Position numbers and translations under genes: made by a program
Notes under the pieces: model-generated
What the model was told of the DNA's origin: nothing
What the model saw: the letters and a program-made list of their open reading frames with translations, nothing else
The model's database searches: none
Origin: Escherichia phage HY02
Length of the DNA stretch: 64,000 nucleotides
Sequence record: KM092515
Reading direction: 5' to 3' (one strand)
In this document: positions 1-64,000 of the stretch, one piece after another
Layout of the letters: each line of letters opens with the position of its first letter
Position numbering within the stretch: position 1 is the stretch's first letter

Positions 1-25
1 AACAGTAAACTAAGAGGAAAGTATT

Positions 26-2392
26 ATGCGCATGGTAAATGACCACGCAGAAGTGATTAAGAGTTCAACTTCTTTAGAGACGTCTCAAGCACAGATTACA
101 ATGACACCTGAGATGTTCAGCCTTTTGAGTTCTGGTGTATATACCTTTAAAGAAAGGGCAGTGATTCGTGAACTGTCATGTAACGCAGTAGATGCTCAGA
201 AAGAAGCTGGAAAAGAGAACATCCCGTTCCATGTGCATTTACCTACTCGTTTTGAGCCTTACTTTGAAGTTCGTGATTTTGGAACTGGATTGACTCATGA
301 TAAAGTTATGAGTTTGTATCTAAACTACGGGGCTTCTACGAAGAATGACTCTAATGACTACATTGGTGCAATGGGTATCGGCTCAAAATCCCCATTTGCA
401 ATTGCTCAGTCATTCACAGTGTCTAGCTATGTTGACGGTGTTGTTAATAAGTACTCTGTTTATCTTGAGAATGGCATCCCTCAAGTAACTAAGCTGACAA
501 CTAACCCAACAAAAGAACCTAATGGTTTAGCTGTACGTGTGGCAGTTGCTGACCACCGTATCTCAAAGTTCTTTGAAGAAGCTGGGAATGTGTACTCATA
601 CTTCACTGTAAAACCAGAAAGTAATATTGAGTACGACGATGTATTAGCAGATATGAACGTCATTGCCCGTGAAGAAGGTGTTTATGATGCCATGATTCAT
701 AAGCAAAGCTGGCGTTCTAGTGGTAACAGGACAGAGTTTAATGTGGTGATGGGTAACATTGCCTACCCTGTTAATATGGAAGCATTACTTGGCGATGATT
801 TCTTCAAAGTATTGCCAGAATTTTTCCGTAGGAGCGTAGACCTTGTAAACATCTACATGCCTATTGGTTCAGTTGCTATTGCAGCTTCTCGTGAAGCATT
901 GCAGATGAATGACACGACAAAAAATGTTATCATTGAGGCTACTAAAAAGATAACTGAAGCCATTACAAAGGATGTTATCAAGAAAGTTAATAGCCAACCT
1001 ACACTCATGGATGCTGCACAGGCTTATGCTGAGTTACGTTTGAACTCACGAGAGATGTTTAATGCTGTGTGTCCAAAGCTAGAGTGGGGAGGCGTTAAGC
1101 TTGATTCTCTGGAAGAAGAATTGCTAAACATTCGTCGTGGGATTATCTACGCAGAAGACGGCTCAGTCATTTATGAACGTGACGGTAAAGGCAATATTAA
1201 GGTTGATAGGAACGGGAACAATATCCCTAAAGTAGATTATCTTTATAACCCAGTTGCTTATGTCAAGTTCAACTCTTTAGAGAGTAAGATTCGTGCAACA
1301 GCACTTTCCTACACTCAAGAGGCAAGTATGTTCAATATCTTTGGCGCAATGCGTAAAAGCCAAATTGAACAGTTTTTGTTCGTGATTAATGACCGTCGCA
1401 ATAAAAATGGTACTGAGAAGACTGTAGGCCGCAATCAGATTCTGCGTGGTGCATGTCGAGACTACGCCAGTGAGTCAAGTCTGTTTCACAGATATAATGG
1501 TATTGTGTTTGTATTCTCGACTGAAAAAGAGTTAGATGATTTAATCAATCTACACAAACTTGATAAAAGCTTGTTAAAGATTGTGAAGATGTCTGATAAG
1601 GAACATCACTATCAGCGTAAAGAAGCTGTAAGAGGTGTTGTAAAACTCTGGAAAGCTGTTCCAGCAGAAGGTGTAGCTTCCTATAAAGAGGTTTCAGAGG
1701 ACTTTGATACAATTGAAGAACCTCAGCTTTACATTAAGGCAGTTGGTGACACAGTTGATGGCGAATGTTTTTGCTCATCTCCAGAAGATGTGGCTAAGTC
1801 AGTTGCTAATGTTATAGGGAAGACAGTCTATGTTTTCCGAAAAGCAAATTGGAAAAAGATACCAGAAGACTGGATTGAAGTAGATGAGAAGCTCTTGAAC
1901 GACAGCTTAACTGATGTTCATTGGATTAATCATAACAGGTATATGACACGCATCTACATGAATGGTGTTCTTGACCTTACAAGTAGTTGGATTATTGCCA
2001 GAAACTTTACATTCAATAACAGGAAGATTTCTCGTGGCTATTGCTATTCACGAGATACTAGCAAAACTATCTTCCTAGAAGGTAATGAAGAGGCTGTAGA
2101 GGCTATGTTCGGTAAAATCCAGTATGTTGCTGCACCGTTTGCATACACTTACACTATTAGTAGATTGCAAACTTTGAAAGACTGCCTTGACAATGATACA
2201 AAGCTGTACAAGAAAATTAAGAAAGCTGGTGACCGCATGGTCATTAAGGTGACAAACTACCTTTCAAAAAGAAAACAAGAAAACTTCTTGCTTTCTCATT
2301 TAGATTGGAATAAAGTGTCACCCATCGAAGTGAGTAAGTTCTTAGGCTTTGATGTGAAGTGTGTTCCAGAAGGAACTACAGTTTACGATTAA
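26..2392 (+). CDS. rIIA: rIIA-like protein with N-terminal GHKL (Bergerat) ATPase motifs
   Basis: 788-aa ORF; N-box-like IRELSCNAVDA, G1-like DFGTG and G2-like GAMGIG near the N-terminus, as in the HATPase domain of phage rIIA; first gene of the + strand early block. Confidence 0.5.
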   Translation: MRMVNDHAEVIKSSTSLETSQAQITMTPEMFSLLSSGVYTFKERAVIRELSCNAVDAQKEAGKENIPFHVHLPTRFEPYFEVRDFGTGLTHDKVMSLYLNYGASTKNDSNDYIGAMGIGSKSPFAIAQSFTVSSYVDGVVNKYSVYLENGIPQVTKLTTNPTKEPNGLAVRVAVADHRISKFFEEAGNVYSYFTVKPESNIEYDDVLADMNVIAREEGVYDAMIHKQSWRSSGNRTEFNVVMGNIAYPVNMEALLGDDFFKVLPEFFRRSVDLVNIYMPIGSVAIAASREALQMNDTTKNVIIEATKKITEAITKDVIKKVNSQPTLMDAAQAYAELRLNSREMFNAVCPKLEWGGVKLDSLEEELLNIRRGIIYAEDGSVIYERDGKGNIKVDRNGNNIPKVDYLYNPVAYVKFNSLESKIRATALSYTQEASMFNIFGAMRKSQIEQFLFVINDRRNKNGTEKTVGRNQILRGACRDYASESSLFHRYNGIVFVFSTEKELDDLINLHKLDKSLLKIVKMSDKEHHYQRKEAVRGVVKLWKAVPAEGVASYKEVSEDFDTIEEPQLYIKAVGDTVDGECFCSSPEDVAKSVANVIGKTVYVFRKANWKKIPEDWIEVDEKLLNDSLTDVHWINHNRYMTRIYMNGVLDLTSSWIIARNFTFNNRKISRGYCYSRDTSKTIFLEGNEEAVEAMFGKIQYVAAPFAYTYTISRLQTLKDCLDNDTKLYKKIKKAGDRMVIKVTNYLSKRKQENFLLSHLDWNKVSPIEVSKFLGFDVKCVPEGTTVYD

Positions 2393-2471
2393 AGTGTTTG
2401 ACAAGGGGCTTCAAAGCCCCTTAGAATAGCCTTACAAAATGATTTATTAACTAACAAGAGAGAGTAATAAG

Positions 2472-3581
2472 ATGACTACTAAAACTAAAGCACAGATTGA
2501 CGCAGAAATTTACAAACTGGTTAAAGAAGGTAAGCTGACTAAAACAGCTATTGCACAGAAATTTAATACTTCAACCCGTTCAGTTGGTCGTGCTGTAGAG
2601 CGTCATGAAGCAACCTTAAAAGGGAATAAGAAGGCGACTTCTACACCAGCTACGAAAACTTTGAAGCAAGTTGCTAAGACCTTTAAGAAGAAAGCTGGCA
2701 AACCAGTTGAAAAGGCTGTTAAAGAGTCTGTACAGAAAGCTCCGGTGAATAAACTGCATGAAGCTATGCAGAAAGATGACAAGATTGAGTACATGATTAC
2801 TGGTGATTCTGTAATTATGACTTATGGTTCAGAATCTGAAATTGTTGAGTCTACTCATCCGAACTATCAAGAGATTGTAGTTCATGTTGTGAAAGGTGAG
2901 TTCAAGAAAGCATTTGAACTGATGAACATTCGTAAGTCTATCGAAAACTTCACTCAGGGTGCTATCACAATCAAAGGCGACAAGCTATTCTACGGTGCTG
3001 TTGAGATGCGTTCTACTCTGGTTGACCGTATTCTTCACATGATGAAAACTGGCGATAAAGGTTTTGAACGACTTGTAATGTTCTTCGAAAAACTGATGGA
3101 AAACCCATCTAAAGATTCTGTAGAACAACTTTGGGGATTTGTATCTCACCTTGATGTTGAAATTGATGAGGAAGGCTACATCATTGGTTGGAAGAAAGTC
3201 TCTACTTGTGAAGGTAAGCTGGTTGACTCCCACACCTACAAAGTTCCTAACGATTTGGGTAACATTGTAGAGATGCCACGTTGGATGGTTGATAATAACC
3301 GTAACGTGACTTGCTCTCAAGGTCTTCATGTTGGTGCTTGGGATTATGTTCGCAGCTTCTCAGGTGATACAATCCTGAAAGTTCGTGTCCACCCACGAGA
3401 TGTTGTATCTGTTCCAACTGATTACAACGATATGAAGATGCGTTCCTCTCGTTATGAAGTTGCAGCAATCGTTGATAATCAACGTAAAGTGCTGGAAGCA
3501 TGGGACGGTAAGACTGAAGCTTTGCATGTCATCGTTGGCACTGCTGGTGAACTTATCTCTCAACGTAAACGTGAAATCTAA
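2472..3581 (+). CDS. hypothetical protein (possible rIIB-like partner, by position only)
   Basis: 369-aa ORF directly downstream of the rIIA-like gene with RBS-like AAGAGAG upstream; no motif recognised. Confidence 0.3.
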   Translation: MTTKTKAQIDAEIYKLVKEGKLTKTAIAQKFNTSTRSVGRAVERHEATLKGNKKATSTPATKTLKQVAKTFKKKAGKPVEKAVKESVQKAPVNKLHEAMQKDDKIEYMITGDSVIMTYGSESEIVESTHPNYQEIVVHVVKGEFKKAFELMNIRKSIENFTQGAITIKGDKLFYGAVEMRSTLVDRILHMMKTGDKGFERLVMFFEKLMENPSKDSVEQLWGFVSHLDVEIDEEGYIIGWKKVSTCEGKLVDSHTYKVPNDLGNIVEMPRWMVDNNRNVTCSQGLHVGAWDYVRSFSGDTILKVRVHPRDVVSVPTDYNDMKMRSSRYEVAAIVDNQRKVLEAWDGKTEALHVIVGTAGELISQRKREI

Positions 3582-3597
3582 TAAGTAATTTCTTAAA

Positions 3598-3621
3598 AGG
3601 CTGCTTCGGCGGCCTTTTTTA
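3598..3621 (+). terminator. intrinsic terminator
   Basis: GC hairpin GGCTGC-TTCG-GCGGCC followed by TTTTTT. Confidence 0.6.
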
Positions 3622-3622
3622 T

Positions 3623-3650
3623 TTGTATTTTGTGCAGAGTGCTGTATAAT
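3623..3650 (+). promoter_or_regulatory. sigma70-like promoter
   Basis: TTGTAT, 16-bp spacer, TATAAT upstream of the SLT gene. Confidence 0.4.
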
Positions 3651-3681
3651 TGTTGTCACGATAAACTAAACAGGAGAACCA

Positions 3682-4230
3682 ATGAAGAAATTGATTCTAG
3701 GTTTGTGCTTAATGTTTACAGCACACTTATCTTATGCAGTTGACTGCCCAGAGCTATCAATTAGCCAAAAAGTGAACATGTTAAAAGCTTACCAGTATGG
3801 TGAGAATAACATGGGTAAAGGTTGGGGTATCACTCTAGCAGCTATAGCCTTACAAGAGTCAGAGTTAGGTCTGAAGGTAGAAAATAAAAAGACCCATGAC
3901 TACGGTATCTTCCAGAATCACTTGAAGACTGTTGTAAAGCGTAACAAAATTAGTCCTAATGTTGCTAAAAAGAAACTCTTAAAAGATTTTGACTATGCCG
4001 CAAAAGAAACACATAAAGAGCTTGAGTTTTGGACGAAGGTACATGGTCACCCAAAGTCAAAGAAGACTTTACAAAAAGTTTTAGCATCATATAATGCTGG
4101 GTATTCGTACAGAATCCCTAAAGCTAAGAAATACTCTCAAGATGTCTATAACAATATGAAAGTTATTGCTCAATGTGAATTTGCAACAAACATTTCTAAG
4201 GTAAACCATGAAAAAATTAAGAAAGTCTGA
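3682..4230 (+). CDS. secreted lytic transglycosylase (SLT domain)
   Basis: N-terminal signal peptide MKKLILGLCLMFTAHLSYA; SLT-like motifs QESELG (catalytic Glu-Ser), DYGIFQ and YNAGYSY. Confidence 0.55.
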   Translation: MKKLILGLCLMFTAHLSYAVDCPELSISQKVNMLKAYQYGENNMGKGWGITLAAIALQESELGLKVENKKTHDYGIFQNHLKTVVKRNKISPNVAKKKLLKDFDYAAKETHKELEFWTKVHGHPKSKKTLQKVLASYNAGYSYRIPKAKKYSQDVYNNMKVIAQCEFATNISKVNHEKIKKV

Positions 4231-4903
4231 TGAAGTCCTGTGTCATGCTTATGACTTACATCCTCATGAGTTAGGTCTTGATTCCTGTGTATGGACTCCA
4301 GAACAGTGCAGGGATTTTGAAGACACTGCAAGAGAAGTTGTATGTTCACTTGAAGAGTTCCACACATCAGAACCAATTGTGAACGTTGTGGACAAAGAGA
4401 CTGGACAAACTATAGGTGTAAGGCGTGATAGTTTAGTCATAGTCAATAAAGACCTTGTAGAAAAAGGTAACCTCATCTTAGCAGATATTGATGGCGTTCT
4501 TACAAATTTTAATCACGAAGATTGCTCAACGGAATTGACTGATGGGTCATTCTCACAGTACACTAATCTTCTTGACTCTGTAAGAGCAAAACCAACATAT
4601 GTTTTTAGTATTATTGATGCAATTGCTAATCATGCTGCCATTGGACTCTTGACAGCGAGAGGTGAATCTCAGAGAATACCTACTGAGATGTTTTTAAGGC
4701 ATAACATAGAGCATGATTACATGCTTTTTATGCGTGGTTTTGGAACTAACTCTATAAGTGCAGAAAGTTTAAAAGTGAGGATGATTCAGTCTTGCATTCT
4801 TCCTTATTTTAATATAGTATGCTTTATAGAAGATACAGAGAAGAATGTTCAGAAGGTAAACAGAATCCTTCCACACATTAAAACCATGTTAGTTAAACAT
4901 TGA
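4208..4903 (+). CDS. HAD-superfamily phosphatase-like protein
   Basis: motif I ADIDGVLTNF (DxDG[VT]L), motif II-like LLTARG and a downstream acidic ED; start uncertain because it overlaps the upstream gene. Confidence 0.4.
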   Translation: MKKLRKSDEVLCHAYDLHPHELGLDSCVWTPEQCRDFEDTAREVVCSLEEFHTSEPIVNVVDKETGQTIGVRRDSLVIVNKDLVEKGNLILADIDGVLTNFNHEDCSTELTDGSFSQYTNLLDSVRAKPTYVFSIIDAIANHAAIGLLTARGESQRIPTEMFLRHNIEHDYMLFMRGFGTNSISAESLKVRMIQSCILPYFNIVCFIEDTEKNVQKVNRILPHIKTMLVKH

Positions 4904-5379
4904 GAGAAGAACTTATGAACAATATCATTACGGTAGCACTGGACGATACGGCAAACAAATCTGAAGTAGTTCGTAAAATGATTCAAGGTAACTTTGAAGG
5001 TAAAATTTTCCGTGCTGTTAATGTAAAAGCTGATGGCAGCATTCGTGAATATCGTGCATTGTTGAATGTTAAGAAGCACGTAAAAGGTGCTGGTTCAACG
5101 ACTGCACACAAAGAAAACCTGATGACTATCTATGATATGGGTAAGGCTTCAGAGTTAGGTGCTGAGGGTATCGTTAAAGAAGGTGCTCCGTATCGCTCTT
5201 TCAATCTGGAAACTACTCTTATGCTTTCCTTTACAAGTGGCTCTAAAACAATCACTTATCTCTTTACTGATGCTGCAACGGTATCTGCTATTAAGGATAG
5301 CACTATCAAAGCTGGCGTAGTTGCTGCTGCAAAAGCCTCTTCGATGGCTGCGAATATCCTTGCTAAAGTCCTCGGTTAA
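4900..5379 (+). CDS. hypothetical protein
   Basis: 159-aa ORF ending just before an intrinsic terminator. Confidence 0.5.
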   Translation: MREELMNNIITVALDDTANKSEVVRKMIQGNFEGKIFRAVNVKADGSIREYRALLNVKKHVKGAGSTTAHKENLMTIYDMGKASELGAEGIVKEGAPYRSFNLETTLMLSFTSGSKTITYLFTDAATVSAIKDSTIKAGVVAAAKASSMAANILAKVLG

Positions 5380-5389
5380 GGTTAAGATA

Positions 5390-5414
5390 CAGGCTCCTTC
5401 GGGAGCCTTTTTCA
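5390..5414 (+). terminator. intrinsic terminator
   Basis: AGGCTCC-TTCG-GGAGCCT hairpin followed by TTTTTC. Confidence 0.7.
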
Positions 5415-5431
5415 TTTCAGGAGATTTCTAA

Positions 5432-5779
5432 ATGACATTTAAAGAGTTCTGTCAAGCCACTTTCATAATTGTTTTCTTAGTTGGGGCGGGTGTCTGGGGA
5501 GGATACTCTTACAGAGACTACCAAGTTGCTGAAGCTGAGTTAAGCAATGAGAAGCTAATAAGTGTTGCTAAAGATGCTTATCAGGAAGGATTAGTTACAC
5601 TGAGCACCAATTACAAAAATGATTTGAAAGATGTGCTTGCTAAGAATAAGCACACAAAAGAGGTACTAACATATGAAAAAACTAAGCCAGAGTTTTATAA
5701 TGTTTGTGTTACTGATAATTATGTCAGGGTGTTCAACGAACAAAGTGAGCAGTACATTCAAAAACTCCCAAGTAAGTGA
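5432..5779 (+). CDS. membrane protein, i-spanin-like (N-terminal TM helix, periplasmic helical domain)
   Basis: hydrophobic segment FIIVFLVGAGVWGGYSY then charged helical region; a lipoprotein ORF overlaps its 3' end in another frame. Confidence 0.4.
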   Translation: MTFKEFCQATFIIVFLVGAGVWGGYSYRDYQVAEAELSNEKLISVAKDAYQEGLVTLSTNYKNDLKDVLAKNKHTKEVLTYEKTKPEFYNVCVTDNYVRVFNEQSEQYIQKLPSK

Positions 5780-5942
5780 GAGTGATAAGTACACTCAAGA
5801 AGAATCACGGTATATCATCAAAGGCAACACAGGCAGTGATGTAGCAGCAGCACTTGAGTTCTACCGTGACGGCTTTTACCAGTGTACAATTAAAGCTAAT
5901 AACCTTATTGACATGATTTTATTAGGGAATAAGCAGCAATGA
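5673..5942 (+). CDS. putative lipoprotein, o-spanin-like
   Basis: signal peptide with lipobox IIMSGC; starts inside 5432..5779 in a different frame. Confidence 0.4.
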   Translation: MKKLSQSFIMFVLLIIMSGCSTNKVSSTFKNSQVSESDKYTQEESRYIIKGNTGSDVAAALEFYRDGFYQCTIKANNLIDMILLGNKQQ

Positions 5943-6208
5943 CAGAGAATCAAGACACTTTCTATGTAGAAGGTTACTTACTGTTACCACGACCAAAAGA
6001 AACTTATATGCGAATTGACTTCTTGCCAACCATTATGGATAATGTGATGTGTCATATCTTTATGCAAGGTGTCACAGCACAGCTTAAGCATGTTGGTAAA
6101 GAGTGCAAAATAAAGGTTGACACTCATCCAGAAATCAAAGAGAATCACTACACATGGTTCTTACCAGATTCTAAAGAAATCTTAGCAGTTCTTAAAACGA
6201 GGAAATGA
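5939..6208 (+). CDS. hypothetical protein
   Basis: 89-aa ORF, start overlaps upstream stop. Confidence 0.45.
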   Translation: MTENQDTFYVEGYLLLPRPKETYMRIDFLPTIMDNVMCHIFMQGVTAQLKHVGKECKIKVDTHPEIKENHYTWFLPDSKEILAVLKTRK

Positions 6209-6519
6209 TTATGCAATTCCAGCCAACAAATCGTGGATTTTCTTATGCAGAATTTAAAGATGCTAAAGGGGAAATTTGTACTTTACAAGAAAGTTCATCA
6301 TACGAACCATGTATCTGGTTAGGTGCTAAAGAGGTCTCTGTTCAGTACCTAGATAATGGCTGGAAAACACTTGATATACCAGCATTAGTTGGTAAAGATT
6401 TTGTAGGTAATCAAAGAATGAAGCTCAATCAAGAACAGGTAAAAGAGTTGTTGCCGTACCTCCAATACTTTGCTGAAAATGGTGAATTACCAACAGAGGA
6501 ACTTACAAATGCAGATTAA
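6205..6519 (+). CDS. hypothetical protein
   Basis: 104-aa ORF, start overlaps upstream stop. Confidence 0.45.
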   Translation: MIMQFQPTNRGFSYAEFKDAKGEICTLQESSSYEPCIWLGAKEVSVQYLDNGWKTLDIPALVGKDFVGNQRMKLNQEQVKELLPYLQYFAENGELPTEELTNAD

Positions 6520-6835
6520 TGGAAGAGACTTTGTAGCCGTTTACTACGAGAAAGGTAAAGAAGTTGGTGTAGCACAAGTATCTTATGGCAATGGTAAGTG
6601 GCTATATGGAACAATCGCAGTAGTAGGGACAAGAAGTGATACAAAAACTTTTAAAGATTGTGTTGACCTTCTTGAAGAATCCATCCAGAATCATTGGTGT
6701 CTGATATGGATGACTGATAACGAAGTGATGGAGCGTTTCAAAAAGATTGATATCAACATTGACAGTATCGAGCATGTTGATTTATATGAGCTAACTGAGA
6801 AGGTAAACTATGAAAGTAATACTAGCCAGAGATAA
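6509..6835 (+). CDS. hypothetical protein
   Basis: ORF track start is 6470; internal ATG at 6509 abuts the upstream stop and is the more likely start. Confidence 0.4.
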   Translation: MQINGRDFVAVYYEKGKEVGVAQVSYGNGKWLYGTIAVVGTRSDTKTFKDCVDLLEESIQNHWCLIWMTDNEVMERFKKIDINIDSIEHVDLYELTEKVNYESNTSQR

Positions 6836-7043
6836 AAAGACCCGTAAAATTGTAAGTTCAGCAGTATTCATAGGGAGAGATGAAGTCATCCCGTTTGCAG
6901 GAGAAGATGTGTTAACTTACAAGAAGGTGATGAAACGTGAGTTCAGTAACCGTTTCCGTGACTTCTTCTCTGAACCATTGGAAGACTTTAAAAGTCGTTG
7001 TGGTAAAGGCATCATCATTCAAGAGGCAATTATTCATGGCTGA
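6810..7043 (+). CDS. hypothetical protein
   Basis: 77-aa ORF in a chain of coupled small genes. Confidence 0.4.
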   Translation: MKVILARDKKTRKIVSSAVFIGRDEVIPFAGEDVLTYKKVMKREFSNRFRDFFSEPLEDFKSRCGKGIIIQEAIIHG

Positions 7044-7236
7044 CTTCTGCAAAGACTGTTCTATCGAAATGTTCGGACGTGATACAGGTGACTTAAAAGG
7101 TCTTATCACTGAAGATGACTTTAAAGCTGGCTATGCAATGCCAGTAATCTGTGAAGGTTGTGGGTGCATCTGGGTAGACCACGAAGGACAGCGTGTAAAA
7201 CCTTCAGAAGATAAAGAATCTTGGGAGAGATGTTAA
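7037..7236 (+). CDS. small Cys-rich protein (possible zinc-binding)
   Basis: MADFCKDCSIE...ICEGCGC; ORF track start 6937 overlaps the previous gene, ATG at 7037 preferred. Confidence 0.4.
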
Positions 7237-8022
7237 ATGGGTATTGTAAAAATCATCAATGGTGATATCTTTGCTGCATTTGATAAAGGTAAGTTTGACA
7301 TCATTGGTCATGGTTGTAACTGCATGAACCTAATGGGTGCAGGTATCGCTGACAAGATTTCTAAACTTTACCCAAAAGCATATGAGACCGATACAGAAGT
7401 TTATCTCTATGCAGGTGGTATAGGCCACAAACCCTGTGAGAATTTACTAGGTAATTTCTCTGTAGCACGTTTAAAACAAGGTCGTATAGCTAACCTTTAC
7501 ACTCAGCTTAAGACTGGTAAAGATGCCCGATACAGTGCTTTAGAGTCATCTTTGAAACAGCTTAACAGATACTGTGAAGTTAACCAGTTGAAGAAGGTTG
7601 GTCTACCTATGATTGGTGCAGGTATCGGTGGACTTGACCCTCAAGCTGTCACAGTTATCATCAATCAGGTGATGAAGAGTGTAGATGTTTATCTGTATGT
7701 CTATGAAGGCGAGATGTACCACAAGTTACGCTCAGGTTGGAAGAACTACTGTGAACCAGAATACTTTGCAGGTGTAGCAGTGTTCACGGATAACGCAGTT
7801 ACCCTCTTCAGACGAAGAAAAGGTAAGATACATCAAAGTAACCCTCCGGTTGAAAAGATGTCTCTAGGTAATGCTCTAGTTACCCACCTGTCGAAGAGCA
7901 ATCACAGAATGGCTGTGACATTTGGTAGTGATGCAGAAGCTTATATCTATGCAAGAACTGATGAGGATATCGAGGCAATCTTCTCTTCACCAGAAGTTAC
8001 CTTCTTAGACGCAAAGAACTAA
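7237..8022 (+). CDS. macro-domain (ADP-ribose binding/processing) protein
   Basis: N-terminal GDIF...DIIGHGCNCMNLMGAGIADKI and GLPMIGAGIGG loops resemble macro-domain glycine-rich motifs; C-terminal about 110 aa of unknown fold. Confidence 0.55.
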   Translation: MGIVKIINGDIFAAFDKGKFDIIGHGCNCMNLMGAGIADKISKLYPKAYETDTEVYLYAGGIGHKPCENLLGNFSVARLKQGRIANLYTQLKTGKDARYSALESSLKQLNRYCEVNQLKKVGLPMIGAGIGGLDPQAVTVIINQVMKSVDVYLYVYEGEMYHKLRSGWKNYCEPEYFAGVAVFTDNAVTLFRRRKGKIHQSNPPVEKMSLGNALVTHLSKSNHRMAVTFGSDAEAYIYARTDEDIEAIFSSPEVTFLDAKN

Positions 8023-8087
8023 GAAACTCTGTAGAATATTCACAATAGACTAAGCCTTTCTTATCTGGTAAATTTTTCAGGTAAGGG

Positions 8088-8277
8088 GGGCTTTTTCATT
8101 TCAGGATTGTGCAGGTATATTTCTATAGAGAAATCTGTAGAGAAAATTTTGAACTCCAAAGAGAAAATTCATTTTCAAACTGTGCAGGTAATCTCCAAAG
8201 GGCTTTTTCATTTTCAAAACGTGCAGACCCCGCTCAGGTCGGGCAAGAAAAATCATTTTAGAATCGTGCAGGTAGGT
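8088..8277. repeat. four direct copies of a roughly 22-bp motif TCATTTTCAAANNGTGCAGGTA
   Basis: GTGCAGGTA/GTGCAGACC at 8109, 8182, 8221 and 8266, each preceded by TTTTCATTTT. Confidence 0.6.
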
Positions 8278-8298
8278 TTTTATAGAGAGCCAGACCAA

Positions 8299-8329
8299 CC
8301 CCTCTCCCCCTCTTACTCCCCCTCTCCCC
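8299..8329 (-). repeat. C-rich tract; G-quadruplex-prone on the minus strand
   Basis: CCCCTCTCCCCCTCTTACTCCCCCTCTCCCC gives four G-runs of 4 or more on the complementary strand. Confidence 0.5.
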
Positions 8330-8451
8330 AAAAGTCAAGAGAAAAATTTGTAGCGGATTGAAAAATAATTCTTGATTTGTGTTCTGTTTTGTGGTAGTCG
8401 TGTGCGCCCGTTTCATTACAGTTTCGCCAAAGATATTTTTAAAATTTTTCT

Positions 8452-8480
8452 TGACTCTTTGAACGGGGTTATCTAGTATT
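8452..8480 (+). promoter_or_regulatory. sigma70-like promoter for the small-gene array
   Basis: TTGACT, 17-bp spacer, TAGTAT, immediately before the conserved leader. Confidence 0.4.
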
Positions 8481-8485
8481 TGCAT

Positions 8486-8542
8486 CAACGGGGAGGGAAT
8501 GACCTTCCCCACTAAATAAAGTCCTAAACTGGAGATTCAAAA
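8486..8542 (+). promoter_or_regulatory. conserved 5' leader (type A): stem-loop GGGGAGG-N8-CCTTCCCC, ACTAAATAAAGTCCTAAACTGGAGATTCAAAA, then ATG
   Basis: near-identical copies before ORFs at 8543, 10328, 11198, 12419, 12981, 13578 and 13907. Confidence 0.6.
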
Positions 8543-8923
8543 ATGAAATATCGTGCGCCTAAATTCATCAACAAAGACAACTTTCGTAGCGTACTGGAGA
8601 AGTCACTTGATGAAAATTTCAAAGGTAATGTGATTGTTGTTCACTCGTTCAATTTTAAGTATGATATCAACGGGAATAAAATTAACCATTACACGGCAAC
8701 CATGTTAGATGGTACTCTTTCAAGTGAAAAAACAATTCTACATGCACTTGCTGGGCGTGGTAAAAACCTGATAAGCTGCAATAAGAGACGTTATCAAGGT
8801 GGCGCATATGGTTATGATGATGCTGTTTACCATCTTGAAAATATGGGCTATTCAGTGGAGAAAGCTGGAGCGTCTCAAATAATTGGTAGTGATGGTTATG
8901 TGACAATATTCAAAATTAACTGA
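8543..8923 (+). CDS. hypothetical small early protein
   Basis: ORF preceded by conserved leader with GGAG RBS. Confidence 0.65.
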   Translation: MKYRAPKFINKDNFRSVLEKSLDENFKGNVIVVHSFNFKYDINGNKINHYTATMLDGTLSSEKTILHALAGRGKNLISCNKRRYQGGAYGYDDAVYHLENMGYSVEKAGASQIIGSDGYVTIFKIN

Positions 8924-8937
8924 TAAAGTACTTTACA

Positions 8938-8966
8938 GGGGGCTTATAGTTCGATAAAGTAAGCCC
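8938..8966 (+). other. conserved intergenic hairpin (type B) GGGGCTTA...TAAGCCCC
   Basis: GC-clamped hairpin followed by AGATAAAGAGCTTTACC, not U-rich; four copies with compensatory loop changes. Confidence 0.5.
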
Positions 8967-9011
8967 CAGATAAAGAGCTTTACCACTAAATCCTAAATTG
9001 GAGATTCAAAA

Positions 9012-9302
9012 ATGGCTATTATCAAAAACGTTGTAATTCCTGCAAAAACTCGTGATGACGCTCGCATTATGGCGAAAAAGTTAGGCGGGAAAGTGGTTGA
9101 CAACGGAAAACAATCTGCTGTAAGATGGGGTGTGAAGGCTGATAAACAGTTGAAGCTAAAAAATTCACCAATAAACCTTTTTGCATGTGTAAACACTATC
9201 GGGAAGACAAATGTATACACGAAAAAGGCATATATTAGACGCGTAGTCTTAACATCCCCCATTCGTACAATGAGAGGTTATGCAAAGCTGAAAATTAACT
9301 GA
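9012..9302 (+). CDS. hypothetical small early protein
   Basis: ORF preceded by CCTAAATTGGAGATTCAAAAATG. Confidence 0.6.
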   Translation: MAIIKNVVIPAKTRDDARIMAKKLGGKVVDNGKQSAVRWGVKADKQLKLKNSPINLFACVNTIGKTNVYTKKAYIRRVVLTSPIRTMRGYAKLKIN

Positions 9303-9316
9303 GAAAGTACTTTACA

Positions 9317-9346
9317 GGGGGCTTAAAAGTTGGTATCTTAAGCCCC
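9317..9346 (+). other. conserved intergenic hairpin (type B)
   Basis: GGGGCTTAA...TTAAGCCCC followed by AGATAAAGAGCTTTAC. Confidence 0.5.
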
Positions 9347-9387
9347 AGATAAAGAGCTTTACATAATCCTAAACTGGAGATTCAAAA

Positions 9388-9600
9388 ATGAACATTAATC
9401 AAAAACTGAAAACCGCCTCACAAGTCCTATTCACAGATGATGACTATTTCAATAAAGACCTCACAGGTTTGAAATCTCTTAAAGAGATTAAAGAGCGCAT
9501 GAAAATTTATGGAAAACCTCGGTTAGTTGGTGTATTCTCTAACTGTTATGTTTATCAGCTTAATGGTCATTACAATTTTACGATTACTATTTTATCCTAA
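9388..9600 (+). CDS. hypothetical small early protein
   Basis: ORF preceded by CCTAAACTGGAGATTCAAAAATG. Confidence 0.6.
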   Translation: MNINQKLKTASQVLFTDDDYFNKDLTGLKSLKEIKERMKIYGKPRLVGVFSNCYVYQLNGHYNFTITILS

Positions 9601-9615
9601 ACTGGAGATTCAAAA

Positions 9616-9912
9616 ATGAAATTATCAAATAAAGTCCGTGAAAACCTAAGCAAGTTACTCAACAAAATTGATTTTATCGAGACATCAAGGAATAGTCATG
9701 ATGTTATGGAATGGTTACACGGCAAAATAAAAGGCCGTCGTGTAGTGATTTGCTTATGGAATAGTTGCAGGGAGTATAAAAAACCTGTATTGCAAATTAA
9801 TGTTTATGATGATACTTATAAAAGCCCTGTTAAGTCTGAAAGTGATTTACTAGACTCTTATGAGATAACTGTAAATGGCAAAGTATCACGTAAAGAGGAA
9901 GCACTATGTTAA
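9616..9912 (+). CDS. hypothetical small early protein
   Basis: RBS motif CCTAAACTGGAGATTCAAAAATG overlaps the upstream stop codon. Confidence 0.6.
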   Translation: MKLSNKVRENLSKLLNKIDFIETSRNSHDVMEWLHGKIKGRRVVICLWNSCREYKKPVLQINVYDDTYKSPVKSESDLLDSYEITVNGKVSRKEEALC

Positions 9913-10238
9913 TGATGGGTATCACTGCAATCATCGCCATTATGGCACTATACAAGGCTTATAGCGCCTATAATCTGGCAAGTAAGGCAATCACCCAACA
10001 GGTTGATAATAGCCTTGTAATGAGCTTTCTAGAGCGTTTAAGCGATGAGCAAATAAAGCGGCTAGAAATGAGCTTCAGATTTAAATCGAGAACTTATCAA
10101 ATCAGCGACATTTTCAAAGATGATTTTCAGCTAGTGGATGATTATAATTCTCTGATAAATGCTTTAAATATCAGTGATTTAAAAGATTATCACGCTGTAA
10201 TTGTTCAAGAATTGAGCAAACGAAAACAAAACTGTTGA
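9906..10238 (+). CDS. hypothetical small early protein
   Basis: start overlaps upstream stop (translational coupling); no separate leader. Confidence 0.45.
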   Translation: MLMMGITAIIAIMALYKAYSAYNLASKAITQQVDNSLVMSFLERLSDEQIKRLEMSFRFKSRTYQISDIFKDDFQLVDDYNSLINALNISDLKDYHAVIVQELSKRKQNC

Positions 10239-10263
10239 CACTGATTTTTAGATAGATTAAATT
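10235..10263 (+). promoter_or_regulatory. sigma70-like early promoter
   Basis: TTGACA, 17-bp spacer, TAAATT; identical copy at 11104-11132. Confidence 0.5.
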
Positions 10264-10327
10264 ACACATCAACGGGGAGGCAATAACCTCCCTACTAAAT
10301 AAAGTCCTTAAACTAGGAGATTCAAAA

Positions 10328-10600
10328 ATGTATACTACTAACAACGGTCGTACTTTGAACGTAACACTGCGTCACTATGTGAATGGTGTAATGCACTTTG
10401 ATGATTTACAAGCTGAGCAACATATCTTAGATTGGCAAGTAGCAGGACTCCAAAAAACTGCTACAGGATACGGGAAAAAGATTCCAACTAGTTGGAAAGT
10501 ATACTATGAAGGACGTTTGCGCAGAATTTATCAAGATGTATGCAGTAATAGCGCATCAAGTTACATCATAGTAAAAGGTAAAAAACTGCATTTAGTATAA
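10328..10600 (+). CDS. hypothetical small early protein
   Basis: conserved type A leader upstream. Confidence 0.65.
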   Translation: MYTTNNGRTLNVTLRHYVNGVMHFDDLQAEQHILDWQVAGLQKTATGYGKKIPTSWKVYYEGRLRRIYQDVCSNSASSYIIVKGKKLHLV

Positions 10601-10612
10601 AGTACTTTACAA

Positions 10613-10641
10613 GGGGCTTATAGTTCGATAAAGTAAGCCCC
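10613..10641 (+). other. conserved intergenic hairpin (type B)
   Basis: GGGGCTTA...TAAGCCCC; near-identical to 8938-8966. Confidence 0.5.
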
Positions 10642-10685
10642 AGATAAAGAGCTTTACCACTAAATCCTAAATTGGAGATTCTAAA

Positions 10686-11090
10686 ATGACTATTAATAAT
10701 CGTGAGTTATCAATCTTAAAAGCACGTTTGACTGTCAACCGGATTAATGTTATTACATCATCAGCACCTGATGAGACATTGCACAATATTATCGGGAAGA
10801 TTCAAAGTGTTATCTTAGACGTTGAAAGTGTAAAAAACTCATTGGCTGACGTTGCAGCAGGTATCACGCTAGATGGTGCACAATATGAAATGGCAGACAT
10901 GTTAGGCAAATCAAAGGTAATGAATAAAGAGTTAGATTTGAAAATGTTTAGATTTGCTGTTAAAGTGTGGCTATCTGTCGAGTATGATGCTAATTTTGCA
11001 ATCGCTGATTTCTTTGCCACTTGGTTGCAACGTAATTTGGCAAATCATGATTTTCGTGATATCTGTGATGCAATTTATGCAGAACTCTGA
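10686..11090 (+). CDS. hypothetical small early protein
   Basis: preceded by CCTAAATTGGAGATTCTAAAATG. Confidence 0.6.
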   Translation: MTINNRELSILKARLTVNRINVITSSAPDETLHNIIGKIQSVILDVESVKNSLADVAAGITLDGAQYEMADMLGKSKVMNKELDLKMFRFAVKVWLSVEYDANFAIADFFATWLQRNLANHDFRDICDAIYAEL

Positions 11091-11103
11091 AAAAAAAAAA
11101 CTG

Positions 11104-11132
11104 TTGACACTGATTTTTAGATAGATTAAATT
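11104..11132 (+). promoter_or_regulatory. sigma70-like early promoter (duplicate of 10235-10263)
   Basis: TTGACACTGATTTTTAGATAGATTAAATT repeated verbatim. Confidence 0.5.
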
Positions 11133-11197
11133 ACACATCAACGGGGAGGGAATGACCTTCCCCACTAAGTAAAGTCCTTAAACTAGGAGATTCAAAA

Positions 11198-11401
11198 ATG
11201 GCTATTATTAACGGCTTAAACATTGAAACAACACACATCAAAGACATCAAAGTTGGTGATGTAGTCCTTTCCCACGGCGTAGAGAAAACTGTTACTGCAA
11301 AGGATATTAAAGAGGATTCTTTCATGGGTAGAACTCTCTTCGGTGATTCTTATTGCTTAGGTTATCTTGCAGTTTTAAAAGTTGTCAAAAATAATCGTTA
11401 A
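11198..11401 (+). CDS. hypothetical small early protein
   Basis: conserved type A leader upstream. Confidence 0.65.
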   Translation: MAIINGLNIETTHIKDIKVGDVVLSHGVEKTVTAKDIKEDSFMGRTLFGDSYCLGYLAVLKVVKNNR

Positions 11402-11413
11402 AGTACTTTACAA

Positions 11414-11442
11414 GGGGCTTAAAAGCTGATATCTTAAGCCCC
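11414..11442 (+). other. conserved intergenic hairpin (type B)
   Basis: GGGGCTTAA...CTTAAGCCCC. Confidence 0.5.
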
Positions 11443-11486
11443 AGATAAAGAGCTTTACCACTAAATCCTAAACTGGAGATTCAAAA

Positions 11487-12029
11487 ATGAAATGCTTTCA
11501 CGGTACTACTCAAGAAAACTTCATCAACCTGATTAATAACGGTGATAAACCATCAGGCGCATGGAATTGTTCGGATATGGACGGCAATTTTTACGTGTAT
11601 CCAGAAAATAAAATCTATGGCGACGATGAGGAAGAAATAGCATCAGAAGGTATCCAACAAGCTCTAGGAAATGCCACTATCACCGCAGCTTTCCAGATGA
11701 AAACCCAAAATATTGTTATCTTAGAACTAGATATTCCAGAGGATGAGCTAAATGATGATTATTCTTGTGATAATATGTCGAGTGTAGCAAGTTTTACAGA
11801 GTACTTTGATGTAAATTGGATTAAAAAGGTCTATACAACAGAGTTTAACGCTATGTATTCACCTTTTTGTCTTCCTTCATTGGATAACCCAAATTTAAAC
11901 TATCTTGATGAGTCTCTGGAGCTTCTCGCTAAAAGTGTTCAACATTCAGACAGTATTCAGGTTTTTTGTGACATCATGGATACACTGACAGGAAACATTG
12001 CAGAAGAGGATTTAAAGAGCTTTTTCTAA
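11487..12029 (+). CDS. hypothetical acidic early protein
   Basis: 180-aa ORF preceded by CCTAAACTGGAGATTCAAAAATG. Confidence 0.6.
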   Translation: MKCFHGTTQENFINLINNGDKPSGAWNCSDMDGNFYVYPENKIYGDDEEEIASEGIQQALGNATITAAFQMKTQNIVILELDIPEDELNDDYSCDNMSSVASFTEYFDVNWIKKVYTTEFNAMYSPFCLPSLDNPNLNYLDESLELLAKSVQHSDSIQVFCDIMDTLTGNIAEEDLKSFF

Positions 12030-12061
12030 AAACCTATGCAATCACCTTATAAACACTAATC

Positions 12062-12083
12062 AGCCCCTTGTAGGGGCTTTTAG
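12062..12083 (+). terminator. intrinsic terminator (weak U-tract)
   Basis: AGCCCC-TTGT-AGGGGCT followed by TTTAG. Confidence 0.45.
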
Positions 12084-12095
12084 AGGGCTTAAATC

Positions 12096-12329
12096 ATGTT
12101 GACAACCGTTTATCTCATCCTTTCTATTTGTAATGGTCATTCATGCGATTTTAAAGGGCTTGAGGAGTTTACAGGGAGTAAAGAAAATGCTATTCAAGTT
12201 TGCCAGATAGCAAGGCAAGACTATCCCGCCAGTGATGATATACAATGTTACTTTAAGACAGAAGATAGCGACGGCGTTTATTTTGATAGCGTCGATGGTC
12301 AATATGAAATTATCATTGAAAAAGACTAG
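12096..12329 (+). CDS. hypothetical protein
   Basis: 77-aa ORF; lacks the conserved leader and overlaps a TTGACA motif, so coding status is uncertain. Confidence 0.3.
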   Translation: MLTTVYLILSICNGHSCDFKGLEEFTGSKENAIQVCQIARQDYPASDDIQCYFKTEDSDGVYFDSVDGQYEIIIEKD

Positions 12330-12418
12330 ACAAGCCTGATAAAAATCTGTAAATTGTCAATCAACGGGGAGGGAATGAACTTCCCCACTAAACAAAGTCC
12401 TAAACTGGAGATTCAAAA

Positions 12419-12760
12419 ATGGCTTATGTAACCGTAATTACCGATAAAGCTGACTCATCTTGGTCAACTCAAGTCAGTGATAAGATGTCGCCTATGCAGT
12501 GCCTAAAATACTTTGAGCAGTGGAACAAAGGCGAGGATGTAAGCCCCTTTCAGGTAATGCAAATCATCCATACAGATAACGAAGGGAATAAAACTACCTT
12601 AAACAGTGAATACTACGCAAGCCGTTTTGAAACGAGAAGTAAAACAATGAAGATTTTACGTGAATCCGGCTATTCTCATATTGCCGCGCTAATCTGGGAT
12701 GACCTGCTAAAAAGCCAGCGTATCAGCTATGTAAAACCTGAAAAAATATTCATCAGTTAA
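12419..12760 (+). CDS. hypothetical small early protein
   Basis: conserved type A leader upstream. Confidence 0.65.
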   Translation: MAYVTVITDKADSSWSTQVSDKMSPMQCLKYFEQWNKGEDVSPFQVMQIIHTDNEGNKTTLNSEYYASRFETRSKTMKILRESGYSHIAALIWDDLLKSQRISYVKPEKIFIS

Positions 12761-12980
12761 TCAACAACTTACAAAAAACTTTTAAAAAAGTGTTGACAAC
12801 TCCCCTTGACATTGGTAACTTTGTTCGAGGGGGTTTATCTAAAAGGGATTAACTTAAAAGATTCTTTATAGATAAACTTAAAAAATTGCTTGCAATCAGC
12901 TATCAAAACAAGTAAATTACTAATCAACGGGAAGGCAATAACCTCCCCACTAAATAAAGTCCTAAACTGGAGATTCTAAA

Positions 12981-13511
12981 ATGAACAAATTTCAAGCTAT
13001 CAACTTCATTCGTTCAAATGCTGTAATGTCTAAGCCTGTTAAAGATACCTATGAATTTCGTTGCAATGGTGTACACTTTGCAACCATTACCAAATCAGAA
13101 AACGGGGCTTATTACGTCCATCGTCGTAATGTTTCCACCGTTGTAGTCTCTCACTTTATGCAAGCTGTCGCGGAACTTCTCCCGATGTTTTTAGGTCTTT
13201 ACTTAGATGATTGTAAAAACGTTCACAATCACGTTAAAAACCTTTTAAATGGTTATAAAATGGCTTATGAACGTTCTATCAAGTCCTTGAACAAGTTCTA
13301 TAAAGCACCTGTAAATACCGTTTCAATGGCCTACGGCATAGGTGGCTGGACTGTTAACCTTTCTCTAGTGGAAGAAATCGAGCTTTATGATTTACGTCCT
13401 AGCGGTTACTCTAAGACACTGGGAGAAGGTTTAACGTTCAATATCAAGAACTTAGAAAAAACTTTAAAAGATATTGAAAAAGACATTGACGAGACAATCA
13501 AAAATCTGTAA
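12981..13511 (+). CDS. hypothetical small early protein
   Basis: conserved type A leader upstream. Confidence 0.65.
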   Translation: MNKFQAINFIRSNAVMSKPVKDTYEFRCNGVHFATITKSENGAYYVHRRNVSTVVVSHFMQAVAELLPMFLGLYLDDCKNVHNHVKNLLNGYKMAYERSIKSLNKFYKAPVNTVSMAYGIGGWTVNLSLVEEIELYDLRPSGYSKTLGEGLTFNIKNLEKTLKDIEKDIDETIKNL

Positions 13512-13577
13512 ATTGTCAATCAACGGGGAGGGGATGACCTTCCCCACTAAATAAAGTCCTAAACTGGAGTTATCAAG

Positions 13578-13841
13578 ATGGAAAACGTAGAATTAACCAC
13601 ACTATTGCAAATTGCAACTGACAAAGAAGACGTAGCACTGTTTCACCGCATCGAAAGCGATTTGTTCAATGGTGAAATCATCAAAGAATCTTATGAAGTT
13701 GTCGGATTCAAAGATGGTAAAGCGTTTGGATTCTTTGACCTCGACAAAAGCAACGCGGTTATAAAATATGATGTTTTATCTTGTGAGATTCTTACAAAAT
13801 ACAACGAAAAAAGGCTTGCAACATACGCCAACATGCAGTAA
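13578..13841 (+). CDS. hypothetical small early protein
   Basis: type A leader with variant RBS CTGGAGTTATCAAGATG. Confidence 0.6.
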   Translation: MENVELTTLLQIATDKEDVALFHRIESDLFNGEIIKESYEVVGFKDGKAFGFFDLDKSNAVIKYDVLSCEILTKYNEKRLATYANMQ

Positions 13842-13906
13842 ATTACTAATCAACGGGGAGGGATGGCCTCCCTACTAAATAAAACCTTAAACTAGGAGAT
13901 TCTAAA

Positions 13907-14155
13907 ATGGCTACTATCCGCGCAACTGTTAACGAATTCGGCTTTTGCTCTCTGGATGTTAAATTTGACCTTGTAGGCACTGATAACGCCTTTGAGATGG
14001 TGAAAGGTCTTATCTGTCAGACCATCAAAGACTATAACCCTTCTGATGAGTTCTGGAAAGAAACAAAACAGGAAGTTCTTAAAGAGGGTTATTCTTATCA
14101 CTATTGGGGTGAAAAAATTGTCTCCCTGTACTACGACAAAGAAGGTACTAACTAA
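13907..14155 (+). CDS. hypothetical small early protein
   Basis: conserved type A leader upstream; last gene before the terminator. Confidence 0.6.
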   Translation: MATIRATVNEFGFCSLDVKFDLVGTDNAFEMVKGLICQTIKDYNPSDEFWKETKQEVLKEGYSYHYWGEKIVSLYYDKEGTN

Positions 14156-14195
14156 ACGCCGCAACGGGGCTAAATAGCCCCAGATACCTTTATAC

Positions 14196-14218
14196 AGCCC
14201 CTCACAGGGGCTTTTTTA
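14196..14218 (+). terminator. intrinsic terminator ending the early + strand block
   Basis: AGCCCCT-CACA-GGGGCT followed by TTTTTT; a second hairpin GGGGCTAAATAGCCCC lies at 14166-14181. Confidence 0.7.
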
Positions 14219-14219
14219 C

Positions 14220-15849
14220 GTCTATCCAATCCTTATACAATACCTTTCCTCACCTTTTCAGAATCTTATCAGACCTTAAAAGCAATAACTCTATAGTCTA
14301 CTCTATAGCCTTTTATCAAATCAACTTAAATATAAGCCAATAACCCCAGAAAGGGGATGGCCCATTTAAACGCTCTATAAAGCGCTATAACAGCCTTATC
14401 AACCTAACTTAAGGGATTGCATTAACTCACCCTTAAAAGCTCTTTACAGGGCTTTATAGAGGCTTAAAAGAATCTTATAAGGGTATAAGCTAATAGGTTG
14501 GCTAGTATCTTGTGAATAACTAAACAATCCCCTTGATAGTCACTAAAAAGTATGTTATAGGGGGCTATAAAGTTACTTCAAAGTTACGTGATAGATAGCT
14601 TAAAAGTTACGTAAATGCTAGCCCCCTTAACATTTTCTTAACAATTTCTTAACAATCCCCTACATAGTTATGCTTGTTAGAGACTTGTTAGCCCCTTGTT
14701 AAATCTCTGTTACAACCACGTAAAAGCCTTGTAAGAACCTTTGGCATAGCCTTAAAAGCCCCTGTAAAGCCCTATAAAGAGCTATCCATACAGTTGAGGG
14801 GTAAATACTAGGAAGAGGCTTAAAAGAACTTATAAGGGGCTATAGAGAGCTTTTAAGAGGCATGTTTAAGGAATCACTAAGAAATAAAGGGAACTATAAG
14901 AAAAGAGATAGTGACCATGTTAATAGCTTGTTAAAAAGATTAAACACTTGTTAGAAACTTGTTAATTATCTTAACAAAAATAACTCTTTAAAATTAACTT
15001 GTTAGCTCTTGTTAGTCATCTGTTAAGATTCTGTAAAGCCTATTCAGCACTTGTTAGAAAACTGTTACAGCCTTGTTAGTTCTGTTAAGAACCTGTTAAT
15101 ACCTTTGAAGAGTTGTTAAGAAGATGTGAGAACTGTTAAGAGATTGTTAAGGATATTTTAAAATTTTGCAAAGTACTTGTAAGGGAGCTGTTAAGGGCTA
15201 CCAAGCAGATATACATCTTCTACAGATATTTTTCAGTTCCTTCAAAGACCCTAAAAAATGACTTGATAGCCCTATTTTATAAAAATTTTAAAATTCTGAA
15301 TAATTACCTAGACAGTCTTTTAAAAATACAGGCATAAACAGGCTTATAAGATACCTTGTTAGTACCGTGTTAGACCTTGTGGGGTAAGGTCTGCAAAGAT
15401 ATTCCTGTTAAGTTTGTTAAAACAGTCTATATAGAGGCTTAGTATCCCCTAGTGAACACCTATAGAGGGTAACATAGCTAACCTAATGGGTTACTGTTAA
15501 GTAACACAGATAACCTAGAGATTAAGAGGTGTATAGGAGCTTCTAAGATGGTGTAGAGAGATGGTTAAGGTGATTGTATAGGTTGTTAAGAAGGCTTGTT
15601 AGAGGGCTTGTTAGAAGGGCTATACAGAGGGGCTATTAAGACCACTAGATAGATACTAAGATACTATATAGTACTATATAACTATATATAGAGAGTAAGC
15701 TTAAGAAGGTTGTTAAGAAGGGTAGATATTTTATTCACATATGATGGTGACCCAGAGGTTGGGACAACCGATAAAATTTTATAAAAAATATAAATTTCGT
15801 AAATTTTACTCAATAAAAAGCCCCCAATTAAGGAGGCTCTTAAGATATT
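14220..15849. repeat. ORF-free region with dense short direct repeats (CTTGTTAG / CTGTTAAG family) and an AT-rich CTATATA tract; candidate origin or regulatory hub
   Basis: no ORF over 1.6 kb; more than 25 copies of (C/G)TTGTTA(G/A) and CTGTTAAG, densest at 14930-15200; CTATATA three times at 15661-15695; recurring CTTAAAAG/CTTATAAG/CTATAAAG words at 14340-14870. Confidence 0.6.
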
Positions 15850-16443
15850 TTAAATCAGTGTTTCCAGAACTGTTTTTAATGATGACTTGGTTGTCTGATA
15901 AAAATGAGTGAATCCATTGTTGTTATCGAATATCTGCATCATGATATCATCTCCCTTGATTGGGTACACTCGGATATCATAGTGAAAACCATTAAAGACA
16001 CAAGAACCACTACAGAATGCTCTAAAGTCATCCACTGAGATATACTCTTCATGACCTGTGATTTTTATACAGACGCCTTTACTCGGCCTCTTAGGGTTGA
16101 TATCTTCCATCACAGACATACTCTGCCCACCAAGAGATACCATAGTGACTACTTTACGGTTCTTCTGTCTAAAGTACATCTTAACTTTCTGTAAAGTGTC
16201 TTCATAGAACGGATAAGACTTCTCTACAAAGATTCCTTCTAATGGCTCTTTACCGTTTACAATACCTCTGGTATGACGTACTGAGAAGATAAGTTGCTCT
16301 AGTATGTCAAGGCTTTCTTCGGATAGTGCTTCCCGAATATCATTCCAGTCAAGGACTAGATAGTTGCCTTCAACTTCTTTTAAGTTATCTTTTTCCATAT
16401 CTATCACACCATTATCGTAAAACTTGGTAATCTGGAACAGCAA
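15850..16443 (-). CDS. hypothetical protein
   Basis: 197-aa ORF at the 3' end of the - strand block. Confidence 0.5.
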   Translation of the reverse strand: MLFQITKFYDNGVIDMEKDNLKEVEGNYLVLDWNDIREALSEESLDILEQLIFSVRHTRGIVNGKEPLEGIFVEKSYPFYEDTLQKVKMYFRQKNRKVVTMVSLGGQSMSVMEDINPKRPSKGVCIKITGHEEYISVDDFRAFCSGSCVFNGFHYDIRVYPIKGDDIMMQIFDNNNGFTHFYQTTKSSLKTVLETLI

Positions 16444-16876
16444 ACTTGTTATCGTTGTTCTTAATGAGGTCTTCTTCTGTTACTAAGAATGTAAGACCAC
16501 ACAAGTGTGTATATCTGCTATCATACTCAAATATTTTAAGTAAGTATTTACCATCGTGATAAACAGATTCTACTACACCTTTTGCAACAATCTTTCCAGT
16601 CTTGAAGTCTTTAAGAGGGTATACGTTACCAACTTTAGGAACTGTTTTCATCTCAGGTTCTTTTAGCTTCTCACCAACTTCTACATCACCTAGTAAGTGA
16701 GAACTTTCAAAAGCTACATGTTGCATATAAGCCTCTGAGCATTCCCAGATAAAGCAACTTACAAGAGCCTTAGCAGCATGTCTTGAACAATTCAACTTAT
16801 CACAAATCTCTTTGTACATTTCATCTTTAGTTGAGTTGTTAAGCATTGCTTTTTGAACTACTTCTTTAATTTTCAT
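16412..16876 (-). CDS. hypothetical protein
   Basis: 154-aa ORF. Confidence 0.5.
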   Translation of the reverse strand: MKIKEVVQKAMLNNSTKDEMYKEICDKLNCSRHAAKALVSCFIWECSEAYMQHVAFESSHLLGDVEVGEKLKEPEMKTVPKVGNVYPLKDFKTGKIVAKGVVESVYHDGKYLLKIFEYDSRYTHLCGLTFLVTEEDLIKNNDNKFAVPDYQVLR

Positions 16877-16929
16877 TTCGCTACCTTCTAAGTTCCTACA
16901 AAGGGGCTATCAAGTAACCCCTCGAGTTA

Positions 16930-17154
16930 CTACTCAGACTTTTCAGTCTTCTTATCAGATTTCTTACTAGTCTTCTTCTCAGCTTTCTGCTCAGGTTCCT
17001 TCTCAGAAGTTGCCTTGATAACCGTATCAAGAAGCTCTGATAAGTCACTCTTCAGCAAAGTAACAGGCTGCTCATTGTAGAAGTTTTTGTCAAGATAAAC
17101 TTTAAATTCTTCTATAGAAGGGAATCCAAAAATTGGTACAGGTGTCTTAATCAT
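16930..17154 (-). CDS. hypothetical lysine-rich small protein
   Basis: 74-aa ORF with KK-rich C-terminus. Confidence 0.4.
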   Translation of the reverse strand: MIKTPVPIFGFPSIEEFKVYLDKNFYNEQPVTLLKSDLSELLDTVIKATSEKEPEQKAEKKTSKKSDKKTEKSE

Positions 17155-17230
17155 TACTTAGTTTCTCCATAGGCATCTTTTAAGATTGCCTTGTTAATCA
17201 TTTCAGCGATTGCAAAACGAACACATACAG

Positions 17231-17764
17231 CTATAATTGTAGGTTGCATTCTTTACTTACCTCTTCCAGTTTAACCTCAGAATCCTTAAGACGTTTCTTA
17301 TGAACTCTGAATCTCATTAGTGCGATGATGATACCAACTAAAGGAACAGCATACAAGTACCAAACATCATATACCTTTGCATTAATCTGTGTAATGGTTA
17401 AGTCTTGAGCTATGGAACTGATTGCTGATACTGCCAGTAATGTTGCTAGGAAAAATGCCAGTACCATAACAATACTTAAACAACCTCTGGCATGGTGTTC
17501 ATGCTTAATGCACTTATTCTTTTCGTCAACAACCCTGTTGTAGTCATTTGTAAAGTCTCTGTAGAAAGCTTTCAAGTATTCTTGACTGTAGCCTTCAAAG
17601 CAACCTGTACCGTACCAATAATCACCACCAAAATGTGCTATAATACCGGTATCTCCATTTGGTTTGGTTACTCTCAAAGAAGTATGATGACGAGTATCCT
17701 GATAATCTATTTTATATCTTTCTTCGTAAATCATTTTCCAACCCCTCTCAATCGTTTGTTCCAC
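17231..17764 (-). CDS. hypothetical membrane protein
   Basis: two hydrophobic segments (LSIVMVLAFFLATLLAVSAI, VPLVGIIIALM). Confidence 0.5.
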   Translation of the reverse strand: MEQTIERGWKMIYEERYKIDYQDTRHHTSLRVTKPNGDTGIIAHFGGDYWYGTGCFEGYSQEYLKAFYRDFTNDYNRVVDEKNKCIKHEHHARGCLSIVMVLAFFLATLLAVSAISSIAQDLTITQINAKVYDVWYLYAVPLVGIIIALMRFRVHKKRLKDSEVKLEEVSKECNLQL

Positions 17765-17964
17765 TCAAGGTCAACAAGTCTTTGTAGGACTTTACCTCTA
17801 GGTGTTACACCTTTTAAATCTGCATCGTAGCAACGGTAAAAGTCACCTTCAGCGTGTTTACCATAGCATTTTCTGATATTCTGACTTCTACGGTATTGTT
17901 CTAATAGAGACAGTCTGTAGTAATCTTCAACTGTAGTTAGTTTTTTCATTCTTTCACCACGCAT
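17731..17964 (-). CDS. hypothetical protein
   Basis: 77-aa ORF. Confidence 0.4.
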   Translation of the reverse strand: MRGERMKKLTTVEDYYRLSLLEQYRRSQNIRKCYGKHAEGDFYRCYDADLKGVTPRGKVLQRLVDLEWNKRLRGVGK

Positions 17965-18032
17965 CTTCTTAAGAAACTAAAAAGGGAACTACCTCTCGAT
18001 AGCTCCCATCATAGTTAACATTGTATATTCGG

Positions 18033-18614
18033 TCAAGAGTATTTTTTAGGCAGTAATGCGCTACGTTTGTTACTCTCTTCACTCAACAGTGCGATGAAGT
18101 CATCACCTTTGCCTTTCCACGGGCTGAATGAAGGGATATGTTCACGAATAGCCTCAATAACCGTCTTAAGTGCTGTATTTTTCATCCACCAATCAGAGTC
18201 TGCTGATGCCACTACGTAGTATCCACCTTCATCAGTCAGAATTGGCTCTGAGATACATGGTGAAATCAGAGTGGTGACGATTGAACCATTATTCATGTAG
18301 TATGTGCGCTTCATAACCTTTTCAAGAAGCTTGTGAAGGTCACCAAACAGTGTTACAAGCTCTTTATGGTCAATGTCTTTTTCGAGATTTGCTCGATACT
18401 TCAAAAGTGCAGCATCAACTTCTCTGTCATTAAACTTGAAGTACTGGACTTCCTCAACAAGACAAACACTGATGTTGTTGACATTCATAGTCAACTTGCA
18501 GACTTTTGCAGAAGAATTGATATTTGGTTGAAAAAGTGCAATACACCCTTCAATGTTTCCAAAATGTTGTACTAATGTCACTTGTGGAGTGATACTCTGT
18601 TGCTCTTCGGACAT
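18033..18614 (-). CDS. hypothetical protein
   Basis: 193-aa ORF. Confidence 0.5.
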   Translation of the reverse strand: MSEEQQSITPQVTLVQHFGNIEGCIALFQPNINSSAKVCKLTMNVNNISVCLVEEVQYFKFNDREVDAALLKYRANLEKDIDHKELVTLFGDLHKLLEKVMKRTYYMNNGSIVTTLISPCISEPILTDEGGYYVVASADSDWWMKNTALKTVIEAIREHIPSFSPWKGKGDDFIALLSEESNKRSALLPKKYS

Positions 18615-18958
18615 TACAGTTTCCTCATTAAATACTTTTTAAGTTGTGTGTTAGGTTTCTCAAAAACTTCTATAGAAGATATCTTGACAGACTCACCACG
18701 CATACCTGTATGTTTAAATATGTAATACTCTAACATCCCTATGTACTTTGCTGGTAAGTCATGTTTGACATACACTGTTACAGAATCTTCAAACTCAACA
18801 ACCTTTGTACCATCTTTGTAGTTGAACTCTTTAGGATGGTTGTAGTTGTCTATGTCATACATTAAAAAGAGTCTTTTACGTTGTAAGTCAAGCTTATTGG
18901 TTAAAGACTCTTTAATATCTGAGAAGTTTTTGTACACTGTGACATGGAGCTTACTCAT
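18614..18958 (-). CDS. hypothetical protein
   Basis: 114-aa ORF, coupled to neighbours. Confidence 0.5.
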   Translation of the reverse strand: MSKLHVTVYKNFSDIKESLTNKLDLQRKRLFLMYDIDNYNHPKEFNYKDGTKVVEFEDSVTVYVKHDLPAKYIGMLEYYIFKHTGMRGESVKISSIEVFEKPNTQLKKYLMRKL

Positions 18959-19244
18959 CGTTAAACTCTCTGACGAAGAAATAGTTGACTTTATTATTAC
19001 CTACCATAAGGTCAAAGCAGGTATTCTCAAAAGGTTTGTTGTAGGCATCGTATGAAGTGTACGTATCAGCTACTTGTTTAGTATTGAGCTTTTTACTTGA
19101 TGGGTTTAAGAGGCCACCATACAGCTTCTTGATAGCCTCTTCTACAACAGACCAGATGATTTCGTCAGTAATTTCTTCGTACAGGTCAAGTTCACGCTCT
19201 AGTGAGAAGTCACAAATAGGGAAGATAACCTGTACTTTGCTCAT
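18951..19244 (-). CDS. hypothetical protein
   Basis: 97-aa ORF. Confidence 0.5.
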   Translation of the reverse strand: MSKVQVIFPICDFSLERELDLYEEITDEIIWSVVEEAIKKLYGGLLNPSSKKLNTKQVADTYTSYDAYNKPFENTCFDLMVGNNKVNYFFVREFNDE

Positions 19245-19639
19245 TAACGAATAACCTGTGAAACTTGAATTGCTTCAGTTACAGACAAATCACCAACTTT
19301 CTCTTCTTTGATGAAAGTAAAGGTGAGTTCAACAGGTTCTTGCTCTTCTTGCTCAACTGGAATACCGTTAAGCTCATCAAAGATTGATTGGGTAGTCCAG
19401 TCTTCTCCACCATCTGGATAGTGGATGGCATAAAGAGGAAACTCTAAATTATACCAAGCAAAAACAGGGCAACCATCTGCATCATCTCGACATCTGTGGA
19501 GATATGTGTTTGTACCTTCAAAATGCAAATGGAGATTACCATTCTTCTCAAAGAGAAGAGCATCTTTCAGGTCTAGTTCCTCATTTTTGCTGTAACGGCT
19601 GACATCAACTTTAACGTGAATATGACTGTTATTATTCAT
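19244..19639 (-). CDS. hypothetical protein
   Basis: 131-aa ORF. Confidence 0.5.
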   Translation of the reverse strand: MNNNSHIHVKVDVSRYSKNEELDLKDALLFEKNGNLHLHFEGTNTYLHRCRDDADGCPVFAWYNLEFPLYAIHYPDGGEDWTTQSIFDELNGIPVEQEEQEPVELTFTFIKEEKVGDLSVTEAIQVSQVIR

Positions 19640-20030
19640 AAAAACCTCTCTCTGCTTGTTCGATTTTTGCTTTTAGAACTTCACACCGTTCAATGTGATA
19701 TCTGGCTTCATGTTCATGTGTCGCCAAAGTTCTTTCAAGAATGGTTTTATAGTAACCTGCAAGCTGACCTCTTGTCAATGGGTTCTCTGAAATAATATCG
19801 AGACCACTTTCACCCAGAGTATTAAACTGCCCATGTTCATTTACATGATAAGTCTCAAACTTGAATAAACCATTATTAGCAGCCTCAATAGGTGAGAGTT
19901 CAACCAACTCAACGGTGAACATTGTGTGCACCCTATCACCAACTGTAACAATGTTACTTCCAATGATACGTACAAGCGAACCATTACGAGTGTACTTAAA
20001 AGTCCCGAAGTCACTAGCCCAAAGCTTCAT
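19632..20030 (-). CDS. hypothetical protein
   Basis: 132-aa ORF. Confidence 0.5.
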   Translation of the reverse strand: MKLWASDFGTFKYTRNGSLVRIIGSNIVTVGDRVHTMFTVELVELSPIEAANNGLFKFETYHVNEHGQFNTLGESGLDIISENPLTRGQLAGYYKTILERTLATHEHEARYHIERCEVLKAKIEQAERGFYE

Positions 20031-20044
20031 AGTTTTCTCCTTAG

Positions 20045-20073
20045 AAAATAAAAAAGGCTCCAGAAGGAGCCTA
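20045..20073 (-). terminator. intrinsic terminator downstream of the endolysin gene
   Basis: AGGCTCC-AGAA-GGAGCCT hairpin with an A-run on the + strand (U-run on the - strand transcript). Confidence 0.6.
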
Positions 20074-20081
20074 TGAAGATA

Positions 20082-20546
20082 TTACTTTGGGTATACACTG
20101 TCAAGATAAATGTCAGCTTCCATTCTACGTCTGTTTTTCAGACCGTTTGAAGTGACCTTCTTACCTTTGACTGTAACCTTGTTCCACCACTGCATAGCTT
20201 CTGCACAACCCACCTTATTACCAGCATTGTGGCGCTTGATAAATGTAGAATCCTGCATAGCTGTGATACCGATGTTGTATGTTTCACTTACAAGTGCATC
20301 GAACTCATTCTGAGAAGTTGGAACCTTGATAGCTTTGTTCACTGCTGCAACAAACTTCTCAACATCTGCAAGAAGATACTGTTCAGCTTGTTCAGCAGTA
20401 ATTTTCATACCCATCTTAACAGGTTTTCCGTCAATACGGATTGTACCATACCCGATTGTCGGGATTCCGGCAGAGTCTTCGTAAGCCTCTAACTTCAGAC
20501 CTTCAAAGAACTTAATAGCTTCTAAACCTTTTCTTGAGAGTTGCAT
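20082..20546 (-). CDS. endolysin, T4-type lysozyme (GH24)
   Basis: N-terminal EGLKLEAYEDSAGIPTIGYG matches the T4 lysozyme catalytic-region pattern. Confidence 0.8.
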   Translation of the reverse strand: MQLSRKGLEAIKFFEGLKLEAYEDSAGIPTIGYGTIRIDGKPVKMGMKITAEQAEQYLLADVEKFVAAVNKAIKVPTSQNEFDALVSETYNIGITAMQDSTFIKRHNAGNKVGCAEAMQWWNKVTVKGKKVTSNGLKNRRRMEADIYLDSVYPK

Positions 20547-21679
20547 TATGCCTCCCCTGCTGGGTTAACAGTAACTGTTGCCGCATTAGATGTCACAGAG
20601 CCACCTGCACCAGTAACTACACAGGTGTATGCACCAGCATCAGCAGGGGCTGCTTTAGCTTTCGTGTAAGTTGCACCAGTTGCGCTAGGGATGTTCACAT
20701 TGTCTTTCTTCCATTGGTAACCTGTTGCACCTGTAGCCTCAACGCTCAGCGTCAAACTACTACCTTCGTTGACTGCTTGATTGGTTGGCTGCTTGGTAAT
20801 CACTGGTAGAGCGTTTACTACAACAGTCGCAGGGCTAGAAGTAACAGAACCACCTGCACCCGTTACAACGCAAGTGTATGAACCTGCATCTGCTGGCAGT
20901 GCGCCAGACTTGCTATAAGTAGCTTCTGTAGCTGAAGGGATGTCAGAGCCATCTTTTTTCCATTGGTAACCTGTTGCACCTGTTGCAGCCACTTCCAAGT
21001 TGATATTCCCACCCTCATTGATGGTCTGGCTAGAAGGTTGCTGTGTAATCACAGGTAGTGCATTAACAGTAACTGTTGCCGCGTCTGAAGTAACACTTGT
21101 CCCAGCCTCTCCAGATACAACACAAGTATATGAACCAGCATCGGCAGGTACTACAGATTGTTTTGTGTAAGTTGCAGAAGTGGCACTGGAGATGTCCTCA
21201 CCATCCTTCTTCCACTGATATCCAGTGGCGTTATTTGCGAGAACGCTTAGAGTGAGTGTACCACCCTCATTAACTGTTTGGTTTGTTGGTTGCTGAGTAA
21301 TTGCTGGTGGCTTAATTGCATCCTTCAGCTTAGCATTCAACATTGAGAACGGCTTAACTCTTGCCAACCATTCACAATACACTGTATCAACATCTTTACC
21401 ATTGATAATTGCATATTGTAAATCCATGAAGAAGTCAGAAGTTCTCATTTGAGCACCGACGCTGTAAAGCAAATCATCACTAAAAGGGACTTTATAGTCT
21501 GGTTTGTAGTCAAACTTCTCAACTTCTGCGATATCAGCTTCAGGCCAATATGAGCTATAGGTTAGTGGTAAAATAGCTTCTTGATATGTTCTAAAATCAT
21601 ATCTCTTACCAGCCTTTACGTTTGCAATGAAGCCCTTCACAAACTCTTTGAAGTCTGGGTAAGTCTTTGCTTTAATCAT
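20546..21679 (-). CDS. protein with three tandem Ig-like domains and an N-terminal domain shared with the upstream gene
   Basis: three repeats of roughly 90 aa (PVITQQP..Q.INEGG...L.V.ATGATGYQWKKDG.DI.SAT.ATY...AG.YTCVV.GAGGSVTS..ATV.VN). Confidence 0.6.
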   Translation of the reverse strand: MIKAKTYPDFKEFVKGFIANVKAGKRYDFRTYQEAILPLTYSSYWPEADIAEVEKFDYKPDYKVPFSDDLLYSVGAQMRTSDFFMDLQYAIINGKDVDTVYCEWLARVKPFSMLNAKLKDAIKPPAITQQPTNQTVNEGGTLTLSVLANNATGYQWKKDGEDISSATSATYTKQSVVPADAGSYTCVVSGEAGTSVTSDAATVTVNALPVITQQPSSQTINEGGNINLEVAATGATGYQWKKDGSDIPSATEATYSKSGALPADAGSYTCVVTGAGGSVTSSPATVVVNALPVITKQPTNQAVNEGSSLTLSVEATGATGYQWKKDNVNIPSATGATYTKAKAAPADAGAYTCVVTGAGGSVTSNAATVTVNPAGEA

Positions 21680-22047
21680 TTCTTTTTAGCCTCTAAATGT
21701 GCGTTTAGTCTAAAATAACCTTTATGATGTGAAGATACATCGCCAACAATAATACCTTTAATCTCATAACCCTTACCAATCACATATTGGATATCCATAA
21801 GAAATCTACCAAGACCAACAATATGAAACATTGGATATAATAGATTTTCAGAATCTGGAATGTGCATTTCAGGGTTGTAGGCAGGTTGTTCACTCGTTGG
21901 TGTGATATCTTCTTCAGGCCATTTACTTAGTCTCCATGTCAAAGGTGTTGGGATAACATCACTAAGATTGTACCTCTCACCCTTTTTCACAGAATTGATG
22001 TAGGATTGTAGGAAGCAGTAAAAGTCTTTTGCACTCTTAGCCTTCAT
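21676..22047 (-). CDS. hypothetical protein, paralogous to the N-terminal domain of 20546..21679
   Basis: shared pattern K.K....F..F....I..VK.G.RY...........L....WPE.DI in both N-termini. Confidence 0.5.
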   Translation of the reverse strand: MKAKSAKDFYCFLQSYINSVKKGERYNLSDVIPTPLTWRLSKWPEEDITPTSEQPAYNPEMHIPDSENLLYPMFHIVGLGRFLMDIQYVIGKGYEIKGIIVGDVSSHHKGYFRLNAHLEAKKK

Positions 22048-22056
22048 TAAATATCC

Positions 22057-22088
22057 TTATAAATAGTAAAAGGGGTAATAACCCCCCT
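22057..22088 (-). terminator. intrinsic terminator (- strand)
   Basis: GGGG-TAATAA-CCCC hairpin with A-run upstream on the + strand. Confidence 0.45.
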
Positions 22089-22096
22089 ATCTACAC

Positions 22097-22687
22097 TTAA
22101 GCTTTAGTCTTAAGTAGGTTCTTAAGTTTTTTGAGATTCATACTCTCATCGAACTTAAAACCAAATCCATTGACATAATCAATGAACTCGGATTTTTTAC
22201 TAAGTGATAGCGCATAATCCATATCAAAGTTGTTACTTGTTTCTGCGTCTGGACTAGAGTTCACATCAAATGAAATTTCTGTAGGCTCTTGCTTACTCTT
22301 TCTCATGTTATCAACTAATAAACAGGTATAGTTTGCTGGATAGAAGTTCACGCTCCCATCAACGTAACTGTACTTATTATTGTGGATAAGGTTGGAAAAT
22401 ACCTTAAGAAATGTTTCTGAGTCGTGGCATACAAGCTTGAATTGACTAGACTCTCCAAGAGCAACCAATGAGTACGGACTTTCACTATCAAAGTCATAGT
22501 TTGGATTCGATGCCGTCACTGTTACACGCATCAGGTTATTGGCGATAGTTTTCTGCTTAAAAGAATTTGGAACATAGTGAAGACCTCTGTCACACTGGTT
22601 AACTAGCTCTTTCAAGAGGTCATTTGCATATGGTGAATTAATTGATACAGAGCCATCACTATTGTAATTAAAAGTTACTGTTAACAT
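22097..22687 (-). CDS. hypothetical protein
   Basis: 196-aa ORF. Confidence 0.5.
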   Translation of the reverse strand: MLTVTFNYNSDGSVSINSPYANDLLKELVNQCDRGLHYVPNSFKQKTIANNLMRVTVTASNPNYDFDSESPYSLVALGESSQFKLVCHDSETFLKVFSNLIHNNKYSYVDGSVNFYPANYTCLLVDNMRKSKQEPTEISFDVNSSPDAETSNNFDMDYALSLSKKSEFIDYVNGFGFKFDESMNLKKLKNLLKTKA

Positions 22688-22914
22688 TTTTCAGTTCTCC
22701 TGCGATTTATAATTTTGCTGCAATAGAGAAACGAAGTAAACTCACTGGAAGAAACCATCAAGTGTTGTTCACTAGATTGAGCCATTGCCCTGAAATACAT
22801 TCCAGTCAAAGCATCATAGTGACTATTCTTTCCAATTGAGGTTATATAGCCATGACTCTTTGCAGTTTGATATAAATCTATAATATCTGCGATTTCTAAT
22901 TTGGAACTACACAT
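22681..22914 (-). CDS. hypothetical protein
   Basis: 77-aa ORF, first gene of the - strand block. Confidence 0.35.
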   Translation of the reverse strand: MCSSKLEIADIIDLYQTAKSHGYITSIGKNSHYDALTGMYFRAMAQSSEQHLMVSSSEFTSFLYCSKIINRRRTEKC

Positions 22915-23306
22915 AGATAATCCTCTTGTCTTCTGTAATTTTGAAAGAACAGGTACAGACCAATTTCAGAGGATGAATAGTAGAGTAACTCTACCCTTTT
23001 TGATTCCTTACAGTGATTGGTATTTTTACCTTTCTTCGGGTTATTTGATTTTCTCATTAAGTCTCCTTTGTAGAACAAGGCAGACCTACAGCTTTAAGTA
23101 AGATGGTACAGTAATCCATACAACAAGTCAAGAACTATTACAAGTTAAAAAAGTTGTTGACAAAGTACTTGACAAGGTGTAGGCTTATAAATACTTAGAA
23201 GATAACTTAAAAGGTTCCTCTAAAAAGGCTATTTAAACAGATATCTTTCTGGATATCTATCTTTTATCTTAAAAGCCTTTTAAGAGGTCTTATAAGAGGC
23301 ATACCA

Positions 23307-23678
23307 ATGAAAAACAGAACAAACAAAGGCCAGTTTAAAAAAGGCCAATCTGGAAACCCATCTGGAAGACCAAAAGGCTCTCGTAACAAAAGCTCACTTG
23401 TAAAAGCTCAACTGACCATTGATAATTCTGCTGAGTTTGCTGCAAAGCTGTTTGAGGCAATTGTTACAAGGGACGCTGCTAAGCTTGCAGAGTTCGGGTT
23501 AAACACAGACGACGTAACCATCAAGAGTATGATTGAGGTCGGTAAAACTATCTTTACTCACTCAGCAGGTGAGATGAAAGCACTTGCAGCAGACACTAAG
23601 AAGACTCCTGATAATGGTGGTCAACCACAGACAGATAACAAACCAACGTTCTCTGCTGTAGCGACTCTCAAAAAATAA
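23307..23678 (+). CDS. hypothetical protein with GNPSGRPKG motif
   Basis: N-terminal KKGQSGNPSGRPKGSRNK basic motif. Confidence 0.5.
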   Translation: MKNRTNKGQFKKGQSGNPSGRPKGSRNKSSLVKAQLTIDNSAEFAAKLFEAIVTRDAAKLAEFGLNTDDVTIKSMIEVGKTIFTHSAGEMKALAADTKKTPDNGGQPQTDNKPTFSAVATLKK

Positions 23679-23690
23679 TTTTAAAAGGTG

Positions 23691-23720
23691 TTGACAGACT
23701 ATACAAAGTTGCTCTAAAGT
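23691..23720 (+). promoter_or_regulatory. sigma70-like promoter upstream of the Ro60-like gene
   Basis: TTGACA, 18-bp spacer, TAAAGT. Confidence 0.4.
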
Positions 23721-23759
23721 CTGTCACATCAAACAACAAATGAGAGAAGAGAGTAAAAT

Positions 23760-25175
23760 ATGAGCGAGTTATTTAAACATGCGCACCTTCATGCAGGTCG
23801 AACTGAAAATGGTGCTGTAAACCATACTTCATCAATGTCTGCTCTGGTAGACTTCTACAAAGCCGCTGGTTCAAGCCGTAGCAATGTAGAAATCTTACCA
23901 GACCTGTTCTACAAAGCTTTGCGTGAGGATGTTGATGTTGCAGTTCGTATTTTACTGCATATGCGAGATGTACGAGAAGGTATGGGCGAGCGTAAAGCTT
24001 TCCGAACTGTTTTACTTCAAGCGATTGAAGATAAAGTTTTAGAACCTACACAGGTTCTTCGCATTATGGATAAGATTGTAGAACTTGGTCGTTTTGATGA
24101 CTTCAAAATCTTCGTAGGTACTCGTTTCGAGACAGATGCCTTCAAACATTTAGAAGCAGCATTACTAGACCCTGCAACAGCAGGTTTAGCAGCTAAGTGG
24201 TTACCACGAGTAAAACCACGCCACAAACAGTTTGTAAAACGTTTCTGCAAGTTTGCAAACTTAAGCGAGAAAGAGTACCGCACACTGTTATCTGCACTAT
24301 CTGATACAGTTGAACAAAAAATCTCTGCTAATGAGTTTGGTAAGATTGACTACAGTAAGATTCCTTCACTTGCTGCTGCACGTTACCAAAAGCTCTTTAA
24401 CCGCAAAGATGGAGAACGCTACAAAGCTTACATCGAGTCCTTATCAAAGGGTGAGGCTAAGATTAACGCTGGTGCTGTTTACCCATACGATGTGATTAAA
24501 TCTATTAAGTATGGTAATGCAGATGTTGCTAATGAGCAGTGGAAAGCACTTCCAAACTGGATGGCAGAAGGTGAAAACATCTTGTGTATGACTGATGTTT
24601 CAAGCTCAATGTCTTGGGTGAATCTTGGTTCAATCACTGCTCTGGATATTGGTGTATCACTTGCCTTGTATGTAGCAGAACGTAATACAGGTTGCTTTAA
24701 AGATGAGTTAATGGTTTATTCAACAAACCCTCATTTCATTGAACTGAGTGGTGATTTACGAAACCGTCATCGTCAGGTAATGCGTCATGTTGAATATGGT
24801 TCAACTAACTTACAAGCAGCTTTTGACCGTATTCTTGAGGTAGGCAAGAGAAACAACTTGACTCAGAAAGATATGCCAAGTAAGCTTATTATCTTCTCTG
24901 ATATGGAGTTTAATCAGGTTGATGGTGCAAATGGTCGTACAAACTTTGAAGCAATTCAGAGTAAGTACAAAAAAGCTGGATACGAAATGCCACAACTGGT
25001 ATTCTGGTACTTAGCAAACCGTAATGGTACTTGCGAAGTATCCGTTAAGGATAACGGTGTAGCAATGGTATCAGGGTTCTCTCCAGCAACTTTAAAAGCT
25101 CTGCTTGGTGGTGAGAAGTTTGACCCAATCAGCGTAATGCTTAAAGCAGTAATGATTGACCGTTATATCTGGTAA
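23760..25175 (+). CDS. rsr: Ro60/TROVE-like protein with C-terminal vWA domain (Rsr-like)
   Basis: vWA MIDAS motif DVSSSM (Ro60 has DVSASM); YPYDVIKSIKYG resembles Ro60 HPFHILIALETYK; FSDMEF resembles Ro60 FTDNET; C-terminal GFSPATLKAL resembles Ro60 GFDTGALDVI (from recalled Ro60 sequence, not a search). Confidence 0.65.
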   Translation: MSELFKHAHLHAGRTENGAVNHTSSMSALVDFYKAAGSSRSNVEILPDLFYKALREDVDVAVRILLHMRDVREGMGERKAFRTVLLQAIEDKVLEPTQVLRIMDKIVELGRFDDFKIFVGTRFETDAFKHLEAALLDPATAGLAAKWLPRVKPRHKQFVKRFCKFANLSEKEYRTLLSALSDTVEQKISANEFGKIDYSKIPSLAAARYQKLFNRKDGERYKAYIESLSKGEAKINAGAVYPYDVIKSIKYGNADVANEQWKALPNWMAEGENILCMTDVSSSMSWVNLGSITALDIGVSLALYVAERNTGCFKDELMVYSTNPHFIELSGDLRNRHRQVMRHVEYGSTNLQAAFDRILEVGKRNNLTQKDMPSKLIIFSDMEFNQVDGANGRTNFEAIQSKYKKAGYEMPQLVFWYLANRNGTCEVSVKDNGVAMVSGFSPATLKALLGGEKFDPISVMLKAVMIDRYIW

Positions 25176-25193
25176 AAAGTTTTAAAAAGGGTA

Positions 25194-25222
25194 TTGACAA
25201 TGTGTTTGATACCCTTTAATAT
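25194..25222 (+). promoter_or_regulatory. sigma70-like promoter upstream of the tRNA cluster
   Basis: TTGACA, 17-bp spacer, TAATAT; overlaps an inverted repeat AAGGGTAT...ATACCCTT. Confidence 0.5.
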
Positions 25223-25284
25223 GTTCTACATAGAAACGAAATGAGAGCTTTCCTAAGATACTGAAAAATATTTTAAAAAAGTTC

Positions 25285-25313
25285 TTGACAACCACTAAAA
25301 AATAATGTTAAAG
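25285..25313 (+). promoter_or_regulatory. sigma70-like promoter upstream of the tRNA cluster
   Basis: TTGACA, 17-bp spacer, TTAAAG. Confidence 0.4.
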
Positions 25314-25340
25314 TGGTTACATAGAGTTTGAAAAGTTTAT

Positions 25341-25417
25341 CTCTGTTTAGCTCAGCTTGGTAGAGCGTTCCGTTTGGGGCGGTAAGGCCGGAGGTTCAAG
25401 TCCTCCAACAGAGACCA
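25341..25417 (+). tRNA. tRNA-Pro (UGG)
   Basis: acceptor CTCTGTT/AACAGAG, T-arm GGAGG-TTCAAGT-CCTCC, encoded CCA; anticodon loop TTTGGGG. Confidence 0.55.
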
Positions 25418-25424
25418 AATTAAT

Positions 25425-25502
25425 GTTCCAGTAGACAAAATGGTATAGTCACCACTCTTTCAAAGTGGATATTTGAGGGTTCAAATCCATTCTGGAACGC
25501 CA
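25425..25502 (+). tRNA. tRNA-Glu (UUC)
   Basis: acceptor GTTCCAG/CTGGAAC, anticodon arm CCACT-CTTTCAA-AGTGG, TTCAAAT T-loop with imperfect T-stem. Confidence 0.5.
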
Positions 25503-25509
25503 GTTTTGA

Positions 25510-25582
25510 CAGAAGACCAATTACAGCAAACTTAATCTTATTCATCTGAAGGTAAATCGGACAAAGAAGAGATTTGGTCTGG
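25510..25582 (+). ncRNA. Y-RNA-like element 1 (stem-closed, no tRNA-like domain)
   Basis: 5' CAGAAGACC-AATT...ACAGCAAA and 3' ATTT-GGTCTGG can pair as a terminal stem. Confidence 0.4.
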
Positions 25583-25593
25583 TCATTAAGAAT

Positions 25594-25670
25594 TGCGGGT
25601 ATAGAGAAAGGGCGTCTCACATGTCTCATTAGCATGGTATCGGCAGGTTCGACTCCTGCACCCGCCTCCA
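25594..25670 (+). tRNA. tRNA with CAU anticodon (Met or Ile2), atypical D region
   Basis: T-arm GCAGG-TTCGACT-CCTGC, acceptor TGCGGGT/ACCCGCC with 1-72 mismatch, anticodon arm CATGT-CTCATTA-GCATG, encoded CCA. Confidence 0.4.
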
Positions 25671-25676
25671 ATTTTG

Positions 25677-25736
25677 CAGAAGACCGTATTCAGCAATAAA
25701 CTACTTTTTGCGGATAAAAGAAAAAACACGGTCTGG
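25677..25736 (+). ncRNA. Y-RNA-like element 2
   Basis: 5' CAGAAGACC-GTAT...TCAGCAA and 3' ACAC-GGTCTGG; stem bases co-vary relative to element 1. Confidence 0.4.
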
Positions 25737-25747
25737 CAACGTATTAA

Positions 25748-25821
25748 GGTTAGGAAGCACATGAGGTATGTGCGGTCGCCTGTTAAGCGAATGGCACAGG
25801 GTTCGAATCCCTGACTAACCG
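25748..25821 (+). tRNA. tRNA-Asn (GUU)
   Basis: acceptor GGTTAGG/ACTAACC, D-arm GCAC..GTGC, anticodon loop CTGTTAA, T-arm CAGGG-TTCGAAT-CCCTG. Confidence 0.6.
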
Positions 25822-25832
25822 CAAATTTAAAT

Positions 25833-25920
25833 GTGTCGTTATCCCGTAGATGGTAGCGGTGGGGACTGTAAATCCCTTGTCATTGAGACTCGGTAGGTTC
25901 GACTCCTACACGGCACACCA
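25833..25920 (+). tRNA. tRNA-Tyr (GUA), long variable arm
   Basis: acceptor GTGTCGT/ACGGCAC, anticodon arm GGGGA-CTGTAAA-TCCCT, T-arm GTAGG-TTCGACT-CCTAC, encoded CCA. Confidence 0.6.
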
Positions 25921-25981
25921 ATTTTGAGAGGGCTATTTAGCCCCTCCCTTAAAGGGTTCTTACGAGTATCCTTTAAAGGAG

Positions 25982-26054
25982 CAGAAGACCAAATACAGCA
26001 AGTTATTTAAAATTTCAAGCCAATTCAATTTTGAAAATTTAAAACTTGGTCTGG
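25982..26054 (+). ncRNA. Y-RNA-like element 3 (YrlB-like, no tRNA-like domain)
   Basis: 5' CAGAAGACC-AAAT...ACAGCAAG and 3' CTT-GGTCTGG; interior holds an AT-rich palindrome. Confidence 0.4.
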
Positions 26055-26067
26055 CTCAACAAATTTA

Positions 26068-26199
26068 CAGAAGACCGTTTACAGCAAAACTTAAACAATC
26101 TATTTCTCCGGTAAAGAAAAGGCGAAGGTTCGATTCCTTCACTCGGCAGATGTCGAGTTGGTGTAATGGTAGCACTTAAGATGATAAACAACGGTCTGG
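26068..26199 (+). ncRNA. Y-RNA-like element 4 (YrlA-like) with permuted tRNA-like domain
   Basis: terminal stem AGACCGTT/AACGGTCT; internally T-arm GAAGG-TTCGATT-CCTTC (26124-26140), acceptor-like helix ACTCGGC/GTCGAGT capped by AGAT (26141-26158), D-arm GTGT-AATGGTA-GCAC (26161-26175); T-arm precedes D-arm. Confidence 0.55.
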
Positions 26200-26204
26200 T
26201 AATT

Positions 26205-26339
26205 ATCTTTGTAGATAAGTTATTAAGCTTACCTGTGAGTATGCGACCACAAAGGTGAAAGGGTAAATTCTAGATTTAAACCCAAAAAGACACATCGCTA
26301 CAGACCTTAAGCAAGTCTGGGTAGCTTATCTACAAAGAT
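26205..26339 (+). repeat. structured element closed by a perfect 15-bp inverted repeat
   Basis: ATCTTTGTAGATAAG (26205-26219) and CTTATCTACAAAGAT (26325-26339) flank about 105 nt containing hairpin CAGAC-CTTAAGCAA-GTCTG. Confidence 0.5.
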
Positions 26340-26347
26340 AATTTAAT

Positions 26348-26423
26348 GGAAGTGTAGCAGAATGGTGATGCGGCAGACTTTTAATCTGACAGGCGATGGG
26401 TTCGAATCCCTCCACTTCTACCA
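26348..26423 (+). tRNA. tRNA-Lys (UUU)
   Basis: acceptor GGAAGTG/CACTTCT, anticodon stem CAGA/TCTG with loop CTTTTAA, encoded CCA; T-stem has two mismatches shared with the CUU paralogue. Confidence 0.5.
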
Positions 26424-26427
26424 ATAT

Positions 26428-26504
26428 GGTTCAGTCGCAGATAAGGTAATGCAAGGGTCTCATAAGCCCTATGAATGTGGGTTCGATTCCCATCTGAACC
26501 TCCA
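26428..26504 (+). tRNA. tRNA-Met (CAU)
   Basis: acceptor GGTTCAG/CTGAACC, anticodon arm AGGGT-CTCATAA-GCCCT, T-arm GTGGG-TTCGATT-CCCAT, encoded CCA. Confidence 0.65.
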
Positions 26505-26505
26505 A

Positions 26506-26581
26506 GCTGGTATAGTTAAGAAGGTTATAACACTCCCCTGATAAGGGAACATCGGTGGTTCGATTCCACCTACCAGTACCA
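26506..26581 (+). tRNA. tRNA-Ile (GAU)
   Basis: acceptor GCTGGTA/TACCAGT, D-arm GTTA..TAAC, anticodon loop CTGATAA, T-arm GGTGG-TTCGATT-CCACC, encoded CCA. Confidence 0.65.
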
Positions 26582-26596
26582 ATTTCAATAAAGTTG

Positions 26597-26625
26597 TTGA
26601 CATTGAGATGTGACTACTTTATAGT
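26597..26625 (+). promoter_or_regulatory. internal sigma70-like promoter within the tRNA cluster
   Basis: TTGACA, 17-bp spacer, TATAGT. Confidence 0.5.
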
Positions 26626-26828
26626 AACCTTAGTTTTCGTTGCGTAGCGTCTATTTTGCAAATTTAAAATAAATGCAAACGACAATGTTTTTCTGGCAGT
26701 AGCTTGATAGGCTAAACACCAGTGAGGTCTTCCAATCCCTCATCAAAGAATTTGGCGTACTCGCCCACGGTATGATTAATAAGGTGGGCATCTTTAAGGG
26801 CTTTCTAAGAGAGTCTTTAAAGATTAAT

Positions 26829-26905
26829 GCACCCTTAGTTCAATTGGATAGAGCAACGGTCTTCTAAATCGTTAGTTACAGGTTCGAATCCTGTAGGGTG
26901 TGCCA
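26829..26905 (+). tRNA. tRNA-Arg (UCU)
   Basis: acceptor GCACCCT/AGGGTGT, anticodon arm ACGGT-CTTCTAA-ATCGT, T-arm ACAGG-TTCGAAT-CCTGT, encoded CCA. Confidence 0.65.
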
Positions 26906-27047
26906 ATTAGTTAGCAGATTACTTAGACGACCTAAGCGGGTCTTCCTGTAGGGAGGTGGTCTGTATCTCATGTTTTCCAGAACATGTAAATAATCTGAGA
27001 AGGGGCTTTACAGTGTTGAGATAATACGGTAAGCTTCGAATTATAGT

Positions 27048-27130
27048 ATGGGACGATGTTAAGACTCTAAGGCATGAGCAACGGCCTCCAAAACCGTTTC
27101 AAAGGGGTTCAACTCCTCCGTCCCATGCCA
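27048..27130 (+). tRNA. tRNA-like gene, possibly Trp (CCA); oversized D region
   Basis: acceptor ATGGGAC/GTCCCAT, T-loop TTCAACT, anticodon-like loop CTCCAAA, encoded CCA; 83 nt and D-arm not foldable by eye. Confidence 0.35.
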
Positions 27131-27143
27131 AAGTCTTATTAGG

Positions 27144-27231
27144 GGTAGGTAGCGGCTAATGGTAGCCAAACTGTCTTGAAAACAGTTGCCACTGTAGAGA
27201 TACGGTGAGGGTTCGACTCCTTTACTTACCG
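27144..27231 (+). tRNA. tRNA-Ser (UGA), long variable arm
   Basis: acceptor GGTAGGT/ACTTACC, D-stem GGC/GCC, anticodon arm AACTGT-CTTGAAA-ACAGTT, T-loop TTCGACT. Confidence 0.55.
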
Positions 27232-27489
27232 CCTAATAAGATTTTAAAGCCAAGCTTCATTCGGATGTTGCTTTGGTATCCCTCGTGTATTGTCGTACAC
27301 ACTGATAAAACACCTAGTAGGTGTCACGGAGAAGAGATAATATCAAGCTCTCCAAAGGTTCTAGTCACCGGATTAAACAAGACTATGCAAAGGCCTTTTT
27401 AGGTCTTTTTAGAGGGCTTCTAAGGTTATTACGGCTTGTTGTGGAACCTTGTTGCTTAGGTTCTTAGAAGTTCTCTAAAAAGATTTAAT

Positions 27490-27567
27490 GGGAGATTGAC
27501 GGTAATTGGTAAACCTACCATCCTTAGAAGTTGGTGTTTGAGGGTTCGAATCCCTTGTCTCCCACCA
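27490..27567 (+). tRNA. tRNA with UAG anticodon (Leu-type) but short variable arm
   Basis: acceptor GGGAGAT/GTCTCCC, T-arm GAGGG-TTCGAAT-CCCTT, anticodon loop CTTAGAA, encoded CCA. Confidence 0.4.
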
Positions 27568-27574
27568 AATTAAT

Positions 27575-27650
27575 GCAGGTGTAGCAAAATGGTTATGCGG
27601 CTGACTCTTAATCAGTAAGACGATGGGTTCAATTCCCTCCACCTGTACCA
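27575..27650 (+). tRNA. tRNA-Lys (CUU)
   Basis: acceptor GCAGGTG/CACCTGT, anticodon stem CTGA/TCAG with loop CTCTTAA, encoded CCA; body paralogous to 26348-26423. Confidence 0.5.
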
Positions 27651-27656
27651 AACAAT

Positions 27657-27732
27657 GGGGTCATAGTTTATATGGTTAAAATTCGAGTTTTGCAAACTTG
27701 GGAACTGAGTTCAATTCTCAGTGACTCCACCA
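27657..27732 (+). tRNA. tRNA-Ala (UGC)
   Basis: acceptor GGGGTCA/TGACTCC, anticodon loop TTTGCAA, T-arm CTGAG-TTCAATT-CTCAG, encoded CCA. Confidence 0.6.
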
Positions 27733-27738
27733 ATTAGT

Positions 27739-27813
27739 GCATCCATAGTTTAAACGGGAAAATTACAGTCTTCCAAACTGAGGTTGAGGGTTCGATTCCC
27801 TCTGGATGCTCCA
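27739..27813 (+). tRNA. tRNA-Gly (UCC)
   Basis: acceptor GCATCCA/TGGATGC, anticodon stem CAGT/ACTG with loop CTTCCAA, T-arm GAGGG-TTCGATT-CCCTC, encoded CCA. Confidence 0.65.
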
Positions 27814-27820
27814 AATTAAT

Positions 27821-27896
27821 GCTCCTATCGTATAATTGGCTATTACGGTTGCCTTGTAAGCAACTTATCAGGGTTCGAATCCTTGTGGGAGCACCA
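27821..27896 (+). tRNA. tRNA-Thr (UGU)
   Basis: acceptor GCTCCTA/TGGGAGC, anticodon arm GTTGC-CTTGTAA-GCAAC, T-arm CAGGG-TTCGAAT-CCTTG, encoded CCA. Confidence 0.7.
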
Positions 27897-27993
27897 ATTT
27901 AGAGGTCAAGTGAAAGACCGCTTTGAGTCAACTGAAGACCGTAACAAATTCCACGGAGTTGAGTTAGCGGCACAACTTCAGACCTCTTTTCAC

Positions 27994-28068
27994 ACTCGCT
28001 TAGTTTATATGGTAAAACATCACCCTTACAAGATGAAGAAAAAGGTTCAAGTCCTTTAGTGAGTACCA
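27994..28068 (+). tRNA. tRNA-Val (UAC)
   Basis: acceptor ACTCGCT/AGTGAGT, anticodon loop CTTACAA, T-arm AAAGG-TTCAAGT-CCTTT, encoded CCA. Confidence 0.6.
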
Positions 28069-28069
28069 T

Positions 28070-28147
28070 GTTCCAGTATCCCAATTGGCAGAGGATGCAA
28101 GCTCAAACCTTGTACTAGTGACGGTTCGAATCCGTCTTGGAACACCA
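28070..28147 (+). tRNA. tRNA with CAA anticodon (Leu-type) but short variable arm
   Basis: acceptor GTTCCAG/TTGGAAC, anticodon arm GCAAG-CTCAAAC-CTTGT, T-arm GACGG-TTCGAAT-CCGTC, encoded CCA. Confidence 0.45.
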
Positions 28148-28152
28148 ATTTT

Positions 28153-28228
28153 GCAGGATTAGTTCAAATGGATAGAGCAACAGTCTACGAAGCTGTTAAT
28201 AGGGGTTCGAATCCCTTATCCTGCGCCA
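28153..28228 (+). tRNA. tRNA-Arg (ACG)
   Basis: acceptor GCAGGAT/ATCCTGC, anticodon arm ACAGT-CTACGAA-GCTGT, T-arm AGGGG-TTCGAAT-CCCTT, encoded CCA. Confidence 0.65.
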
Positions 28229-28247
28229 ATTTAAAGAGGCTATTTAA

Positions 28248-28805
28248 ATGAGATACTTGAAGTATGCTTCATGGATTTTCTTAGCTTTGCTAGAACCATT
28301 GGCAGCAATCTTAGCAGTTATCTTAGCACCTTTTGTAGTTCCATTTTACAGTGAGAAGAAAGGACACTTACCTTTTGGATTCAGATGGATGGAGACATAT
28401 GACAACCTGATTGATGGTGATGAAGGTCACGTTAAAAGATGGGCTAAGATTAGAAAGATTGGTAAGCTTGGTGTCTATTTGCAGAGAGTTGGATGGCTCT
28501 GGAGAAACAAAGCTTATAACTTCTCTTACCATGTGTTAGGAAGAGATGTAAAAGATGTTACTAAGTGGAAAGGTAATATCAACGTAAGTTCTGACCCTGA
28601 AGATAATCAGACAGGTTATCTCCTAATGTGGAACAGTAATGCTTGGGGATTATTCGCTTTTATCCCATCAATTAAAGTCTTTGGTAAACAATTCTACTGG
28701 AGAATTTATGTTGGATGGAAGCTAAAAAGTGTTGTCCCAGAAGAAAGAGCATTCTCAAGGGAAAGAGTTATGTTGGCATTCTTTATTCATCCACTGAGAA
28801 AGTAA
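28248..28805 (+). CDS. hypothetical membrane protein embedded in the tRNA cluster
   Basis: 185-aa ORF with N-terminal hydrophobic helix (IFLALLEPLAAILAVILAPFVVPF); lies between tRNA-Arg and tRNA-Gln. Confidence 0.5.
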   Translation: MRYLKYASWIFLALLEPLAAILAVILAPFVVPFYSEKKGHLPFGFRWMETYDNLIDGDEGHVKRWAKIRKIGKLGVYLQRVGWLWRNKAYNFSYHVLGRDVKDVTKWKGNINVSSDPEDNQTGYLLMWNSNAWGLFAFIPSIKVFGKQFYWRIYVGWKLKSVVPEERAFSRERVMLAFFIHPLRK

Positions 28806-28813
28806 AGATTTAA

Positions 28814-28889
28814 AGGGGATTAGTTTACAAGGTTAAAACCTCGGTCTTTGAAATCGAAGAAGTTGGTTCAATTCCAACATCCCCCGCCA
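28814..28889 (+). tRNA. tRNA-Gln (UUG)
   Basis: acceptor AGGGGAT/ATCCCCC with unpaired 1-72, D-arm GTTT..AAAC, anticodon arm TCGGT-CTTTGAA-ATCGA, T-arm GTTGG-TTCAATT-CCAAC, encoded CCA. Confidence 0.65.
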
Positions 28890-28891
28890 AT

Positions 28892-28970
28892 GCTCCATTA
28901 CTCCAATTGGCAGAGAGGCCAGACTTAAAATCTGTGTTATGTATCGGTTCGAATCCGATATGGAGTACCA
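28892..28970 (+). tRNA. tRNA with UAA anticodon (Leu-type), atypical architecture
   Basis: acceptor GCTCCAT/ATGGAGT (alternative TACTCCA/TGGAGTA), anticodon stem CAGA/TCTG with loop CTTAAAA, T-arm ATCGG-TTCGAAT-CCGAT, encoded CCA. Confidence 0.45.
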
Positions 28971-28975
28971 AATTT

Positions 28976-29051
28976 AGCGGTATAGCATAACTGGCAATGC
29001 AGCAGTCTCTGAAGCTGTCTTATTAAGGTTCAAATCCTTATGCCGCTGCCA
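28976..29051 (+). tRNA. tRNA-Gln (CUG)
   Basis: acceptor AGCGGTA/TGCCGCT (A1-U72), D-arm GCAT..ATGC, anticodon arm GCAGT-CTCTGAA-GCTGT, T-arm TAAGG-TTCAAAT-CCTTA, encoded CCA. Confidence 0.55.
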
Positions 29052-29082
29052 CTTCTAAGGATTCTTACGAGAGTCCTTAGAA

Positions 29083-29158
29083 GTGGCCTTATCATAAATG
29101 GTAATGACCCATGCTGTGAACATGGTCTATACGGGTTCAAATCCCGTAGGTCACCCCA
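29083..29158 (+). tRNA. tRNA-His (GUG)
   Basis: acceptor GTGGCCT/AGGTCAC, anticodon arm CCATG-CTGTGAA-CATGG, T-arm ACGGG-TTCAAAT-CCCGT, encoded CCA. Confidence 0.7.
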
Positions 29159-29163
29159 ATTTA

Positions 29164-29240
29164 TAGTCCAAGTAGCTTATATGGTTAAAGCGCGTGTCTG
29201 AAAAACATGAGAAGAGGGTTCAAATCCCACTGGACTACCA
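29164..29240 (+). tRNA. tRNA-Phe (GAA)
   Basis: acceptor TAGTCCA/TGGACTA, D-stem GCTT/AAGC, anticodon arm CGTGT-CTGAAAA-ACATG, TTCAAAT T-loop; spacing between acceptor and D-stem is non-canonical. Confidence 0.5.
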
Positions 29241-29256
29241 ATTTCAAAGGTGCTTA

Positions 29257-29991
29257 ATGAAAGAGATGACAGAACAAGGTAAGGAGATTTTTAATCTCTT
29301 AAAAACTGGTAAAGGGTTTTCTAACCCCCTTATTACTGGTGCAGCAGTTCTCGGTGGAACCGTAGCTGCCTCTACATCACTTGTAAGCTCTATTAGCTCT
29401 GTATCAGACCCTACAGTAAAGGATAAGCTTGTTGCTGCTGGACTTACAACAGTTCTGCTTAACAGCTTTACCACGAGTCTGACAAGCACTACATCAACTA
29501 CCAAAACACTAACAGATTACGGTCAAAAGTCCATTGATGAGTTTTCATCACGTATGCAGGTAGCAAAAGGTTACTCTAATGTTATGGGTGCAGCAGGTGA
29601 ACAAGTTGGCTGTACACCATTTAGTGGTATTATGGGTGTTGCTACAGAGTATGGTCAAAAAGCTATTGATACGATTAACAGTGCACTAGATAGTGTTAAT
29701 GGTGTGTTAAGTGACTTACAAGATGCTATTGACAAAGGTCTTGATACTATTTCTGATTTAGCTGAGCAAGCTGTTAGTAAGATTAATGAAGGTATTTCAA
29801 AAATTACAGCTTATGCAGATGAAGTTGTGCAGATGATTGAAGAAGAAGCTGCTCTTATTGCAGAGTACCTTAAAACGAATATCAATGGGTTCTTAGCAGG
29901 TATCTTACCAGACTGGTTTGATGATGCTTGTAAAACTGGTGTGATTGACACTATTGCAACACCAGAAATGAAGAACGCATTACAGAAATAA
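29257..29991 (+). CDS. hypothetical Ser/Thr-rich protein
   Basis: ORF track start 29194 overlaps tRNA-Phe; in-frame ATG at 29257 follows GGTGCTTA, the same context as the terminase start. Confidence 0.5.
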   Translation: MKEMTEQGKEIFNLLKTGKGFSNPLITGAAVLGGTVAASTSLVSSISSVSDPTVKDKLVAAGLTTVLLNSFTTSLTSTTSTTKTLTDYGQKSIDEFSSRMQVAKGYSNVMGAAGEQVGCTPFSGIMGVATEYGQKAIDTINSALDSVNGVLSDLQDAIDKGLDTISDLAEQAVSKINEGISKITAYADEVVQMIEEEAALIAEYLKTNINGFLAGILPDWFDDACKTGVIDTIATPEMKNALQK

Positions 29992-29992
29992 T

Positions 29993-30085
29993 GGAAGATT
30001 AACCCTAAAAGGTAAGGGAGCAGTTTGCTAAACTGCCAGTAGCTGAGAAATCGGTGTACCAGTTCAAGTCTGGTATCTTCCTCCA
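29993..30085 (+). tRNA. tRNA-Ser (GCU), long variable arm
   Basis: acceptor GGAAGAT/ATCTTCC, D-stem CCC/GGG, anticodon arm GCAGT-TTGCTAA-ACTGC, T-arm ACCAG-TTCAAGT-CTGGT, encoded CCA. Confidence 0.65.
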
Positions 30086-30089
30086 ATTT

Positions 30090-30165
30090 GAATCCGTGAC
30101 AGAAATGGCTATGTGCCTGTCTGCAAAACAGGTTTATAAGGGTTCGAGTCCCTTCGGATTCTCCA
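30090..30165 (+). tRNA. tRNA-Cys (GCA)
   Basis: acceptor GAATCCG/CGGATTC, anticodon arm CCTGT-CTGCAAA-ACAGG, T-arm AAGGG-TTCGAGT-CCCTT, encoded CCA. Confidence 0.65.
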
Positions 30166-30201
30166 AGTTATTTTACTCTCTCTCAATTAAAATAATAATA
30201 A

Positions 30202-30261
30202 TGCCCTGCTATAAGTATTCTTCCTTTCGCTACCGAAGAGTATTTTTAGACAGGGCTTTTT
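30202..30261 (+). terminator. compound hairpin terminator after the tRNA cluster
   Basis: outer stem GCCCTG/CAGGGC enclosing inner hairpin AGTATTCTTC...GAAGAGTATT, followed by TTTTTT. Confidence 0.5.
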
Positions 30262-30387
30262 TACAGAGTTATACTTTATAAGAAGCCTTATACAGTATGT
30301 CTCTGACGTACATTGTGGTTTCTCCTTGACGGTCTCTGTACCGTCTTTTTTAAGGGGGAACATGATTAATTATTTGGAGAAAACATA

Positions 30388-30588
30388 ATGAGCGAAAACA
30401 TCTATAAAGAACTTTATGAAGCTAATAAGAAGCTAGAATTTATGCAGAACACTATCATGGCAATTGCAGATAGATTGTCTGTAGCAACAGGTATTGATAT
30501 CAAAGAAGCCTCTATGGATGCACTTCTTGATGCTGTTGATGCAAAGTTCGAAGTTAAGAAAGAAGAGACTGCTACAGACTCTGAATAA
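30388..30588 (+). CDS. hypothetical small protein upstream of terminase
   Basis: 66-aa acidic ORF with RBS GGAGAAAA; position suggests a possible small terminase subunit but no motif supports it. Confidence 0.35.
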   Translation: MSENIYKELYEANKKLEFMQNTIMAIADRLSVATGIDIKEASMDALLDAVDAKFEVKKEETATDSE

Positions 30589-30609
30589 TTCTATTTGCGG
30601 AGGTGCTTA

Positions 30610-32211
30610 ATGGACTTAAACGCTATTAAGCAGAAGCGAGTGGAAGATGTTAGGAAAGTCCTAGCTGGAGAGTTGGGGCTTTCTGATGAAGTAAAAGAAA
30701 TTATTAAATCATTCGGTAAAGACCCCTCTAAATTCCTTCCAACTCAAATTCTGACTTTATTAAGATACACACCAGACCAAGTTAGACTTATCTTCAAATT
30801 AATGACTGATAAGAACTATGTAGCCCCTCAACCGGGTTCTCAAGAGGTGTTTTTAAATACTAATGCTGACTTGGTTTTATATGGTGGTGCTGCTGGTGCT
30901 GGTAAAACTGCTGCATTGTTAATGGACTCTTTAAGGTTTATTGAAGACCCTAACTATAATGCTGTATATTTCCGTCGAAATACAACACAGTTACAAGGTG
31001 GTTTATGGCCTGCTGCAAAGAAACTATTTGGTAAGTTTGGTGGGGTTCCTCACGAGCAGAAGATGACTATCACGTTCCCTTCTGGGGCAACTATTAAGTT
31101 CACCTACCTAGAACTTGAAAAGCACGCTGAAGGTCATCAGGGTATTGAATACTCAGCTATCTACTTTGACGAAGGTACACACTTCTCTGCTTCACAGATT
31201 TCATACCTACAGACCCGTCTACGTTCTGGTGCTGAAGGTGATTCATACATGAAGATTTCTATGAACCCAGATAGAGACCACTTCATTTATGATTGGGTAG
31301 AACCATTCTTAGATGAAGAAGGTTACCCAGACCCTGAGAAGTGCGGTCGTATTCGTTGGTATGTTATGAATGATGGTGTGATGGTTTCTGATTGGGAGAG
31401 AGACAAGATTCTTGAAATGTTCCCTCTTGAGATTCCTCAGACATACACCTTCATCTCTGGTACGATTGATGATAACCCAATTCTTGACTTCTTAGAACCT
31501 AAATATCGTGGTAAGTTGGAAAACAACACACCTGTAAACGTTGCAAGACTTCGTTTCGGTAACTGGAAGGCTCGTGCAGAAGGTTCAAACTATTGGCAAA
31601 GACAATGGTGTGAGATTGTTGATTCACTACCAGAAGATGTGTTTGATGTCAGAGCATGGGACTTAGCAGCAACTTTACCATCTGAAATTAACCCTAACCC
31701 AGACTGGACAGCGGGTGTTAAGATGGGTAAATCTAAAAAAGACGGTTGCTATTATATCATTGATGTAGTAAGATTTAGAGATAGACCCTCTGGAGTCGAA
31801 ACACAAATTAATTTGACTGCTGAAAGTGACGGTAAGCGAACTGGTATTTTTATCCCTCAAGACCCAGGCGCTGCTGGTAAATCCTATGCAACATCCCTCA
31901 TCAGGAAACTTGCCGAGAAAGGTTATCGCGCAAGAGCTAAACCAACAAATAAAGATAAAGTTACCCGCTTTGCGGGATTTTCTGCTGCTTCTGAAGCTGG
32001 ACTTGTAAAAGTCTTGAGAGGTAGTTGGAACGAAGCTTACTTTCAAGAACTTGAAGGCTTTTGTGGTGATGGTAAAACTAAAGATGACCAAGTGGATGCT
32101 ACCAGTGATGCTTTCAACAGTCTTAACGAAGTTAAATTATTCAAGCCACCATCAATGGGTGCTCACACAGACTTAGTGAGAGGAAACCCATATGAGGGGC
32201 TTAGACGTTGA
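30610..32211 (+). CDS. terL: terminase large subunit
   Basis: Walker A LYGGAAGAGKT near N-terminus; start at ATG 30610 after GGAGG RBS (ORF track start 30595). Confidence 0.85.
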   Translation: MDLNAIKQKRVEDVRKVLAGELGLSDEVKEIIKSFGKDPSKFLPTQILTLLRYTPDQVRLIFKLMTDKNYVAPQPGSQEVFLNTNADLVLYGGAAGAGKTAALLMDSLRFIEDPNYNAVYFRRNTTQLQGGLWPAAKKLFGKFGGVPHEQKMTITFPSGATIKFTYLELEKHAEGHQGIEYSAIYFDEGTHFSASQISYLQTRLRSGAEGDSYMKISMNPDRDHFIYDWVEPFLDEEGYPDPEKCGRIRWYVMNDGVMVSDWERDKILEMFPLEIPQTYTFISGTIDDNPILDFLEPKYRGKLENNTPVNVARLRFGNWKARAEGSNYWQRQWCEIVDSLPEDVFDVRAWDLAATLPSEINPNPDWTAGVKMGKSKKDGCYYIIDVVRFRDRPSGVETQINLTAESDGKRTGIFIPQDPGAAGKSYATSLIRKLAEKGYRARAKPTNKDKVTRFAGFSAASEAGLVKVLRGSWNEAYFQELEGFCGDGKTKDDQVDATSDAFNSLNEVKLFKPPSMGAHTDLVRGNPYEGLRR

Positions 32212-32227
32212 TAGCTAGGTGAGAAGA

Positions 32228-33694
32228 ATGGCAGAAATTACAGAAACACAAGAAAGCTTACCACCATTTAGAATGGGTGAAGTAGGTTCTTTGGGTCTGA
32301 AGGTTAAGAATGGTAGAATCTATGAAGAACCTCGTCAGGCACTAAGGTTCCCTGAAAGTATTAAAACTTTCCAATTAATGATGCGTGACCCTGCTGTAGC
32401 AGCATCTGTAAATATTATTAAGATGTTTGTCAGAAAAGTCAACTGGAGATTTGTACCTCCAAAGGGAAAAGAGCAAGACCCTAAAATGCTTGAAAGAGCA
32501 GACTTCTTTAATTCTTTAATGGATGACATGGAGCATGATTGGGCAGATTTTATTAACTCTGTAATGTCATTCTGCACTTATGGGTTCTGTGTTAACGAAA
32601 AGGTTTATAAGAAACGTCAGGGTAAAAAAGGAAAGTACCAGTCAAAATTTGATGATGGTCTAATTGGGTGGGCTAAATTACCAATCAGAAACCAGTCAAC
32701 ACTTGATAAGTGGTATTTTGACGAAGACTTTAGAAAAGTTACTGGTGTCAGACAAAATCTAAGAAATGTTTCACATATTGCTGGAGCAATTAATCTTGGA
32801 GAAAGACCACTAACAAGAAAACTCCCACGAGCTAAATTCATGCTGTTTAAGTATGATGATGAGTATGGTAACCCAGAAGGTCGTTCACCATTGCTTAATG
32901 CTTATGTACCGTGGAAGTATAAAGTACAGATTGAAGAGTATGAAGCTGTTGGTGTTTCAAGAGACTTAGTAGGTATGCCAAAGATTGGTTTACCACCAGA
33001 TTATCTGGATGAAAATGCAGAACCTGAAAAGAAAGCTTTCGTACAATACTGCAAAACTGTTGTTAATGATATGATTGCTAACGACAGAGCAGGTTTAATC
33101 TGGCCTAGATATATCGACCCAGATACTAAAGAGGATATTTTCGAGTTCTCATTAGTTTCTAGACAGGGTGCTAAAGCATATGACACAGGTTCTATCATTG
33201 ACAGATATTCTAAGCAGATTATGATGGCATTTATGTCAGATGTTCTTGCTATGGGTCAGTCAAAATACGGTTCATTCTCTCTTGCAGATTCTAAGACAAG
33301 CTTATTAGCAATGTCAGTAGATATTCTGCTGAAGCAAATTAAGAACGTAATTAACCGTGACTTAGTTGCACAGACTTATGCTCTTAATATGTGGGATGAT
33401 GAAGAACATGTACAAATCACATATGATGATATCGAAACTCCAGACCTTGAAGCAATTGGTTCTTATATTCAGAAGACTGTTGCAGTAGGTGCTTTGGAAG
33501 TTGACAAAGAGCTATCTAACAAACTTAGAGAGCATATTGGTCTTCCTCCTGCTGATGAGTCTCAGCCAGTATCTGAAAAGCTTTCTCCAAATAGCCAAAG
33601 CCGCTCAGGAGATGGTTATAAGACCGCTGGAGAAGGTACTGCAAAGACACCTTCAGCGAAAGACCCAAGCACAGCAAATAAGGCAAATAAATAA
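32228..33694 (+). CDS. portal protein
   Basis: roughly 490-aa ORF immediately after terminase; ATG 32228 preferred over the track GTG 32219. Confidence 0.65.
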   Translation: MAEITETQESLPPFRMGEVGSLGLKVKNGRIYEEPRQALRFPESIKTFQLMMRDPAVAASVNIIKMFVRKVNWRFVPPKGKEQDPKMLERADFFNSLMDDMEHDWADFINSVMSFCTYGFCVNEKVYKKRQGKKGKYQSKFDDGLIGWAKLPIRNQSTLDKWYFDEDFRKVTGVRQNLRNVSHIAGAINLGERPLTRKLPRAKFMLFKYDDEYGNPEGRSPLLNAYVPWKYKVQIEEYEAVGVSRDLVGMPKIGLPPDYLDENAEPEKKAFVQYCKTVVNDMIANDRAGLIWPRYIDPDTKEDIFEFSLVSRQGAKAYDTGSIIDRYSKQIMMAFMSDVLAMGQSKYGSFSLADSKTSLLAMSVDILLKQIKNVINRDLVAQTYALNMWDDEEHVQITYDDIETPDLEAIGSYIQKTVAVGALEVDKELSNKLREHIGLPPADESQPVSEKLSPNSQSRSGDGYKTAGEGTAKTPSAKDPSTANKANK

Positions 33695-34194
33695 TGGCTG
33701 AAGTTATCTCTATTTCAAATGCTACACGAGTGCATTCGTATAGGGGTGTCCTTATCATTACTGATAAGCTATCTGTAGAGGCTGGCTCAAGGGTCAGCCT
33801 TTCAGGTTATGTTAGTGATGGTGGAATCTCTGACGTTTTCACTATTTGCAGGTTACTTGATGCACCAATGAGTGGAAAACCGTTTATTTCAGGAATTTGT
33901 AGTGAAATTGTTAAAATTCCATTTGACAGTTCATGCCTTTTGGGTGTAAAGTTATATAATTGCGAGAATAAACGTATCAATGTTAATAGCATTGAAGCCG
34001 CTTTCATTACCCTCGATACTGCATTTCAATCTCCAATGACAGTTAATAAAGAAACAAACAGACTTGAATACATTTTTTCACAAAATGATTACAAAGTACT
34101 TGTCAAAGGCAAAGTATATGATATGATTGTAAATGTGGTAGATGAATCTGGTAACCATTCAACAGTCCTTAAACAAAAAGTAAGGTTTAATTAA
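33694..34194 (+). CDS. hypothetical protein
   Basis: 166-aa ORF between portal and protease. Confidence 0.45.
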   Translation: MAEVISISNATRVHSYRGVLIITDKLSVEAGSRVSLSGYVSDGGISDVFTICRLLDAPMSGKPFISGICSEIVKIPFDSSCLLGVKLYNCENKRINVNSIEAAFITLDTAFQSPMTVNKETNRLEYIFSQNDYKVLVKGKVYDMIVNVVDESGNHSTVLKQKVRFN

Positions 34195-34526
34195 TGGGAA
34201 CATTAACTATTGATGGTAAGAATAAAATCCTCGCCACGCTAACCCCAACGACTATTATTTTACACAATGTAGACCCAACGGCAGACCCTACAGCAAATAA
34301 GGTTACTCAGCCAGTGGCTATTTATTTTTCTGAACCGGATAATGGCTTAATTGCCTCAGAAGACACAGTTAACATTACTGTTCCAGCTTCTGCAACGGTC
34401 TCACACTATAGCTTGTGGGATGCTAACGATAAATGCGTGGCAACTGGTGCTCTTAGCAAACCTCAATTCTTTGCTGAAGAAGGTATCTATGTTATCTCTT
34501 CAGTCTCTGTAGATTTAAACAAATAG
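34194..34526 (+). CDS. hypothetical protein
   Basis: 110-aa ORF. Confidence 0.45.
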   Translation: MGTLTIDGKNKILATLTPTTIILHNVDPTADPTANKVTQPVAIYFSEPDNGLIASEDTVNITVPASATVSHYSLWDANDKCVATGALSKPQFFAEEGIYVISSVSVDLNK

Positions 34527-34537
34527 GGTGAGTAAAA

Positions 34538-35884
34538 ATGAGTTCGAATATCTTCAGACTTGCTGATAGATTATTCAACCAACCTTTACTAGCCACTGAA
34601 TCATTAGCTCACTCAGCAGCAACTTATGTGAATAACAGATTGCTGGGTGATGTCCAAGCAGCAGTAAACTTTGATAAACCCAAAGGTGAAGCAAGAAGTC
34701 TTTTAAAAGTAAAAGATGATATTGCTATTATCCCCATTATGGGTGGTTTAACCCATCGTATGACATTCATTGATGCAATGTGTACAGGTGGTTTAAGCTC
34801 TTATGAAGGTTTACGTAGAGGCTTTGACGAAGCTTTAGCAGATGAGTCAATCAAGACTATTGTTCTGCATATTGATTCCGGTGGTGGTGAAGCTTCAGGT
34901 TGCTTTGAATTAGCACGTCACATTATGGCTTCAAGAGGCCAAAAGAAAATTATTGCTTATGTAGATGAGTTCGCTTGTTCCGCTGCATATGCTCTTGCAT
35001 CTTCTGCTGAAGAAATTATTGCATCACCAGATGCAGATGTTGGTTCTATTGGTGTAATTATGGTTCATCAGGAATTAACTAAGGCATTTGAAAAGAATGG
35101 CGTAACAATTAACGTCATTAAAGCTGGTGAGTTTAAAGGTATGGGTTCACCATTCCAAGCACTCTCAGAAGAAAGCAAAGAAAGACTTCAAAAGAGAATT
35201 AATGATACCTACGCAACCTTTACAGGTTTTGTAGCTGAATCTCGTAATCTTTCTGAAGAAGCTGTAAAGAATACTGAGGCGAATGTTTATTCTGCTCAGG
35301 AAGCTCTTGAACTTGGTTTAATTAACTCAATCATGTCTCAAGATGATTTCTTAAATTACTTACAAGGTTCTGAAGAGGCTCCTGTAAGTTTAAACGTTAA
35401 CAATTCAGGTGAAGAAATGACTGAACAAGAAAAGCAAGAACTAGAAGCTTTGCGTCTTCAGGTTGCTCAAATGAAAGCTAAAGAACAGGAAGCTGCTTTG
35501 TCAGATTTGACTAATAAGATTTCTGCTTCTGCTGAAGCTTTTGGATTTGATGCAAAAGAAGCTGCAACGACTATTTTAGGTGCTGGTCTTGATAACCCTC
35601 TGAGTGTTCTGTTTATGAATGCTATGGAAGGTGCTAACCAGAAACTTAATGAAACTATCGCATCCCATGCTTCTGCAATGGAAGAAAAAGAATCAGAAAT
35701 TACCAAGCTGAAAGAAACTGCTGGTGCTGTTCTTGAACATTCCAACGCTATGGAAGAAGTGGGTAATGACGGCGAAGCTGATTTGGTTGAAGAAGAAAAA
35801 GAACCAGCTAAAAATGCTTCCGAAGACACTGCTGAACAACGCAAACTGGCTCTCCAGAATGCTCTAAAATCTCTTATCAAATAA
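34538..35884 (+). CDS. prohead protease (S49/ClpP-like) fused to scaffold-like helical domain
   Basis: IPIMGG...VLHIDSGGGEASG...VDEFACSAAYALASSAEEIIASPDADVGSIGV pattern typical of SppA-like peptidases; C-terminal third is Ala/Glu-rich. Confidence 0.7.
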   Translation: MSSNIFRLADRLFNQPLLATESLAHSAATYVNNRLLGDVQAAVNFDKPKGEARSLLKVKDDIAIIPIMGGLTHRMTFIDAMCTGGLSSYEGLRRGFDEALADESIKTIVLHIDSGGGEASGCFELARHIMASRGQKKIIAYVDEFACSAAYALASSAEEIIASPDADVGSIGVIMVHQELTKAFEKNGVTINVIKAGEFKGMGSPFQALSEESKERLQKRINDTYATFTGFVAESRNLSEEAVKNTEANVYSAQEALELGLINSIMSQDDFLNYLQGSEEAPVSLNVNNSGEEMTEQEKQELEALRLQVAQMKAKEQEAALSDLTNKISASAEAFGFDAKEAATTILGAGLDNPLSVLFMNAMEGANQKLNETIASHASAMEEKESEITKLKETAGAVLEHSNAMEEVGNDGEADLVEEEKEPAKNASEDTAEQRKLALQNALKSLIK

Positions 35885-35895
35885 GGAACACAATA

Positions 35896-36273
35896 ATGGC
35901 ATATCAAGGTTTTACTAAGTTAGGTAAAAGAGAACCTCTGAATGATATCATTCTTTGGGAACAGGTTACCCCAACAGGCCACTCTCGTAAAGAGTACACT
36001 CCAGTTGCTTCAACAGAATACCGTGTAGGTGAAGTTCTGAAAGCAGATGGTACTAAAGTTACAGCAGGGCAAGAAGCTCAGGCTGATTCAGTATGTATCG
36101 TTAACTTTTATGCAGACTCACAACTGTCTTATCATGGTCAGTTGAAAGTTGTTGGTATTTACCGTGACGCAGAACTAAAAGACCTGCTTACTCTTGAATC
36201 AGATGTTGATGCTGATGAAGTCAAGAAAGCTCTGGCTGCTAAAGGTATTGATTTCGTACCAACTGGCCTGTAA
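35896..36273 (+). CDS. hypothetical protein (possible head decoration protein, by position)
   Basis: 125-aa ORF directly upstream of the capsid gene. Confidence 0.35.
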   Translation: MAYQGFTKLGKREPLNDIILWEQVTPTGHSRKEYTPVASTEYRVGEVLKADGTKVTAGQEAQADSVCIVNFYADSQLSYHGQLKVVGIYRDAELKDLLTLESDVDADEVKKALAAKGIDFVPTGL

Positions 36274-36306
36274 TAACAATAATAAGACATTCTGGAGAAT
36301 TTTACA

Positions 36307-37413
36307 ATGTTGACTAATTCTGAAAAAAGCAGATTTTTCCTTGCTGACCTGACTGGTGAAGTCCAGTCTATCCCAAATACTTATGGGTATATTTCCAACT
36401 TAGGTCTGTTCCGTTCAGCACCAATCACCCAAACTACTTTCCTGATGGACTTAACTGATTGGGATGTTAGCTTGCTTGATGCGGTAGACCGTGATAGCCG
36501 TAAAGCAGAGACTAGCGCACCTGAACGTGTTCGTCAAATCAGCTTCCCAATGATGTACTTCAAAGAAGTTGAAAGCATTACTCCTGATGAGATTCAGGGT
36601 GTACGTCAGCCAGGCACTGCAAATGAACTGACTACTGAAGCTGTAGTACGTGCTAAGAAGCTGATGAAGATTCGTACCAAGTTCGATATTACTCGTGAGT
36701 TCCTGTTTATGCAAGCTCTGAAGGGTAAAGTTGTTGATGCTCGTGGTACTCTGTATGCTGACCTGTACAAGCAGTTCGACGTTGAGAAGAAGACTATTTA
36801 CTTCGACCTTGACAATCCTAATGCTGACATTGACGCTGCTATTGAAGAACTGCGTATGCACATGGAAGACGAAGCTAAGACTGGCACTGTAATCAACGGT
36901 GAAGAAATTCACGTAGTTGTTGACCGCTTATTCTTCAGCAAACTGGTTAAACATCCTAAGATTCGTGATGCTTATCTTGCACAGCAGACTCCGCTGGCTT
37001 GGCAACAGATTACTGGTTCTCTGAGAACTGGTGGCACTGACGGCGTTCAGGCTCATATGAACACCTTCTACTACGGTGGTGTTAAGTTTGTCCAGTACAA
37101 CGGTAAGTTCAAAGACAAGCGTGGTAAGGTTCACACTCTGGTGAGCATTGATAATGTAGCAGCAACTGTTGGTGTTGGTCATGCCTTCCCTAACGTATCT
37201 ATGCTGGGTGAAGCTAACAACATCTTCGAAGTGGCATATGGTCCATGTCCTAAGATGGGTTATGCAAATACACTTGGTCAGGAACTGTACGTATTCGAAT
37301 ACGAAAAAGACCGTGACGAAGGTATTGACTTCGAAGCTCACTCTTACATGCTGCCATACTGCACACGTCCTCAGTTGCTGGTAGACGTTCGTTCTGACGC
37401 TAAATCAAACTAA
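36307..37413 (+). CDS. major capsid protein
   Basis: 368-aa ORF after protease/scaffold with strong RBS and codon usage suggesting high expression; assigned by gene order. Confidence 0.6.
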   Translation: MLTNSEKSRFFLADLTGEVQSIPNTYGYISNLGLFRSAPITQTTFLMDLTDWDVSLLDAVDRDSRKAETSAPERVRQISFPMMYFKEVESITPDEIQGVRQPGTANELTTEAVVRAKKLMKIRTKFDITREFLFMQALKGKVVDARGTLYADLYKQFDVEKKTIYFDLDNPNADIDAAIEELRMHMEDEAKTGTVINGEEIHVVVDRLFFSKLVKHPKIRDAYLAQQTPLAWQQITGSLRTGGTDGVQAHMNTFYYGGVKFVQYNGKFKDKRGKVHTLVSIDNVAATVGVGHAFPNVSMLGEANNIFEVAYGPCPKMGYANTLGQELYVFEYEKDRDEGIDFEAHSYMLPYCTRPQLLVDVRSDAKSN

Positions 37414-37434
37414 TATTCTTAAGGAGGGTTATGA

Positions 37435-37884
37435 ATGTGCTATACAGGCGACCCAGCCAATAACCCTCTTGATAGAGTAAGAATCCTCTGCACAGACACT
37501 AATAATGATGAAATTCTTATTGAGCAGTCTGTGCTAGAGTGGTTCTATCTAGAATCTGGAAAGGATGAAAAGAAAGCAGCCATCAAAGCTCTTAAATATT
37601 TACTCTTTCAAGTAGCCAAGATGGGAGATGAGAAGGTTGGTGGTGTTTATTTACGTAACTCTTCCAGATTCAAATCTCTGAAAGCTGTTTATGACGACCT
37701 TGTTAAAAGCTCTGTTTCAGGACTACCCTATGCAGGTGGTATTAATCAGTGCGACATTGATATGCGTCGTCAGAATCCTTGCTCTGTCAAGAAATACACA
37801 GAATATGGTGATGCTGCCAGATACGAAGGCAGAGATTACTGCAACCGTGTTAATGGCGTATTTATTATCGAGCGAGATGAATAA
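37435..37884 (+). CDS. head-tail joining or completion protein (by position)
   Basis: 149-aa ORF with RBS AAGGAGGG. Confidence 0.4.
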   Translation: MCYTGDPANNPLDRVRILCTDTNNDEILIEQSVLEWFYLESGKDEKKAAIKALKYLLFQVAKMGDEKVGGVYLRNSSRFKSLKAVYDDLVKSSVSGLPYAGGINQCDIDMRRQNPCSVKKYTEYGDAARYEGRDYCNRVNGVFIIERDE

Positions 37885-38366
37885 TGGTTAAAAGGGTTAT
37901 TCACCCCGCTAGAGCAAAATTAGTCGGGGCTATGAAGAACTTGCAAACGGCTAATGCTCAAGTTGGGTATTTTCAAGAACAAGGTCAACATAGCTCTGGT
38001 TTTTCTTATCCTGCTTTAATGTATTTACAAGAAGTTATTGGGGTTCCTTCAGCTTCTGGTAAAGTATATCGTAGGTTGTTTGAAATCACTATGATGCTAA
38101 ACAAACAGACCTTGTTAGAGCAGACTAAGAAGAATCTATATAAGCAACTTAGCAGTCTCGACGTAGACCCTTCAAATACCTTAGAAGCATTTGCAAAGAA
38201 TGCTCAAAAGGCAATTAAAAGAGGTTTTGGTAATTCTGCTATCCTCCCTCCTAACGCACCTTCCACAGTCAAGAAAAAAGGCTTTAACGCACCTCTTGTT
38301 GAGACAGGTGACTTAAGGGATAACCTTGCTTATAAAATTTCTACTAAGAAGGGTATTAAAAAATGA
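37884..38366 (+). CDS. head-tail joining or completion protein (by position)
   Basis: 160-aa ORF, coupled. Confidence 0.4.
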   Translation: MVKRVIHPARAKLVGAMKNLQTANAQVGYFQEQGQHSSGFSYPALMYLQEVIGVPSASGKVYRRLFEITMMLNKQTLLEQTKKNLYKQLSSLDVDPSNTLEAFAKNAQKAIKRGFGNSAILPPNAPSTVKKKGFNAPLVETGDLRDNLAYKISTKKGIKK

Positions 38367-38764
38367 GGCTCTTAAACAGACACAGCTTTGTAGTAAAGCG
38401 TAAAGTCTCTGAAGACGGTTATTATAATGATGATGGTGATTGGGTAGCTTCACAAGATATTGTTGAGGTTAACTGTAAAGGCAATATCCAACCATATATC
38501 AAAGGTTCTGTAAAGAACGGTACGCAGATTGCTTTACCGGAAGGTATTAGGCTGACCGATACAAGAATCCTGTATACTACATATAAACTTAGAACTTCAG
38601 ATGATGTAGAGTGGAATGAGTCTGATATTGTTATGATTGATGGTCATGAGTATGAAGTATTTATGACTATGGATTGGTCACAGCAATTAGCTCATACATC
38701 CCATTATGAATATATCATTATTAGAAGGGATAAAATGAATGCAGTTAGAAACAGCAGAACTTGA
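38363..38764 (+). CDS. head-tail joining or completion protein (by position)
   Basis: 133-aa ORF, coupled. Confidence 0.4.
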   Translation: MRLLNRHSFVVKRKVSEDGYYNDDGDWVASQDIVEVNCKGNIQPYIKGSVKNGTQIALPEGIRLTDTRILYTTYKLRTSDDVEWNESDIVMIDGHEYEVFMTMDWSQQLAHTSHYEYIIIRRDKMNAVRNSRT

Positions 38765-39338
38765 AAAAGGTCTAGTTAGAACCTTAGTGGATGTTATTGG
38801 TCACAGATTAGCTCGTGATAAAAATAATAGACCAAACGTAATTAGAGCTTACCCTTCTGATAACTCAAATGACAAAGGTTTAAAACCTGACCAGCCATTT
38901 ATTACCGTATATTGTCAAGACGCTGCAACACCTTATGGTTGGGTTCTTGATAAATTTGTTGAGGACGATGTAGTTTGCTACAGAATTGCTTTTCAGATTC
39001 CAGTGTTAATTACGGTGAATGGTAAAGGTGCTCACAGTATTATGCTTGAGCTTAAACAACGATTAGAGATGAGTTCAGTCAGAGATTTAATCCTTGAAGA
39101 AACAGGGGCTACAGTACTAGACACTGGAGCAATCCCGAATGACTACACTTATCTCAATACAGATTTCGAAAATTCTGCACCTCTTGTTGTAACTCTTGTA
39201 AAAAACTCAGTCCTGAAAGATGAACGTGGAAGTATTATTGAGCGTGTCATTGTTGATGGTGAGTTAGTTTATGAAGAAGGACAAGAGCCACCAGAATATA
39301 TTATCCATCTAGATGTAGACTCCAAAGGGGTAAAATAA
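38739..39338 (+). CDS. tail completion protein (by position)
   Basis: 199-aa ORF immediately before the sheath gene. Confidence 0.4.
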   Translation: MQLETAELEKGLVRTLVDVIGHRLARDKNNRPNVIRAYPSDNSNDKGLKPDQPFITVYCQDAATPYGWVLDKFVEDDVVCYRIAFQIPVLITVNGKGAHSIMLELKQRLEMSSVRDLILEETGATVLDTGAIPNDYTYLNTDFENSAPLVVTLVKNSVLKDERGSIIERVIVDGELVYEEGQEPPEYIIHLDVDSKGVK

Positions 39339-40691
39339 ATGTGGAATCCAATTGTTAATGTAGATATTACATTGAACACCGCAGGAACTACAAGAGAAGG
39401 TTTTGGTTTGCCACTATTCTTAGCTTCAACAGATAACTTTGAAGAAAGAGTACGTGGTTACACTTCCTTAACTGAAGTTGCTGAAGATTTCGATGAAAAC
39501 TCTGCTGCATATAAGGCTGCTAAACAACTTTGGAGTCAGACTCCTAAAGTAACTCAGCTTTATATTGGTAGACGTGCTATGCAGTACACTGTATCAATTC
39601 CTGATGCCGTCACCGAAAGTACAGACTACTCAATTACTGTAGCTGCTGGCGGTGGAATCTCTCAACCATACCAGTACACAGCACAAGGTTCAGACACTGC
39701 TCAGACAGTGTTGCAACAGTTTAAAACACAGATTGAAGCTGACCCAACAATCAAAGATAAGGTTTCTGTGAACGTAACTGGTAGCAATGGTTCTGCCACA
39801 ATGATTATTACCAAAGCTGGTGATAATGACTTTGTGAAAGTAACAACTACAGCACAGACTGTGTATATTGCAAGTACAACTGCCGATACAGCATCAACTG
39901 CTCTGGCAGCCATTGAAGCTTATTCTACTGACTGGTATTTCATTGCAGTAGAAGACAGAACTCAACAGTTTGTCTTAGCAATGGCTTCTGAGATTCAGGC
40001 TCGTAAGAAAATCTTCTTTACAGCCAACTCCGATGTAACAGCACTACAAGGTACAGAGTTAGCCAGTGCAAATGATGTTCCAGCACAGCTTGCTAAGAGT
40101 ATGTATACTCGCACAGTTTGCTTGTGGCATCACACAGCGGCAGAAGATTATCCAGAGATGGCATATATTGCTTATGGTGCTCCATACGATGCAGGGTCAA
40201 TTGCTTGGGGTAATGCTCAGTTGACTGGTGTAGCTGCTTCTTTACAGCCAGCTAATAAGAGACCTCTGACAAGTATTCAGAAGTCAGCTTTAGATGTACG
40301 TCACTGTAACTTTATCGACCTTGATGGTGGTGTTCCAGTGGTTCGTCGAGGGATTACTTCTGGTGGGGAATGGATTGATATCGTCCGTGGTGTTGACTGG
40401 TTAGAATCAGACCTGAAAACTTCTCTGAGAGACTTGCTAATTAACCAGAAGGGTGGTAAGATTACTTATGATGATACTGGTATTACCCGTATTCGTCAAG
40501 TCATTGAAACCTCTCTGCAAAGAGCAGTCAACAGAAACTTCCTGTCATCTTACACAGTTAATGTTCCTAAAGCCTCTCAAGTTGCTTTGGCAGACAAGAA
40601 AGCTCGTATCCTGAAAGATGTTACCTTCGCAGGTATCTTAGCAGGGGCTATCTTGGATGTTGACTTGAAAGGTACAGTGGCTTACGAATAA
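39339..40691 (+). CDS. tail sheath protein
   Basis: 450-aa ORF followed by a small tube gene, chaperone pair and tape measure: contractile-tail gene order. Confidence 0.6.
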   Translation: MWNPIVNVDITLNTAGTTREGFGLPLFLASTDNFEERVRGYTSLTEVAEDFDENSAAYKAAKQLWSQTPKVTQLYIGRRAMQYTVSIPDAVTESTDYSITVAAGGGISQPYQYTAQGSDTAQTVLQQFKTQIEADPTIKDKVSVNVTGSNGSATMIITKAGDNDFVKVTTTAQTVYIASTTADTASTALAAIEAYSTDWYFIAVEDRTQQFVLAMASEIQARKKIFFTANSDVTALQGTELASANDVPAQLAKSMYTRTVCLWHHTAAEDYPEMAYIAYGAPYDAGSIAWGNAQLTGVAASLQPANKRPLTSIQKSALDVRHCNFIDLDGGVPVVRRGITSGGEWIDIVRGVDWLESDLKTSLRDLLINQKGGKITYDDTGITRIRQVIETSLQRAVNRNFLSSYTVNVPKASQVALADKKARILKDVTFAGILAGAILDVDLKGTVAYE

Positions 40692-40706
40692 TAGAGGTAA
40701 ATTGGA

Positions 40707-41153
40707 ATGGCTATGTATCAGCAATATTCCCCTAAAGACGTTGTATGTAGCTGGAATGGTATTGCCATTGAAGGCTTTGCCCCAGACTCATTTTTACGTC
40801 TACAGAGAACATCACCACTTGTGACACCAGTTGTTGGGGCAGGTGGTCAAGTTGCTCTGACAAGAAATGCAGATAAGACAGGTACTATTGAGATTGAGCT
40901 TATGCAGACTTCTCTCTCTAACCAGATGCTTTCTGCAATTCAAGCTAAACAAGACAATATGGAACTTGAAGAAGATATCTCTTCTAACTTCGTAATCTAC
41001 GACCCATCAGGCTCTGTTCTGGCAACTGGTATTAATGCTTGGTTGCAGGAATTACCACAGATTGAACTTGGTCGTGACCAGAACTCTAAAACTTGGATTT
41101 TTGGTTGTGAGAAGCTAGACTACACTTCAACAATTCCAGCGTCAAGTGTTTAA
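40707..41153 (+). CDS. tail tube protein
   Basis: 148-aa ORF after the sheath gene, followed by a strong terminator. Confidence 0.55.
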   Translation: MAMYQQYSPKDVVCSWNGIAIEGFAPDSFLRLQRTSPLVTPVVGAGGQVALTRNADKTGTIEIELMQTSLSNQMLSAIQAKQDNMELEEDISSNFVIYDPSGSVLATGINAWLQELPQIELGRDQNSKTWIFGCEKLDYTSTIPASSV

Positions 41154-41165
41154 TAAATCCTATAA

Positions 41166-41198
41166 GGGGGAGACTTTAAAAGGTCTTCCCCTTTTTTG
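41166..41198 (+). terminator. intrinsic terminator after sheath and tube genes
   Basis: GGGGGAGAC-loop-GTCTTCCCC followed by TTTTTTG. Confidence 0.75.
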
Positions 41199-41226
41199 TT
41201 TCTTTTAAAAGTATTAAGGAATCACA

Positions 41227-41625
41227 ATGAAAACAGAATCTAGAGTAATTAATGGTAAGAAAGTAAATATCGTTCTGCTTGGGGCAAGAGATGGTATTAA
41301 GATGTCTATGAAGTTGGGTAAAATTGTTGTTCCAACCTTTGCGCAGATGCTATCAAGTTTGACTGATAAAGATAAGAAAGAAGCTCCAATGGTCCCATTT
41401 AAAGAACTTGTTGAAGCTTGTTTTGACAGAATTGAAGAAATTAACCTTGAAGAAATGGCTACCCTGTTATTTCAAGGGGCAACTGTTGATGACTTCCCAC
41501 TTAATATTGACACACACTTCCAAGCAAACTACGGTGAGTTTATTGATTACTTAGCATTTGCGCTGGAGGCAAACTTCGGAAGTTTTTTCGAAGCAAGCAT
41601 TTTCAAAAGCCTAACTTCTCAGTAA
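41227..41625 (+). CDS. tail assembly chaperone
   Basis: 132-aa acidic ORF upstream of the tape measure gene. Confidence 0.5.
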   Translation: MKTESRVINGKKVNIVLLGARDGIKMSMKLGKIVVPTFAQMLSSLTDKDKKEAPMVPFKELVEACFDRIEEINLEEMATLLFQGATVDDFPLNIDTHFQANYGEFIDYLAFALEANFGSFFEASIFKSLTSQ

Positions 41626-41627
41626 AC

Positions 41628-41866
41628 ATGGGTAACACTCTACAGACACCACTAACTGATGCTGCTGTAGAGGCAACCTATGAAGAAGCAGACGAGATGA
41701 AATTTGTGCTTGCTATTTATGGTATGGAAGGGTGTAAAGAAACACTTGACCAACTCTTTGCTATGACATTCTCTGATTTATTATCATTGAGACAATTTCT
41801 TGAAATTCAGAGGTCGTATAAAGAGGAAATTGCTTACAACGAACTTAGAAGAGCAGGAAAAATGTA

Positions 41867-41867
<1 letters not shown>
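41628..41867 (+). CDS. tail assembly chaperone (second)
   Basis: 79-aa ORF between chaperone and tape measure. Confidence 0.45.
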
Positions 41868-47257
<5,390 letters not shown>

Positions 47258-47258
<1 letters not shown>

Positions 47259-48727
47259 TGGCAGGATTAACTACAACAGGATTACAAACTCTAAGATATC
47301 AGGAAATTTTTGATAATATTAAGTCACGACTTCTTAGAGATATTTCACCCAACCTTGACGCTTCTGAAGATAGCCAATTAGGACTCTTCCTAGCTTCAAT
47401 TGCAAGGTCTTTAGCAGATACTCATGAGATTCTATCAGAAATCTACGATGGGGGTACGATTGATAAGGCTGAAGGCTTTAACCTTGATGATATTACAGCT
47501 TTAAATGCGGTATACAGATATGTTGCTCAGGCAACAAGAGGTCAAGTTGAGTTTACTGGAATGACTGGTGCTACCATTCCTTCAACAACAAGATTAAGAA
47601 GTACTGCCGGAAACATCTTTTATCCAGTTAATAACATTACCCTTACTCCATCATATTGTGTTGAAGCTATCCTTGAAGTTAACTCTTTACGAACTGATGC
47701 AGATTATGTTATTATTATTGATAACGTCATTTTCTCATATAAACCAACCTCATTAGACACAATCACCACGCTGCTAACAAAATTAGCAGAAGCTATTAAT
47801 GGTGGTATTGTAGCAAAAGCAGAAGTCATTAATGATGGAGCCGCACTAAGAGTCTATAAAGACGAGGGTGATATCATTGCAAGAACAAACCCTATGGTTG
47901 TCACTGCAACAACGTTTCTAACCTTTACAAAAATTACAACTATTTCAGATGTAGTAGCTGAAGAGGTTGGTGCTACACCTGCTTTGGCTGGTACGCTTAT
48001 TGAGATTGAGACAACTGTTGATGGTCTTGACAGTATTTATAACAGGTATGACTTAACAACTGGTAGAAACGAAGAAACTGACACAGAACTTAGACAGAGA
48101 TATTTAGAATCTTTAGCAGTTACTGGTGTAGGGACTTTGGATGCAATTGTAGCTGCTGTTAAAAGAGTTCAAGGTGTCTCAGATGCTTCAGGTGTTGAAA
48201 ATGATACTGAAGAGACAAACTCAGAAGGTCTTCCACCAAAATCTTTTAAGATTGTTGTAGTTGGTGGTCAAAATGATAATGTTGCTCAAGCAATCTGGGA
48301 TACAAAACCTGCTGGTATTAGGGCTTATGGCTCAATTTTTGGTACAGCCCATGATTTAGGTGGTTTGGCACATAATATTTATTTTAGCAGACCAACACCA
48401 AAATACGCATTTGTTAAAGTCTCTTACTCTTTATATGATGAAGAAAGCTTGACAATCCCTGAAGAGGATATCAGAGACAGCATTGTACAAGGTATTAATG
48501 CTTATGGAAGAACTCTTAAGGTTGGTAATGATGTTATCCCTAACAGAATCTATGGATATATCTATGACGTGATTAAAGGTATTGAGATTAATGAGGTTAA
48601 AGTAGCCTTATCAAACAACCAATCAGTCCCACCTAGTGACGGGCAGTATACTACAGCAAGAATTACTGTTGACGGTGACCAATATACTGTTTGGGAAAGC
48701 AGCCAGTATACCATCACTAAGGAGTAA
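47258..48727 (+). CDS. baseplate J-like protein
   Basis: 489-aa ORF in P2-like V-W-J-I order. Confidence 0.45.
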
Positions 48728-48729
48728 TA

Positions 48730-49584
48730 ATGTTTGAAAAGATTGATAGTGTTTATTACAAAACACTTGATGAAAGGACTGTAACACAGTTTAAAGATAA
48801 ATTTATCTATACAAGTATCTTGAAAGCAATCACTGATGAATTACAAACTCTAGAGGATGTTTGCTGGCAGATGCACACAGAGAGAAATATCAGGACGTCA
48901 GTAGGCCAACAACTTGATAACATTGGCTCACTGATTAAAGTTCCTAGACCTTTAGGTGCAGATGATGAAACATATAGGGCTATGCTTTATATTCAAATCT
49001 TCCTAAGACGCTCTGACACCACCCCAACATTCTTGCAAAAAGCAATTATGACGCTATACGGTGCAACTTTCTCTCAGATTTTTGAGCATATTACTCCTAA
49101 GACTGGTGGTATCGTTATCCGTATCAACACTAGAAAAAGCGTTCTAGATGCTGCATATACACTATCAAAGATTTCTGCAACAACTACTGGCTCCGCTGTT
49201 ATCTTAAGAGATGTTACTTTAAATGGGACTGCTTGGACACCTGTAGAGGTTGCTGATTCATCACTTGCTATTGTTGATGATAAAGAGAACTGGTTTGTAA
49301 CTGATGCTAACAGGGGTCTTGTCACAAATAACACTGGTGGCTCTCTGGAGTCCAACTTAGTAGGTAGTCTTGCAGATGCTGGTGTTATTGATGGTTACTT
49401 TAGGGTTGACAGAACAGCAAACTCACAGAGTGATGATTATATGACTGTAGATAGGTCCAATAATAGTGGCTATTTCATCGTTGGTAAAGAAGCTATTGCA
49501 GGTGGTGCATATGGAATCATGGCTGAGGTTGCACAAATTGTCAAAGGCAGAAAAGATAAATCACAACAAGAAGGAAATTCTTAA
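48730..49584 (+). CDS. baseplate or tail-fibre attachment protein (gpI-like, by position)
   Basis: 284-aa ORF between J-like and fibre genes. Confidence 0.4.
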
Positions 49585-49886
49585 TGGCAGTTTTAAATTG
49601 GTCTACAAATGAAGTAGATACTGATGGTAACCAGTTAAAAGTTTTACCACCACCGGAAGTTCAAGAGACAGGTCTTTTAAAGGGTGAACCTATGGGTAGA
49701 CAGTGGTTCAACTATATTATCAACTACCTGCTTAATAAAGTAAACGGCACTGTTGGTGAAGTTCGCTCATATGCAACTCAGCAACCAGATTTAGTAGCCA
49801 ATGGCTGGAAACTAATTAAGTCTGAGACAGGGACTGCAACAACAAGTACAAAGAACCTTTACACATATGAATATGTAGGAGCTTAA
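49584..49886 (+). CDS. hypothetical tail-associated protein
   Basis: 100-aa ORF. Confidence 0.4.
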
Positions 49887-49888
49887 TA

Positions 49889-51064
49889 ATGGCAGTCGGT
49901 GAAATTCAAATTAGTGCCTTGCCACAAGCGACATTACCTGTTGATTTAAGTGATATCTTCCATCTTAAGCAAGGTGTTGAGGATAAAAGATGTACGCTTG
50001 AACAGTTGTTAGCACCTCACGCATCTTTGAGGAATAATCCTCATGGTGTAACCAAATCACAAGTGGGTCTTGATAATGTTATTAACTCTCTTCAATTAGT
50101 TGCAGCTAATAACTTGTCAGACATTGTGAATGTTGCTGAGGCAAGAGCAAATCTACAAATTATGTCGTCAGAGGAAGTGAATAACTTAATTCAGCAACAT
50201 ATTGACGACAAAAGTAACCCACACAATACAACGAAAGCACAGGTCGGTTTAAGTAATGTTCAGAACTGGACAACATCTAATCTGTACAATGAAGATGCTG
50301 ATAAGTACGCCACCGCGAGAGCAGTGAATAATTTATACAAAGCTATTCAAGCATCATATCCAGTAGGGACTATTCATCTATCTGTTAACTCTGCCAACCC
50401 ATCCACTTACTTGCTTTGTGGAGGTACTTGGGAGTTAGTTTCTAAAGGTAGAGCACTAGTTGGTTACGATACAGATTCTAGACCTGTTGGTTCAATGTTT
50501 GGTTCTCAGACTGTAGCATTAACGAATAATAATTTACCAGCACACACACACTCTATCTATCTAACAGGTGGTGGTCATACACACTCTGCAAGTGTATCTA
50601 TCTCTAGTTTTGATTATGGTTCAAAGAGTACATCAACTTTTGACTACGGTACAAAAACGACTAATAGTGCTGGTGCTCATACTCACACGTTTAGTGGTAC
50701 AACAAGTAATGCTGGTAACCACAACCACAGAGTACCTATGAGGGGTAATGATAGGGGTGGTACAAATGCTATTACTGCATCTGCTGATGCTGGTGCTGGT
50801 AATGCTATGTATACTGATTTAGCTGGTGCTCACACCCATAGCTTCTCAGGCACAACTGCATCATCTGGTGCTCATAGCCATACTCTTGCAATTGGTGCTC
50901 ACAGCCACACTGTTAATATTGGTTCACACAGTCATACGGGCACTGTTACTGTTTCTAGCTCTGAGCATACACACTCAGGGACATCTGGTTCTGTTGGTGG
51001 TGGTCAAGCTTTCAGTGTTGAGCAGCCATCTTTTGTAGTATATGTGTGGCAGAGAACAGCTTAA
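49889..51064 (+). CDS. tail fibre protein with C-terminal HxH repeats
   Basis: C-terminal AHTHS, GHTHSAS, AHTHTFSG, NHNHRV, AHTHSFSG, AHSHTLAIGAHSHTVNIGSHSHTG, EHTHSG repeats as in metal-binding fibre tips. Confidence 0.7.
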   Translation: MAVGEIQISALPQATLPVDLSDIFHLKQGVEDKRCTLEQLLAPHASLRNNPHGVTKSQVGLDNVINSLQLVAANNLSDIVNVAEARANLQIMSSEEVNNLIQQHIDDKSNPHNTTKAQVGLSNVQNWTTSNLYNEDADKYATARAVNNLYKAIQASYPVGTIHLSVNSANPSTYLLCGGTWELVSKGRALVGYDTDSRPVGSMFGSQTVALTNNNLPAHTHSIYLTGGGHTHSASVSISSFDYGSKSTSTFDYGTKTTNSAGAHTHTFSGTTSNAGNHNHRVPMRGNDRGGTNAITASADAGAGNAMYTDLAGAHTHSFSGTTASSGAHSHTLAIGAHSHTVNIGSHSHTGTVTVSSSEHTHSGTSGSVGGGQAFSVEQPSFVVYVWQRTA

Positions 51065-51073
51065 TTTCTTTAC

Positions 51074-51095
51074 AGGGGCTTTGTAGCCCCTTTTA
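51074..51095 (+). terminator. intrinsic terminator (weak U-tract)
   Basis: AGGGGCT-TTGT-AGCCCCT followed by TTTTAAG. Confidence 0.5.
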
Positions 51096-51110
51096 AGAGG
51101 AAAATTTATA

Positions 51111-53654
51111 ATGGCAGATTACAAATTGAGTCAATTAAACTCAATCGACACAATTCGTTCAGAAGACCTATTGCACATCAGAGTTAAGAAAAGACCTGAA
51201 ATGCTGGGTGATGAAGACCGTAGAATGACCTATCAAGACTTCTTAGCTTCCTTCAAACTAGAAAGGTTTGTTCAGATTGCTGGGAGTACTATGACGGGAG
51301 ACTTAGGTATTGTCAAGTTACTTTACGGTGGCAAGGCTGTATTTGACCCTACAGGCTCTTCTGAGATTACTATTGGGGATATTTTAAAGACTTTTAAAAT
51401 TAACTCAAATGGTCTTAAACTCACTATTGCAGATGCCACAAGGTCGGCAACTGTTTATCATACTTTGAATAAACCAAGTCCTAATGAACTTGGCATGAGA
51501 ACTAATGAAGAGAATGATGCAAGATATGCAAGGCTTGCTGTTACAAATAACTTCAGTATTAGGCAAGCAATTATAACTGATGGTGAGCAGTTAACTCTTA
51601 AGAAGGCAACCAATGCAGGTGCTTCATATATTCAAGGTAGAGATGCTAATAACCAGCAAACTTGGTATGTTGGACAGGGAAATGCAAACAGTACTAATGT
51701 TTATTTGTACAATCATGCTACTGGTGCAATGTTGACCCTTGATGCAACAGCAGCATTTAACAAGTCACTTAGAATCACTGGTCAAGTTCAACCTTCGGAT
51801 TTCTCTAACTTAGATGCTAGGTACTTCACTCAGACAGTCGCTAATCAGAGATTTGCACAGTTAGCTGCTAATAATAATTTTACTGGAACAAACACGTTTA
51901 GTAGAAACCTACTTATCATCAGTGACAGTGCTGCTTTAAGGTTGAAAAATGCAACAGCTAGCTCACTATTCATTCAGGGTGTTGACTCCCAGAATACTAA
52001 CAGGTGGTATGTAGGAAACGGGGATAACACAGCCTCTGTGCTGCTACACAACTATGTACACGGCTCAAATATCAGGCTTGATAATGGTTATATCTCAGTC
52101 AACCAGAACTTCAGAATCACTGGTCAAGTTCAACCTTCAGATTGGGCTAACATTGACTCTAGATATATTCCAGCAGCTACTTTGAATAATCTTGCTAAGA
52201 TTAATGCTAAGAATACTTTTTCTCAAGGTCAGATTATTAAGGTTGACGGAGAGGTTATTAGACTTCAGGGGGTAAATGATACTGGTGGTTTGTTCTTGCA
52301 AGGTTATACTTCTGATGGTACTAAGAAGTGGTTTATGGGTACTAATGCTTCAGGCAACTTTACTATCAGGGAGATGGTGTTAGGTACTGAACTGTCTCTT
52401 AGAGAGAACTATATCCAGTTCAATAAGAATGTAACAATTAATGGGCAGGTTCAACCACAAGATTGGGCTAACATTGATGGGAGATACTACAACAAATCAT
52501 CTGCTGATAGTAGATATCTGAGGGTAAGAAGCACTAACTTTAACACTAGTAATGTGGAGAAATGGGCTAAGATTGCAACTGTTACTATGCGGCAGGCAAC
52601 ATCGACAGCGGTAATTGAGTTGTTTGGTGGGTCTGGGTTCAACTATGGTGCATATAACCAAGCATGTAAAACAGAGATTGTTATTAGAGCAGGGAATAAT
52701 AGTCCAAAAGGCTTAAATGTTGTTGCATGGAAAAACTCACCGAATGGTGTTGTGATGGAAATTGGGCATGTTAATACATCTGGTGATAATTATGACATCT
52801 ACTTAAAAGCTGGTCCCTACCAAAATGCTACGACAGCTAGGGTTCAGTCATCATCTAATGCAACAGTGCAGTTGTTTGAGACTCCAGAGACATCTGACAG
52901 TGCTCCATCTGGCTATGTTGCTGGGACAATTGCTTATTATTATACTAGTCTCTTGAAACCAACCCCTTCAGATATTGGTGCATACACTAAAGCAGAGACT
53001 GACCAGAAGATTGCAGATGCAATTAGTGACTCTACAGACCTGAATAAAATCTATCCAGTAGGTATTGTGACGTGGTTTAACAGTAATGTCAACCCAAACA
53101 CAGCACTTCCTGGGTTAACTTGGACGTACCTGAATAATGGTGTTGGTAGAACTATTAGAATTGCAGCAGCAAACGGTTCAGATGTTGCTACAACTGGTGG
53201 TTCAGACTCTGTAACGTTGTCTGTTGGTAACTTACCTTCACACACGCACAGCTTCTCTGCTACTACTTCATCATTTGACTATGGTACTAAGACTTCTAGC
53301 ACAACTGGTAACCACAACCACAACAGAGGTACTATGGAGATTACTGGTTCATTTGGTTACTTCAGAAGTGACGCTAGTAGCTTCTACACAGCAAGTGGTG
53401 CATTCTACCTCGGTAGTCAGGCAGGTTCTAAAGGGTATACTGGTAACAACTTTACTAATGGTATCCCTGTCAACTTCAACGCATCAAGAAACTGGTCTGG
53501 TGTAACGAATACAACAGGTAACCACAGCCACACTGTTGGTATTGGTGCTCACAGCCACACAGTTAGCGGTAACACAGGTGGTACTGGTTCTGGTTCAGCA
53601 TTTAGTGTTACTAACCAGTTCTATAAGTTAATGGCTTGGGTAAGAACTGCTTAA
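51111..53654 (+). CDS. long tail fibre protein with internal repeats and HxH tip
   Basis: three repeats of roughly 100 aa each carrying ITGQVQPSD(F/W)(S/A)N(L/I)D.RY; C-terminal HTHSFSA, NHNHNRG, NHSHTVGIGAHSHTVSG. Confidence 0.7.
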   Translation: MADYKLSQLNSIDTIRSEDLLHIRVKKRPEMLGDEDRRMTYQDFLASFKLERFVQIAGSTMTGDLGIVKLLYGGKAVFDPTGSSEITIGDILKTFKINSNGLKLTIADATRSATVYHTLNKPSPNELGMRTNEENDARYARLAVTNNFSIRQAIITDGEQLTLKKATNAGASYIQGRDANNQQTWYVGQGNANSTNVYLYNHATGAMLTLDATAAFNKSLRITGQVQPSDFSNLDARYFTQTVANQRFAQLAANNNFTGTNTFSRNLLIISDSAALRLKNATASSLFIQGVDSQNTNRWYVGNGDNTASVLLHNYVHGSNIRLDNGYISVNQNFRITGQVQPSDWANIDSRYIPAATLNNLAKINAKNTFSQGQIIKVDGEVIRLQGVNDTGGLFLQGYTSDGTKKWFMGTNASGNFTIREMVLGTELSLRENYIQFNKNVTINGQVQPQDWANIDGRYYNKSSADSRYLRVRSTNFNTSNVEKWAKIATVTMRQATSTAVIELFGGSGFNYGAYNQACKTEIVIRAGNNSPKGLNVVAWKNSPNGVVMEIGHVNTSGDNYDIYLKAGPYQNATTARVQSSSNATVQLFETPETSDSAPSGYVAGTIAYYYTSLLKPTPSDIGAYTKAETDQKIADAISDSTDLNKIYPVGIVTWFNSNVNPNTALPGLTWTYLNNGVGRTIRIAAANGSDVATTGGSDSVTLSVGNLPSHTHSFSATTSSFDYGTKTSSTTGNHNHNRGTMEITGSFGYFRSDASSFYTASGAFYLGSQAGSKGYTGNNFTNGIPVNFNASRNWSGVTNTTGNHSHTVGIGAHSHTVSGNTGGTGSGSAFSVTNQFYKLMAWVRTA

Positions 53655-53662
53655 TCCCTTGT

Positions 53663-53691
53663 TGACTGATTGTTAAGATGGTGTTAATATT
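53663..53691 (+). promoter_or_regulatory. sigma70-like promoter for the two small membrane-protein genes
   Basis: TTGACT, 17-bp spacer, TAATAT. Confidence 0.45.
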
Positions 53692-53733
53692 CTTTATGGG
53701 TATTCTCACCATCTTGGCTGATGAGGTGATTAA

Positions 53734-53931
53734 ATGCCTACAATCCTAGCAATTCTTCTAAAAAATCTAGGTAGCTTCTTCTGGAAACTCATTTTATCCC
53801 TTCTAAGTGAATACATGATTGAGAAAGTGTTCTTTAAGCTTGCAAGATATCTTGCGAGTAAGACAGACACACCTATTGATGATGAGTTCGTAGATAACTT
53901 AGAAAAAGCTTTTAAGGGGGAGAATAAATGA
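53734..53931 (+). CDS. small membrane protein (holin-like candidate)
   Basis: 65-aa ORF with N-terminal hydrophobic helix and charged C-terminus. Confidence 0.4.
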   Translation: MPTILAILLKNLGSFFWKLILSLLSEYMIEKVFFKLARYLASKTDTPIDDEFVDNLEKAFKGENK

Positions 53932-54299
53932 AGTGGCTAGAGGAAGCTTTTAAAAATAATATTGGTGCAATTGTAGTTGGTATTTTTAGTGTTATTGGGA
54001 TGTATACCACCATGCAAGTTTCGGATGGTAAGCAAGAGGTGTCTATCACAACAAAATTACAGCAGCTAGATAATTACAGTAAATCTAATTACTCAGCTAT
54101 TCGTGATTTACAGTCTGACATGAGATTGCTTCAGTTAGGGATGGAGAACCAGAAAGTTCAGTTAGAGAATGTTAAGGGTGAGAACGCAAAACTTACTAAA
54201 ACTCTTGATAAATTCTCTGACAGTGTGAACAATCTGGCTCAATCAGTATCAGCCTTGCAAGCTATTACTGAAAAGAACACAAAGAATACTGAAAAATAA
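53928..54299 (+). CDS. membrane-anchored coiled-coil protein (spanin or holin-regulator candidate)
   Basis: TM helix IGAIVVGIFSVIGMY followed by heptad-rich domain. Confidence 0.4.
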   Translation: MKWLEEAFKNNIGAIVVGIFSVIGMYTTMQVSDGKQEVSITTKLQQLDNYSKSNYSAIRDLQSDMRLLQLGMENQKVQLENVKGENAKLTKTLDKFSDSVNNLAQSVSALQAITEKNTKNTEK

Positions 54300-54305
54300 A
54301 ATTTA

Positions 54306-54337
54306 AGGCTCCCGTAAAAAGGAGCCTTTTTGTTTTA
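54306..54337 (+). terminator. intrinsic terminator closing the late + strand module
   Basis: AGGCTCC-CGTAAAAA-GGAGCCT followed by TTTTTGTTTT. Confidence 0.7.
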
Positions 54338-55234
54338 CTTACCTACTGATAAAGGTGCTTCAATCTTTCCTGCATGTTGGTAGTTGCTAATGCCACCAAT
54401 AAAATCACTTGCAGTGAGATGTTTTAAGTCACTTAAAGTGTTAAGTGGTAAGCCAATCTCAAAAGTTGGTGCATGGAAATCTTCATTGTTCATCAGTTCA
54501 TAAACCTGCTTCATATGGTTATGATAAATCTGAGTATCTCCAAAGACACCTATCAAGTACCGTGGAGTGTATCCAGTCATCTTACAAAGAACTTCCAGAA
54601 TAAAGCCATAAGATGCAATGTTAAAGGGAAGTCCTAAAAAGGTGTCTACAGAACGCTGATACCATTGTAAGTCAACTTCACCCTCATTAGTGATATAAAT
54701 CTGAAACAGAACATGACAAGGTGCTAAAGCCATTGAGTTAGCTGCAATATCTGCTGCATTCCAAGCATTAACAAGCATGTAACGGTTTGTGATATCACCT
54801 TTCATCTTCGTTACTAAGGTTTCTAACTGGTCTACAACACAACCATTATGACCTTCAAAGTTTCTCCACTGAACCCCGTAGATTCTACCACCTGCATCCT
54901 CTAACCAGTCTTGTTCAGAGGAATAATTAGAGCTTAACCAGCGTTTAAAATCATCTGACCAGATAGTCCAGCGTTCCCCGTCATTTTCACCCCAAGTACG
55001 GTAACGAAGTTCACCAAGCTTATTCTCGCCATTCAGGAACCATAAAGCTTCTCCGATAACTTGCCTTGTAAACACCTGTTTAGATGTTAAGAGTGGGAAA
55101 CCAGTACGCATATCAAAACGAAACTGAGGTGGAGCAAATGCAGAGATAACGTCTCCAGTTCGTGTAGTACGCAGTTCACCAACGGATAAAACATGGTTCA
55201 GGATATTTTTGTAACTCAAATCTGCTTGTGACAT
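54335..55234 (-). CDS. thyA: thymidylate synthase
   Basis: ALAPCH active-site Cys motif, LGLPFNIASY and DTQIYHNH motifs. Confidence 0.9.
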   Translation of the reverse strand: MSQADLSYKNILNHVLSVGELRTTRTGDVISAFAPPQFRFDMRTGFPLLTSKQVFTRQVIGEALWFLNGENKLGELRYRTWGENDGERWTIWSDDFKRWLSSNYSSEQDWLEDAGGRIYGVQWRNFEGHNGCVVDQLETLVTKMKGDITNRYMLVNAWNAADIAANSMALAPCHVLFQIYITNEGEVDLQWYQRSVDTFLGLPFNIASYGFILEVLCKMTGYTPRYLIGVFGDTQIYHNHMKQVYELMNNEDFHAPTFEIGLPLNTLSDLKHLTASDFIGGISNYQHAGKIEAPLSVGK

Positions 55235-55235
55235 A

Positions 55236-55781
55236 TCAAAAGTGTCCTTTTACTTGTGGAACATAAATTTCAAAGGTTGCTTTACCATCATCCGATGGCC
55301 TTGACTGTACCTTTGCAAATACACGGCTATCATACAGCTTATCGAAGAAGTTTTCAAAAGGTAAATACACAGTGGCCTCTTCAGTAACTTTATGGAAAAC
55401 TGTATGGAAAACTACACCAGCATACGGCAAAGCATTGACAAGAACACCTGCACCACCAATTACAAAGACATCTTCATCAATAGAGCTATCAAGATACTTC
55501 AAAAATGCTCCAAAGGACTCTTTACTAGCTTTAGCATACACTACATCATCTTTGTCAAAGTCTATACCCAAATATGGAACAGAGTTCGTTAAGACGAGGT
55601 TTGTACGTTCTGGTAATGGTTTACTACCCAGAGTCTTAAAAGTCTCATTACCCATCACTACTAAATTATCTTTAGTGAGCCTCTTGAACTCTTGCATATC
55701 CTGTTTATGTCGAGGCCACGGCATACCAGTTAGAGTACCAAACTCCCCATTTTCACCACTTGCAAAGATTAATTTAATCAT
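55236..55781 (-). CDS. folA: dihydrofolate reductase
   Basis: GMPW, VVMGNETF and PLPERTNLVLT motifs matching the DHFR core. Confidence 0.85.
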   Translation of the reverse strand: MIKLIFASGENGEFGTLTGMPWPRHKQDMQEFKRLTKDNLVVMGNETFKTLGSKPLPERTNLVLTNSVPYLGIDFDKDDVVYAKASKESFGAFLKYLDSSIDEDVFVIGGAGVLVNALPYAGVVFHTVFHKVTEEATVYLPFENFFDKLYDSRVFAKVQSRPSDDGKATFEIYVPQVKGHF

Positions 55782-56038
55782 TTTGTAAATCCTCTCTTAA
55801 TGAACCAGTTGATGACATTCTTCACAGCTTTATTACTATGGTAGATTAAGTGTGGTGTTGGTTGGTATGAACCATAAGCCCAGAAAGCAATGATTTCATT
55901 ACACCCTGTGCATCGGGTACTTTCTTCAGCAATATGACCGTTGACTATTTCACTTACCTCACCTTGTAAGTCTGTACACCCACAATGTGGACAACGGATA
56001 GGTGTTCCATCAGACTCATAGCAGTGTTCAATTTTCAT
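55778..56038 (-). CDS. zinc-ribbon protein
   Basis: CPHCGC...CTGCNE paired Cys motifs in 86 aa. Confidence 0.5.
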   Translation of the reverse strand: MKIEHCYESDGTPIRCPHCGCTDLQGEVSEIVNGHIAEESTRCTGCNEIIAFWAYGSYQPTPHLIYHSNKAVKNVINWFIKRGFTK

Positions 56039-56554
56039 TTATTTAACCTCAAAAACTGGTTCAAGAACCAATATAAAATCTACACAGTCATCTTCTTCAT
56101 CCAGAATACCATCAAAGTTCTTAGGAACGAAGTCGAAGAGGCTCATAACAAAGCAGTCAGAAGTAACCCTGATAGTTCCTCCCATATTCTCTACAGTCAA
56201 CACTGTACGACTTTCTTTTACCTCTCTCAGAAGATTACTCACAAAGTCATCTAAGAAGTACTTCATCAGTGACTTAAAGCCTTTAGGGTAATCTGTACCA
56301 GAGTATGTTTCAATTTGAGGTACAAGCTTAACATTTATACTGGTCTTTGTTAAGAATGTGCTAGAGAACATGCTATCAGGTAACTTACAAACAGTCTTTC
56401 CAGTACCTTCATGTTCAATCTCAACAAAACCAGCTTCGTCGCCACATGTAACTATTTTAAAAGATGCTTCATTCTCATACTGTGAAGCCATAAACTTTTT
56501 AAGCATTTCCTTAAGGAAATCTGCATGAGCATCTTGTAAGTAGATATCAATCAT
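56039..56554 (-). CDS. hypothetical protein
   Basis: 171-aa ORF. Confidence 0.5.
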   Translation of the reverse strand: MIDIYLQDAHADFLKEMLKKFMASQYENEASFKIVTCGDEAGFVEIEHEGTGKTVCKLPDSMFSSTFLTKTSINVKLVPQIETYSGTDYPKGFKSLMKYFLDDFVSNLLREVKESRTVLTVENMGGTIRVTSDCFVMSLFDFVPKNFDGILDEEDDCVDFILVLEPVFEVK

Positions 56555-56567
56555 AGTTAATTACCTA

Positions 56568-56927
56568 TTATGGGAACAGACACTTGATGTCATCATTTTT
56601 GAAAACGAAACTTGTGTAGTTGTGACCGTCAACATCCAACCAAACAGCCTGAACATCCACACCATCAAGATTGTGGTAAAGTTCTTTGATGAAGTGGTCT
56701 TTCACAATCTGGCTGCTAGTTGTTTCCAGCTTAATATTTGAGATTGCTGAACCTACAGCCATATAACCCATGACACGTTTCTTCTCAGTATGCTTAATCT
56801 TACCATCTTTGTAAGCCATAATGAGATTGGAGAGAATCTTTACACCATAATACTTTTCAAGGTGAGTAGGTGCACCATAAAAGCCTAATGCGAAGTTTTC
56901 AGAGTGGATAATGTTTTCACGTTTCAT
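56568..56927 (-). CDS. hypothetical protein
   Basis: 119-aa ORF. Confidence 0.5.
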   Translation of the reverse strand: MKRENIIHSENFALGFYGAPTHLEKYYGVKILSNLIMAYKDGKIKHTEKKRVMGYMAVGSAISNIKLETTSSQIVKDHFIKELYHNLDGVDVQAVWLDVDGHNYTSFVFKNDDIKCLFP

Positions 56928-56928
56928 A

Positions 56929-57258
56929 TTAATCTGCCAACCTTAAATTAAAATTAACACCAAATTTTTCACATACTTCCAACATAAACTCAAGAGAAAC
57001 ATTACCAGTGAGATTGATTATGTTGGATACACGAGCCTGAGAGATACCACAAATCTTAGCAACTTGCTCTTGAGAGAGACCTCTGGATTTAATCTCTCTC
57101 TTAAAACGATGTGCAACGAAGTCTCTCATTTCGTCTACATCCATCGGACAAATATAACTCTCCATTTCAGCCTCTCTGTCAGCCTCCCAATCATCTTGTG
57201 GAGCATAAGGGTCAAAAGCTTCATTCATCTTTCTTCTTCCGTTTGCGTGAAGTGTCAA
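56929..57258 (-). CDS. helix-turn-helix (XRE-family-like) transcriptional regulator
   Basis: LSQEQVAKICGISQARVSNII pattern typical of the XRE HTH. Confidence 0.6.
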   Translation of the reverse strand: MTLHANGRRKMNEAFDPYAPQDDWEADREAEMESYICPMDVDEMRDFVAHRFKREIKSRGLSQEQVAKICGISQARVSNIINLTGNVSLEFMLEVCEKFGVNFNLRLAD

Positions 57259-57433
57259 TCAATGAATCTATGTTTGTAGCCCGAACCTTTTCACGTTCAT
57301 CGTTAAGATAATCGTCAAGAACCTTTTCAATCTGTGAATCATCTTTACAGATGACTGTAAAAACTGTAAAGCCGTCTGTATCGTCAATTATCTTACCATA
57401 ACCGCTTCTGGGATGTAACTTTTTAAGAGCCAT
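57221..57433 (-). CDS. hypothetical protein
   Basis: 70-aa ORF. Confidence 0.4.
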   Translation of the reverse strand: MALKKLHPRSGYGKIIDDTDGFTVFTVICKDDSQIEKVLDDYLNDEREKVRATNIDSLIDTSRKRKKKDE

Positions 57434-57434
57434 A

Positions 57435-57818
57435 TCAAATACCTGTGCAGCTTCTGTTTTCTAAGAAATACTCAACACCATACATAGCTTTTTGCATCAA
57501 ATCTTCTTTAAACTGGATACGATGGTTGAGCATAGCCTGTACATCAATACCATCAGGGTGCTTTTCTTTAATATTTGCAGATTGCAGGAAATACTCTGCA
57601 AGAACACGATACTGATAGTCAGTTACTTTATCAGTCATCTCTGTTAAAGACTCTTCAGAGATTGGTTTAAGTAACTCACCATTAGCCAAAGCAACACCTT
57701 TAACAATCTGACAAGTGTCTTCTGGAACACCTGATAAGTCCACATTTGGAAGTTCTGTTGCATTGACTGGTAAATTCATTGCCATAACCATTGTAGCGGC
57801 TAATAAAATCTTTTTCAT
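57435..57818 (-). CDS. secreted or periplasmic protein
   Basis: signal peptide MKKILLAATMVMAMNLPVNA. Confidence 0.5.
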   Translation of the reverse strand: MKKILLAATMVMAMNLPVNATELPNVDLSGVPEDTCQIVKGVALANGELLKPISEESLTEMTDKVTDYQYRVLAEYFLQSANIKEKHPDGIDVQAMLNHRIQFKEDLMQKAMYGVEYFLENRSCTGI

Positions 57819-58029
57819 AATGACCTCAAAGTTATATTAAATTTTGTATTACATTGAGTATAAAAATAAGCTATAACACCTGACTTGTCAACAGATTTTA
57901 TAGCTTATTTGGCAGATTTTTTATAAGGCTACTGCCATCCTTCCATACCTAACCCAACCAGACCTAACCCCACCGAACCAAACCTTACCTTACTTCACCC
58001 TACCTTATTAAAAGACCCTCTTAAAGACC

Positions 58030-58057
58030 TTTTAAAAAGGAGCCTCCGAAGAGGCTA
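58030..58057 (-). terminator. intrinsic terminator (- strand)
   Basis: AGCCTC-CGAA-GAGGCT hairpin with A-run on the + strand just downstream of gene 58068..58508. Confidence 0.55.
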
Positions 58058-58067
58058 CCTAGTCAAC

Positions 58068-58508
58068 TTAGAAAGGTTTTCTACGTTGCTTGTTAATGTT
58101 AGCTTTCATAGCAGCTAAATGGTTTTGCTGTTCAATCAGTCGTGAACGTTCTTGATGACTAAGTGCCATAGTGTTCACATTCTCAATCGCTTGAGTGGCT
58201 TGCTTTAAAGCACGACCAATCTTACCAGACATTTTACGTTTTGCAATAGTTGCTTGATGCTTAGGTTCAACCACACGATAACCAACACCCATTGAAGCAA
58301 CCAGATAAATCTTCTCTTCTTTAAGAAGCTTTTCAATAAACTTCTCAAGTCGGTTTAGACGTGTAAGTGCATAAGCCTTCATTTCATCTTCGTACTTAAC
58401 AATGTCACCTTGATAAGTTGGCTTCACAATACCTAAGAAGGTATCCATCTCAGAGTGTGATACAGTGTCACCGTAACTAAACTTTGCTGCTAATGCTTTT
58501 GTATTCAT
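58068..58508 (-). CDS. hypothetical protein
   Basis: 146-aa ORF. Confidence 0.5.
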   Translation of the reverse strand: MNTKALAAKFSYGDTVSHSEMDTFLGIVKPTYQGDIVKYEDEMKAYALTRLNRLEKFIEKLLKEEKIYLVASMGVGYRVVEPKHQATIAKRKMSGKIGRALKQATQAIENVNTMALSHQERSRLIEQQNHLAAMKANINKQRRKPF

Positions 58509-58510
58509 AA

Positions 58511-59116
<606 letters not shown>

Positions 59117-59492
59117 TTAGTTGATTGTTAAGTTGTTTGTAAAGAACCCTCAACAGAAGACTCTTTAGAAACTTGGTAGATTTTTAACGTGGCTACTACC
59201 ATCCACCCATGCTTTACCGTACCTGACAGTACAACACTTCAACTTACCCAACCACACCTTACCTTATTAAAAGACCCTCTTAAAGACCTTTTAGAAAGGT
59301 AAGTCTCATTTTAATGTAGCTGAGACTAACTACCCACACCAAACCATAGCATACATCGCATTACCGGACAGAGCCATACTTTACCAGACATCACTTAAAA
59401 ACCCTCTTAGAAGACTCTTAAGTGATGCTGGTGAGTACCCGTCGGTTTATGCTGCTCAGTATACTCACCAAATTTTCTATGTCAACAACTTT

Positions 59493-60593
59493 TTATTCGT
59501 AATCTCGAATAACTAACCCAACAGGGAACTGTAAAGAACCCTTACGAGTCATCTTCTGGAACTGAACCGTTAAAGGCTTCCCGATAAACTCTTCAGGATG
59601 CTCAGCAAGATACTGTTTCTTCTCGTGTGTAGTTTTCCATGAGACATCTACAAAGACGTTAGGAAGAGTCTCTACAACGAACTTGCCATGACCACGTTTA
59701 TCGGTCTTTACACCAGTCACTTTAAACTCTTCAGTGTGCATCTTCTTGTGCTTAATCAAGAAGTATGAACGGTGACAACACTCATAGAAGGAGTCTTCAG
59801 AGATTGAACGGTACATTGCACCTTCAAACTTAGCTTCAACCCACTTATCATGAGCTTCATCGAATTCTTCCCAAGAATTTACACGACGAGACTTAACAGG
59901 AACAACTTTACAGCCGTCTCTAAAGTCATTCAATGGTGAAGTCTCAATAATATCTCTACGCTCAGGCCACGTCTTAGTGCTGTCACAGATATCGTACCAG
60001 TAGAACTGGAGTAGATGTCGGTCTGGATTGTCAGCATTCTTAATCATAGACACAATATCTTCTAAGTCCCAACCATGAGCATAAATCTCACCATCAAAGT
60101 CTTCGACTTGTGGATGTAATTTAAGCAACAAAAGCAAATCTGGGATTAGTTCTGCTGGGACGTTGTAAACAGTATTCTCACGAGAATAAGCCGTGAAACT
60201 AACTGAATCAGCGTCTCTTGAAATTCTACAACGAACTCCATCAAGTTTTGGTTGAGCATCAGCAGGGAACTTCAGATACTTTGCATGACTAACCTTTGCA
60301 GCATCATGAGCAAGCTGTACACCTACCTTCTCAGTATTCTGTGCAGACTCTTTTGTGTAAGCATAACCTTTGCGGTCAACTTGCTTTTTATACTTTGCAG
60401 CAACTTCAAAGAGAGCTTGCTGTTCAGCGTTACGCTCATTCTTTTTACCGATGTTCTTAGGCTCTGCTGTATACTCTTCAAACATCATCTTGCCATTTTC
60501 TTTGCCATACGTGGTAACAACTTTGTCACCTACAGCAACACATGACCAGACGTTAAAAGAGCCATCTTTATTTTGTTTGTACAGTGTTGTCAT
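59493..60593 (-). CDS. lig: ATP-dependent DNA ligase
   Basis: adenylation motif I KLDGVR (KxDG) in a 366-aa ORF. Confidence 0.75.
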   Translation of the reverse strand: MTTLYKQNKDGSFNVWSCVAVGDKVVTTYGKENGKMMFEEYTAEPKNIGKKNERNAEQQALFEVAAKYKKQVDRKGYAYTKESAQNTEKVGVQLAHDAAKVSHAKYLKFPADAQPKLDGVRCRISRDADSVSFTAYSRENTVYNVPAELIPDLLLLLKLHPQVEDFDGEIYAHGWDLEDIVSMIKNADNPDRHLLQFYWYDICDSTKTWPERRDIIETSPLNDFRDGCKVVPVKSRRVNSWEEFDEAHDKWVEAKFEGAMYRSISEDSFYECCHRSYFLIKHKKMHTEEFKVTGVKTDKRGHGKFVVETLPNVFVDVSWKTTHEKKQYLAEHPEEFIGKPLTVQFQKMTRKGSLQFPVGLVIRDYE

Positions 60594-60796
60594 TTTCTCT
60601 TACCACCAATTTCTACGTCGATAACCTGAACATCACCAGCAACATCAAACTTATGAATGATGCTTTCCACAGTGTAAGTACAACCATCAATGCGAACCAA
60701 CTCACCTTCTCGTGGGATGATGGGATTACGTTGAGCTACGGTTGTAGTGGAGTGAACAACATCATAACAGTAGATATAGTTTACTAGGACTTCCAT
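60590..60796 (-). CDS. hypothetical protein
   Basis: 68-aa ORF coupled to ligase. Confidence 0.4.
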   Translation of the reverse strand: MEVLVNYIYCYDVVHSTTTVAQRNPIIPREGELVRIDGCTYTVESIIHKFDVAGDVQVIDVEIGGKRK

Positions 60797-60805
60797 ATCT
60801 TTTCC

Positions 60806-61024
60806 TTAAAATGATAAGTTAATGCTAATACGTTCACCCTTAAGGACTCCTGTACGGTCTCTTGCAATCTTACCGTCAACGATAATGATATGCGCAAACT
60901 TTAAAGACTCACTATTAAAACCTTTTACGAACTTACTAGGCATTACCACAATACACATCTCCTGAATCAACTCTGGAGTATAGCAATTGTCGTGAAGTTG
61001 CTGAATAACGTCTGAAAGTTTCAT
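60806..61024 (-). CDS. hypothetical protein
   Basis: 72-aa ORF. Confidence 0.4.
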   Translation of the reverse strand: MKLSDVIQQLHDNCYTPELIQEMCIVVMPSKFVKGFNSESLKFAHIIIVDGKIARDRTGVLKGERISINLSF

Positions 61025-61075
61025 ATAACCTCCTATATAAGATATTGTATAAGGTACTCTTCCCTGAGCACCTTG

Positions 61076-61609
61076 TCAAGATAGTTTTGCAAACTCTCCG
61101 TGGAGTTTTATAGCAGCTTCACAGTAAGCTTTGTGGGCTTCTTCAGGTGTGTCATGATAACCTAAAAACATCTTCTTACCTCTATAACTTATCTGTGCGA
61201 CCCACTTACCAGACTTCTTCTTAAGACTTACACCCTTGTACCCAGATTTATTGGTGACTAGCTTACCTTTATTCCAAGCACTTTGAAAGTCATCTGCTTC
61301 CCTTAAGTTTACAATCCTGTTGTCAAGTGAGTCTCCGTTGATGTGGTCAATGATACCTTTTGGCATCTTGCCATACACGTAAAGCCATGCGAGTCTGTGT
61401 GCTTTATGTGCTTTCTTGTCAAAATAGATACTAATCTGTTTATGACCACTTGAATCAGTCTGGATATTACCTGCCACCTTTCCTGCATAATTACTGTTAA
61501 AAACACTAACAGCTCTTGATTTACCTTCTCTACGAAGCCAAGTAAAGACCCCTGTTTCGGGGTCATAGTGTAGCAGCTCCTTTAAACGTTTTTGTAAAAT
61601 AAAATCCAT
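61076..61609 (-). CDS. HNH homing endonuclease with AP2 DNA-binding domain
   Basis: HNH motif HINGDSLDNRIVNLR; AP2-like SGYKGVS...GKWVAQI...LGYHDTPEEAHKAY. Confidence 0.8.
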   Translation of the reverse strand: MDFILQKRLKELLHYDPETGVFTWLRREGKSRAVSVFNSNYAGKVAGNIQTDSSGHKQISIYFDKKAHKAHRLAWLYVYGKMPKGIIDHINGDSLDNRIVNLREADDFQSAWNKGKLVTNKSGYKGVSLKKKSGKWVAQISYRGKKMFLGYHDTPEEAHKAYCEAAIKLHGEFAKLS

Positions 61610-61612
61610 TAA

Positions 61613-63940
61613 TCAATGTACCTCATACCAGCTCTTACCAACCTTTGCTGTACCAGTTACAAGTGTTTCTTTCCTCAAACCTAAGTTTTTTGAAGCTTGC
61701 CCATACATCCAGTCAGCAATTGCTTTCATATCATGTGTCATACCCTCTGGGCATTCCCAACTATTTTCGTCGTGATATGCCAGAAGTAACCTTGCTCCGA
61801 TAGCTGGTTTTCGAGCATTCAGTTTTGTCAGGCCATCTTCACAGGCTTTTCTTGCTGCTAGGTTGATGGCTTCATTCTGAATCTGTGCTTCCGAACTCAT
61901 CAGGAGGTAGTTCAGTAGTTTATGTGGAGATTTGCACCATATCCATGCTCCAGCGACCCTGATATAACCACCTTTAGCAATTGAAGAGTTCTTCCCAAAA
62001 ACCTCTTCCAGAGCCTTTTTAGACGCCTTAAAATCAGCTTCTAAGCTATCAAGTAACTTCTTAATCTTTGGCAGACGCATATAGTAAGTTTGTTTCGTCA
62101 ATGCACCTTCTTCCGTAGATGATGCCTTGATAGTTTTTGCAAACTTCTCATCTCCGGCTCCAAATAACAGGGCGTAGATGCCATTTTTGCTCTTCTTACG
62201 ACCTTTTGTAATCTCGTGAAGAAGTTCCTCATCCTGTGTCTCCCTGCAACGAACAATATCCTCTTCTTTGTTAAGACCAAAGTAAATACTGTTCAGTGTA
62301 TGCGCATCAGTCCCCGTGTAGACTTCATAGAGGTCATTTTCAGCATCATAGCGCAGATACTTGTCAGTTTCTGGGTTAAGATACTTGTCAAGATGCTTAC
62401 AGTAGTATCTACCATCATCTTGCTTAGTGAACTCTACTGACTCTTTACCTTCAGTTACTGCTTTAGTGAAGTCTTTATCACCCATAAAGTTACACAGTAA
62501 AACAAGCTGTGCAGAGTTCTGGTCAACTGAAACGATATTAGTACCTTCCTCACAAATCCAAACTTCCCTCATAGGTGCTCCATAGACAGCAGCACCAGAC
62601 GGTACGTTTACAATACCATATTGTGTCATACGTCCAGTTGAAGTACCAAACACCATTGCACCAGCACTAAGGCGACCATCAGGACGAATCTGGTTCAACC
62701 AACCTTTTTCATCATCTTTTGAGTTCTCAATAGTTCTGCGTCGGTGCATCAAAGTATAGTACTTAGCAATCTTCTGTCCAAGCTCACCTTCAATCGTATC
62801 ATAAGATGATTCAGTAAGTTTTGGTGAAGTCCTAATCAGACAAGGTTCAAGTAAGTCTGTGTACTTCTTAACAGACCAGTTATGCTCTATGTACTGTACA
62901 CCTTCATGCTCAACATAACTCAAACCACACCGTTCCACCATCTCATCCCACTTAGGATGTTTTGTAATCATCTTTTTATTGTCTTTGAAACGACAAACTT
63001 TGACAGGGCGACCATCTGAGTCTTTCTTGTAGTTCCAGTCATCTGGAATCCAACCAACTGATTTCAAGTAGTCTTTAACAACTGCTACCTGAGTCATACG
63101 AGAAACTTCAAACTCGATTGGTGTATATGGTGCATCAATCAAACCTGTGTAGCGACTTGACTCAAGCTCAAAGTGGTTAACAACATGGCTGTTATAGTAC
63201 TTCACAGTTTTAACTGTTTTTACTGGCTTCCAGTCTTTGCATTTCTTACCAATCTTTGCGTTCAACTCATTGCAAATTGCACGAGCATCCTTCATTGCTA
63301 CAAAGCCTTCCTTGTACTCTTCACCAGTTACAGAGTTGGTTGGTGTATAGCAATTCCGCTTTTCAATGTTAAAAATCTTTGTAGTTGGCTTACCAAATGG
63401 CTTGATTTCATATGTCTGCATCTCACCATTACGTACCTGCTGACGATACTTTGTCTTAGGATACTTGGTAATTCTCTTCAGTCCATCTGCATGACCAAAT
63501 GCTTCAACATACTCATTCCAAGCTTTTGCAAACTCTTCTCCAGTGACTTTACCTTTAGTCTTAATAGTTGGAGGGAGATGTGGTTCCACTTCTGAAGCAA
63601 GCTCATTAGTCAACTTGTCAAGTTCCTTTACATGGAACTCCATAAGCTCTTTATCAGCCTTCCAACCATTGATAGCTTGTTGACTCATCCAGAAAGATGT
63701 TTCTTTAGCTCGCATGTAGGTTTCATAAGTATCTATGCCACACTTCTTTAGCTTCAGATATTCATTATCCAATGCACGTTTAGTTTTGGCGTTAATACGG
63801 ATATCTTCCACAACACGAGTGAAGATTTCTGCATTCCACACACCCCAATGTTCAATCTCTGGTTTACGAACACCAACACGAGCACCCCATGCTGCCAAGC
63901 CATGAGCACCTTTATAGCCTTTTGGAGTTGGTCTATCCAT
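61613..63940 (-). CDS. DNA polymerase, family A
   Basis: motif A-like VSVDQNSAQL, motif B-like RKKSKNGIYALLFG, motif C LLAYHDE; 775 aa, start near the window edge. Confidence 0.8.
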   Translation of the reverse strand: MDRPTPKGYKGAHGLAAWGARVGVRKPEIEHWGVWNAEIFTRVVEDIRINAKTKRALDNEYLKLKKCGIDTYETYMRAKETSFWMSQQAINGWKADKELMEFHVKELDKLTNELASEVEPHLPPTIKTKGKVTGEEFAKAWNEYVEAFGHADGLKRITKYPKTKYRQQVRNGEMQTYEIKPFGKPTTKIFNIEKRNCYTPTNSVTGEEYKEGFVAMKDARAICNELNAKIGKKCKDWKPVKTVKTVKYYNSHVVNHFELESSRYTGLIDAPYTPIEFEVSRMTQVAVVKDYLKSVGWIPDDWNYKKDSDGRPVKVCRFKDNKKMITKHPKWDEMVERCGLSYVEHEGVQYIEHNWSVKKYTDLLEPCLIRTSPKLTESSYDTIEGELGQKIAKYYTLMHRRRTIENSKDDEKGWLNQIRPDGRLSAGAMVFGTSTGRMTQYGIVNVPSGAAVYGAPMREVWICEEGTNIVSVDQNSAQLVLLCNFMGDKDFTKAVTEGKESVEFTKQDDGRYYCKHLDKYLNPETDKYLRYDAENDLYEVYTGTDAHTLNSIYFGLNKEEDIVRCRETQDEELLHEITKGRKKSKNGIYALLFGAGDEKFAKTIKASSTEEGALTKQTYYMRLPKIKKLLDSLEADFKASKKALEEVFGKNSSIAKGGYIRVAGAWIWCKSPHKLLNYLLMSSEAQIQNEAINLAARKACEDGLTKLNARKPAIGARLLLAYHDENSWECPEGMTHDMKAIADWMYGQASKNLGLRKETLVTGTAKVGKSWYEVH

Positions 63941-64000
63941 CCATTGAACACGAGACTGAATAAGAGAATCCTGAAAGAAATTACTCCACGGCTTACACTT

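Follow-up and report, generated by a model that had tools for sequence, protein, structure and literature searches.

A small-gene array of a Felixounavirus with hairpin modules resembling the PeSL cassettes of T4-type phages

Introduction

Why should a row of small, mutually unrelated genes begin with nearly the same sequence? This question is raised by the window, the whole stretch of 64,000 nucleotides analysed here, which is that of a Felixounavirus, i.e. a Felix O1-like myovirus, and carries at 8451-14215 an array of 14 such ORFan genes (Table 1). An earlier note on this DNA had placed the array under a single translational or stability operator, which is a possible reading of the sequence. 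The arrangement also recalls the promoter-early stem-loop (PeSL) elements of the T4-type phages phi1/RB49, PST/T4 and nt-1/KVP40, in which a sigma-70 promoter is combined with a stem-loop between its boxes or past the -10 box, and an SD and ATG stand at the 3' end (Arbiol et al. 2010, PMC2839356; Comeau et al. 2014, PMC4122927). PeSLs sit in hyperplastic regions before ORFans and are associated with indels, their consensus in PST/T4 is TTTACW-N17-TAYWAT, and the cassettes hold accessory genes that are expressed early and can be swapped by recombination (PMC2839356, PMC4122927). We consider it probable that the array is a hyperplastic early region of PeSL-type regulatory cassettes with one standard expression module per ORFan; this model accounts for the observed pattern at least as well as the single-operator reading.

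Gene content of the array

The 14 array proteins fall into 14 separate families (at least 30% identity, 60% coverage), a Pfam search with them gave no match, and the PHROGs to which they are assigned are all of unknown function, which bears out the earlier description of a modular array of small ORFans. PDB relatives were sought for four of the proteins and none was found. A low-confidence model of the 11487 protein has a weak ADP-ribosyltransferase-like fold, with H5-G6-T7 at a level of at least 90% and Y36/Y38 and E80 invariant. This modelled fold is the sole hint of a role in host takeover or anti-defence, which is a guess. In RT-PCR on the homologous array of Felix O1, ORFs 16, 20, 21 and 22 peak 5 min post infection and ORFs 17, 19 and 23, three of the seven array genes tested, at 25 min (PMC3185647); early expression of the present array would be plausible.

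Seven array genes are preceded by a module that we call S, four by a second type, H, one by the leader alone and two by neither. The start of one of these two overlaps the stop of the preceding gene (9616-9912 and 9906-10238), so that the pair is probably translationally coupled.

Table 1. Features of the array in window coordinates, all on the + strand; promoter boxes are predicted
Feature	Position	-35 box	-10 box	Hairpin	Remarks
S module 1	8451-8545	TTGACT 8451-8456	TAGTAT 8474-8479	8490-8510	ATCAAC 8484-8489; standard leader/SD/ATG 8511-8545; long leader from 8484
ORF	8543-8923				126 aa; ORFan; phrog_4495
H module 1	8925-9014	TTTACA 8932-8937	TAAAGT 8955-8960	8925-8982	N17; leader to ATG 9012
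ORF	9012-9302				96 aa; ORFan; two allele classes within genus
H module 2	9304-9390	TTTACA 9311-9316	TATCTT 9334-9339	9304-9361	N17; leader to ATG 9388
ORF	9388-9600				70 aa; rare cassette
Leader-only junction	9593-9618				stop codon of upstream ORF inside CCTAAACTGGAGATTCAAAAATG
ORF	9616-9912				98 aa; leader alone upstream
ORF	9906-10238				110 aa; no module between it and preceding gene
S module 2	10235-10330	TTGACA 10235-10240	TAAATT 10258-10263	10274-10293	leader variant CCTTAAACTAGGAG; ATG 10328; long leader from 10268
ORF	10328-10600				90 aa; ORFan
H module 3	10599-10688	TTTACA 10606-10611	TAAAGT 10629-10634	10599-10656	N17; ATG 10686
ORF	10686-11090				134 aa; ORFan
S module 3	11104-11200	TTGACA 11104-11109	TAAATT 11127-11132	11143-11163	ATG 11198; long leader from 11137
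ORF	11198-11401				67 aa; ORFan; two allele classes
H module 4	11400-11489	TTTACA 11407-11412	TATCTT 11430-11435	11400-11457	N17; ATG 11487
ORF	11487-12029				180 aa; two allele classes
Terminator-like hairpin	12062-12081				CAGCCCCTTGTAGGGGCTTTT; short T run only
ORF	12096-12329				77 aa; non-standard RBS of its own; downstream of terminator-like hairpin
S module 4	12327-12421	TAGACA 12327-12332	TAAATT 12350-12355	12366-12386	ATG 12419; long leader from 12360
ORF	12419-12760				113 aa; ORFan
S module 5	12890-12983	TTGCAA 12890-12895	TAAATT 12913-12918	12929-12948	one mismatch in hairpin; ATG 12981; long leader from 12923
ORF	12981-13511				176 aa; ORFan
S module 6	13486-13580	TTGACG 13486-13491	TAAATT 13509-13514	13525-13545	divergent SD spacer; ATG 13578; long leader from 13519
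ORF	13578-13841				87 aa; cassette missing in many relatives
S module 7	13816-13909	TTGCAA 13816-13821	TAAATT 13839-13844	13855-13873	ATG 13907; long leader from 13849
ORF	13907-14155				82 aa; final array gene; two allele classes
Intrinsic-terminator-like hairpin	14195-14215				with T run; closes array

A common leader and two module classes

The long leader (ATCAACGGGGAGG...ACTAAATAAAGTCCTAAACTGGAGATTCAAAAATG) recurs, as had been noted, before the ORFs at 8543, 10328, 11198, 12419, 12981, 13578 and 13907, i.e. in seven true copies as compared to 0.43 expected by chance, with one weak match at 36892. The 23-mer CCTAAACTGGAGATTCAAAAATG gives eight matches (0.00 expected), to which the variant CCTTAAACTAGGAGATTC adds three, and nothing similar to the leader or the modules was found elsewhere in the 64 kb. 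The shorter leader reported before 9012, 9388, 9616, 10686 and 11487 is also present, but an H element upstream of four of these ORFs had been overlooked. The claim that each of about 14 genes has the same promoter, stem-loop and ribosome-binding site did not stand: only seven ORFs have promoter, hairpin and leader, and promoter and stem-loop are not the same throughout but fall into two module classes, S and H, which have in common the leader alone (about 35 nt, ACTAAAT..CCTAAACTGGAGATTCAAAAATG). This leader would provide uniform, efficient translation initiation.

At about 300 junctions in three genera there is hardly any variation in the unpaired bases of the leader or in the SD context GGAG. 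Two leader alleles exist, CCTAAA(C/T)TGGAG with 196 copies and CCTTAAACTAGGAG with 107, and intermediates are lacking. A small CCU/AGG stem in the leader touches the SD, and Erwinia leaders retain CCUU/AAGG or CCUC/GAGG complementarity. These observations, together with the invariant bases CA / AGA of the H internal loop, are what would be expected if hairpin and leader formed a common post-transcriptional operator, a site at which one trans-acting factor binds or cleaves; this could be a host RNase, or a phage translational repressor or endoribonuclease like T4 RegA or RegB. Such a factor would turn off all array genes together or set their stability, the sequence identity would be kept by recognition and not by recombination, and the two alleles would look as if a U-A pair had been added to the SD-touching stem. 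We regard this explanation as unlikely. The stem has only 3-4 bp and is energetically marginal, the two alleles may go back to a single event that was spread by copying, and no candidate factor was found. Moreover, with different hairpins in S and H a shared operator cannot reside in the stem-loop, and the mosaic at the level of cassettes (see below) is left unexplained. The operator is compatible with PeSL-type cassettes and does not exclude them: the conservation of leader and internal loop across three genera goes beyond the needs of a generic promoter and hairpin, and a specific binding factor may be involved.

The S module

In the S module a sigma-70-type promoter is followed, exactly 10 nt past the -10 box, by a hairpin and then by the standard leader. 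All seven copies retain both promoter boxes, -35 and -10, while the 17-bp spacer is variable, and the sequence between -10 box and ATG is conserved. Two copies described earlier as identical over about 100 bp (10224-10330 and 11093-11200) differ at 6 of 108 columns, for the most part within the loop and 3' arm of the hairpin, and share an exact run of 53 nt from just upstream of the -35 box through the hairpin 5' arm. A scan with a promoter consensus is unspecific in this AT-rich DNA (28 matches versus 20.8 +/- 5.2 in shuffles), and a literature search for transcript mapping in any Felix O1-like phage found no such study.

Hairpin variants were collected from about 30 genomes (53 distinct S and 82 distinct H sequences). 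The earlier statement that pairing in the stem is kept while the loop varies holds in 42, and then in 53, distinct S variants. In 48 of the 53 the hairpin starts exactly 10 nt past the -10 box; stems have 3-9 bp, loops 4-9 nt of variable sequence, and at depths 4-7 the pairs occur as GC, AU, CG, GU and UA. The S hairpin folds better on the + than on the - strand, and in both hairpin types pairing is kept with compensatory changes and with G.U pairs that are valid on the + strand only. As the copies are related by descent and copying, this covariation represents few independent events.

With its A-rich upstream tract, TTGACA-like -35 box, variable 17-bp spacer and -10 box TAAATT, the S module is predicted to be a strong host sigma-70 promoter. 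Transcription probably begins within ATCAAC, which would place the 5' end of the transcript 2-4 nt ahead of the 4-9-bp G/C-rich hairpin. The ompA 5' UTR of E. coli is an mRNA stabiliser with a 5'-terminal stem-loop, and the S module is similar in that a stable hairpin is predicted a few nucleotides from the predicted transcript start. The S hairpin may guard the mRNA against 5'-end-dependent decay; a possible second role is attenuation of transcription that reads through from upstream. Since a U tract is missing behind both the S and the H hairpin, classical intrinsic termination is unlikely.

The promoter-proximal position of the S hairpin would also suit a cis-acting antitermination signal (nut/boxB-like or put-like) behind each early promoter, which would let RNA polymerase pass the hairpins and terminators of the array. 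A GNRA-like loop is seen in some hairpins (GAAA and GAGA in copies of the Mooglevirus type), and the authors of the Felix O1 study call the read-through of the many terminators unexplained (PMC3185647). The variation of the loops in length (4-9 nt) and sequence, however, fits a specific protein site poorly, and long-range read-through is not required if each cassette has its own promoter. We therefore consider an antitermination signal very improbable.

The H module

The H element, a 58-nt two-tier hairpin, has four matches in the window as compared to none expected, all directly before array leaders (Table 1). Its lower stem, built from a duplicated GATAAAGNNCTTTAC, spans 11 positions and is separated by a 3x3 internal loop from an upper stem of 9-11 bp; the whole makes about two helical turns. 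In H module 1 the lower stem is AAAGTACTTTA/TAAAGAGCTTT and the upper GGGGCTTA/TAAGCCCC. Across the 82 distinct sequences 93.3% of the hairpin cells are paired, versus 31-57% with the partners slid, and fold z-scores range from -2.5 to -3.3. GC->UA compensatory changes occur at two pairs (pair 4-57, in the lower stem, is so changed in 11 sequences), and U.G pairs possible only on the + strand are present in 41/82 and 72/82 sequences; pairs changed on both sides number 2, versus 1.3 in shuffles. The element is present in 286 phage records, with 1440 occurrences altogether; all these phages are Ounavirinae, 29 of them Erwinia phages, and the element is retained in a Kolesnikvirus despite a flanking macro-domain protein that is only 43% identical.

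The same element has a promoter-like pattern. In 81 of the 82 distinct copies TTTACA is followed after 16-18 nt (17 in 70 copies) by TAnnnT; this -10-like hexamer exists in 15 versions, with T at -12, A at -11 and T at -7 fixed and the three inner positions free. Since the -7 T is a base of the stem and the -35 box overlaps the lower stem, the hairpin could explain part of this conservation. The H module is predicted to be a T4-early-like promoter (TTTACA-N17-TAnnnT), whose spacer and flanks would fold into the hairpin in RNA that comes from upstream promoters. The hairpin may then be an attenuator, or a processing or 3'-stabilising structure, that insulates adjacent cassettes.

In the early region of T7, RNase III sites are intergenic hairpins of about two helical turns with an internal loop, each lying past a stop codon and ahead of the following ribosome-binding site; host RNA polymerase transcribes this region from three promoters at the left end, not from one per gene. 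The H hairpin resembles these sites in size, internal loop and position directly between stop codon and next leader, but shares no sequence similarity with them and carries promoter-like invariant bases. H elements could accordingly be RNase III-type processing sites and not promoters: a few polycistronic RNAs would be made from the S promoters and cut at the two-tier hairpins, which would leave the upstream message with a stabilising hairpin at its 3' end and free the ribosome-binding site that follows. The H modules always lie within units headed by an S promoter, and the covariation of the lower stem would not be needed for a promoter. A pure RNase III substrate, on the other hand, does not predict that a variable loop should fix -12 T and -11 A at 17 nt from an invariant TTTACA, and promoter and processing roles can coexist. 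That H elements serve for processing alone appears doubtful to us. Promoters in the H elements would be expected to give primary triphosphate 5' ends at CAGATAAAG.

Exchange of cassettes among relatives

The comparison of cassette content suggested in the earlier note reveals that related phages do not carry the same set of genes: from one genome to another entire cassettes are gained or lost, and in the Erwinia phage compared the genes stand in a different order. Along the array the closest-matching genome switches gene by gene, and allele classes (about 90-95% versus 64-79% identity) reassort between neighbouring cassettes; the alleles of 9012 and 13907 exist in all four combinations. For 11487 and 13907 identity is high across the module and collapses directly past the ATG, and after such a collapse it is often regained at the following module. 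An exception is 9012 compared with JK55, where the breakpoint lies about 120 nt within the coding sequence, outside the modules. The 9388-9600 cassette is flanked by identical 27-nt leader copies (9365-9391 and 9593-9619); the cassette occurs in four Felixounavirus records, and its protein has homologues with 55-58% amino acid identity in unrelated 150-kb Phapecoctavirus-type phages. Mooglevirus carries degraded half-modules.

As near-identical islands of 60-100 bp between unrelated genes, the modules would also offer homology for cassette exchange, and recombination at them between co-infecting relatives may insert, delete, replace and reassort cassettes. Copies within one genome are very similar, and some pairs near-identical (10224-10330 and 11093-11200; 12341-12422 and 13500-13581), as they would be if the repeats were functionless leftovers of tandem duplication or gene conversion. 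This explanation is disfavoured and in our opinion highly improbable, in view of 14 mutually unrelated proteins, repeats confined to intergenic regions with conserved pairing, promoter boxes kept while spacers vary, and elements that persist in genera whose flanking proteins are 43-65% identical.

Comparison with known systems

[quoted passage not shown] The H promoter pattern also corresponds to the PST/T4 consensus. In contrast to PeSLs, the lineage here is Ounavirinae and not T4-like, only two rigid module types occur, with a common near-invariant leader, the S hairpin lies at a fixed distance from the -10 box and is probably the 5' end of its own mRNA, a second stem is present at the base of the H hairpin, and the elements are conserved in nucleotide sequence in three genera. 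For PeSLs, experiments have shown promoter activity, terminator activity and mini-circles, while the Ounavirinae modules are known from sequence. PeSL-type cassettes, known from T4-type phages, would thus be present in another subfamily.

A further array of early ORFans is found in Phapecoctavirus phiWec188, which belongs to the unrelated subfamily Stephanstirmvirinae and differs in leader and SD sequences; no H-type element was seen in 2.6 kb of it. Each of its small ORFs has TTGACA-N17-TAAACT/TAAGAT, then after 10-11 nt a G/C-rich hairpin, an A/G-rich SD and ATG, and one array ORF is 58% identical to the 9388 protein of the window.

Repeats of the early gene array

The recurring leader that the earlier note had described could be confirmed in the window, which contains seven copies of the long leader, eight copies of a 23-nt ribosome-binding module and three more of a variant of it with two insertions. 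By chance, 0.43 copies are expected for a 13-mer with two mismatches allowed and 0.00 for the 23-mer as well as for the core of the H element, a hairpin repeat described below. Neither the leader nor the module nor the H element has a copy outside 8.4-14.2 kb in the 64-kb window, and the other repeat families of the 64 kb are tRNAs and tail-fibre repeats. The ORF list of the earlier note was also correct; the ORFs are named here by their start coordinates. Two statements of the earlier note have to be modified. The two promoter copies regarded as identical share an exact run of 53 nt, yet differ in 6 of 108 columns. Furthermore, the genes with a supposedly shorter leader indeed carry the leader, but four of these five genes are preceded by a 58-nt hairpin element, the H element, which had been missed.

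The region 8300-14300 was matched by 256 phage records in megablast searches, essentially all of them Felix O1-like myoviruses (Felixounavirus). The matches are split into two to seven pieces, and the best one covers 96% of the region with 89.5% identity. In the annotated relatives, every gene of the array region is annotated as "hypothetical protein". A 57-bp repeat, which is the H element, and a 39-bp promoter repeat were listed as plain direct repeats, without interpretation, in the Felix O1 genome paper (PMC3185647).

Features in and around the early gene array and further non-coding elements (window positions)
Feature	Position	Remarks
Macro-domain gene (Pfam Macro)	7237-8022	Upstream of the array, with its own terminator in between
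Terminator-like site	8052-8093	Found by scan
Direct repeats of CTTTTTCATTTTCAAAACGTGCAGGT	8088-8271	Four to five copies, about 40-45 nt apart, downstream of the macro-gene terminator and ahead of the first array promoter
C/T-rich tract ccctctccccctcttactccccctctcccc	8300-8380	Several independent assemblies start or stop here
Terminator-like site	12062-12078	Found by scan
Conserved non-coding stretch	12760-12890	Behind the 12419 ORF and ahead of the next S promoter; contains a CCCC...GGGGG inverted repeat; also in Mooglevirus
TTGACA-N17-TAACTT	12793-12821	Within the preceding stretch, without an ORF behind it
Hammerhead type III match (Rfam)	14011-14074	Below threshold; in the last ORF
Terminator-like hairpin	14195-14215	Array end; followed by the non-coding region and then a minus-strand gene block
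Terminator-like site	14196-14212	Found by scan
Non-coding region	14216-15850	About 1.7 kb with densely packed short repeats (TGTTAAGA / CTTGTTA and CTTTATAAAG-type); similar region in the Erwinia phage
Intergenic-looking repeat, two copies	57957-58040 and 59216-59299	84 nt at 77% identity, ending in ACCTTACCTTATTAAAAGACCCTCTTAAAGACCTTTTAAAAAGG

The S module

The S module combines a sigma-70-type promoter, a hairpin and the standard leader. In silico, all seven S modules have a TTGACA-like -35 box followed after 17 nt by TAAATT or TAGTAT. Alignment of the seven copies revealed an A-rich tract, the -35 box (TTGACA, TTGACT, TTGACG, TTGCAA or TAGACA), a 17-bp spacer that is different between the copies and the -10 box, which is TAAATT and once TAGTAT. 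From the -10 box on, nearly all positions are conserved: four nucleotides, ATCAAC, a G-rich/C-rich hairpin, ACTAAATAAAGT, CCTAAACTGGAGATTCAAAA and ATG. Such a pattern, in which the boxes are kept and the spacer between them drifts, is the classic hallmark of functional promoters.

A set of about 30 related genomes yielded 53 distinct S hairpins, 48 of which begin exactly 10 nt after the -10 box. Their stems comprise 3-9 bp and their loops 4-9 nt, GAAA and GAGA among them. The inner pairs of the stem occur as GC, AU, CG, GU and UA, and in Mooglevirus the stems GGGGC...GCCCC and GGGC...GCCC replace GGGGAGG...CCTTCCCC. Since G.U pairs are frequent and the minus strand folds more weakly, the collected sequences indicate that the S hairpin is an RNA structure of the coding strand. 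At the usual distance of 7 nt from the -10 box, the transcript would start in ATCAAC, two to four nucleotides before the stem, and the hairpin at its 5' end would then protect the message in the manner of a 5'-terminal stem-loop stabiliser. A nut/boxB-like role of the S hairpin in antitermination is an unlikely rival reading. Intrinsic termination was ruled out for the hairpins of both module types, as neither has a T run after it; a scan found terminator-like sites only at the three positions listed in the table.

The H module

The H element has the structure AAAGTACTTTACA-GGGGCTTA-loop-TAAGCCCC-AGATAAAGAGCTTTA (58 nt) and is present in 286 records, all of them Ounavirinae. When 83 copies (82 distinct) from Felixounavirus, Mooglevirus and one Erwinia Kolesnikvirus were aligned, the result supported a two-tier fold with 11 lower-stem positions, one of them a constant mismatch, a 3x3 internal loop and an upper stem of 9-11 bp. 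Pairing is retained in 93.3% of the alignment cells as compared to 31-57% when the partners are slid. Double changes from GC to UA are seen in one lower-stem pair (11 sequences) and in one upper-stem pair (5 sequences). U.G pairs are present in 41 and 72 sequences, and the opposite strand would have C.A mismatches in their place. The covariation in H is real but rests on few independent events. A DNA operator consisting of two AAAGNNCTTT palindromes flanking the H promoter was set aside on the variant AGATTTCTTT...AAAGAGATTT, which damages a different half-site in each palindrome while the arms stay complementary, thus favouring the hairpin.

[quoted passage not shown] The invariant CTTTACA corresponds to a T4-early-type -35 box, and TAnnnT is found 16-18 nt downstream of TTTACA in 81 of the 82 distinct copies (in 70 of them at 17 nt), in the form of 15 different hexamers. 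The three inner positions of this -10 box vary freely; T at -12, A at -11 and T at -7 never change. The geometry of H is also compatible with a T7-type RNase III site, for which about 20 bp of double-stranded RNA with an internal loop between the cistrons of a polycistronic early RNA would be expected, and a processing site of this kind is a less favoured rival explanation of the element. Two invariant bases amid a loop that varies otherwise are not expected from a hairpin alone, and therefore the H module, as judged from its alignment, most likely serves as promoter and hairpin both. A transcript from the H promoter would begin at CAGATAAAG. The hairpin would form only in RNA coming from upstream and would attenuate or process this RNA, thereby insulating the cassettes from each other.

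The shared leader and proposed expression of the array

Both modules end in ACTAAAT-(AAAGT)-CCTAAACTGGAGATTCAAAAATG. Within 303 junctions the Shine-Dalgarno context takes only the forms CCTAAACTGGAG (160), CCTAAATTGGAG (36) or CCTTAAACTAGGAG (107), and the T and A insertions always occur together. When folded, the joint insertions would extend a small CCU/AGG stem, which touches the Shine-Dalgarno sequence, by a U-A pair, and Erwinia-phage leaders retain CCUU/AAGG or CCUC/GAGG. These forms may reflect a stem with a weak regulatory function or simply the spread of two alleles by copying.

The standard leader would give uniform translation of the genes behind it. The observation of the earlier note is confirmed and extended by our analysis, and its interpretation as a whole is supported in part. 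The single translational or stability operator under which the note placed the array is a less favoured rival reading. RegB-type cleavage of GGAG may be considered as well. In a more far-reaching proposal, the leader would exceed a generic expression signal, and a phage or host factor would recognise it as a specific RNA operator and protect the early messages or shut them off together. This operator would comprise a 5' hairpin at fixed position with loops of the GAAUGA/CAAUAA type, the ACUAAAU spacer and a small stem in contact with the Shine-Dalgarno sequence, and the promoter-plus-5'-hairpin grammar would be common to unrelated cassette-exchanging coliphage families (Felixounavirus, Phapecoctavirus and T4-like). 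We consider this proposal unlikely.

According to our model, host RNA polymerase would fire at every S and H promoter soon after infection. Early firing is partly supported by RT-PCR data for Felix O1: seven array genes were tested, of which four peak at 5 min and the other three at 25 min (PMC3185647). A transcript-mapping study of Felix O1-like phages was not found in the literature.

The similarity of the modules extends into the first codons of several genes. ATGGCTATTAT (M-A-I-I) opens both 9012 and 11198, 13907 opens with ATGGCTACTAT and 10686 with ATGACTATTAA, and the proteins are unrelated. Selection on the codons of the initiation region or recombination junctions located just inside the genes could account for this.

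Variation of cassettes among related phages

For a comparison of cassette content, the region downstream of the macro gene was taken from 30 genomes and the ORFs were clustered. The modular organization envisaged in the earlier note was borne out, as the content differs between genomes and whole cassettes are present or absent. This applies to the cassettes labelled x1, x2, x3, x6-x9 and x11 in our clustering and to 9012, 9388, 11198 and 13578 of the window. Felixounavirus and Mooglevirus have broadly the same gene order; in the Erwinia phage, several of the gene families recur in another arrangement. Orthologues differ in leader variant and even in module type according to the neighbouring gene, and the best-matching genome switches gene by gene. 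Five cassettes have two allele classes each (about 90-95% versus 64-79% nucleotide identity), which combine freely, all four combinations being found for 9012 and 13907. At 11487 and 13907, identity is high across the module, drops just after the ATG and recovers at the next junction. A counter-example is provided by 9012, where one breakpoint falls within the coding sequence.

The 9388 cassette is present in only four Felixounavirus records and is flanked by two exact 27-nt leader copies; homologues of its protein with 55-58% identity are found in about 168 unrelated 150-kb myoviruses. Half-modules are observed in Mooglevirus, for example ATCAA joined to GCCCACTTCC. The near-identical modules would supply the homology for gain, loss and exchange of cassettes. 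Tandem gene duplication was ruled out as the origin of the array, as its proteins do not cluster together, the 14 proteins of the window being mutually unrelated.

Relation to PeSL cassettes of T4-type phages

Promoter-early stem-loop (PeSL) cassettes were first described in phi1/RB49; PST/T4 and nt-1/KVP40 followed later. In these cassettes, a sigma-70 promoter is combined with a stem-loop, which can lie between the boxes, over one of them, upstream of -35 or directly behind -10, and a Shine-Dalgarno sequence and ATG form the 3' end. PeSLs are concentrated before ORFans in hyperplastic regions and show G-T stem pairs, degraded copies and cassette exchange; promoter and attenuator activity as well as mini-circles were demonstrated experimentally (PMC2839356; PMC4122927). 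The S and H modules share with them, in silico, a sigma-70-like early promoter with boxes about 17 bp apart and a stable stem-loop, which lies just after -10 in S and between the boxes in H. From the sequence, an upstream stop codon can be read at the 5' edge and the Shine-Dalgarno sequence and start codon at the 3' edge. The modules are confined to a plastic region, where they precede ORFans, and bound the indels and replacements between close relatives with the exception of the breakpoint in 9012. Also, the H module has the promoter consensus of the PST/T4 PeSLs, TTTACW-N17-TAYWAT. The window and all 286 records with an H element belong to the Ounavirinae and not to the T4-type phages, a difference in the place of first description and not in mechanism. 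Since the features coincide point by point, the best explanation of the sequence data is that the array consists of PeSL-type cassettes, so that a system of known type would occur in a further phage group. A PeSL-type description for Felix O1-like phages was not found in the literature searched, and neither the Felixounavirus comparative paper nor the rV5 paper mentions the elements.

A homologue of the 9388 protein is encoded in a similarly built array of an unrelated 150-kb phage, Phapecoctavirus phiWec188 (L038, positions 1-2604). There, each small ORF is preceded by TTGACA-N17-TAAACT/TAAGAT, 10-11 nt, a G/C-rich hairpin (with loops such as AAUGGU), a Shine-Dalgarno sequence and ATG.

The concept of self-contained promoter/stem-loop/ribosome-binding-site cassettes that both express and shuffle accessory genes, described for T4-like phages, would hold for the Felix O1 subfamily as well and, to judge from a first glimpse, for Phapecoctavirus. 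This suggests a general route by which virulent coliphages gain and trade early accessory genes, among which functions in host takeover and anti-defence are typically found. Felix O1-like phages serve in Salmonella typing and biocontrol. The modules mark where variation in gene content is to be expected in these phages and should be useful for engineering as natural landing sites and ready-made expression parts. A PeSL-type array does not overturn current understanding, and it would explain the repeats left uninterpreted in the Felix O1 genome paper.

Proteins of the array

As stated in the earlier note, the proteins contain no recognisable motif: Pfam families are absent from all 14, matches in PHROGs are restricted to families of unknown function, and a PDB sequence search with four of the proteins identified no relative. 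The resemblance of the 11487 protein to ADP-ribosyltransferases is a lead and not a finding, because the predicted structure is of low confidence (pLDDT 59). No curated Rfam family scored above threshold in 7900-16000. The sole match, the hammerhead listed in the table, reached 22.8 bits as compared to a gathering score of 48.5 bits (E = 0.31) and is most likely due to chance.

Non-coding regions within and around the array

Several further elements were noted (see table). The conserved stretch behind the 12419 ORF may represent a small RNA or a decayed cassette, and the repeat-rich region downstream of the array may serve as an origin, in packaging or for the binding of a regulator. The CTTTTTCATTTTCAAAACGTGCAGGT repeats, a family also present in the Erwinia Kolesnikvirus (L006, about 9830-10000), could be iterons or regulator sites. 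Two of the assemblies that break at the C/T-rich tract are the IMG/VR contigs L009 and L010, which end at the equivalent of 8319, L010 then continuing into Nextera adapter. The GenBank record TH10 starts at 8307 and ends at 8380 with an identical overlap of 74 bp. This tract may mark the place where the genome physically ends, about 130 bp ahead of the first early promoter, in which case the DNA of the array would enter the cell first.

Follow-up and report, generated by a model that had tools for sequence, protein, structure and literature searches.

Results

The same hairpin recurs between small early genes

The 64,000-nucleotide stretch of Escherichia phage HY02 analysed here (record KM092515; hereafter the window) belongs to a Felixounavirus, of which it represents the early region, and shares 88-93% identity with genomes of this genus. 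It carries the same GC-rich hairpin in four of the gaps between its small genes. The pattern GGGGCTTA-N{9,15}-TAAGCCCC matches the window four times, always as GGGGCTTA-N13-TAAGCCCC and always on the + strand, for a chance expectation of 0 in shuffled sequences, and the four hairpins with a common stem reported in a preliminary description are thus confirmed (Table 1). The coordinates given there were exact for copies 3 and 4 and started one base low for copies 1 and 2, which begin at 8939 and 9318. Two further claims of that description hold: AGATAAAGAGCTTTAC directly adjoins the 3' end of every stem (at 8968, 9347, 10642 and 11443) with 0 mismatches, and no U-run is found 3' of the stem in any of the four copies. 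The opinion that such hairpins are unlikely to be strong terminators is likewise sustained by the missing U-tract, by loops of 11-13 nt and by the terminator scan, which did not flag the four hairpins.

All four hairpins fall in one 99-nt family of the repeat finder (D2), and the repeated unit around each of them, hereafter the cassette, measures about 95 bases. Within the hairpin, copies 1 and 3 are identical, and two bases of the loop distinguish copy 2 from copy 4. The loops, which had been described as covarying, do differ, and most of the differences fall on the central bases of a -10-like hexamer (TAAAGT vs TATCTT), but the wording was imprecise since the element that covaries between copies is the ninth stem pair (U.G vs A-U).

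Table 1. Coordinates of the cassette features in the window
Feature	Positions	Strand	Evidence
Copy 1, predicted two-tier hairpin	8924..8982	+	RNA fold, -23.2 kcal/mol, z -4.56
Copy 1, putative sigma70-type promoter TTTACA, 17 bp, TAAAGT; predicted start A8968	8932..8960	+	promoter scan, conservation
Copy 1, upper hairpin GGGGCTTAT/GTAAGCCCC, 11-nt loop	8939..8967	+	exact pattern match
Copy 1, predicted leader (AGATAAAGAGCTTTACC...), ribosome-binding module CCTAAATTGGAGATTCAAAAATG, ATG of 96-aa ORF	8968..9014	+	repeat family D4
Copy 2, predicted two-tier hairpin	9303..9361	+	RNA fold, -21.1 kcal/mol, z -3.20
Copy 2, putative promoter TTTACA, 17 bp, TGgTATCTT (extended -10); predicted start A9347	9311..9339	+	promoter scan
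Copy 2, upper hairpin GGGGCTTAA/TTAAGCCCC	9318..9346	+	exact pattern match
Copy 2, predicted leader, ribosome-binding module, ATG of 70-aa ORF	9347..9390	+	
Copy 3, predicted two-tier hairpin	10598..10656	+	RNA fold, -21.6 kcal/mol, z -4.50
Copy 3, putative promoter TTTACA, 17 bp, TAAAGT; predicted start A10642	10606..10634	+	promoter scan
Copy 3, upper hairpin, same as copy 1	10613..10641	+	exact pattern match
Copy 3, predicted leader, ribosome-binding module, ATG of 134-aa ORF	10642..10688	+	
Copy 4, predicted two-tier hairpin	11399..11457	+	RNA fold, -21.3 kcal/mol, z -4.21
Copy 4, putative promoter TTTACA, 17 bp, TGaTATCTT (extended -10); predicted start A11443	11407..11435	+	promoter scan
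Copy 4, upper hairpin GGGGCTTAA/TTAAGCCCC	11414..11442	+	exact pattern match
Copy 4, predicted leader, ribosome-binding module, ATG of 180-aa ORF	11443..11489	+	

The flanks extend the hairpin into a two-tier structure

The hairpin as first described corresponds to the upper stem of a longer structure in which the flanks pair as well. An AU-rich lower stem forms between TAAAGTACTTTA on the 5' side and TAAAGAGCTTTA on the 3' side, and RNA folding gives an extended hairpin of about 60 nt with two tiers and about 20 bp in total. For the window copies, 11 + 9 bp with a 3x3 internal loop between the tiers are predicted (dG -21 to -23 kcal/mol, z -3.2 to -4.6), this loop splitting the TAAAGTACTTTA/TAAAGAGCTTTA lower stem from the GC upper stem in copy 1. 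Helices of 22-24 bp are predicted for divergent copies, z scores range from -3.2 to -7.7 over the window and divergent copies, and a symmetric internal loop of 2-3 nt is kept in Felixounavirus variants and in Kolesnikvirus. Furthermore, RNAalifold independently predicts both tiers. The loop has 11 nt in 68 of 112 copies and 9-14 nt in most. [quoted passage not shown] An Rfam 15 search of positions 8000-14500 gave no match at the cassettes with E up to 1; a sub-threshold hammerhead match was noticed elsewhere in the window.

Covariation points to a structure on the + strand

The alignment of relatives comprises 112 distinct copies. A scan of the collection with the 14-mer TAAAGTACTTTACA returned mostly chance matches, and a search with nhmmer across all fetched loci proved more productive. 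In the MAFFT alignment (A1), the GGGGTTATC/GATAGCCCC class is out of register by one base, and a structure-aware count and a covariance-model alignment were added for this reason. In the covariance-model alignment, 96.2% of the cells are paired, against 32-56% when the partners are slid, and the covariation score is 0.125 vs 0.064 in shuffles, none of the 500 shuffles reaching 0.125. Double changes occur at five pairs, including GC to UA in both tiers, and the Erwinia-phage relatives show compensatory changes as well. In the structure-aware count, pair 7 is T-A in 85 copies and A-T in 26, and pair 8 is A-T in 83 and T-A in 21, the copies being related by descent and recombination so that independent events are fewer than such sequence counts imply. 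Many stem positions are invariant and thereby uninformative for or against pairing; pair 7-60 of the lower stem is broken in 9 of 112 copies, such breaks occurring in some recombinant copies, and the lower stem is absent from a second Kolesnikvirus hairpin family.

Over the nine upper pairs, the same count gives 79 G.U cells vs a single A.C cell, these wobbles being compatible with the + strand only. Because G.T is the least destabilising mismatch in DNA, this asymmetry marks the + strand and does not discriminate RNA from single-stranded DNA. The compensatory changes and the strand-specific wobbles show that selection acts on a structure of the + strand. The - strand of the window's own four copies folds about equally well (-25 kcal/mol); a function of that strand was rejected, since the mismatches of the relatives are G.U on the + strand (79 vs 1) and since all genes here are on the + strand.

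The hairpin overlaps a putative sigma70-type promoter

In the promoter scan, all four copies read TTTACA-N17-TAAAGT or TTTACA-N17-TATCTT, with the -10 sitting in the loop and the 3' arm, the stem spanning -28 to -1 and the A directly after the stem as predicted start. The common downstream sequence is, on this prediction, the transcript start together with the 3' strand of the lower stem. As a whole, the scan is not enriched over shuffles (34 sites vs 25.4 +/- 5.5), and the case for a promoter therefore rests on the conservation pattern. TAnnnT is kept at 17 or 18 bp from TTTACA in 111 of 112 relatives (17 in 104 copies, 18 in 7) through 13 different hexamers, and within the loop nothing but the T and A of the -10 is invariant across the 112 copies, the final T of this hexamer being at least 90% conserved. 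An extended -10 (TGn) is present in 27 of 45 distinct sequence contexts (about 60%), vs about 6% expected. In Kolesnikvirus, TTTACA-N17/18 followed by TAGTAT, TAGTCT or TAATCT is kept around a different stem, and the second hairpin family of this genus has TTTACA or TTGCAA as -35 at the same spacing. These patterns suggest that a conserved sigma70-type promoter, TTTACA-N17-TAnnnT, surrounds the hairpin, in which case transcription of each downstream gene probably begins at a site of its own. The earlier proposal of a purely RNA signal cutting one polycistronic transcript is not upheld, as a conserved putative promoter overlaps the hairpin. The hexamers have only 4/6 matches, and a GC-rich discriminator such as the one seen here usually weakens a promoter.

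Two other promoter assignments were considered and discarded. A MotA-type middle promoter in the downstream flank (AGCTTTA-N11-TAAAYT, spotted by eye) was rejected because its -10-like TAAAYT abuts the GGAG Shine-Dalgarno, which a transcript from there would lack; in addition, no T4-like polymerase-modifying functions are reported for Felix O1 (PMC3185647). The 5' flank as a second, upstream promoter, with TGATAAAGT as extended -10, was flagged by the promoter scan in copy 1 only, and neither the TG nor the first T is conserved in the other copies. Such a promoter would set the hairpin at the 5' end of the transcript, as in type-B cassettes.

Gene insertions and deletions coincide with the cassettes

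The ORFs flanking the cassettes encode small phage proteins whose PHROG families have no known function. Close relatives differ by single genes that were inserted, deleted or replaced, and these changes coincide with the cassettes. The 70-aa ORF that follows copy 2 is an insertion relative to wV8, and this extra gene is flanked by a 27-nt repeat of the ribosome-binding module. Comparison of gene order in five phages shows that 0, 1 or 2 different genes lie between the 126-aa gene and the 98-aa gene and that Felix O1 lacks three genes between two cassettes. In Felix O1, a 57-bp repeat (Whichard et al. 2010, PMC3185647) lies upstream of genes 16 and 20, whose expression peaks 5 min after infection.

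Discussion

Weighing of alternative readings

The hairpin could be a terminator or attenuator of upstream transcription, as claimed for the stem-loops of PeSLs, the promoter-early stem-loop cassettes of T4-like phages (PMC2839356, PMC4122927), perhaps with the assistance of an RNA polymerase that occupies the overlapping promoter. In front of lacZ, a PeSL stem-loop cut expression as much as rrnB T1, overlapping promoters increase termination at weak bacterial terminators, and one wV8 copy is annotated as a terminator, albeit on the - strand. However, a U-tract is found in 0 of more than 110 copies, the stem being followed by AGATAAAG in all of them, the loops are large for this function (11-13 nt), and the cassettes are left uncalled by the scan in a region where genuine U-tract terminators occur nearby (8052-8093 and 14196-14212). 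Moreover, the promoter-coupled terminators of bacteria have a T-tract and another geometry, with the stem over the -35, and a terminating or attenuating function seems unlikely. At the DNA level, the inverted repeats could be operators at which a dimeric regulator of the phage or the host bound to GGGGCTTA..TAAGCCCC and/or to the flanking TAAAGnnCTTTA palindromes shuts the promoter off. The dyad indeed covers -28 to -1 of the predicted promoter, and TAAAGnnCTTTA, which flanks each hairpin 5' and 3', is more frequent in the window than expected (26 matches with at most one mismatch vs 5.9). We nevertheless regard an operator as very improbable: divergent copies lose the palindromy of the flanks and keep the complementarity between them (TAGATTTCTTTA pairs with TAAAGAGATTTA), the asymmetries are almost all G.U-compatible on one strand (79 vs 1), which fits a folded strand and not a symmetric protein site, and no candidate regulator was identified. 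Given this loss of palindromy, TAAAGnnCTTTA was rejected as an operator and is now read as lower stem.

A purely RNA-level element without a promoter, whose hairpins would serve only to have a single long early transcript processed or made more stable, being cut by RNase III or RNase E or blocking 3' exonucleases, would be in line with the selected + strand structure, with the absent U-tract and with a two-tier helix of about 20 bp whose internal loop gives it the general size of an RNase III substrate. On the other hand, it does not account for a loop in which T-A...T alone is retained, at a fixed distance of 17-18 bp from an invariant TTTACA, and the remaining bases vary freely, nor for the ten-fold enrichment of TGn immediately before the hexamer, nor for a different Erwinia-phage hairpin family that has TTGCAA for TTTACA at the same spacing; the unusually large loop of 11-13 nt is also easier to explain by promoter spacing, and an element of RNA only appears quite unlikely. 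More specifically, RNase III may process the extended hairpin as it does the sites between T7 early genes, a possibility that we entertain tentatively and that is compatible with a promoter/hairpin cassette, of which such a site would be the RNA-level part. After a cut in the internal loop or beside it, the GC hairpin would stay on the upstream message, and the 5' end of the downstream message would nearly coincide with the one produced by initiation at the promoter. The helix of 20-24 bp, its two tiers and its symmetric internal loop of 2-3 nt kept in Felixounavirus variants and Kolesnikvirus, together with the intergenic position between early genes and the missing U-tract, speak for such a site, while the AU-rich lower stem, weak and imperfect in many copies, and the lack of an Rfam family match speak against it. 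Since the helix including the lower stem is irregular and about 20 bp long, an RNase III-type or 3'-stabilising role is plausible. A literature search returned neither RNase III cleavage data nor mapped transcript 5' or 3' ends for Felix O1-like phages.

Proposed mechanism and significance

The sequence features of the cassettes, their conservation pattern, their covariation and the gene insertions and deletions around them lead us to consider it likely that the hairpin is the core of a composite promoter/hairpin regulatory cassette that fills the gap between small early genes. Promoter activity, the start site and the role of the RNA hairpin, be it attenuation, RNase III-type processing or 3' protection, are what we infer. 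At the DNA level, the cassette would be a host sigma70 promoter with TTTACA as -35 and a 17-bp spacer filled by the 5' arm of the hairpin; the loop and first bases of the 3' arm would provide the -10 (TAnnnT, often with TGn) and the GC-rich remainder of this arm the discriminator. Initiation at the A directly after the stem would yield a leader of about 44 nt with the common ribosome-binding module. Read-through RNA from the upstream gene would include the whole region and fold into the two-tier hairpin of about 60 nt, in which the -35 region would pair with the leader's first 15 nt to make the lower stem, with the small internal loop and the GC upper stem above. As it has no U-tract, this hairpin is most likely not a classical terminator and would rather damp or process read-through RNA and cap the 3' end of the upstream message. 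Furthermore, a unit of about 95 nt recurring between many genes offers homology for the recombination of single genes, which could be inserted, deleted or swapped in this way.

A stronger version, in which two co-evolving signals, a sigma70 promoter and a T7-like RNase III (or similar) processing hairpin, are superimposed in about 60 bp, is rather doubtful. If true, cleavage at the internal loop and fresh initiation would generate near-identical downstream 5' ends, the GC hairpin would be left capping the upstream message, and each early gene would be represented by the same monocistronic RNA whether its own promoter fires or not.

Felix O1-like phages are widely used in Salmonella and E. coli typing and biocontrol. 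A promoter/hairpin cassette assigns predicted start sites to at least four early genes of the window and to as many as ten per genome in relatives, and would account for the easy gain and loss of single genes in the early region.

Comparison with known systems

The RNase III sites between the early genes of T7 (e.g. R1.1) form irregular hairpins about 60 nt long, which contain an internal loop and lack a U-tract, and processing there leaves a protective 3' hairpin on the upstream message. The predicted structures of the cassettes share with them the size of about 60 nt, the irregularity, the internal loop and the location between early genes, and folding also gives the helix of about 20 bp or longer, often with an internal loop, that characterises such sites. 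To our knowledge, T7 RNase III sites do not overlap promoters. Intrinsic terminators have, like the cassettes, a GC-rich stem just 3' of a stop codon, but their loops are of 3-8 nt and a U-tract follows, whereas the cassettes have loops of 11-13 nt and no U-tract and are uncalled by the scan.

Bacterial promoter-coupled terminators, whose 3' ends lie about 10 bp upstream of the start site (Fletcher et al. 2026 preprint, 10.64898/2026.08.19.745784), resemble the cassettes in that the same DNA would specify an upstream RNA hairpin and a downstream promoter between tandem genes. They differ in having the stem over the -35 and a T-tract in the spacer, whereas here the stem covers the spacer, -10 and discriminator without a T-tract. 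The 'direct repeats' of Felix O1 (PMC3185647) and DR_1, DR_7 and DR_9 of wV8 (EU877232) are the same sequence as the cassettes, the 57-bp repeat of Felix O1 being CTTTACATGGGGCTTAAAAGTCTGTAAAGTAAGCCCCAGATAAAGAGCTTTACCACT. These sources list the repeat only and propose no promoter, structure or role for it, and the Felix O1 paper states that the organisation and timing of transcription are not known (PMC3185647).

The closest parallel is with PeSLs, described in RB49/phi1, T4/PST and KVP40/nt-1 (Arbiol et al. 2010, PMC2839356; Comeau et al. 2014, PMC4122927), the T4/PST consensus being TTTACW-N17-TAYWAT. PeSLs and the cassettes have in common an AT-rich upstream sequence, sigma70-like -35 and -10 boxes with a 17-bp spacer (PMC2839356, PMC4122927), a stem-loop that is mostly placed between the -35 and -10 or overlaps the -10 and in which G-T pairs are tolerated, a Shine-Dalgarno at the 3' end and a position in a variable region, between small genes without a known function, where single genes are inserted, deleted or replaced. 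By its sequence, the unit described here thus has the traits of a PeSL-type cassette: -35 and -10 about 17 bp apart, a stable predicted stem-loop and gene insertions and deletions. Differences exist: the lineage here is Ounavirinae and not T4-like, the sequence is unrelated, and the flanks add a lower helix in which the -35 and the first transcribed bases would be paired in read-through RNA. Promoter activity, terminator activity and mini-circles have been demonstrated for PeSLs. Since a Felixounavirus is not T4-like, we class them as analogous cassettes of another lineage and not as homologues. The cassettes resemble the promoter/stem-loop cassettes of T4-like phages and would extend a known idea, with no new principle or kind of signal, the same design apparently being present with unrelated sequence in a second lineage of myoviruses.

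A repeated intergenic unit encloses the four hairpins

The stem pattern GGGGCTTA-N13-TAAGCCCC matches exactly four times in the whole 64-kb window, on the + strand only, with no match in 100 shuffles. Since AGATAAAGAGCTTTAC lies directly 3' of the stem in all four copies and none is followed by a U-run, the preliminary description of four hairpins with a shared stem, a shared downstream sequence and no U-tract is borne out, with start coordinates one base too low for hairpins 1 and 2. All four sites fall within one 99-nt repeat family (D2), the cassette, which spans the interval between two small ORFs, beginning at the stop codon of the first and ending at the ATG of the second.

Hairpin and type B copies in the window
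Feature	Position	Strand	Basis
Stem-loop copy 1	8939-8967	+	exact pattern match
Stem-loop copy 2	9318-9346	+	exact pattern match
Stem-loop copy 3	10613-10641	+	exact pattern match
Stem-loop copy 4	11414-11442	+	exact pattern match
Type B copy	8451-8546		
Type B copy	10235-10330		
Type B copy	11104-11200		
Type B copy	12327-12421		
Type B copy	12903-12983		
Type B copy	13486-13580		
Type B copy	13829-13909		

The cassette alternates with another repeated intergenic unit, type B. Its parts are, in order, TTGACA-N17-TAAATT, then, after about 10 nt, the hairpin GGGGAGG..CCTTCCCC, and a ribosome-binding module common to both units, CCTAAACTGGAGATTCAAAAATG; its promoter variants are near-consensus (TTGACA/TTGACT/TAGACA-N17-TAAATT/TAGTAT). 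Because it lies about 10 nt past the -10 element, the type B hairpin would be 5'-terminal in the transcript. The early region of the window is 88-93% identical to that of many Felixounavirus genomes. For Felix O1, whose transcription organisation was stated to be unknown, both units were given merely as 57-bp and 39-bp "direct repeats" (Whichard et al. 2010, PMC3185647), and in the wV8 record (EU877232) they carry the labels DR_1, DR_7, DR_8 and DR_9. A wV8 cassette hairpin (5657-5701 of the fetched locus L002, record 12062-12106) is annotated as a minus-strand Rho-independent terminator overlapping the DR_7/DR_9 annotation, and KhF phage records annotate type B hairpins as minus-strand terminators.

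Other repeats occur nearby. Three direct repeats, CTCCAAAG..TTTTCATTTTCAAA.CGTGCAG, occupy 8154-8271, with a true terminator on one side and the first type B promoter on the other; their starts are 39-45 nt apart and they align over a 34-nt core. This array is conserved across genera, since the corresponding gap of Erwinia phage M7 (5492-5956 of its locus L229) contains four repeats of similar sequence, TTTTTCATTTTCAAxxTGTGCATAG. Near the gene-orientation switch, three TGTTAA/CTTGTTA-rich repeats of about 47 nt (14918-15129) are candidates for binding sites or origin-like repeats. The dense tRNA gene cluster expected for Felix O1-like phages is visible at about 25300-29300 through its repeat families, whose sequence (GGTTCGAATCC) resembles T-arms.

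A predicted promoter overlaps the hairpin

TTTACA is found just 5' of every window stem, followed 17 bp on by TAAAGT or TATCTT. A promoter scan of the window reports all four cassette promoters; its overall yield is not enriched over shuffles, and the argument therefore rests on conservation. Relatives were gathered by anchors excluding the hairpin, the -35 and the -10, giving 112 distinct copies. Across their alignment TTTACA is invariant; within the loop only the T and A that open the -10 hexamer never change, and the final T of the hexamer is conserved to at least 90%. TAnnnT is kept at a spacing of 17 (104 copies) or 18 (7 copies) in 111 of 112, the slot being filled by 13 different hexamers. 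Together with seven Kolesnikvirus copies these sequences represent 45 distinct contexts, of which 27 have an extended -10 (TGn) directly ahead of the hexamer, about 6% being expected by chance. The predicted transcription start is the A immediately 3' of the stem. Felix O1 genes 16 and 20, each with the 57-bp repeat upstream (PMC3185647), are among the genes whose expression peaks 5 min after infection.

The hairpin is larger than first described and conserved as a structure

Folding of 70 nt around each window copy gives a larger hairpin than the preliminary description: the 5' flank TAAAGTACTTTA, which includes most of the -35, is predicted to pair with the 3' flank TAAAGAGCTTTA, so that a lower, AU-rich stem of 11 bp is added, separated by an internal loop (3x3) from the 9-bp GC stem above it (-21 to -23 kcal/mol; z-scores -3.2 to -4.6). 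RNAalifold independently recovers both tiers.

In a MAFFT alignment 88.6% of cells are paired, against 33-53% with partners slid, and the covariation score of 0.091 (0.059 in shuffles) is reached by 0/500 shuffles. This alignment mis-registers one stem class, and pairs were therefore counted from the stem ends: upper pair 7 is T-A in 85 copies and A-T in 26, pair 8 A-T in 83 and T-A in 21, and pair 9 C-G, T.G, A-T or T-A, with 79 G.U cells and a single A.C cell over the nine upper pairs. A covariance-model alignment, which takes in Erwinia and Cronobacter phages and, being fitted to the structure, is biased towards it, gives 96.2% paired cells, a covariation score of 0.125 (0.064 in shuffles; 0/500 reach it) and double changes at five pairs, GC to UA in both tiers among them. 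All these counts, those for the promoter included, concern sequences related by descent and recombination and overstate the number of independent events. Judged from such comparisons, the hairpin is under selection. The wobble asymmetry indicates that the + strand is the one that folds; by itself it does not tell RNA from single-stranded DNA.

Deeper relatives and gene shuffling

In Kolesnikvirus (Erwinia phage M7 and phage phi63_307) the cassette layout is kept with a different stem (GGTGTTT../..AAGCACC), flank-flank pairing is retained (z -5.9 to -7.3), these cassettes have no U-tract, and the promoter reads TTTACA-N17/18 followed by TAGTAT, TAGTCT or TAATCT. A second hairpin family of these phages, GGGGTTA..TAACCCC, has TTTACA or TTGCAA as -35 at unchanged spacing and no 3' flank repeat, which argues that the promoter, and not the lower stem, would be the common denominator of these families. 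In another fetched locus, L076, a decayed copy (5445-5507) lies directly 5' of the true U-tract terminator ending the early gene block; with TTTATA for TTTACA, CACCTT at the -10 position and a mismatched stem, its promoter and hairpin signals are degraded together.

Gene order was compared between the window, wV8, Felix O1, H12 and REP9. Between the 126-aa and 98-aa genes these five phages carry {96-aa, 70-aa}, {96-aa}, {170-aa}, {97-aa, 170-aa} or nothing, each gene being bounded by cassettes; in Felix O1 three genes are missing between two cassettes. The 70-aa ORF (9388-9600), absent at this position from the other four, is flanked on both sides by a 27-nt repeat from the ribosome-binding module, ATCCTAAACTGGAGATTCAAAAATGAA, and looks like a single-gene insertion via recombination between such modules. 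Variants of the 5' flank, stem and 3' flank occur in mixed combinations among cassette copies, as expected if recombination occurs inside cassettes.

Nature of the element and comparison with known systems

A classical terminator is made unlikely by the lack of a U-tract in more than 110 cassette copies, by loops of mostly 9-14 nt, and by a window scan that flagged no cassette hairpin and found true terminators at 8052-8093 and 14196-14212. A DNA operator is disfavoured, as the wobble pattern is confined to one strand and the palindromy of the flanks is lost in divergent copies. Rfam returned no family match at the cassettes; a weak Hammerhead_3 match at 14011-14074 (22.8 bits, gathering score 48.5, E = 0.25) is most likely due to chance. 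The element is probably a composite promoter/hairpin cassette. On RNA reading through it, the hairpin would be compatible with attenuation, RNase III-type processing or protection of upstream 3' ends; the RNase III site proposed in the preliminary description is more credible for the two-tier form of about 20-24 bp than for the 8-bp stem alone.

Bacterial promoter-coupled terminators (2026 preprint, 10.64898/2026.08.19.745784) employ DNA for two purposes in a related way but possess a T-tract and a different geometry. The architecture of the HY02 cassettes is that of the promoter-early stem-loop cassettes (PeSLs) of T4-like phages, units of about 100 bp in which a sigma70-like early promoter is combined with a stem-loop, mostly located in the -35/-10 spacer or overlapping the -10, and with a terminal Shine-Dalgarno; they lie between small orphan genes, are linked to indels, and have experimentally demonstrated promoter and attenuator activity (Arbiol et al. 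2010, PMC2839356; Comeau et al. 2014, PMC4122927). Their T4/PST consensus, TTTACW-N17-TAYWAT, is close to the HY02 cassette promoter. Since phage lineage and sequence differ and the lower stem is an additional feature, we regard the cassettes as analogues of PeSLs in Ounavirinae rather than as their homologues.

Follow-up and report, generated by a model that had tools for sequence, protein, structure and literature searches.

Phased short repeats inside a predicted direct terminal repeat mark a probable packaging site in the Felix O1-like phage HY02

What purpose is served by a 1.6-kb region without genes in the compact genome of a phage? The question is posed by positions 14220-15849 of a 64,000-nucleotide stretch of Escherichia phage HY02 (sequence record KM092515), which is referred to here as the window. 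An initial annotation had put the region forward as a candidate replication origin, with partition or packaging sites as further options, because arrays of short repeats lie beside an AT-rich tract in DNA that is free of ORFs and situated between convergent gene blocks. The setting was described correctly. The longest ORF within the region has at most 43 aa (a 56-aa ORF overlaps its right edge), the plus-strand genes stop at 14155 and the minus-strand block extends from 15850. Rho-independent terminator hairpins close both blocks, one on the plus strand at 14196-14212 (behind the genes from rIIA to an 82-aa ORF ending at 14155) and one on the minus strand at 15821-15835, and the homologous positions are annotated as terminators in AYO145A and Mordin. 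None of the families to which the flanking ORFs belong has a known function, and these ORFs gave no Pfam match.

The source phage is a Felix O1-like myovirus of the genus Felixounavirus. Sequences matching the region at 88-93% identity were found in 255 phage records, of which nearly all belong to Felixounavirus or to other Ounavirinae. The origin proposal was to be abandoned if the region were dispensable or absent in relatives, and the opposite was seen: all 255-284 related records contain it. Between genera it is conserved to the same degree as the flanking genes, and Suspvirus genomes have about 47% GC, yet their homologous region keeps a GC content of 35%. Most records of related phages that we inspected in GenBank leave this DNA blank or fill it with dubious small ORFs.

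The most conspicuous feature of the region is a short, oriented repeat. The plus strand carries 30 copies of TGTTA, compared to an expectation of 2.9 (Poisson P-value about 1e-20), and the core TGTTA(A/G) occurs 27 times on the plus strand and four times on the minus strand. A figure of more than 25 copies had been given for (C/G)TTGTTA(G/A) together with CTGTTAAG; strict counting returned 16 and 6, respectively, all on the plus strand, so that this total is 22 and has to be lowered. The maximum of density had been placed accurately at 14930-15200: the densest 300-nt interval, 14893-15192, holds 17 copies, and the top three such intervals of the entire 64 kb are all within the region.

We found that these repeats coincide with a predicted chromosome end. 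Because the mapped ends of relatives fall at homologous positions, 14621-15202 can be identified as the direct terminal repeat (DTR) of HY02, 582 bp long, present in a single copy and with ends predicted by homology. Seven relatives with mapped ends have virion DNA that either starts at the homologue of 14621 or ends at the homologue of 15202. Four of them carry exact terminal duplications (Pr103Blw and D4, 581 bp; Ro111lw, 613 bp; the Mooglevirus HP1, 570 bp), bounded in all four by the same two sequences, and that of Pr103Blw is annotated as a "short direct terminal repeat". The other three, E9, ZX4221 and NBSal004, each have one record end at a homologous boundary position. Ends of relatives have been determined by PhageTerm (PMC8303462, PMC6454146, PMC11737134), and DTR lengths of 581, 613 and 608 bp have been published (PMC8303462, PMC6454146, PMC4837284). 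A single copy, as in the window, would be the form expected at a concatemer junction or in a collapsed assembly.

The ends of UAB_Phi87 were mapped by Bal31 digestion together with run-off sequencing, which gave a repeat of 608 bp (PMC4837284), and the SpeI and Bal31 data put them in the homologous region. The SpeI fragment of this phage that includes the region spans 13014-19582 (6568 bp), against an expected size of 4322+2819-608 = 6533 bp, and homology of the boundaries predicts a DTR of 614 bp; the published fragment sizes and the homologous boundaries agree only within about 70-110 bp. A second placement of its ends, at 16763-17336 of the record and thus inside genes, was rejected because the homologous boundaries and the four end-resolved relatives match the first placement.

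Two conserved elements define the predicted ends (a slash marks the cut). The left element, GCTA/GCCCCCTTAACA (14617-14632, plus strand), places the left virion end between 14620 and 14621, with GCTA/GCCCCC as the predicted cut sequence; the records of Pr103Blw, D4, Ro111lw, HP1 and ZX4221 all begin with the homologous G. The right element, TGTTAAGGGCTACC/AAGCAGATATACA (15189-15215, plus strand), places the right virion end between 15202 and 15203, with the predicted cut sequence GGGCTACC/AAGCAGATATACA; the records of D4 and NBSal004 have their last base at this boundary, and the DTRs of four relatives stop exactly there. In the window, GCTAGCCCCCTTAACATTTTCTTAACAA at 14617-14644 and TGTTAAGGGCTACCAAGCAGATATACA at 15189-15215 are both unique and matched with 0 mismatches. 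Both boundary elements have been kept in 16 genomes, which represent four genera (Felixounavirus, Mooglevirus, Suspvirus and Kolesnikvirus); across these genomes AAGCAGATATACA is invariant and TTACG...TA is retained directly before the left cut. Read inwards from either end, the DNA presents ...CCCTTAACA followed by further (C)TTAACA copies.

The DTR contains 24 TGTTA(A/G) copies, among which three groups stand out. Directly inside the left end are three inverted CTTAACA copies spaced by 11 bp (14626-14655, minus strand), which are kept in 10/13, 13/13 and 13/13 relatives; the repeat TTCTTAACAAT, reported as two copies, is indeed found exactly at 14635 and 14646. The three inverted copies form a head-to-head cluster with four (C)TTGTTA(G/A) or CTGTTA copies, likewise spaced by 11 bp, at 14673-14713 on the plus strand. 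The rightmost group is the main array, consisting of 16 TGTTA(A/G/C) copies at 14918-15195 on the plus strand. Its copies are phased at 10.35 bp (R=0.89, equalled in 1 of 20000 random placements), and a period of 10.3-10.4 bp was obtained in 15 of 16 genomes (9.9 bp in Roscha1). Since this is the helical repeat of DNA, the TGTTA(A/G) copies share one face of the helix. They also come close to both predicted cuts: three are within 35 nt of the left one, and the main array stops 7 nt before the right one. When taken as single-dinucleotide tracks, TA, AA and TT periodicity at 14901-15226 ranks in the top 1% of the window. The combined AA/TT periodicity, a proxy for curvature, is unexceptional within the window, and we therefore make no claim of curvature.

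Comparison with relatives demonstrated that the DTR repeats are a real, functional feature under purifying selection. Motif columns of the DTR are 96.5% conserved compared to 83.2% for its other columns, and 11 of the 16 main-array copies are kept in all 13 relatives. Six indels of at least 3 nt occur in the DTR, each of them 11, 21 or 22 nt long, and the DTR lengths of relatives cluster at about 570, 580, 590 and 613 bp. Furthermore, the arrays are retained in distant Erwinia phages: Kolesnikviruses, in which BLAST aligns only about 120 bp, keep arrays of TTAACA and TGTTAAG with matching spacings (11, 9, 20, 20, 20, 11 in the Kolesnikvirus run against 11, 9, 11, 20, 20, 11). Terminal repeats were already known in this genus; their internal repeat architecture appears undescribed, as our literature search on Felix O1 phages returned neither a description of repeat arrays inside the DTR nor a report that these phages avoid GATC. 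The PhageMaP library of the Felixounavirus Bas63 was directed at genes alone and its data do not extend to this non-coding DNA. GATC has zero sites in the whole HY02 genome.

The remainder of the region is unique non-coding DNA on either side of the DTR. The part that adjoins the right virion end (14220-14620) has elements of the CTTAAAAG, CTATAAAG and CTTATAAG types, with a conservation of 0.66-0.85 per 50-nt bin in 14 genomes. Shortly before the left cut site it carries AAAGTTAC(G/T)T three times (14570, 14580 and 14603); three copies had likewise been claimed for AAAGTTACGT, two of which are exact (14580 and 14603) while the third (14570) has one mismatch. The part that adjoins the left virion end (15203-15849) has nine further TGTTA copies at 15357-15715, and TGTTA copies in this part are conserved at 0.725 compared to 0.965 inside the DTR. 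It also holds a conserved block at 15723-15757, a cluster of three CTATATA copies (15664, 15674 and 15682, spanning 15664-15688) as had been noted, with an extra copy at 15427, and AT tracts at 15273-15312 and 15771-15810. The 40-mer starting at 15771 is the most AT-rich of the whole window (93% AT), which substantiates the earlier mention of an AT-rich tract; those starting at 15273 and 14963 rank third and fifth.

The enzyme expected to cut packaged DNA is encoded elsewhere in the window. The large terminase subunit (TerL) is at 30595-32211 on the plus strand (Pfam Terminase_6N, 8.6e-43, and Terminase_6C, 4.5e-33; PHROG 979) and is followed by the portal gene at 32219-33694. We recognised no small terminase beside TerL, where the upstream ORF of 66 acidic aa has unknown function. 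This agrees with the literature, in which the large subunit is the only terminase subunit identified in Felix O1-type phages, and TerL of this group has been placed in a DTR cluster (PMC4837284).

Taken together, these results suggest that the gene-free region is probably the site of packaging and of the generation of termini, at which the repeats guide the cutting and packaging of DNA. Of the options named in the initial annotation, the packaging site is strongly supported by the DTR and by both virion ends; its headline, a replication origin, gains no direct support. Some observations weigh against the packaging site: no small terminase is recognised next to TerL, the nine TGTTA copies outside the DTR are poorly conserved, the combined AA/TT periodicity is ordinary, and the fragment sizes of UAB_Phi87 fit the boundaries only loosely. 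We propose that the phased array may serve as a loading platform on one face of the helix for a sequence-specific packaging protein that binds cooperatively, the candidate binder being the terminase or a small-terminase-like factor that has escaped recognition. Such a protein would wrap or stiffen about 55 helical turns of DNA. The bound array would flag the junction as the place to package from and bring the large terminase to both mirror-image boundary elements, where TerL would be expected to cut. If staggered nicks were then made at both boundaries and extended by strand-displacement synthesis, each packaged genome could receive a full DTR at either end; duplication by nicking and filling in has been proposed for T7-type phages and is not established even in T7. 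The convergent terminators on either side would prevent transcription from entering the site. A more specific version, which we put forward tentatively and consider unlikely, is that the TGTTA(A/G) copies act as a ruler in a lineage without a recognisable small terminase: about two dozen sites on one face, mirrored at the ends, would hold a putative protein assembly that separates the two cuts by a whole number of helical turns and thereby fixes the repeat length, possibly also setting the start of replication.

How does this arrangement compare to known systems? The closest are other DTRs of Ounavirinae (UAB_Phi87, Ro111lw, Pr103Blw, D4 and HP1), which are homologous (77-93% identity), have identical boundary sequences and similar lengths (570-614 bp compared to 582 bp in HY02), and lie between the same convergent gene blocks. 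They differ in that the HY02 repeat is single-copy and unannotated, with its ends placed by homology, and published work on them gives the length only. T7 has, like HY02, a short, exact, non-permuted and non-coding DTR with a 7-nt word repeated many times in one orientation inside and beside it, namely 11 CCTAAAG heptamers in the first 340 bp, within and beside the 160-bp terminal repeat. The T7 concatemer junction carries packaging signals, and its repeat must be duplicated during packaging. The two phages have no sequence homology here, and they differ in several respects: the 160-bp repeat of T7 holds 3 copies whereas the HY02 DTR holds 24, the T7 spacing of 13 bp is not the helical repeat whereas that of HY02 is 10.35 bp, the left end of T7 is followed by outward-facing early promoters whereas HY02 is flanked by terminators of inward-facing genes, and T7 has a known small terminase, gp18, whereas none is recognised in HY02.

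Short repeats also flank the terminase cleavage point in the R sites of lambda cosB, the pac hexamers of P1 and pacL-pacR of SPP1 and SF6. Binding in these cosB- or pac-type systems is cooperative on one face of the DNA, or the DNA is wrapped round an oligomer of the small terminase. However, their ends are cohesive or permuted by headful packaging and their elements number 3-7, compared to an exact DTR with 24 in HY02, and GATC is part of the P1 pac elements, which Dam methylation regulates, whereas the HY02 genome has no such site. It has also been reported that small-terminase rings select bent pac DNA (PMC4737164). Iteron origins (plasmid oriV, lambda ori, SPP1 oriL and oriR) share with HY02 direct repeats in near-helical phase that adjoin AT-rich DNA. 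Iterons are usually 17-22 bp long and present in 3-8 copies beside or inside an initiator gene, whereas the HY02 word has 5-8 nt and 24-37 copies, has no adjacent initiator and coincides with mapped DNA ends. The region does contain an array of the iteron kind, although its repeat unit is far shorter than that of typical iterons.

These likenesses raise alternatives to a packaging site. If an initiator of phage or host used the TGTTA(A/G) copies as iterons and one of the nearby AT tracts served as the unwinding element, an origin would lie in or beside the DTR, and every virion genome would carry it at both ends. Several observations are in keeping with this: the array is dense, oriented and phased (27-30 plus-strand copies at 10.35 bp), the AT tracts at 15771 (the top of the window), 15273 and 14963 all fall within the region, two perfect DnaA-box matches TTATTCACA (14511 and 15731) are found against 0.2 expected, this non-coding DNA is strongly conserved, and phage ends can combine packaging and replication functions. 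However, most relatives lack the DnaA boxes, among them every Mooglevirus and Kolesnikvirus genome that was checked, and the region has neither an IHF consensus site nor a GATC cluster. No initiator-like gene adjoins it, and no other origin hallmark was found. Moreover, the AT-tract bin at 15756-15805 has one of the lower conservation values (0.71) and carries indels. Conservation is highest instead at both cut sites and in the DTR copies of the repeat, and this points to end formation. We thus regard an origin as unlikely. Cumulative GC skew, which had been suggested as a test, turns at about 15-16, 23 and 54 kb; these turns are changes of gene orientation, and because the skew flips with every such change it says nothing on the origin.

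An element of DNA architecture or recombination, which would need no terminase loading, is equally doubtful. Here the region would be a stiff or curved segment, or a site for a host nucleoid protein or a phage protein that binds the ends, with roles in the pairing of terminal repeats and their recombination into concatemers, in protection from exonucleases, or in holding the last-packaged end in the portal and tail for ejection. The helical phasing and the dinucleotide periodicity described above speak for it, the array is by construction at both virion ends, and T7 has analogous heptamer arrays, for which we know of no assigned function. The end repeats of T7 have also been reported to promote recombination. 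Yet it is a specific word of 5-7 nt that is conserved, not mere composition, and a sequence-specific binder therefore fits better than general curvature; the combined AA/TT periodicity is unremarkable, and consensus sites for IHF and Fis are absent from the region. A transcription element, whether a signal for pausing or termination, a promoter used by an RNA polymerase that the phage has modified, or a non-coding RNA, seems very improbable. It is suggested by the T7 terminal repeat, which ends with CTATCTGTTACAG, a sequence that we take to contain ATCTGTT, at which the T7 RNA polymerase pauses; the counterparts in the window are ATCTGTTAAG (15018) and AACTGTTACAG (15060). We consider this resemblance a coincidence because no T7-type polymerase is, to our knowledge, present in the Felix O1-type group. 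In addition, sigma-70-like promoter matches are not in excess (9 compared to 7.3), Rfam returned no family at threshold and only sub-threshold chance matches at a permissive one, both neighbouring gene blocks have terminators facing the region, and in the rest of the window the motif shows no concentration upstream of genes.

The packaging-site reading remains the one we favour, and it has practical consequences. The predicted chromosome ends at 14621 (left) and 15202 (right) would give the correct orientation and annotation of the genome, and a large, conserved and seemingly empty region of the related genomes would be explained. Felix O1-type phages are widely used in the typing of Salmonella and E. 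coli, in biocontrol and in engineering, and the location of the packaging signal matters for genome rebooting, for the construction of transducing or reporter particles and for avoiding lethal edits. The scientific question is an incremental one about a kind of system that is already known. Here, a phased array that is maintained by selection may offer a handle on how short terminal repeats of the T7 type are recognised and duplicated, and on what takes the place of the small terminase in these phages.

The region at 14220-15849 had been described in the initial annotation as an ORF-free stretch with an AT-rich tract, lying between convergent gene blocks, and we could reproduce each of these features: the longest ORF inside it is at most 43 aa, the + block ends at 14155 and the - block begins at 15850, and the 40-mer with the highest AT content in the window starts at 15771. 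Terminator-like hairpins face the region from both sides, one 3' of the + gene block (14196-14212, + strand) and one closing the - gene block (15835-15821, - strand). In the related genomes examined, the region is blank, or is annotated with nothing beyond two terminators or a handful of doubtful small ORFs. It is matched by 255 phage records, nearly all Felix O1-like myoviruses (Felixounavirus and other Ounavirinae) at 88-93% identity, with at least 80% of the region covered in 174 of them. Between genera, conservation of the whole non-coding region (0.69-0.74) is comparable to that of the flanking genes (0.52-0.76). The copy in Suspvirus SUSP2 and SUSP1 has 35% GC, equal to that of the same region in the Felixounaviruses, whose genomes have 39% GC; because Suspvirus genomes are reported at ~47% GC overall, low GC is maintained here against the genome trend.

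In Felix O1-type phages the packaged DNA ends in short, exact direct terminal repeats (DTRs), with published lengths of 608 bp in UAB_Phi87 (Bal31 digestion plus run-off sequencing; PMC4837284), 613 bp in Ro111lw (PMC6454146) and 581 bp in Pr103Blw (PMC8303462). The window opens at rIIA, the customary start point for Felix O1-like genomes (Whichard et al.). A database query with the centre of the region retrieved records in which it matches both extreme genome ends, two of them with a terminal-repeat annotation. Comparison of both ends of four genomes revealed exact terminal duplications of 581 bp (Pr103Blw and D4), 613 bp (Ro111lw) and 570 bp (the Citrobacter Mooglevirus HP1). All four share the start point, between AAATGCTA and GCCCCCTTAACATTTTCTTAACAA, and the repeat end, between GCTGTTAAGGGCTACC and AAGCAGATATAC; E9, ZX4221 and NBSal004 each have one record end at these same positions. 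Each boundary sequence occurs once in the window, with no mismatches, which maps the left end to the 14620/14621 junction and the right end to 15202/15203. Judged by this homology, the DTR equivalent in the window is 14621-15202 (582 bp), with one copy, as expected if an assembly had collapsed or the sequence ran across a concatemer junction.

UAB_Phi87 provided an independent check. The published mapping put its ends on SpeI fragments of 4322 and 2819 bp (PMC4837284), and the sole size-matching SpeI fragment of the record (13014-19582; 6568 bp versus 4322+2819-608 = 6533 bp) contains the homologous region. Boundary homology predicts a 614-bp repeat in this phage; the individual fragment sizes agree with the homologous boundaries only to ~70-110 bp, a discrepancy that probably reflects the different lengths of the deposited record (87,603 bp) and the published genome (87,669 bp).

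The repeats noted earlier are concentrated in this DTR. The + strand of the region carries 30 copies of TGTTA, where the remainder of the window predicts 2.9 (p ~1e-20), an excess far above chance; the - strand carries just 7. The strict patterns given previously total 22 (16 + 6), short of the more than 25 copies counted then, and the looser TGTTA[AG] gives 27. The three 300-nt windows richest in this array word in the 64 kb all lie in the region, with a peak at 14893-15192, in agreement with the reported density. The minor repeats AAAGTTACGT, TTCTTAACAAT and CTATATA are present, with details needing small corrections. The 582-bp DTR holds 24 copies of the array word. Three inverted copies (CTTAACA, 14626-14655, - strand) are spaced at 11 bp and four direct copies follow at 14673-14713 (+ strand); after 200 bp without the word (between 14713 and 14918) comes a main array of sixteen direct copies (14918-15195, + strand). 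The same element opens the DNA inward from each virion end, as GCC-CCCTTAACA on the left and GGTAG-CCCTTAACA on the right. The main array (n=16) has a period of 10.35 bp (R=0.89); of 20000 random placements that kept the minimum spacing, only one reached this value. This helical phasing sets the array copies all on one side of the double helix. A period of 10.3-10.4 bp was found in 15 of the 16 genomes compared; Roscha1 differs, at 9.9.

Several lines of evidence indicate that the array is under selection, among them the between-genera conservation and the maintained low GC noted above. In a 14-genome alignment spanning three genera, DTR motif columns were 96.5% conserved versus 83.2% for other columns (Mann-Whitney p = 3e-12, with columns partly non-independent). 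All six indels of at least 3 nt inside the DTR measure 11, 21 or 22 nt, that is, whole repeat units or whole helical turns, and DTR lengths fall into groups of ~570, 580, 590 and 613 bp. In the Erwinia Kolesnikviruses, BLAST alignment is limited to the last ~120 bp; their 439-bp DTR equivalent nevertheless retains the word, as TTAACA on the left and as TGTTAAG in the right half, and one run of spacings in it (11, 9, 20, 20, 20, 11) closely matches that of the window (11, 9, 11, 20, 20, 11). AAGCAGATATACA, after the right cut, is invariant, Kolesnikviruses included.

A replication origin, for which the region had been a candidate, is possible but finds nothing specific in its support. Cumulative GC skew, proposed earlier as a check, simply tracks gene orientation and carries no information on an origin; IHF sites were looked for in the region and none was found, and no initiator gene adjoins it. 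Two perfect DnaA-box matches (TTATTCACA; 14511-14519, - strand, and 15731-15739, + strand) flank the terminal repeat and are lost in most relatives. The block around the right match (15723-15757, TAGATATTTTATTCACATATGATGGTGACCCAGAGG) is highly conserved, the boxes themselves mostly not. A purely architectural, recombination or end-protection role is possible, but it is the specific word that is conserved, beyond base composition, and AA/TT periodicity is unremarkable when combined. It is unlikely that the region acts as a transcription element or a non-coding RNA, since promoter matches are not in excess and the region has no Rfam match. The label "candidate origin" is best exchanged for "genome termini and packaging region".

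Both end positions and the DTR lie in the region, as does a selected, one-face array of a short word that is mirrored at the ends. We infer that the array is a platform for a sequence-specific packaging factor that would mark the concatemer junction and place the large terminase (TerL) at the two boundary elements, which mirror each other. The repeat may then be duplicated by staggered nicks and strand-displacement synthesis, the model proposed for the T7 terminal repeat, and the convergent terminators would exclude RNA polymerase from the site. TerL (30595-32211, + strand; Terminase_6N/6C) is followed by the portal (32219-33694) and then the head protease (34538-35884); its start is listed as TTG, probably in error; at 30611 there is an ATG that has a ribosome-binding site. 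We found no recognisable small terminase next to TerL, in agreement with the Felix O1-type literature: in the stretch 30388-32211, the sole ORF directly upstream of TerL encodes a 66-aa acidic protein (PHROG 4397, function unassigned).

Elsewhere in the window, GATC (the Dam, MboI and Sau3AI site) is absent from both strands of the 64 kb versus ~226 expected from base composition; 15 relatives likewise lack it in the homologous non-coding region, and its absence goes unmentioned in the Felix O1 genome paper. CGCG is ~10-fold depleted (9 versus 91 expected). The 57-bp repeat known from Felix O1 has two copies in early-block intergenic gaps (9300-9360 and 11400-11460), each a GGGGCTTAA...TTAAGCCCC hairpin between CTTTACA and AAAGAGCTTTAC, and contains CTTAAAAG/CTGTAAAG-type words, as do the flanks of the terminal repeat. 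The divergent gap at 23200-23300, between the - block and the next + block, has CTTAAAAG twice, CTTTTAAGAGG and CTTATAAGAGG, which suggests that this gap and the terminal region share a second family of short elements with a regulatory or protein-binding role. A + strand array of 25 tRNA genes (25341-30165) includes a 265-aa ORF (29194-29991, DUF7217) between its genes.

By homology and identical boundaries, the region belongs to the Ounavirinae DTR, and its nearest mechanistic analogue is the T7 terminal repetition. The T7 left end (1-360) has 11 CCTAAAG heptamers in a single orientation at 13-bp spacing, three within the 160-bp repeat and eight just beyond; the Felix O1-type array differs in its word and its far greater copy number, in being phased with the helix, and in having ends that are mirror images. 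The last bases of the T7 terminal repeat are CTATCTGTTACAG, and the window array has ATCTGTTAAG and AACTGTTACAG (15018-15070), a likeness that we treated as coincidence. A further resemblance is to terminase recognition sites of repeated elements, namely lambda cosB, P1 pac and the SPP1/SF6 pac (PMC4737164); these systems generate other end types. That this genus has a DTR, and how long it is, is already published and annotated in GenBank, and our literature search found no paper describing its internal architecture. What is apparently new is the array itself, both phased and under selection, together with its change by whole-turn indels and its retention in four genera, a modest, testable addition.

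Follow-up and report, generated by a model that had tools for sequence, protein, structure and literature searches.

In the 64,000-nt stretch of the Escherichia phage HY02 genome analyzed here (the window), which derives from a Felixounavirus, a Felix O1-like phage, a 1.7-kb region without ORFs of more than 43 aa carries a helically phased array of short words of the form CT-N4-AG, and homology to relatives with mapped termini places the physical genome ends within this region. On balance, we are inclined to view the array as a platform for packaging or end formation at the concatemer junction, with CTTAAAAG, CTTTTAAG and CTTATAAG forming one sub-family of its words. Given that most of the words belong to the phased array around the genome ends, a role in packaging the DNA or forming its ends is more likely for them than one in regulating genes. 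The features discussed below are listed in Table 1.

Table 1. Coordinates of the features in the window, with strand and supporting evidence
Feature	Position	Strand	Evidence or remark
Intergenic repeat, hairpin GGGGCTTAAAAG...CTTAAGCCCC	9310..9362	+	second copy at 11406-11458
ORF-free region with helically phased CT-N4-AG array, 61 words	14160..15850		Markov-1 simulation, pair distances
Intrinsic-terminator-like hairpin, end of + strand gene block	14196..14212	+	AGCCCCTCACAGGGGCT followed by TTTTTT
Left-flank sub-array, CTTAAAAG/CTATAAAG/CTTATAAG-type words, TGTTA words absent	14254..14606	+	word typing
Large inverted repeat, left arm, built from CTTAAAAG-type words	14432..14476		pairs I1, I2
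Left boundary motif TAGCCCCCTTAACA	14619..14632	+	unique motif, conserved surroundings
Direct terminal repeat (DTR), 582 bp	14621..15202		homology to relatives with mapped termini
11-bp tandem unit CTTAACAnTTT (reverse-oriented TGTTAAG words), just inside left end	14626..14656	-	TRF
Right arms of large inverted repeat, CTTAAAAG-type patch within DTR	14751..14857		pairs I1, I2
Right boundary, inverted motif TGTTAAGGGCTA and invariant block GGGCTACCAAGCAGATATACA	15189..15215	-	alignment of 18 genomes
Right-flank sub-array, mainly CTTGTTAG/CTGTTAAG/TTGTTAAG	15203..15720	+	18 CT-N4-AG words
Terminator-like hairpin, end of - strand gene block	15821..15835	-	terminator annotated at ASO1A counterpart
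DUF5681-gene leader, ultra-conserved, imperfect 90-nt inverted repeat	23206..23296	+	conservation, RNA fold
DUF5681 protein gene, Felix O1 gp41 homologue	23307..23678	+	Pfam DUF5681, 2e-14
HTH_3 (Cro/C1-type) protein	56929..57258	-	Pfam HTH_3, 5e-11
Intergenic hairpin element A, - strand CCTTTTTAAAAGGTCTTTAAGAGGGTCTTTTAATAAGG	58003..58040	-	38-mer identical to element B
Intergenic hairpin element B	59262..59299	-	38-mer identical to element A

A phased array of short words in an ORF-free region

The recurrence of CTTAAAAG-type words, which a sequence-only reading of the window had proposed, is genuine: the window contains 28 matches to CTTAAAAG, whereas dinucleotide shuffling gave 5.3 +/- 2.2 and never more than 11, and 10 inverted half-site pairs (at most one mismatch, gap 0-8), compared with 0.75 +/- 0.83 expected. 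The enrichment of CTTATAAG is marginal (4 copies vs 1.7, with an equally high count in 4 of 100 shuffles); none of its four copies is in coding DNA, as three lie in the ORF-free region and the fourth belongs to the leader at 23289. We also tested CTTAAAAG against a coding-aware null, splitting the hits by type of DNA. Seven matches fall in the ORF-free region (+ strand at 14275, 14432, 14463, 14599, 14751 and 14819, - strand at 14850), 9 in the remaining 6.3 kb of non-coding DNA (1.0 expected), and 12 in coding DNA (4.2 expected), where all sense-strand matches are read as xxC-TTA-AAA-G (Leu-Lys).

The words that had been noticed represent only part of the family, which is best and much more broadly described as CT-N4-AG; in the ORF-free region, CTTGTTAG and CTGTTAAG outnumber CTTAAAAG. 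This region holds 61 CT-N4-AG words, compared with 10.9 +/- 3.2 (maximum 22) in 2000 Markov-1 simulations, spaced 10-12 bp apart, with pair-distance peaks at 10-11, 21-22, 31-33 and 42-44 bp, and the pattern ranks first among the gapped dinucleotides of the window (z ~14). A CT-N4-AG cluster at 16930-17010 was rejected as a family member, being an unrelated 12-bp coding repeat.

The word sub-families are sharply partitioned relative to the DTR. The left flank (14160-14620), which includes the left part of a cluster previously delimited at 14340-14870, contains 17 CT-N4-AG words. None of these is of the TGTTA[AG] type, and 10 have a 6-bp core composed of A/T throughout; in the right flank, TGTTA[AG] occurs 9 times in the forward and 0 times in the reverse orientation. 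A large inverted repeat has its left arm paired with 14751-14783 (I1; 33 nt, 85% complementary) and with 14813-14857 (I2; 45 nt, 71% complementary); the midpoints, at ~14611 and ~14645, lie on either side of the left terminus at 14621. The right-arm patch includes an operator-like pair, CTTAAAAG-aa-CTTATAAG, at 14819. A comparable inverted repeat is present at the left terminus in SUSP1; none of at least 24 nt was detected in Felix O1 or Michonne.

The ORF-free region has no match in Rfam and no excess of promoter-like sites (9 vs 6.7 +/- 2.6), and is flanked on either side by convergent terminators; the counterparts of both hairpins are annotated as terminators in ASO1A. A/T-tract periodicity is modestly above background (13.3 vs 6.7 +/- 2.5, maximum 20.1), and the core consists purely of A/T in only 19 of the 61 words.

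Genome ends and boundary motifs

The DTR was transferred by homology. In the relative Pr103Blw, a DTR of 581 bp has been determined with PhageTerm (PMC8303462) and is annotated at both ends of the record; position 1 of this record aligns with window position 14621 and its end with 15202. The records of ZX4221 and NBSal004 begin at 14621, those of SLAM_phiST56, BPS15Q2 and REP10 begin close to it, and that of pEP20 begins, in reverse complement, at 15202. Position 1 of Erwinia phage Prophecy also aligns with 14621, and short DTRs have been reported for Erwinia relatives.

The motif TAGCCC(N0-2)TTAACA occurs twice in the 64 kb, once at each DTR boundary and in inverted orientation, and the DTR ends are inverted repeats of one another (I4/I5), an arrangement conserved in Felix O1, Michonne and SUSP1. 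A single forward copy is found at the expected site in the Felix O1, Michonne, SUSP1 and phiEa104 loci. In an alignment of 18 genomes, GTTACGTAAATGCTAGCCCCCTTAACAT around the left boundary is near-invariant, and the right boundary is invariant in all 18, which represent three genera; the right boundary is part of the single segment (query 935-1056) that BLAST aligned to Erwinia phages in the ORF-free region. Just inside the left end, TRF detects 2.8 copies of the CTTAACAnTTT unit (period 11, 95% matches), the copy number varying from 2 to 4-5 among relatives.

An AT-rich region (34.6% G+C) that is conserved throughout the subfamily and contains dozens of short direct repeats in helical phase could also be a replication origin, with the words acting as iterons for a phage or host initiator and two 34-nt A/T-rich repeats (15274-15307 and 15776-15809) as possible DNA-unwinding elements. 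We consider this unlikely: no initiator gene is adjacent, and the neighboring ORFs are without Pfam matches; the words, at 8 bp, are shorter and much more numerous than typical iterons of 17-22 bp; conservation is highest precisely at the two DTR boundaries; and the site is a convergent, terminator-bracketed junction. A dual role, as origin and in packaging, is possible.

Conservation of the array in the Ounavirinae

The array was found in every Ounavirinae genus examined. Of all the gapped-dinucleotide patterns tested, CT-N4-AG ranks highest in the window as well as in Felix O1, Michonne and SUSP1 (z = 12-14) and shares first place in phiEa104 (z = 5.9); the Wc4-1 junction contains 27 such words within 1.4 kb. 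Conservation is 0.87 at word positions compared with 0.70-0.78 in the 3-bp spacers overall, where it drops to ~0.50-0.57 in distant genera, and the CT and AG frame as well as positions T2 and A7 are conserved above the spacers. Roughly 37 of the 61 words keep their positions in Mooglevirus and Suspvirus while the total stays near 60; three genera with only ~70% identity to the window here have 58-62 words. Because the words are more conserved than the spacers and their density is maintained across genera, they look, in these alignments, like selected protein-recognition elements.

The same data bear on the notion that 11-bp units slipped and duplicated in dispensable DNA, leaving the array as a by-product devoid of sequence-specific function, or that the array is merely curved AT-rich DNA for host nucleoid proteins. 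The variable copy number of the left-end unit, the several short arrays of period 11 and 12 found by TRF, and the turnover of word positions between genera are all compatible with such an origin. The excess conservation of the frame, T2 and A7, the constancy of the word number at this level of divergence, the partition of the sub-families about the DTR, and the retention of a region of 1.4-1.7 kb in each genus examined render both variants, even taken together, quite improbable.

The DUF5681 protein and a model for end formation

The protein encoded at 23307-23678 is conserved throughout the Ounavirinae, including Erwinia and Pectobacterium phages, with the invariant core KKGxSGNPxGRPxGSxN and a structure modeled as a disordered basic arm followed by a helical hairpin. 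In two unrelated phage contigs (L022 and L025), its gene overlaps the start of terL, the position of the small terminase (TerS), and for this reason the protein is a candidate binder of the words; in HY02, terL is 7 kb away. Felix O1 has been reported to lack an identifiable TerS (PMC3185647), and the DUF5681 protein is probably this "missing" small terminase. Comparison with known TerS families revealed no detectable homology, and no word array was seen in an unrelated DUF5681 phage contig.

The packaging scheme that we favor would use the CTTAAAAG-type left flank (14160-14620), the DTR, bounded by the unique inverted motif TAGCCC(CC)TTAACA, and the TGTTA(A/G)-type right flank (15203 to ~15720). 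A DNA-recognition protein, possibly the DUF5681 protein, would load cooperatively on words one helical turn apart and, therefore, would occupy one face of the DNA. Once loaded, this protein would place the terminase at both inverted boundary motifs; a cut or nick at each, with copying of the interval between them, would provide each virion DNA with a terminal repeat. The palindromic word pair in its own leader (23267-23285) could further subject the DUF5681 protein to feedback control.

The leader palindrome and the operator hypothesis

The DUF5681-gene leader contains a perfect 19-bp palindrome, TCTTAAAAG-C-CTTTTAAGA, at 23267-23285, an element separate from the main array. In this divergent promoter region, the proposed pair of CTTAAAAG (23268-23275) and its reverse complement CTTTTAAG (23277-23284) is present, with one base between the two, and is followed by CTTATAAG (23289-23296); a further family copy lies at 23206. 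Operator-like word pairs are present in the leader as well as in the terminal region. The leader is nearly invariant in Felixounavirus, Mooglevirus and Suspvirus; the same word types are found in the leaders of four genera, phiEa104 keeps the CT-N4-AG triple with identical offsets of 9 and 12 bp, and the palindrome is near-palindromic in the Erwinia phage. There is no clean co-variation between leader and array, given that the left-flank words of the Erwinia phage (CTTCTAAG) are unlike the leader words (CTTAAAAG).

The initial proposal was that the words are operator half-sites of a dimeric HTH regulator, encoded by ORF 56929-57258, that governs transcription. This protein is indeed a genuine HTH_3 protein, assigned to a PHROG of transcriptional regulators (1e-26), and the excess of inverted half-site pairs, the invariant palindrome, and the similar elements at 58003 and 59262, which precede - strand genes, agree with such a role. 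Its candidacy as partner of the words found no support: tblastn matched the protein in 259 phage records, with no Erwinia phage among them, yet Erwinia phages retain both the triple-word element and the array. In addition, most of the words, including those at 14340-14870, lie in terminator-bracketed, gene-free DNA that shows no promoter excess and contains the genome termini; ~60 phased words, mostly in one orientation, do not resemble an operator layout; and the element is located upstream of the proximal promoter-like site in Erwinia phages but downstream of it in Felixounavirus. The hypothesis that the words are HTH operators appears quite improbable; an operator role is possible solely for the 19-bp palindrome, a site for which an RNA hairpin accounts about equally well.

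Known systems with comparable arrays

Phage T7 has arrays of the word CCTAAAG flanking its 160-bp terminal repetition, known as SRL and SRR. In the T7 sequence, we found 12 C[CTA]TAAAG words at 161-400, beside the terminal repeat, 3 inside it and 3 before the right repeat. HY02 and T7 share a short DTR and, in non-coding DNA, a short A/T-rich word with the ending ...TAAAG that recurs many times in and beside it. The T7 word, however, is a 7-mer mostly spaced 13 bp apart, whereas HY02 has an 8-bp CT-N4-AG frame at 10-12 bp, ~60 words over 1.7 kb in two sub-families partitioned around the DTR, and a DTR of 582 bp, and the two are unrelated in sequence and phage lineage. Because, to our knowledge, no function has been established for the T7 arrays, the analogy is architectural.

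The pac and cos recognition arrays of TerS, namely, pacL/pacR of SPP1 and the R-sites of lambda cosB, comprise a handful of elements with a proven TerS binder. As proposed for HY02, several short recognition elements lie beside the terminase cut site, and helical phasing suggests wrapping of the DNA on an oligomeric protein; HY02 differs in having dozens of degenerate words with a putative binder, and its ends are fixed and carry a DTR, instead of being headful or cohesive. The DUF5681 core (...GNPSGRPKGSRNK...) aligns with an HMG-I/Y peptide (HMGA AT-hook, PDB 2EZD) at a non-significant E = 0.13, and left-flank words consist of 6-bp A/T cores between C and G. Pfam detects no AT-hook in the protein, however, and two thirds of the HY02 words have G or C in the core. 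With Cro/CI-type operators, HY02 shares a perfect palindrome between divergent promoters, and its genome encodes an HTH_3 protein; most HY02 words are phased, same-orientation and located in promoter-less DNA at the genome ends, and the HTH_3 protein and the motif fail to co-occur in Erwinia phages.

Word copies elsewhere in the window

The copies that lie outside the terminal region (23206-23296, 58003, 59262, 59392, 9310, 11406, 3592 and 51090) might, more tentatively, act at the RNA level, as arms of AU-rich hairpins, A/T tracts of terminators and Shine-Dalgarno contexts (C-TTTT-AAGAGG) that affect the processing, stability or translation of mRNA, with only a shared composition linking them to the terminal array. 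This interpretation is compatible with the packaging explanation of that array. The leader RNA is predicted to form a 33-pair hairpin (z = -2.85), the base of which overlaps the Shine-Dalgarno sequence, and four genomes preserve all 33 pairs, one of which has changed in a compensatory manner, from C-G to U-A. However, this is a single compensatory event; the Erwinia leader has no long-range RNA fold (z = 0.0) and yet keeps the word triple at the same offsets; and the same operator-like pairs are present in the untranscribed terminal region.

The 45-bp elements described upstream of - strand genes do exist, as the identical 38-mers of elements A and B, with a degenerate third copy at 59392-59424. 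The fold of element B has z = -2.65; element A, the whole fold of which is non-significant (z = -1.15), forms the same inner hairpin and is similar to TAAAAGCCTTTTAAGAGGTCTTATAAGAGG of the leader. The word at 51090 is made up of a hairpin end, TTTT and an AAGAGG ribosome-binding site, and the copy at 3592 represents a terminator A-tract. The words reported from the tRNA cluster are present as similar, one-mismatch forms, with no exact family word in the cluster; many are anticodon loops (C-U-NNN-A-A-G). Others form the arms of hairpins in the spacers (CTTCTAAG...CTTAGAAG), in line with an RNA-level role. The copies at 9310 and 11406 correspond to the 57-bp direct repeats listed for Felix O1 (PMC3185647).

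Enrichment of the words and their common frame

The sequence-only reading described a family of short near-palindromic words clustered at 14340-14870 and in the divergent promoter region at 23230-23300; the words are present in the window at these positions, and this first observation is both confirmed and extended here. CTTAAAAG occurs in 28 copies, compared with 5.3 +/- 2.2 in dinucleotide shuffles of the window, and CTTATAAG is marginal (4 copies in the window, 1.7 expected). Under a coding-aware null model, 7 copies of CTTAAAAG fall in the ORF-free region (14160-15850), 9 in the remaining non-coding DNA (6.3 kb), where 1.0 would be expected, and 12 in genes, where the expectation is 4.2; all sense-strand copies in genes correspond to Leu-Lys codons. 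Inverted pairs of half-sites number 10 (0.75 expected), in line with the original description. Given that the shuffle, coding-aware and inverted-pair counts all exceed expectation, the enrichment of the words is real, and their frequency lies above the value expected from base composition.

The 14340-14870 cluster belongs to the ORF-free region, a 1.7-kb stretch that is flanked by convergent terminators and in which the longest ORF does not exceed 43 aa. The most frequent 8-mer in this region is not CTTAAAAG: it is outnumbered by CTTGTTAG, which is present 10 times, always on the + strand, vs 3 times elsewhere in the window. All these words share the frame CT-N4-AG, of which there are 61 copies compared with 10.9 +/- 3.2 in Markov simulations, separated by at least 9 bp, with pair-distance peaks at 10-11, 21-22, 31-33 and 42-44 bp. 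In an unbiased scan of all dinucleotide-gap-dinucleotide patterns, CT-N4-AG ranks first by a wide margin (z ~14). A pure A/T core is found in only a third of the array words. We found no description of such an array in the literature, and an Rfam search of 13800-25400 yielded nothing relevant, the ORF-free region being without a match.

A promoter scan of the ORF-free region revealed no excess of promoter-like sites. The words had been interpreted as operators for dimeric HTH regulators; for the main cluster, which is devoid of genes, bracketed by terminators and not enriched in promoters, this interpretation is not supported, and it retains a foothold only in the palindrome of the leader discussed below. 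Three further ideas on the words were rejected. The periodicity of A/T tracts, a potential sign of intrinsic curvature, exceeds background only modestly. Derivation of the array from decayed tRNA anticodon arms is suggested by the pattern CT-N3-AAG, which is that of anticodon loops, yet inspection revealed no flanking stems, and the idea was dropped for this reason. Finally, a cluster of CT-N4-AG at 16650-17250 is unrelated to the array and spurious, originating from a tandem coding repeat (see the table).

Predicted genome ends within the ORF-free region

In the close relative Pr103Blw, a 581-bp repeat is annotated at record positions 1-581 and 87841-88421, and this terminal repeat has been determined by PhageTerm (PMC8303462). 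Thus, the same sequence lies at both ends of the virion DNA in Pr103Blw, and the window contains a collapsed single copy, with the first and last bases of Pr103Blw aligning to window positions 14621 and 15202. Several independent records of relatives start or end at or near one of these two positions; in particular, position 1 of Erwinia phage Prophecy aligns to 14621. Short direct terminal repeats (DTRs) have been reported for Erwinia Felix O1-like phages; a second copy is absent from the right end of the Prophecy record, so that the length of the Erwinia repeat cannot be read from it. Judging from the homology of its boundaries to mapped termini, the ORF-free region is the predicted location of the HY02 genome ends, with a DTR of 582 bp.

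Throughout the 64 kb, there are just two occurrences of the motif TAGCCC(N0-2)TTAACA, one at each DTR boundary: 14619-14632 on the left and, in inverted orientation, 15189-15200 on the right. Both boundaries are essentially invariant among 18 genomes from three genera, and the DTR ends are mutually inverted repeats in the window, Felix O1, Michonne and SUSP1. The array spans the DTR and both of its flanks, with words outside the two boundary motifs on either side as well as in the interval between them. The left flank contains only words of the CTTAAAAG/CTATAAAG type; in the DTR and the right flank, TGTTA(A/G) words are found 27 times in forward and 4 times in reverse orientation, and the leftmost three of the reverse ones lie at the extreme left end of the DTR. 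Together with the left-flank cluster, a patch of CTTAAAAG-type words inside the DTR (14728-14857) makes up a large inverted repeat, the midpoints of which bracket the putative left terminus. SUSP1 shows the same arrangement; as it was detected in neither Felix O1 nor Michonne, we give it little weight. Within the ORF-free region, the right flank also carries two 34-nt direct repeats of almost pure A/T (15274-15307 and 15776-15809), which could be DNA-unwinding or bending elements.

Repeats and hairpins in and around the word-containing regions
Feature	Position	Remarks
11-bp unit TTTTCTTAACA	14626-14656	Just inside the putative left genome end; 2 to 4-5 copies among relatives, e.g. comparison locus L011 and GEC_vB_NS7
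Intergenic repeat, ~53 bp	9310-9362; 11406-11458	Two copies; hairpin GGGGCTTAAAAG...CTTAAGCCCC, flanking words CTTTACAG and AGATAAAG
tRNA-cluster spacer hairpins	29052-29083; 27417-27470	Arms CTTCTAAG and CTTAGAAG
12-bp tandem coding repeat	16949-17007	~4.9 copies, inside - strand ORF 16930-17154

Conservation of the array across relatives

Felixounavirus, Mooglevirus, Suspvirus and Kolesnikvirus all retain, in syntenic position, an ORF-free stretch of 1.4-1.7 kb, and Pectobacterium phage Wc4-1 possesses a comparable ORF-free junction of 1.4 kb. The number of CT-N4-AG words is nearly constant in Felix O1 (61), Michonne (62) and SUSP1 (58); Erwinia phage phiEa104 has 26, compared with 7.8 expected, and Wc4-1 has 27 within its 1.4 kb. 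Across 17 relatives, the positions of the words are more conserved than the 3-bp spacers between them. In the distant genera, approximately 37 of the 61 words are kept in position, half of these with altered inner bases, and the total number is held. The combination of partial word turnover with a constant total indicates that selection acts on the class and density of the words.

The leader of the DUF5681 gene and other intergenic copies

The leader (23206-23296) of gene 23307, which encodes a DUF5681 protein homologous to Felix O1 gp41, is almost invariant across three genera, whereas the ORF-free regions of the same phages are merely ~70% identical to that of the window. The leader includes TCTTAAAAGCCTTTTAAGA, a 19-bp perfect palindrome (23267-23285) that is within the size of ~14-20 bp for a Cro/CI-type operator; weaker inverted pairs are located at 14463, 14719, 14819 and 59406. 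Upstream of the homologous gene in phiEa104, there are three CT-N4-AG words with unchanged offsets of 9 and 12 bp, and the Wc4-1 leader consists of a series of different CT-N4-AG words. At the RNA level, the leader is predicted to form a hairpin of 33 pairs (z = -2.85) overlapping the ribosome-binding site, with all pairs retained in four genomes and one compensatory change; this fold is absent from the Erwinia leader. In the window, the palindrome lies downstream of the predicted promoter, whereas in phiEa104 the element precedes the proximal promoter-like site. A role of the leader palindrome as an operator for an HTH regulator is one of two live options, the other being the RNA hairpin. A T4-type late-promoter word, TATAAATA, at 23185-23192 in the divergent promoter region was discarded, not being conserved in Michonne or SUSP1.

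Some of the other intergenic copies of the words are accounted for by the context of a terminator tract or a ribosome-binding site. The ~53-bp intergenic repeats match the 57-bp repeats that the Felix O1 genome paper (PMC3185647) lists with no function assigned. The presence of similar words in the hairpins of the tRNA cluster, as originally proposed, holds for the spacer hairpins, whereas many tRNA-internal words are mere anticodon loops; in the left flank of phiEa104, CTTCTAAG is the prevailing word. The 45-bp elements noted upstream of - strand genes are hairpins, at 58003 and 59262, that are similar in sequence to the leader. Each of these two hairpins (elements A and B) is immediately followed on the + strand by C/A-rich periodic 'ACCNN' tracts (57925-58002 and 59200-59262; TRF periods 15 and 5) that are G/T-rich on the coding (-) strand; one idea is that these tracts might be Rho-loading sites on antisense transcripts.

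Candidate DNA-binding proteins

The HTH ORF proposed as a partner of the words (56929-57258) indeed encodes an HTH_3 protein, with homologues in 259 records. The partnership itself fares less well: none of these 259 records is that of an Erwinia phage, whereas Erwinia phages keep both the triple word and the array.

The DUF5681 gene is conserved throughout the subfamily. In unrelated metagenomic phage contigs (L022 and L025), it overlaps by 20 nt the start of terL, the gene for the large terminase subunit (TerL; domains Terminase_6N/3/3C). Overlap with the start of terL is the classic position of the gene for the small terminase subunit (TerS). Because of this arrangement in unrelated phages, the Felix O1 gp41 homologue could correspond to the small terminase not found in the Felix O1 genome paper, in which only TerL is reported and no TerS is identifiable (PMC3185647). 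In the window, the DUF5681 gene is ~7 kb away from terL (30595-32211), with a Ro60-like gene and the tRNA cluster in between. The 66-aa ORF directly upstream of terL is a weaker TerS candidate because its product is acidic and helical, without a DNA-binding signature.

Comparison of DUF5681 with PDB sequences and profiles gave no TerS match, and a Foldseek search of its AlphaFold model against PDB and an NCBIfam search retrieved nothing; a PHROG TerS match is marginal and limited to a distant DUF5681 homologue (E = 0.009). The invariant core of DUF5681 contains GRPKGS, in which the invariant G20-R21-P22 is flanked by K, R and N residues, and is located in a low-confidence, disordered basic arm that precedes a helical hairpin in the structure model. 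This core weakly matches the HMG-I/Y AT-hook peptide (PDB 2EZD, E = 0.13), the only match in PDB, and a Pfam AT-hook search of DUF5681 gave no match. No word array was found beside the gene in the unrelated DUF5681-TerL contig L022/L023. As no homology to a known TerS emerged and a pure A/T core is confined to a third of the words, binding of the array words by the DUF5681 protein is an inference.

Comparison with known systems and possible functions

The closest architecture is, by analogy, that of T7: its sequence, which we inspected, shows 12 C[CTA]TAAAG words, mostly 13 bp apart, directly internal to the left copy of a terminal repeat of 160 bp. In both cases, many copies of one short word (61 CT-N4-AG in HY02) occupy non-coding DNA in and beside the DTR. 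However, the HY02 word is an 8-mer spaced at 10-12 bp, unlike the T7 7-mer at 13 bp, the arrays differ in size, and HY02 is an unrelated myovirus; because of these differences, which concern the frame of the word as well as spacing, size and lineage, the HY02 array is an analogue and not a relative of that of T7. As in pac- and cos-type arrays bound by TerS, the repeated elements in HY02 adjoin a putative terminase cut site. In contrast to Cro/CI-type operators, the main cluster is not located at promoters, and the regulator gene does not co-occur with the motif across genomes. With regard to an iteron-type origin, phased repeats and A/T-rich 34-mers are present, there is no adjacent initiator-like gene, and typical iterons are longer than these words and occur in far smaller numbers. 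The best-supported explanation, which we hold with moderate confidence, is that the array is a platform for packaging or end formation at the concatemer junction.

A more specific scenario, which we regard as rather unlikely, is that DUF5681 represents a previously unrecognised class of small terminases. Under this scenario, an AT-hook-like arm, in place of a helix-turn-helix domain, would read the helically phased CT-N4-AG words around the DTR; once bound, the protein would direct the large terminase to the pair of inverted TAGCCC..TTAACA motifs at the boundaries; and the palindromic word pair in the leader would provide feedback of DUF5681 on its own synthesis. If so, the "missing" TerS of Felix O1 would be gp41.

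Felix O1-like phages are in wide use for the typing of Salmonella, for biocontrol and for therapy, yet neither their packaging signals nor a small terminase had been defined. The present analysis puts forward a location for the concatemer junction and, as candidate cut sites, exact motifs that do not vary among three genera, describes a conserved phased array of about 60 word copies, and nominates DUF5681 as a candidate DNA-recognition subunit. These predictions bear on correct genome orientation and annotation, on phage engineering, where the requirements of packaging matter, and on the origin of terminal repeats, and the HY02 array could serve as a second, independent system for probing the role of T7-style arrays beside terminal repeats.

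Genomic setting

The window derives from a Felix O1-like myovirus (Felixounavirus); its segment 14000-24000 matches 255 phage records, mostly at 90-95% identity. Genes are directed rightward at 1-14155, leftward at 15850-23078, rightward at 23307-54299, a block that includes 25 tRNA genes, and leftward from 54335. Just upstream of the tRNA cluster, between the DUF5681 gene and the tRNA genes and terL, lies the gene for a DUF2828/DUF7788 protein (23760-25175), a Ro60-like RNA-binding protein of the kind treated for Bas63 gp130 in the PhageMaP preprint. GenBank record GU169904 ("Staphylococcus phage SA1", 147 kb) carries a Felix O1-like genome with ~92% identity to the window and is probably a mixed assembly.
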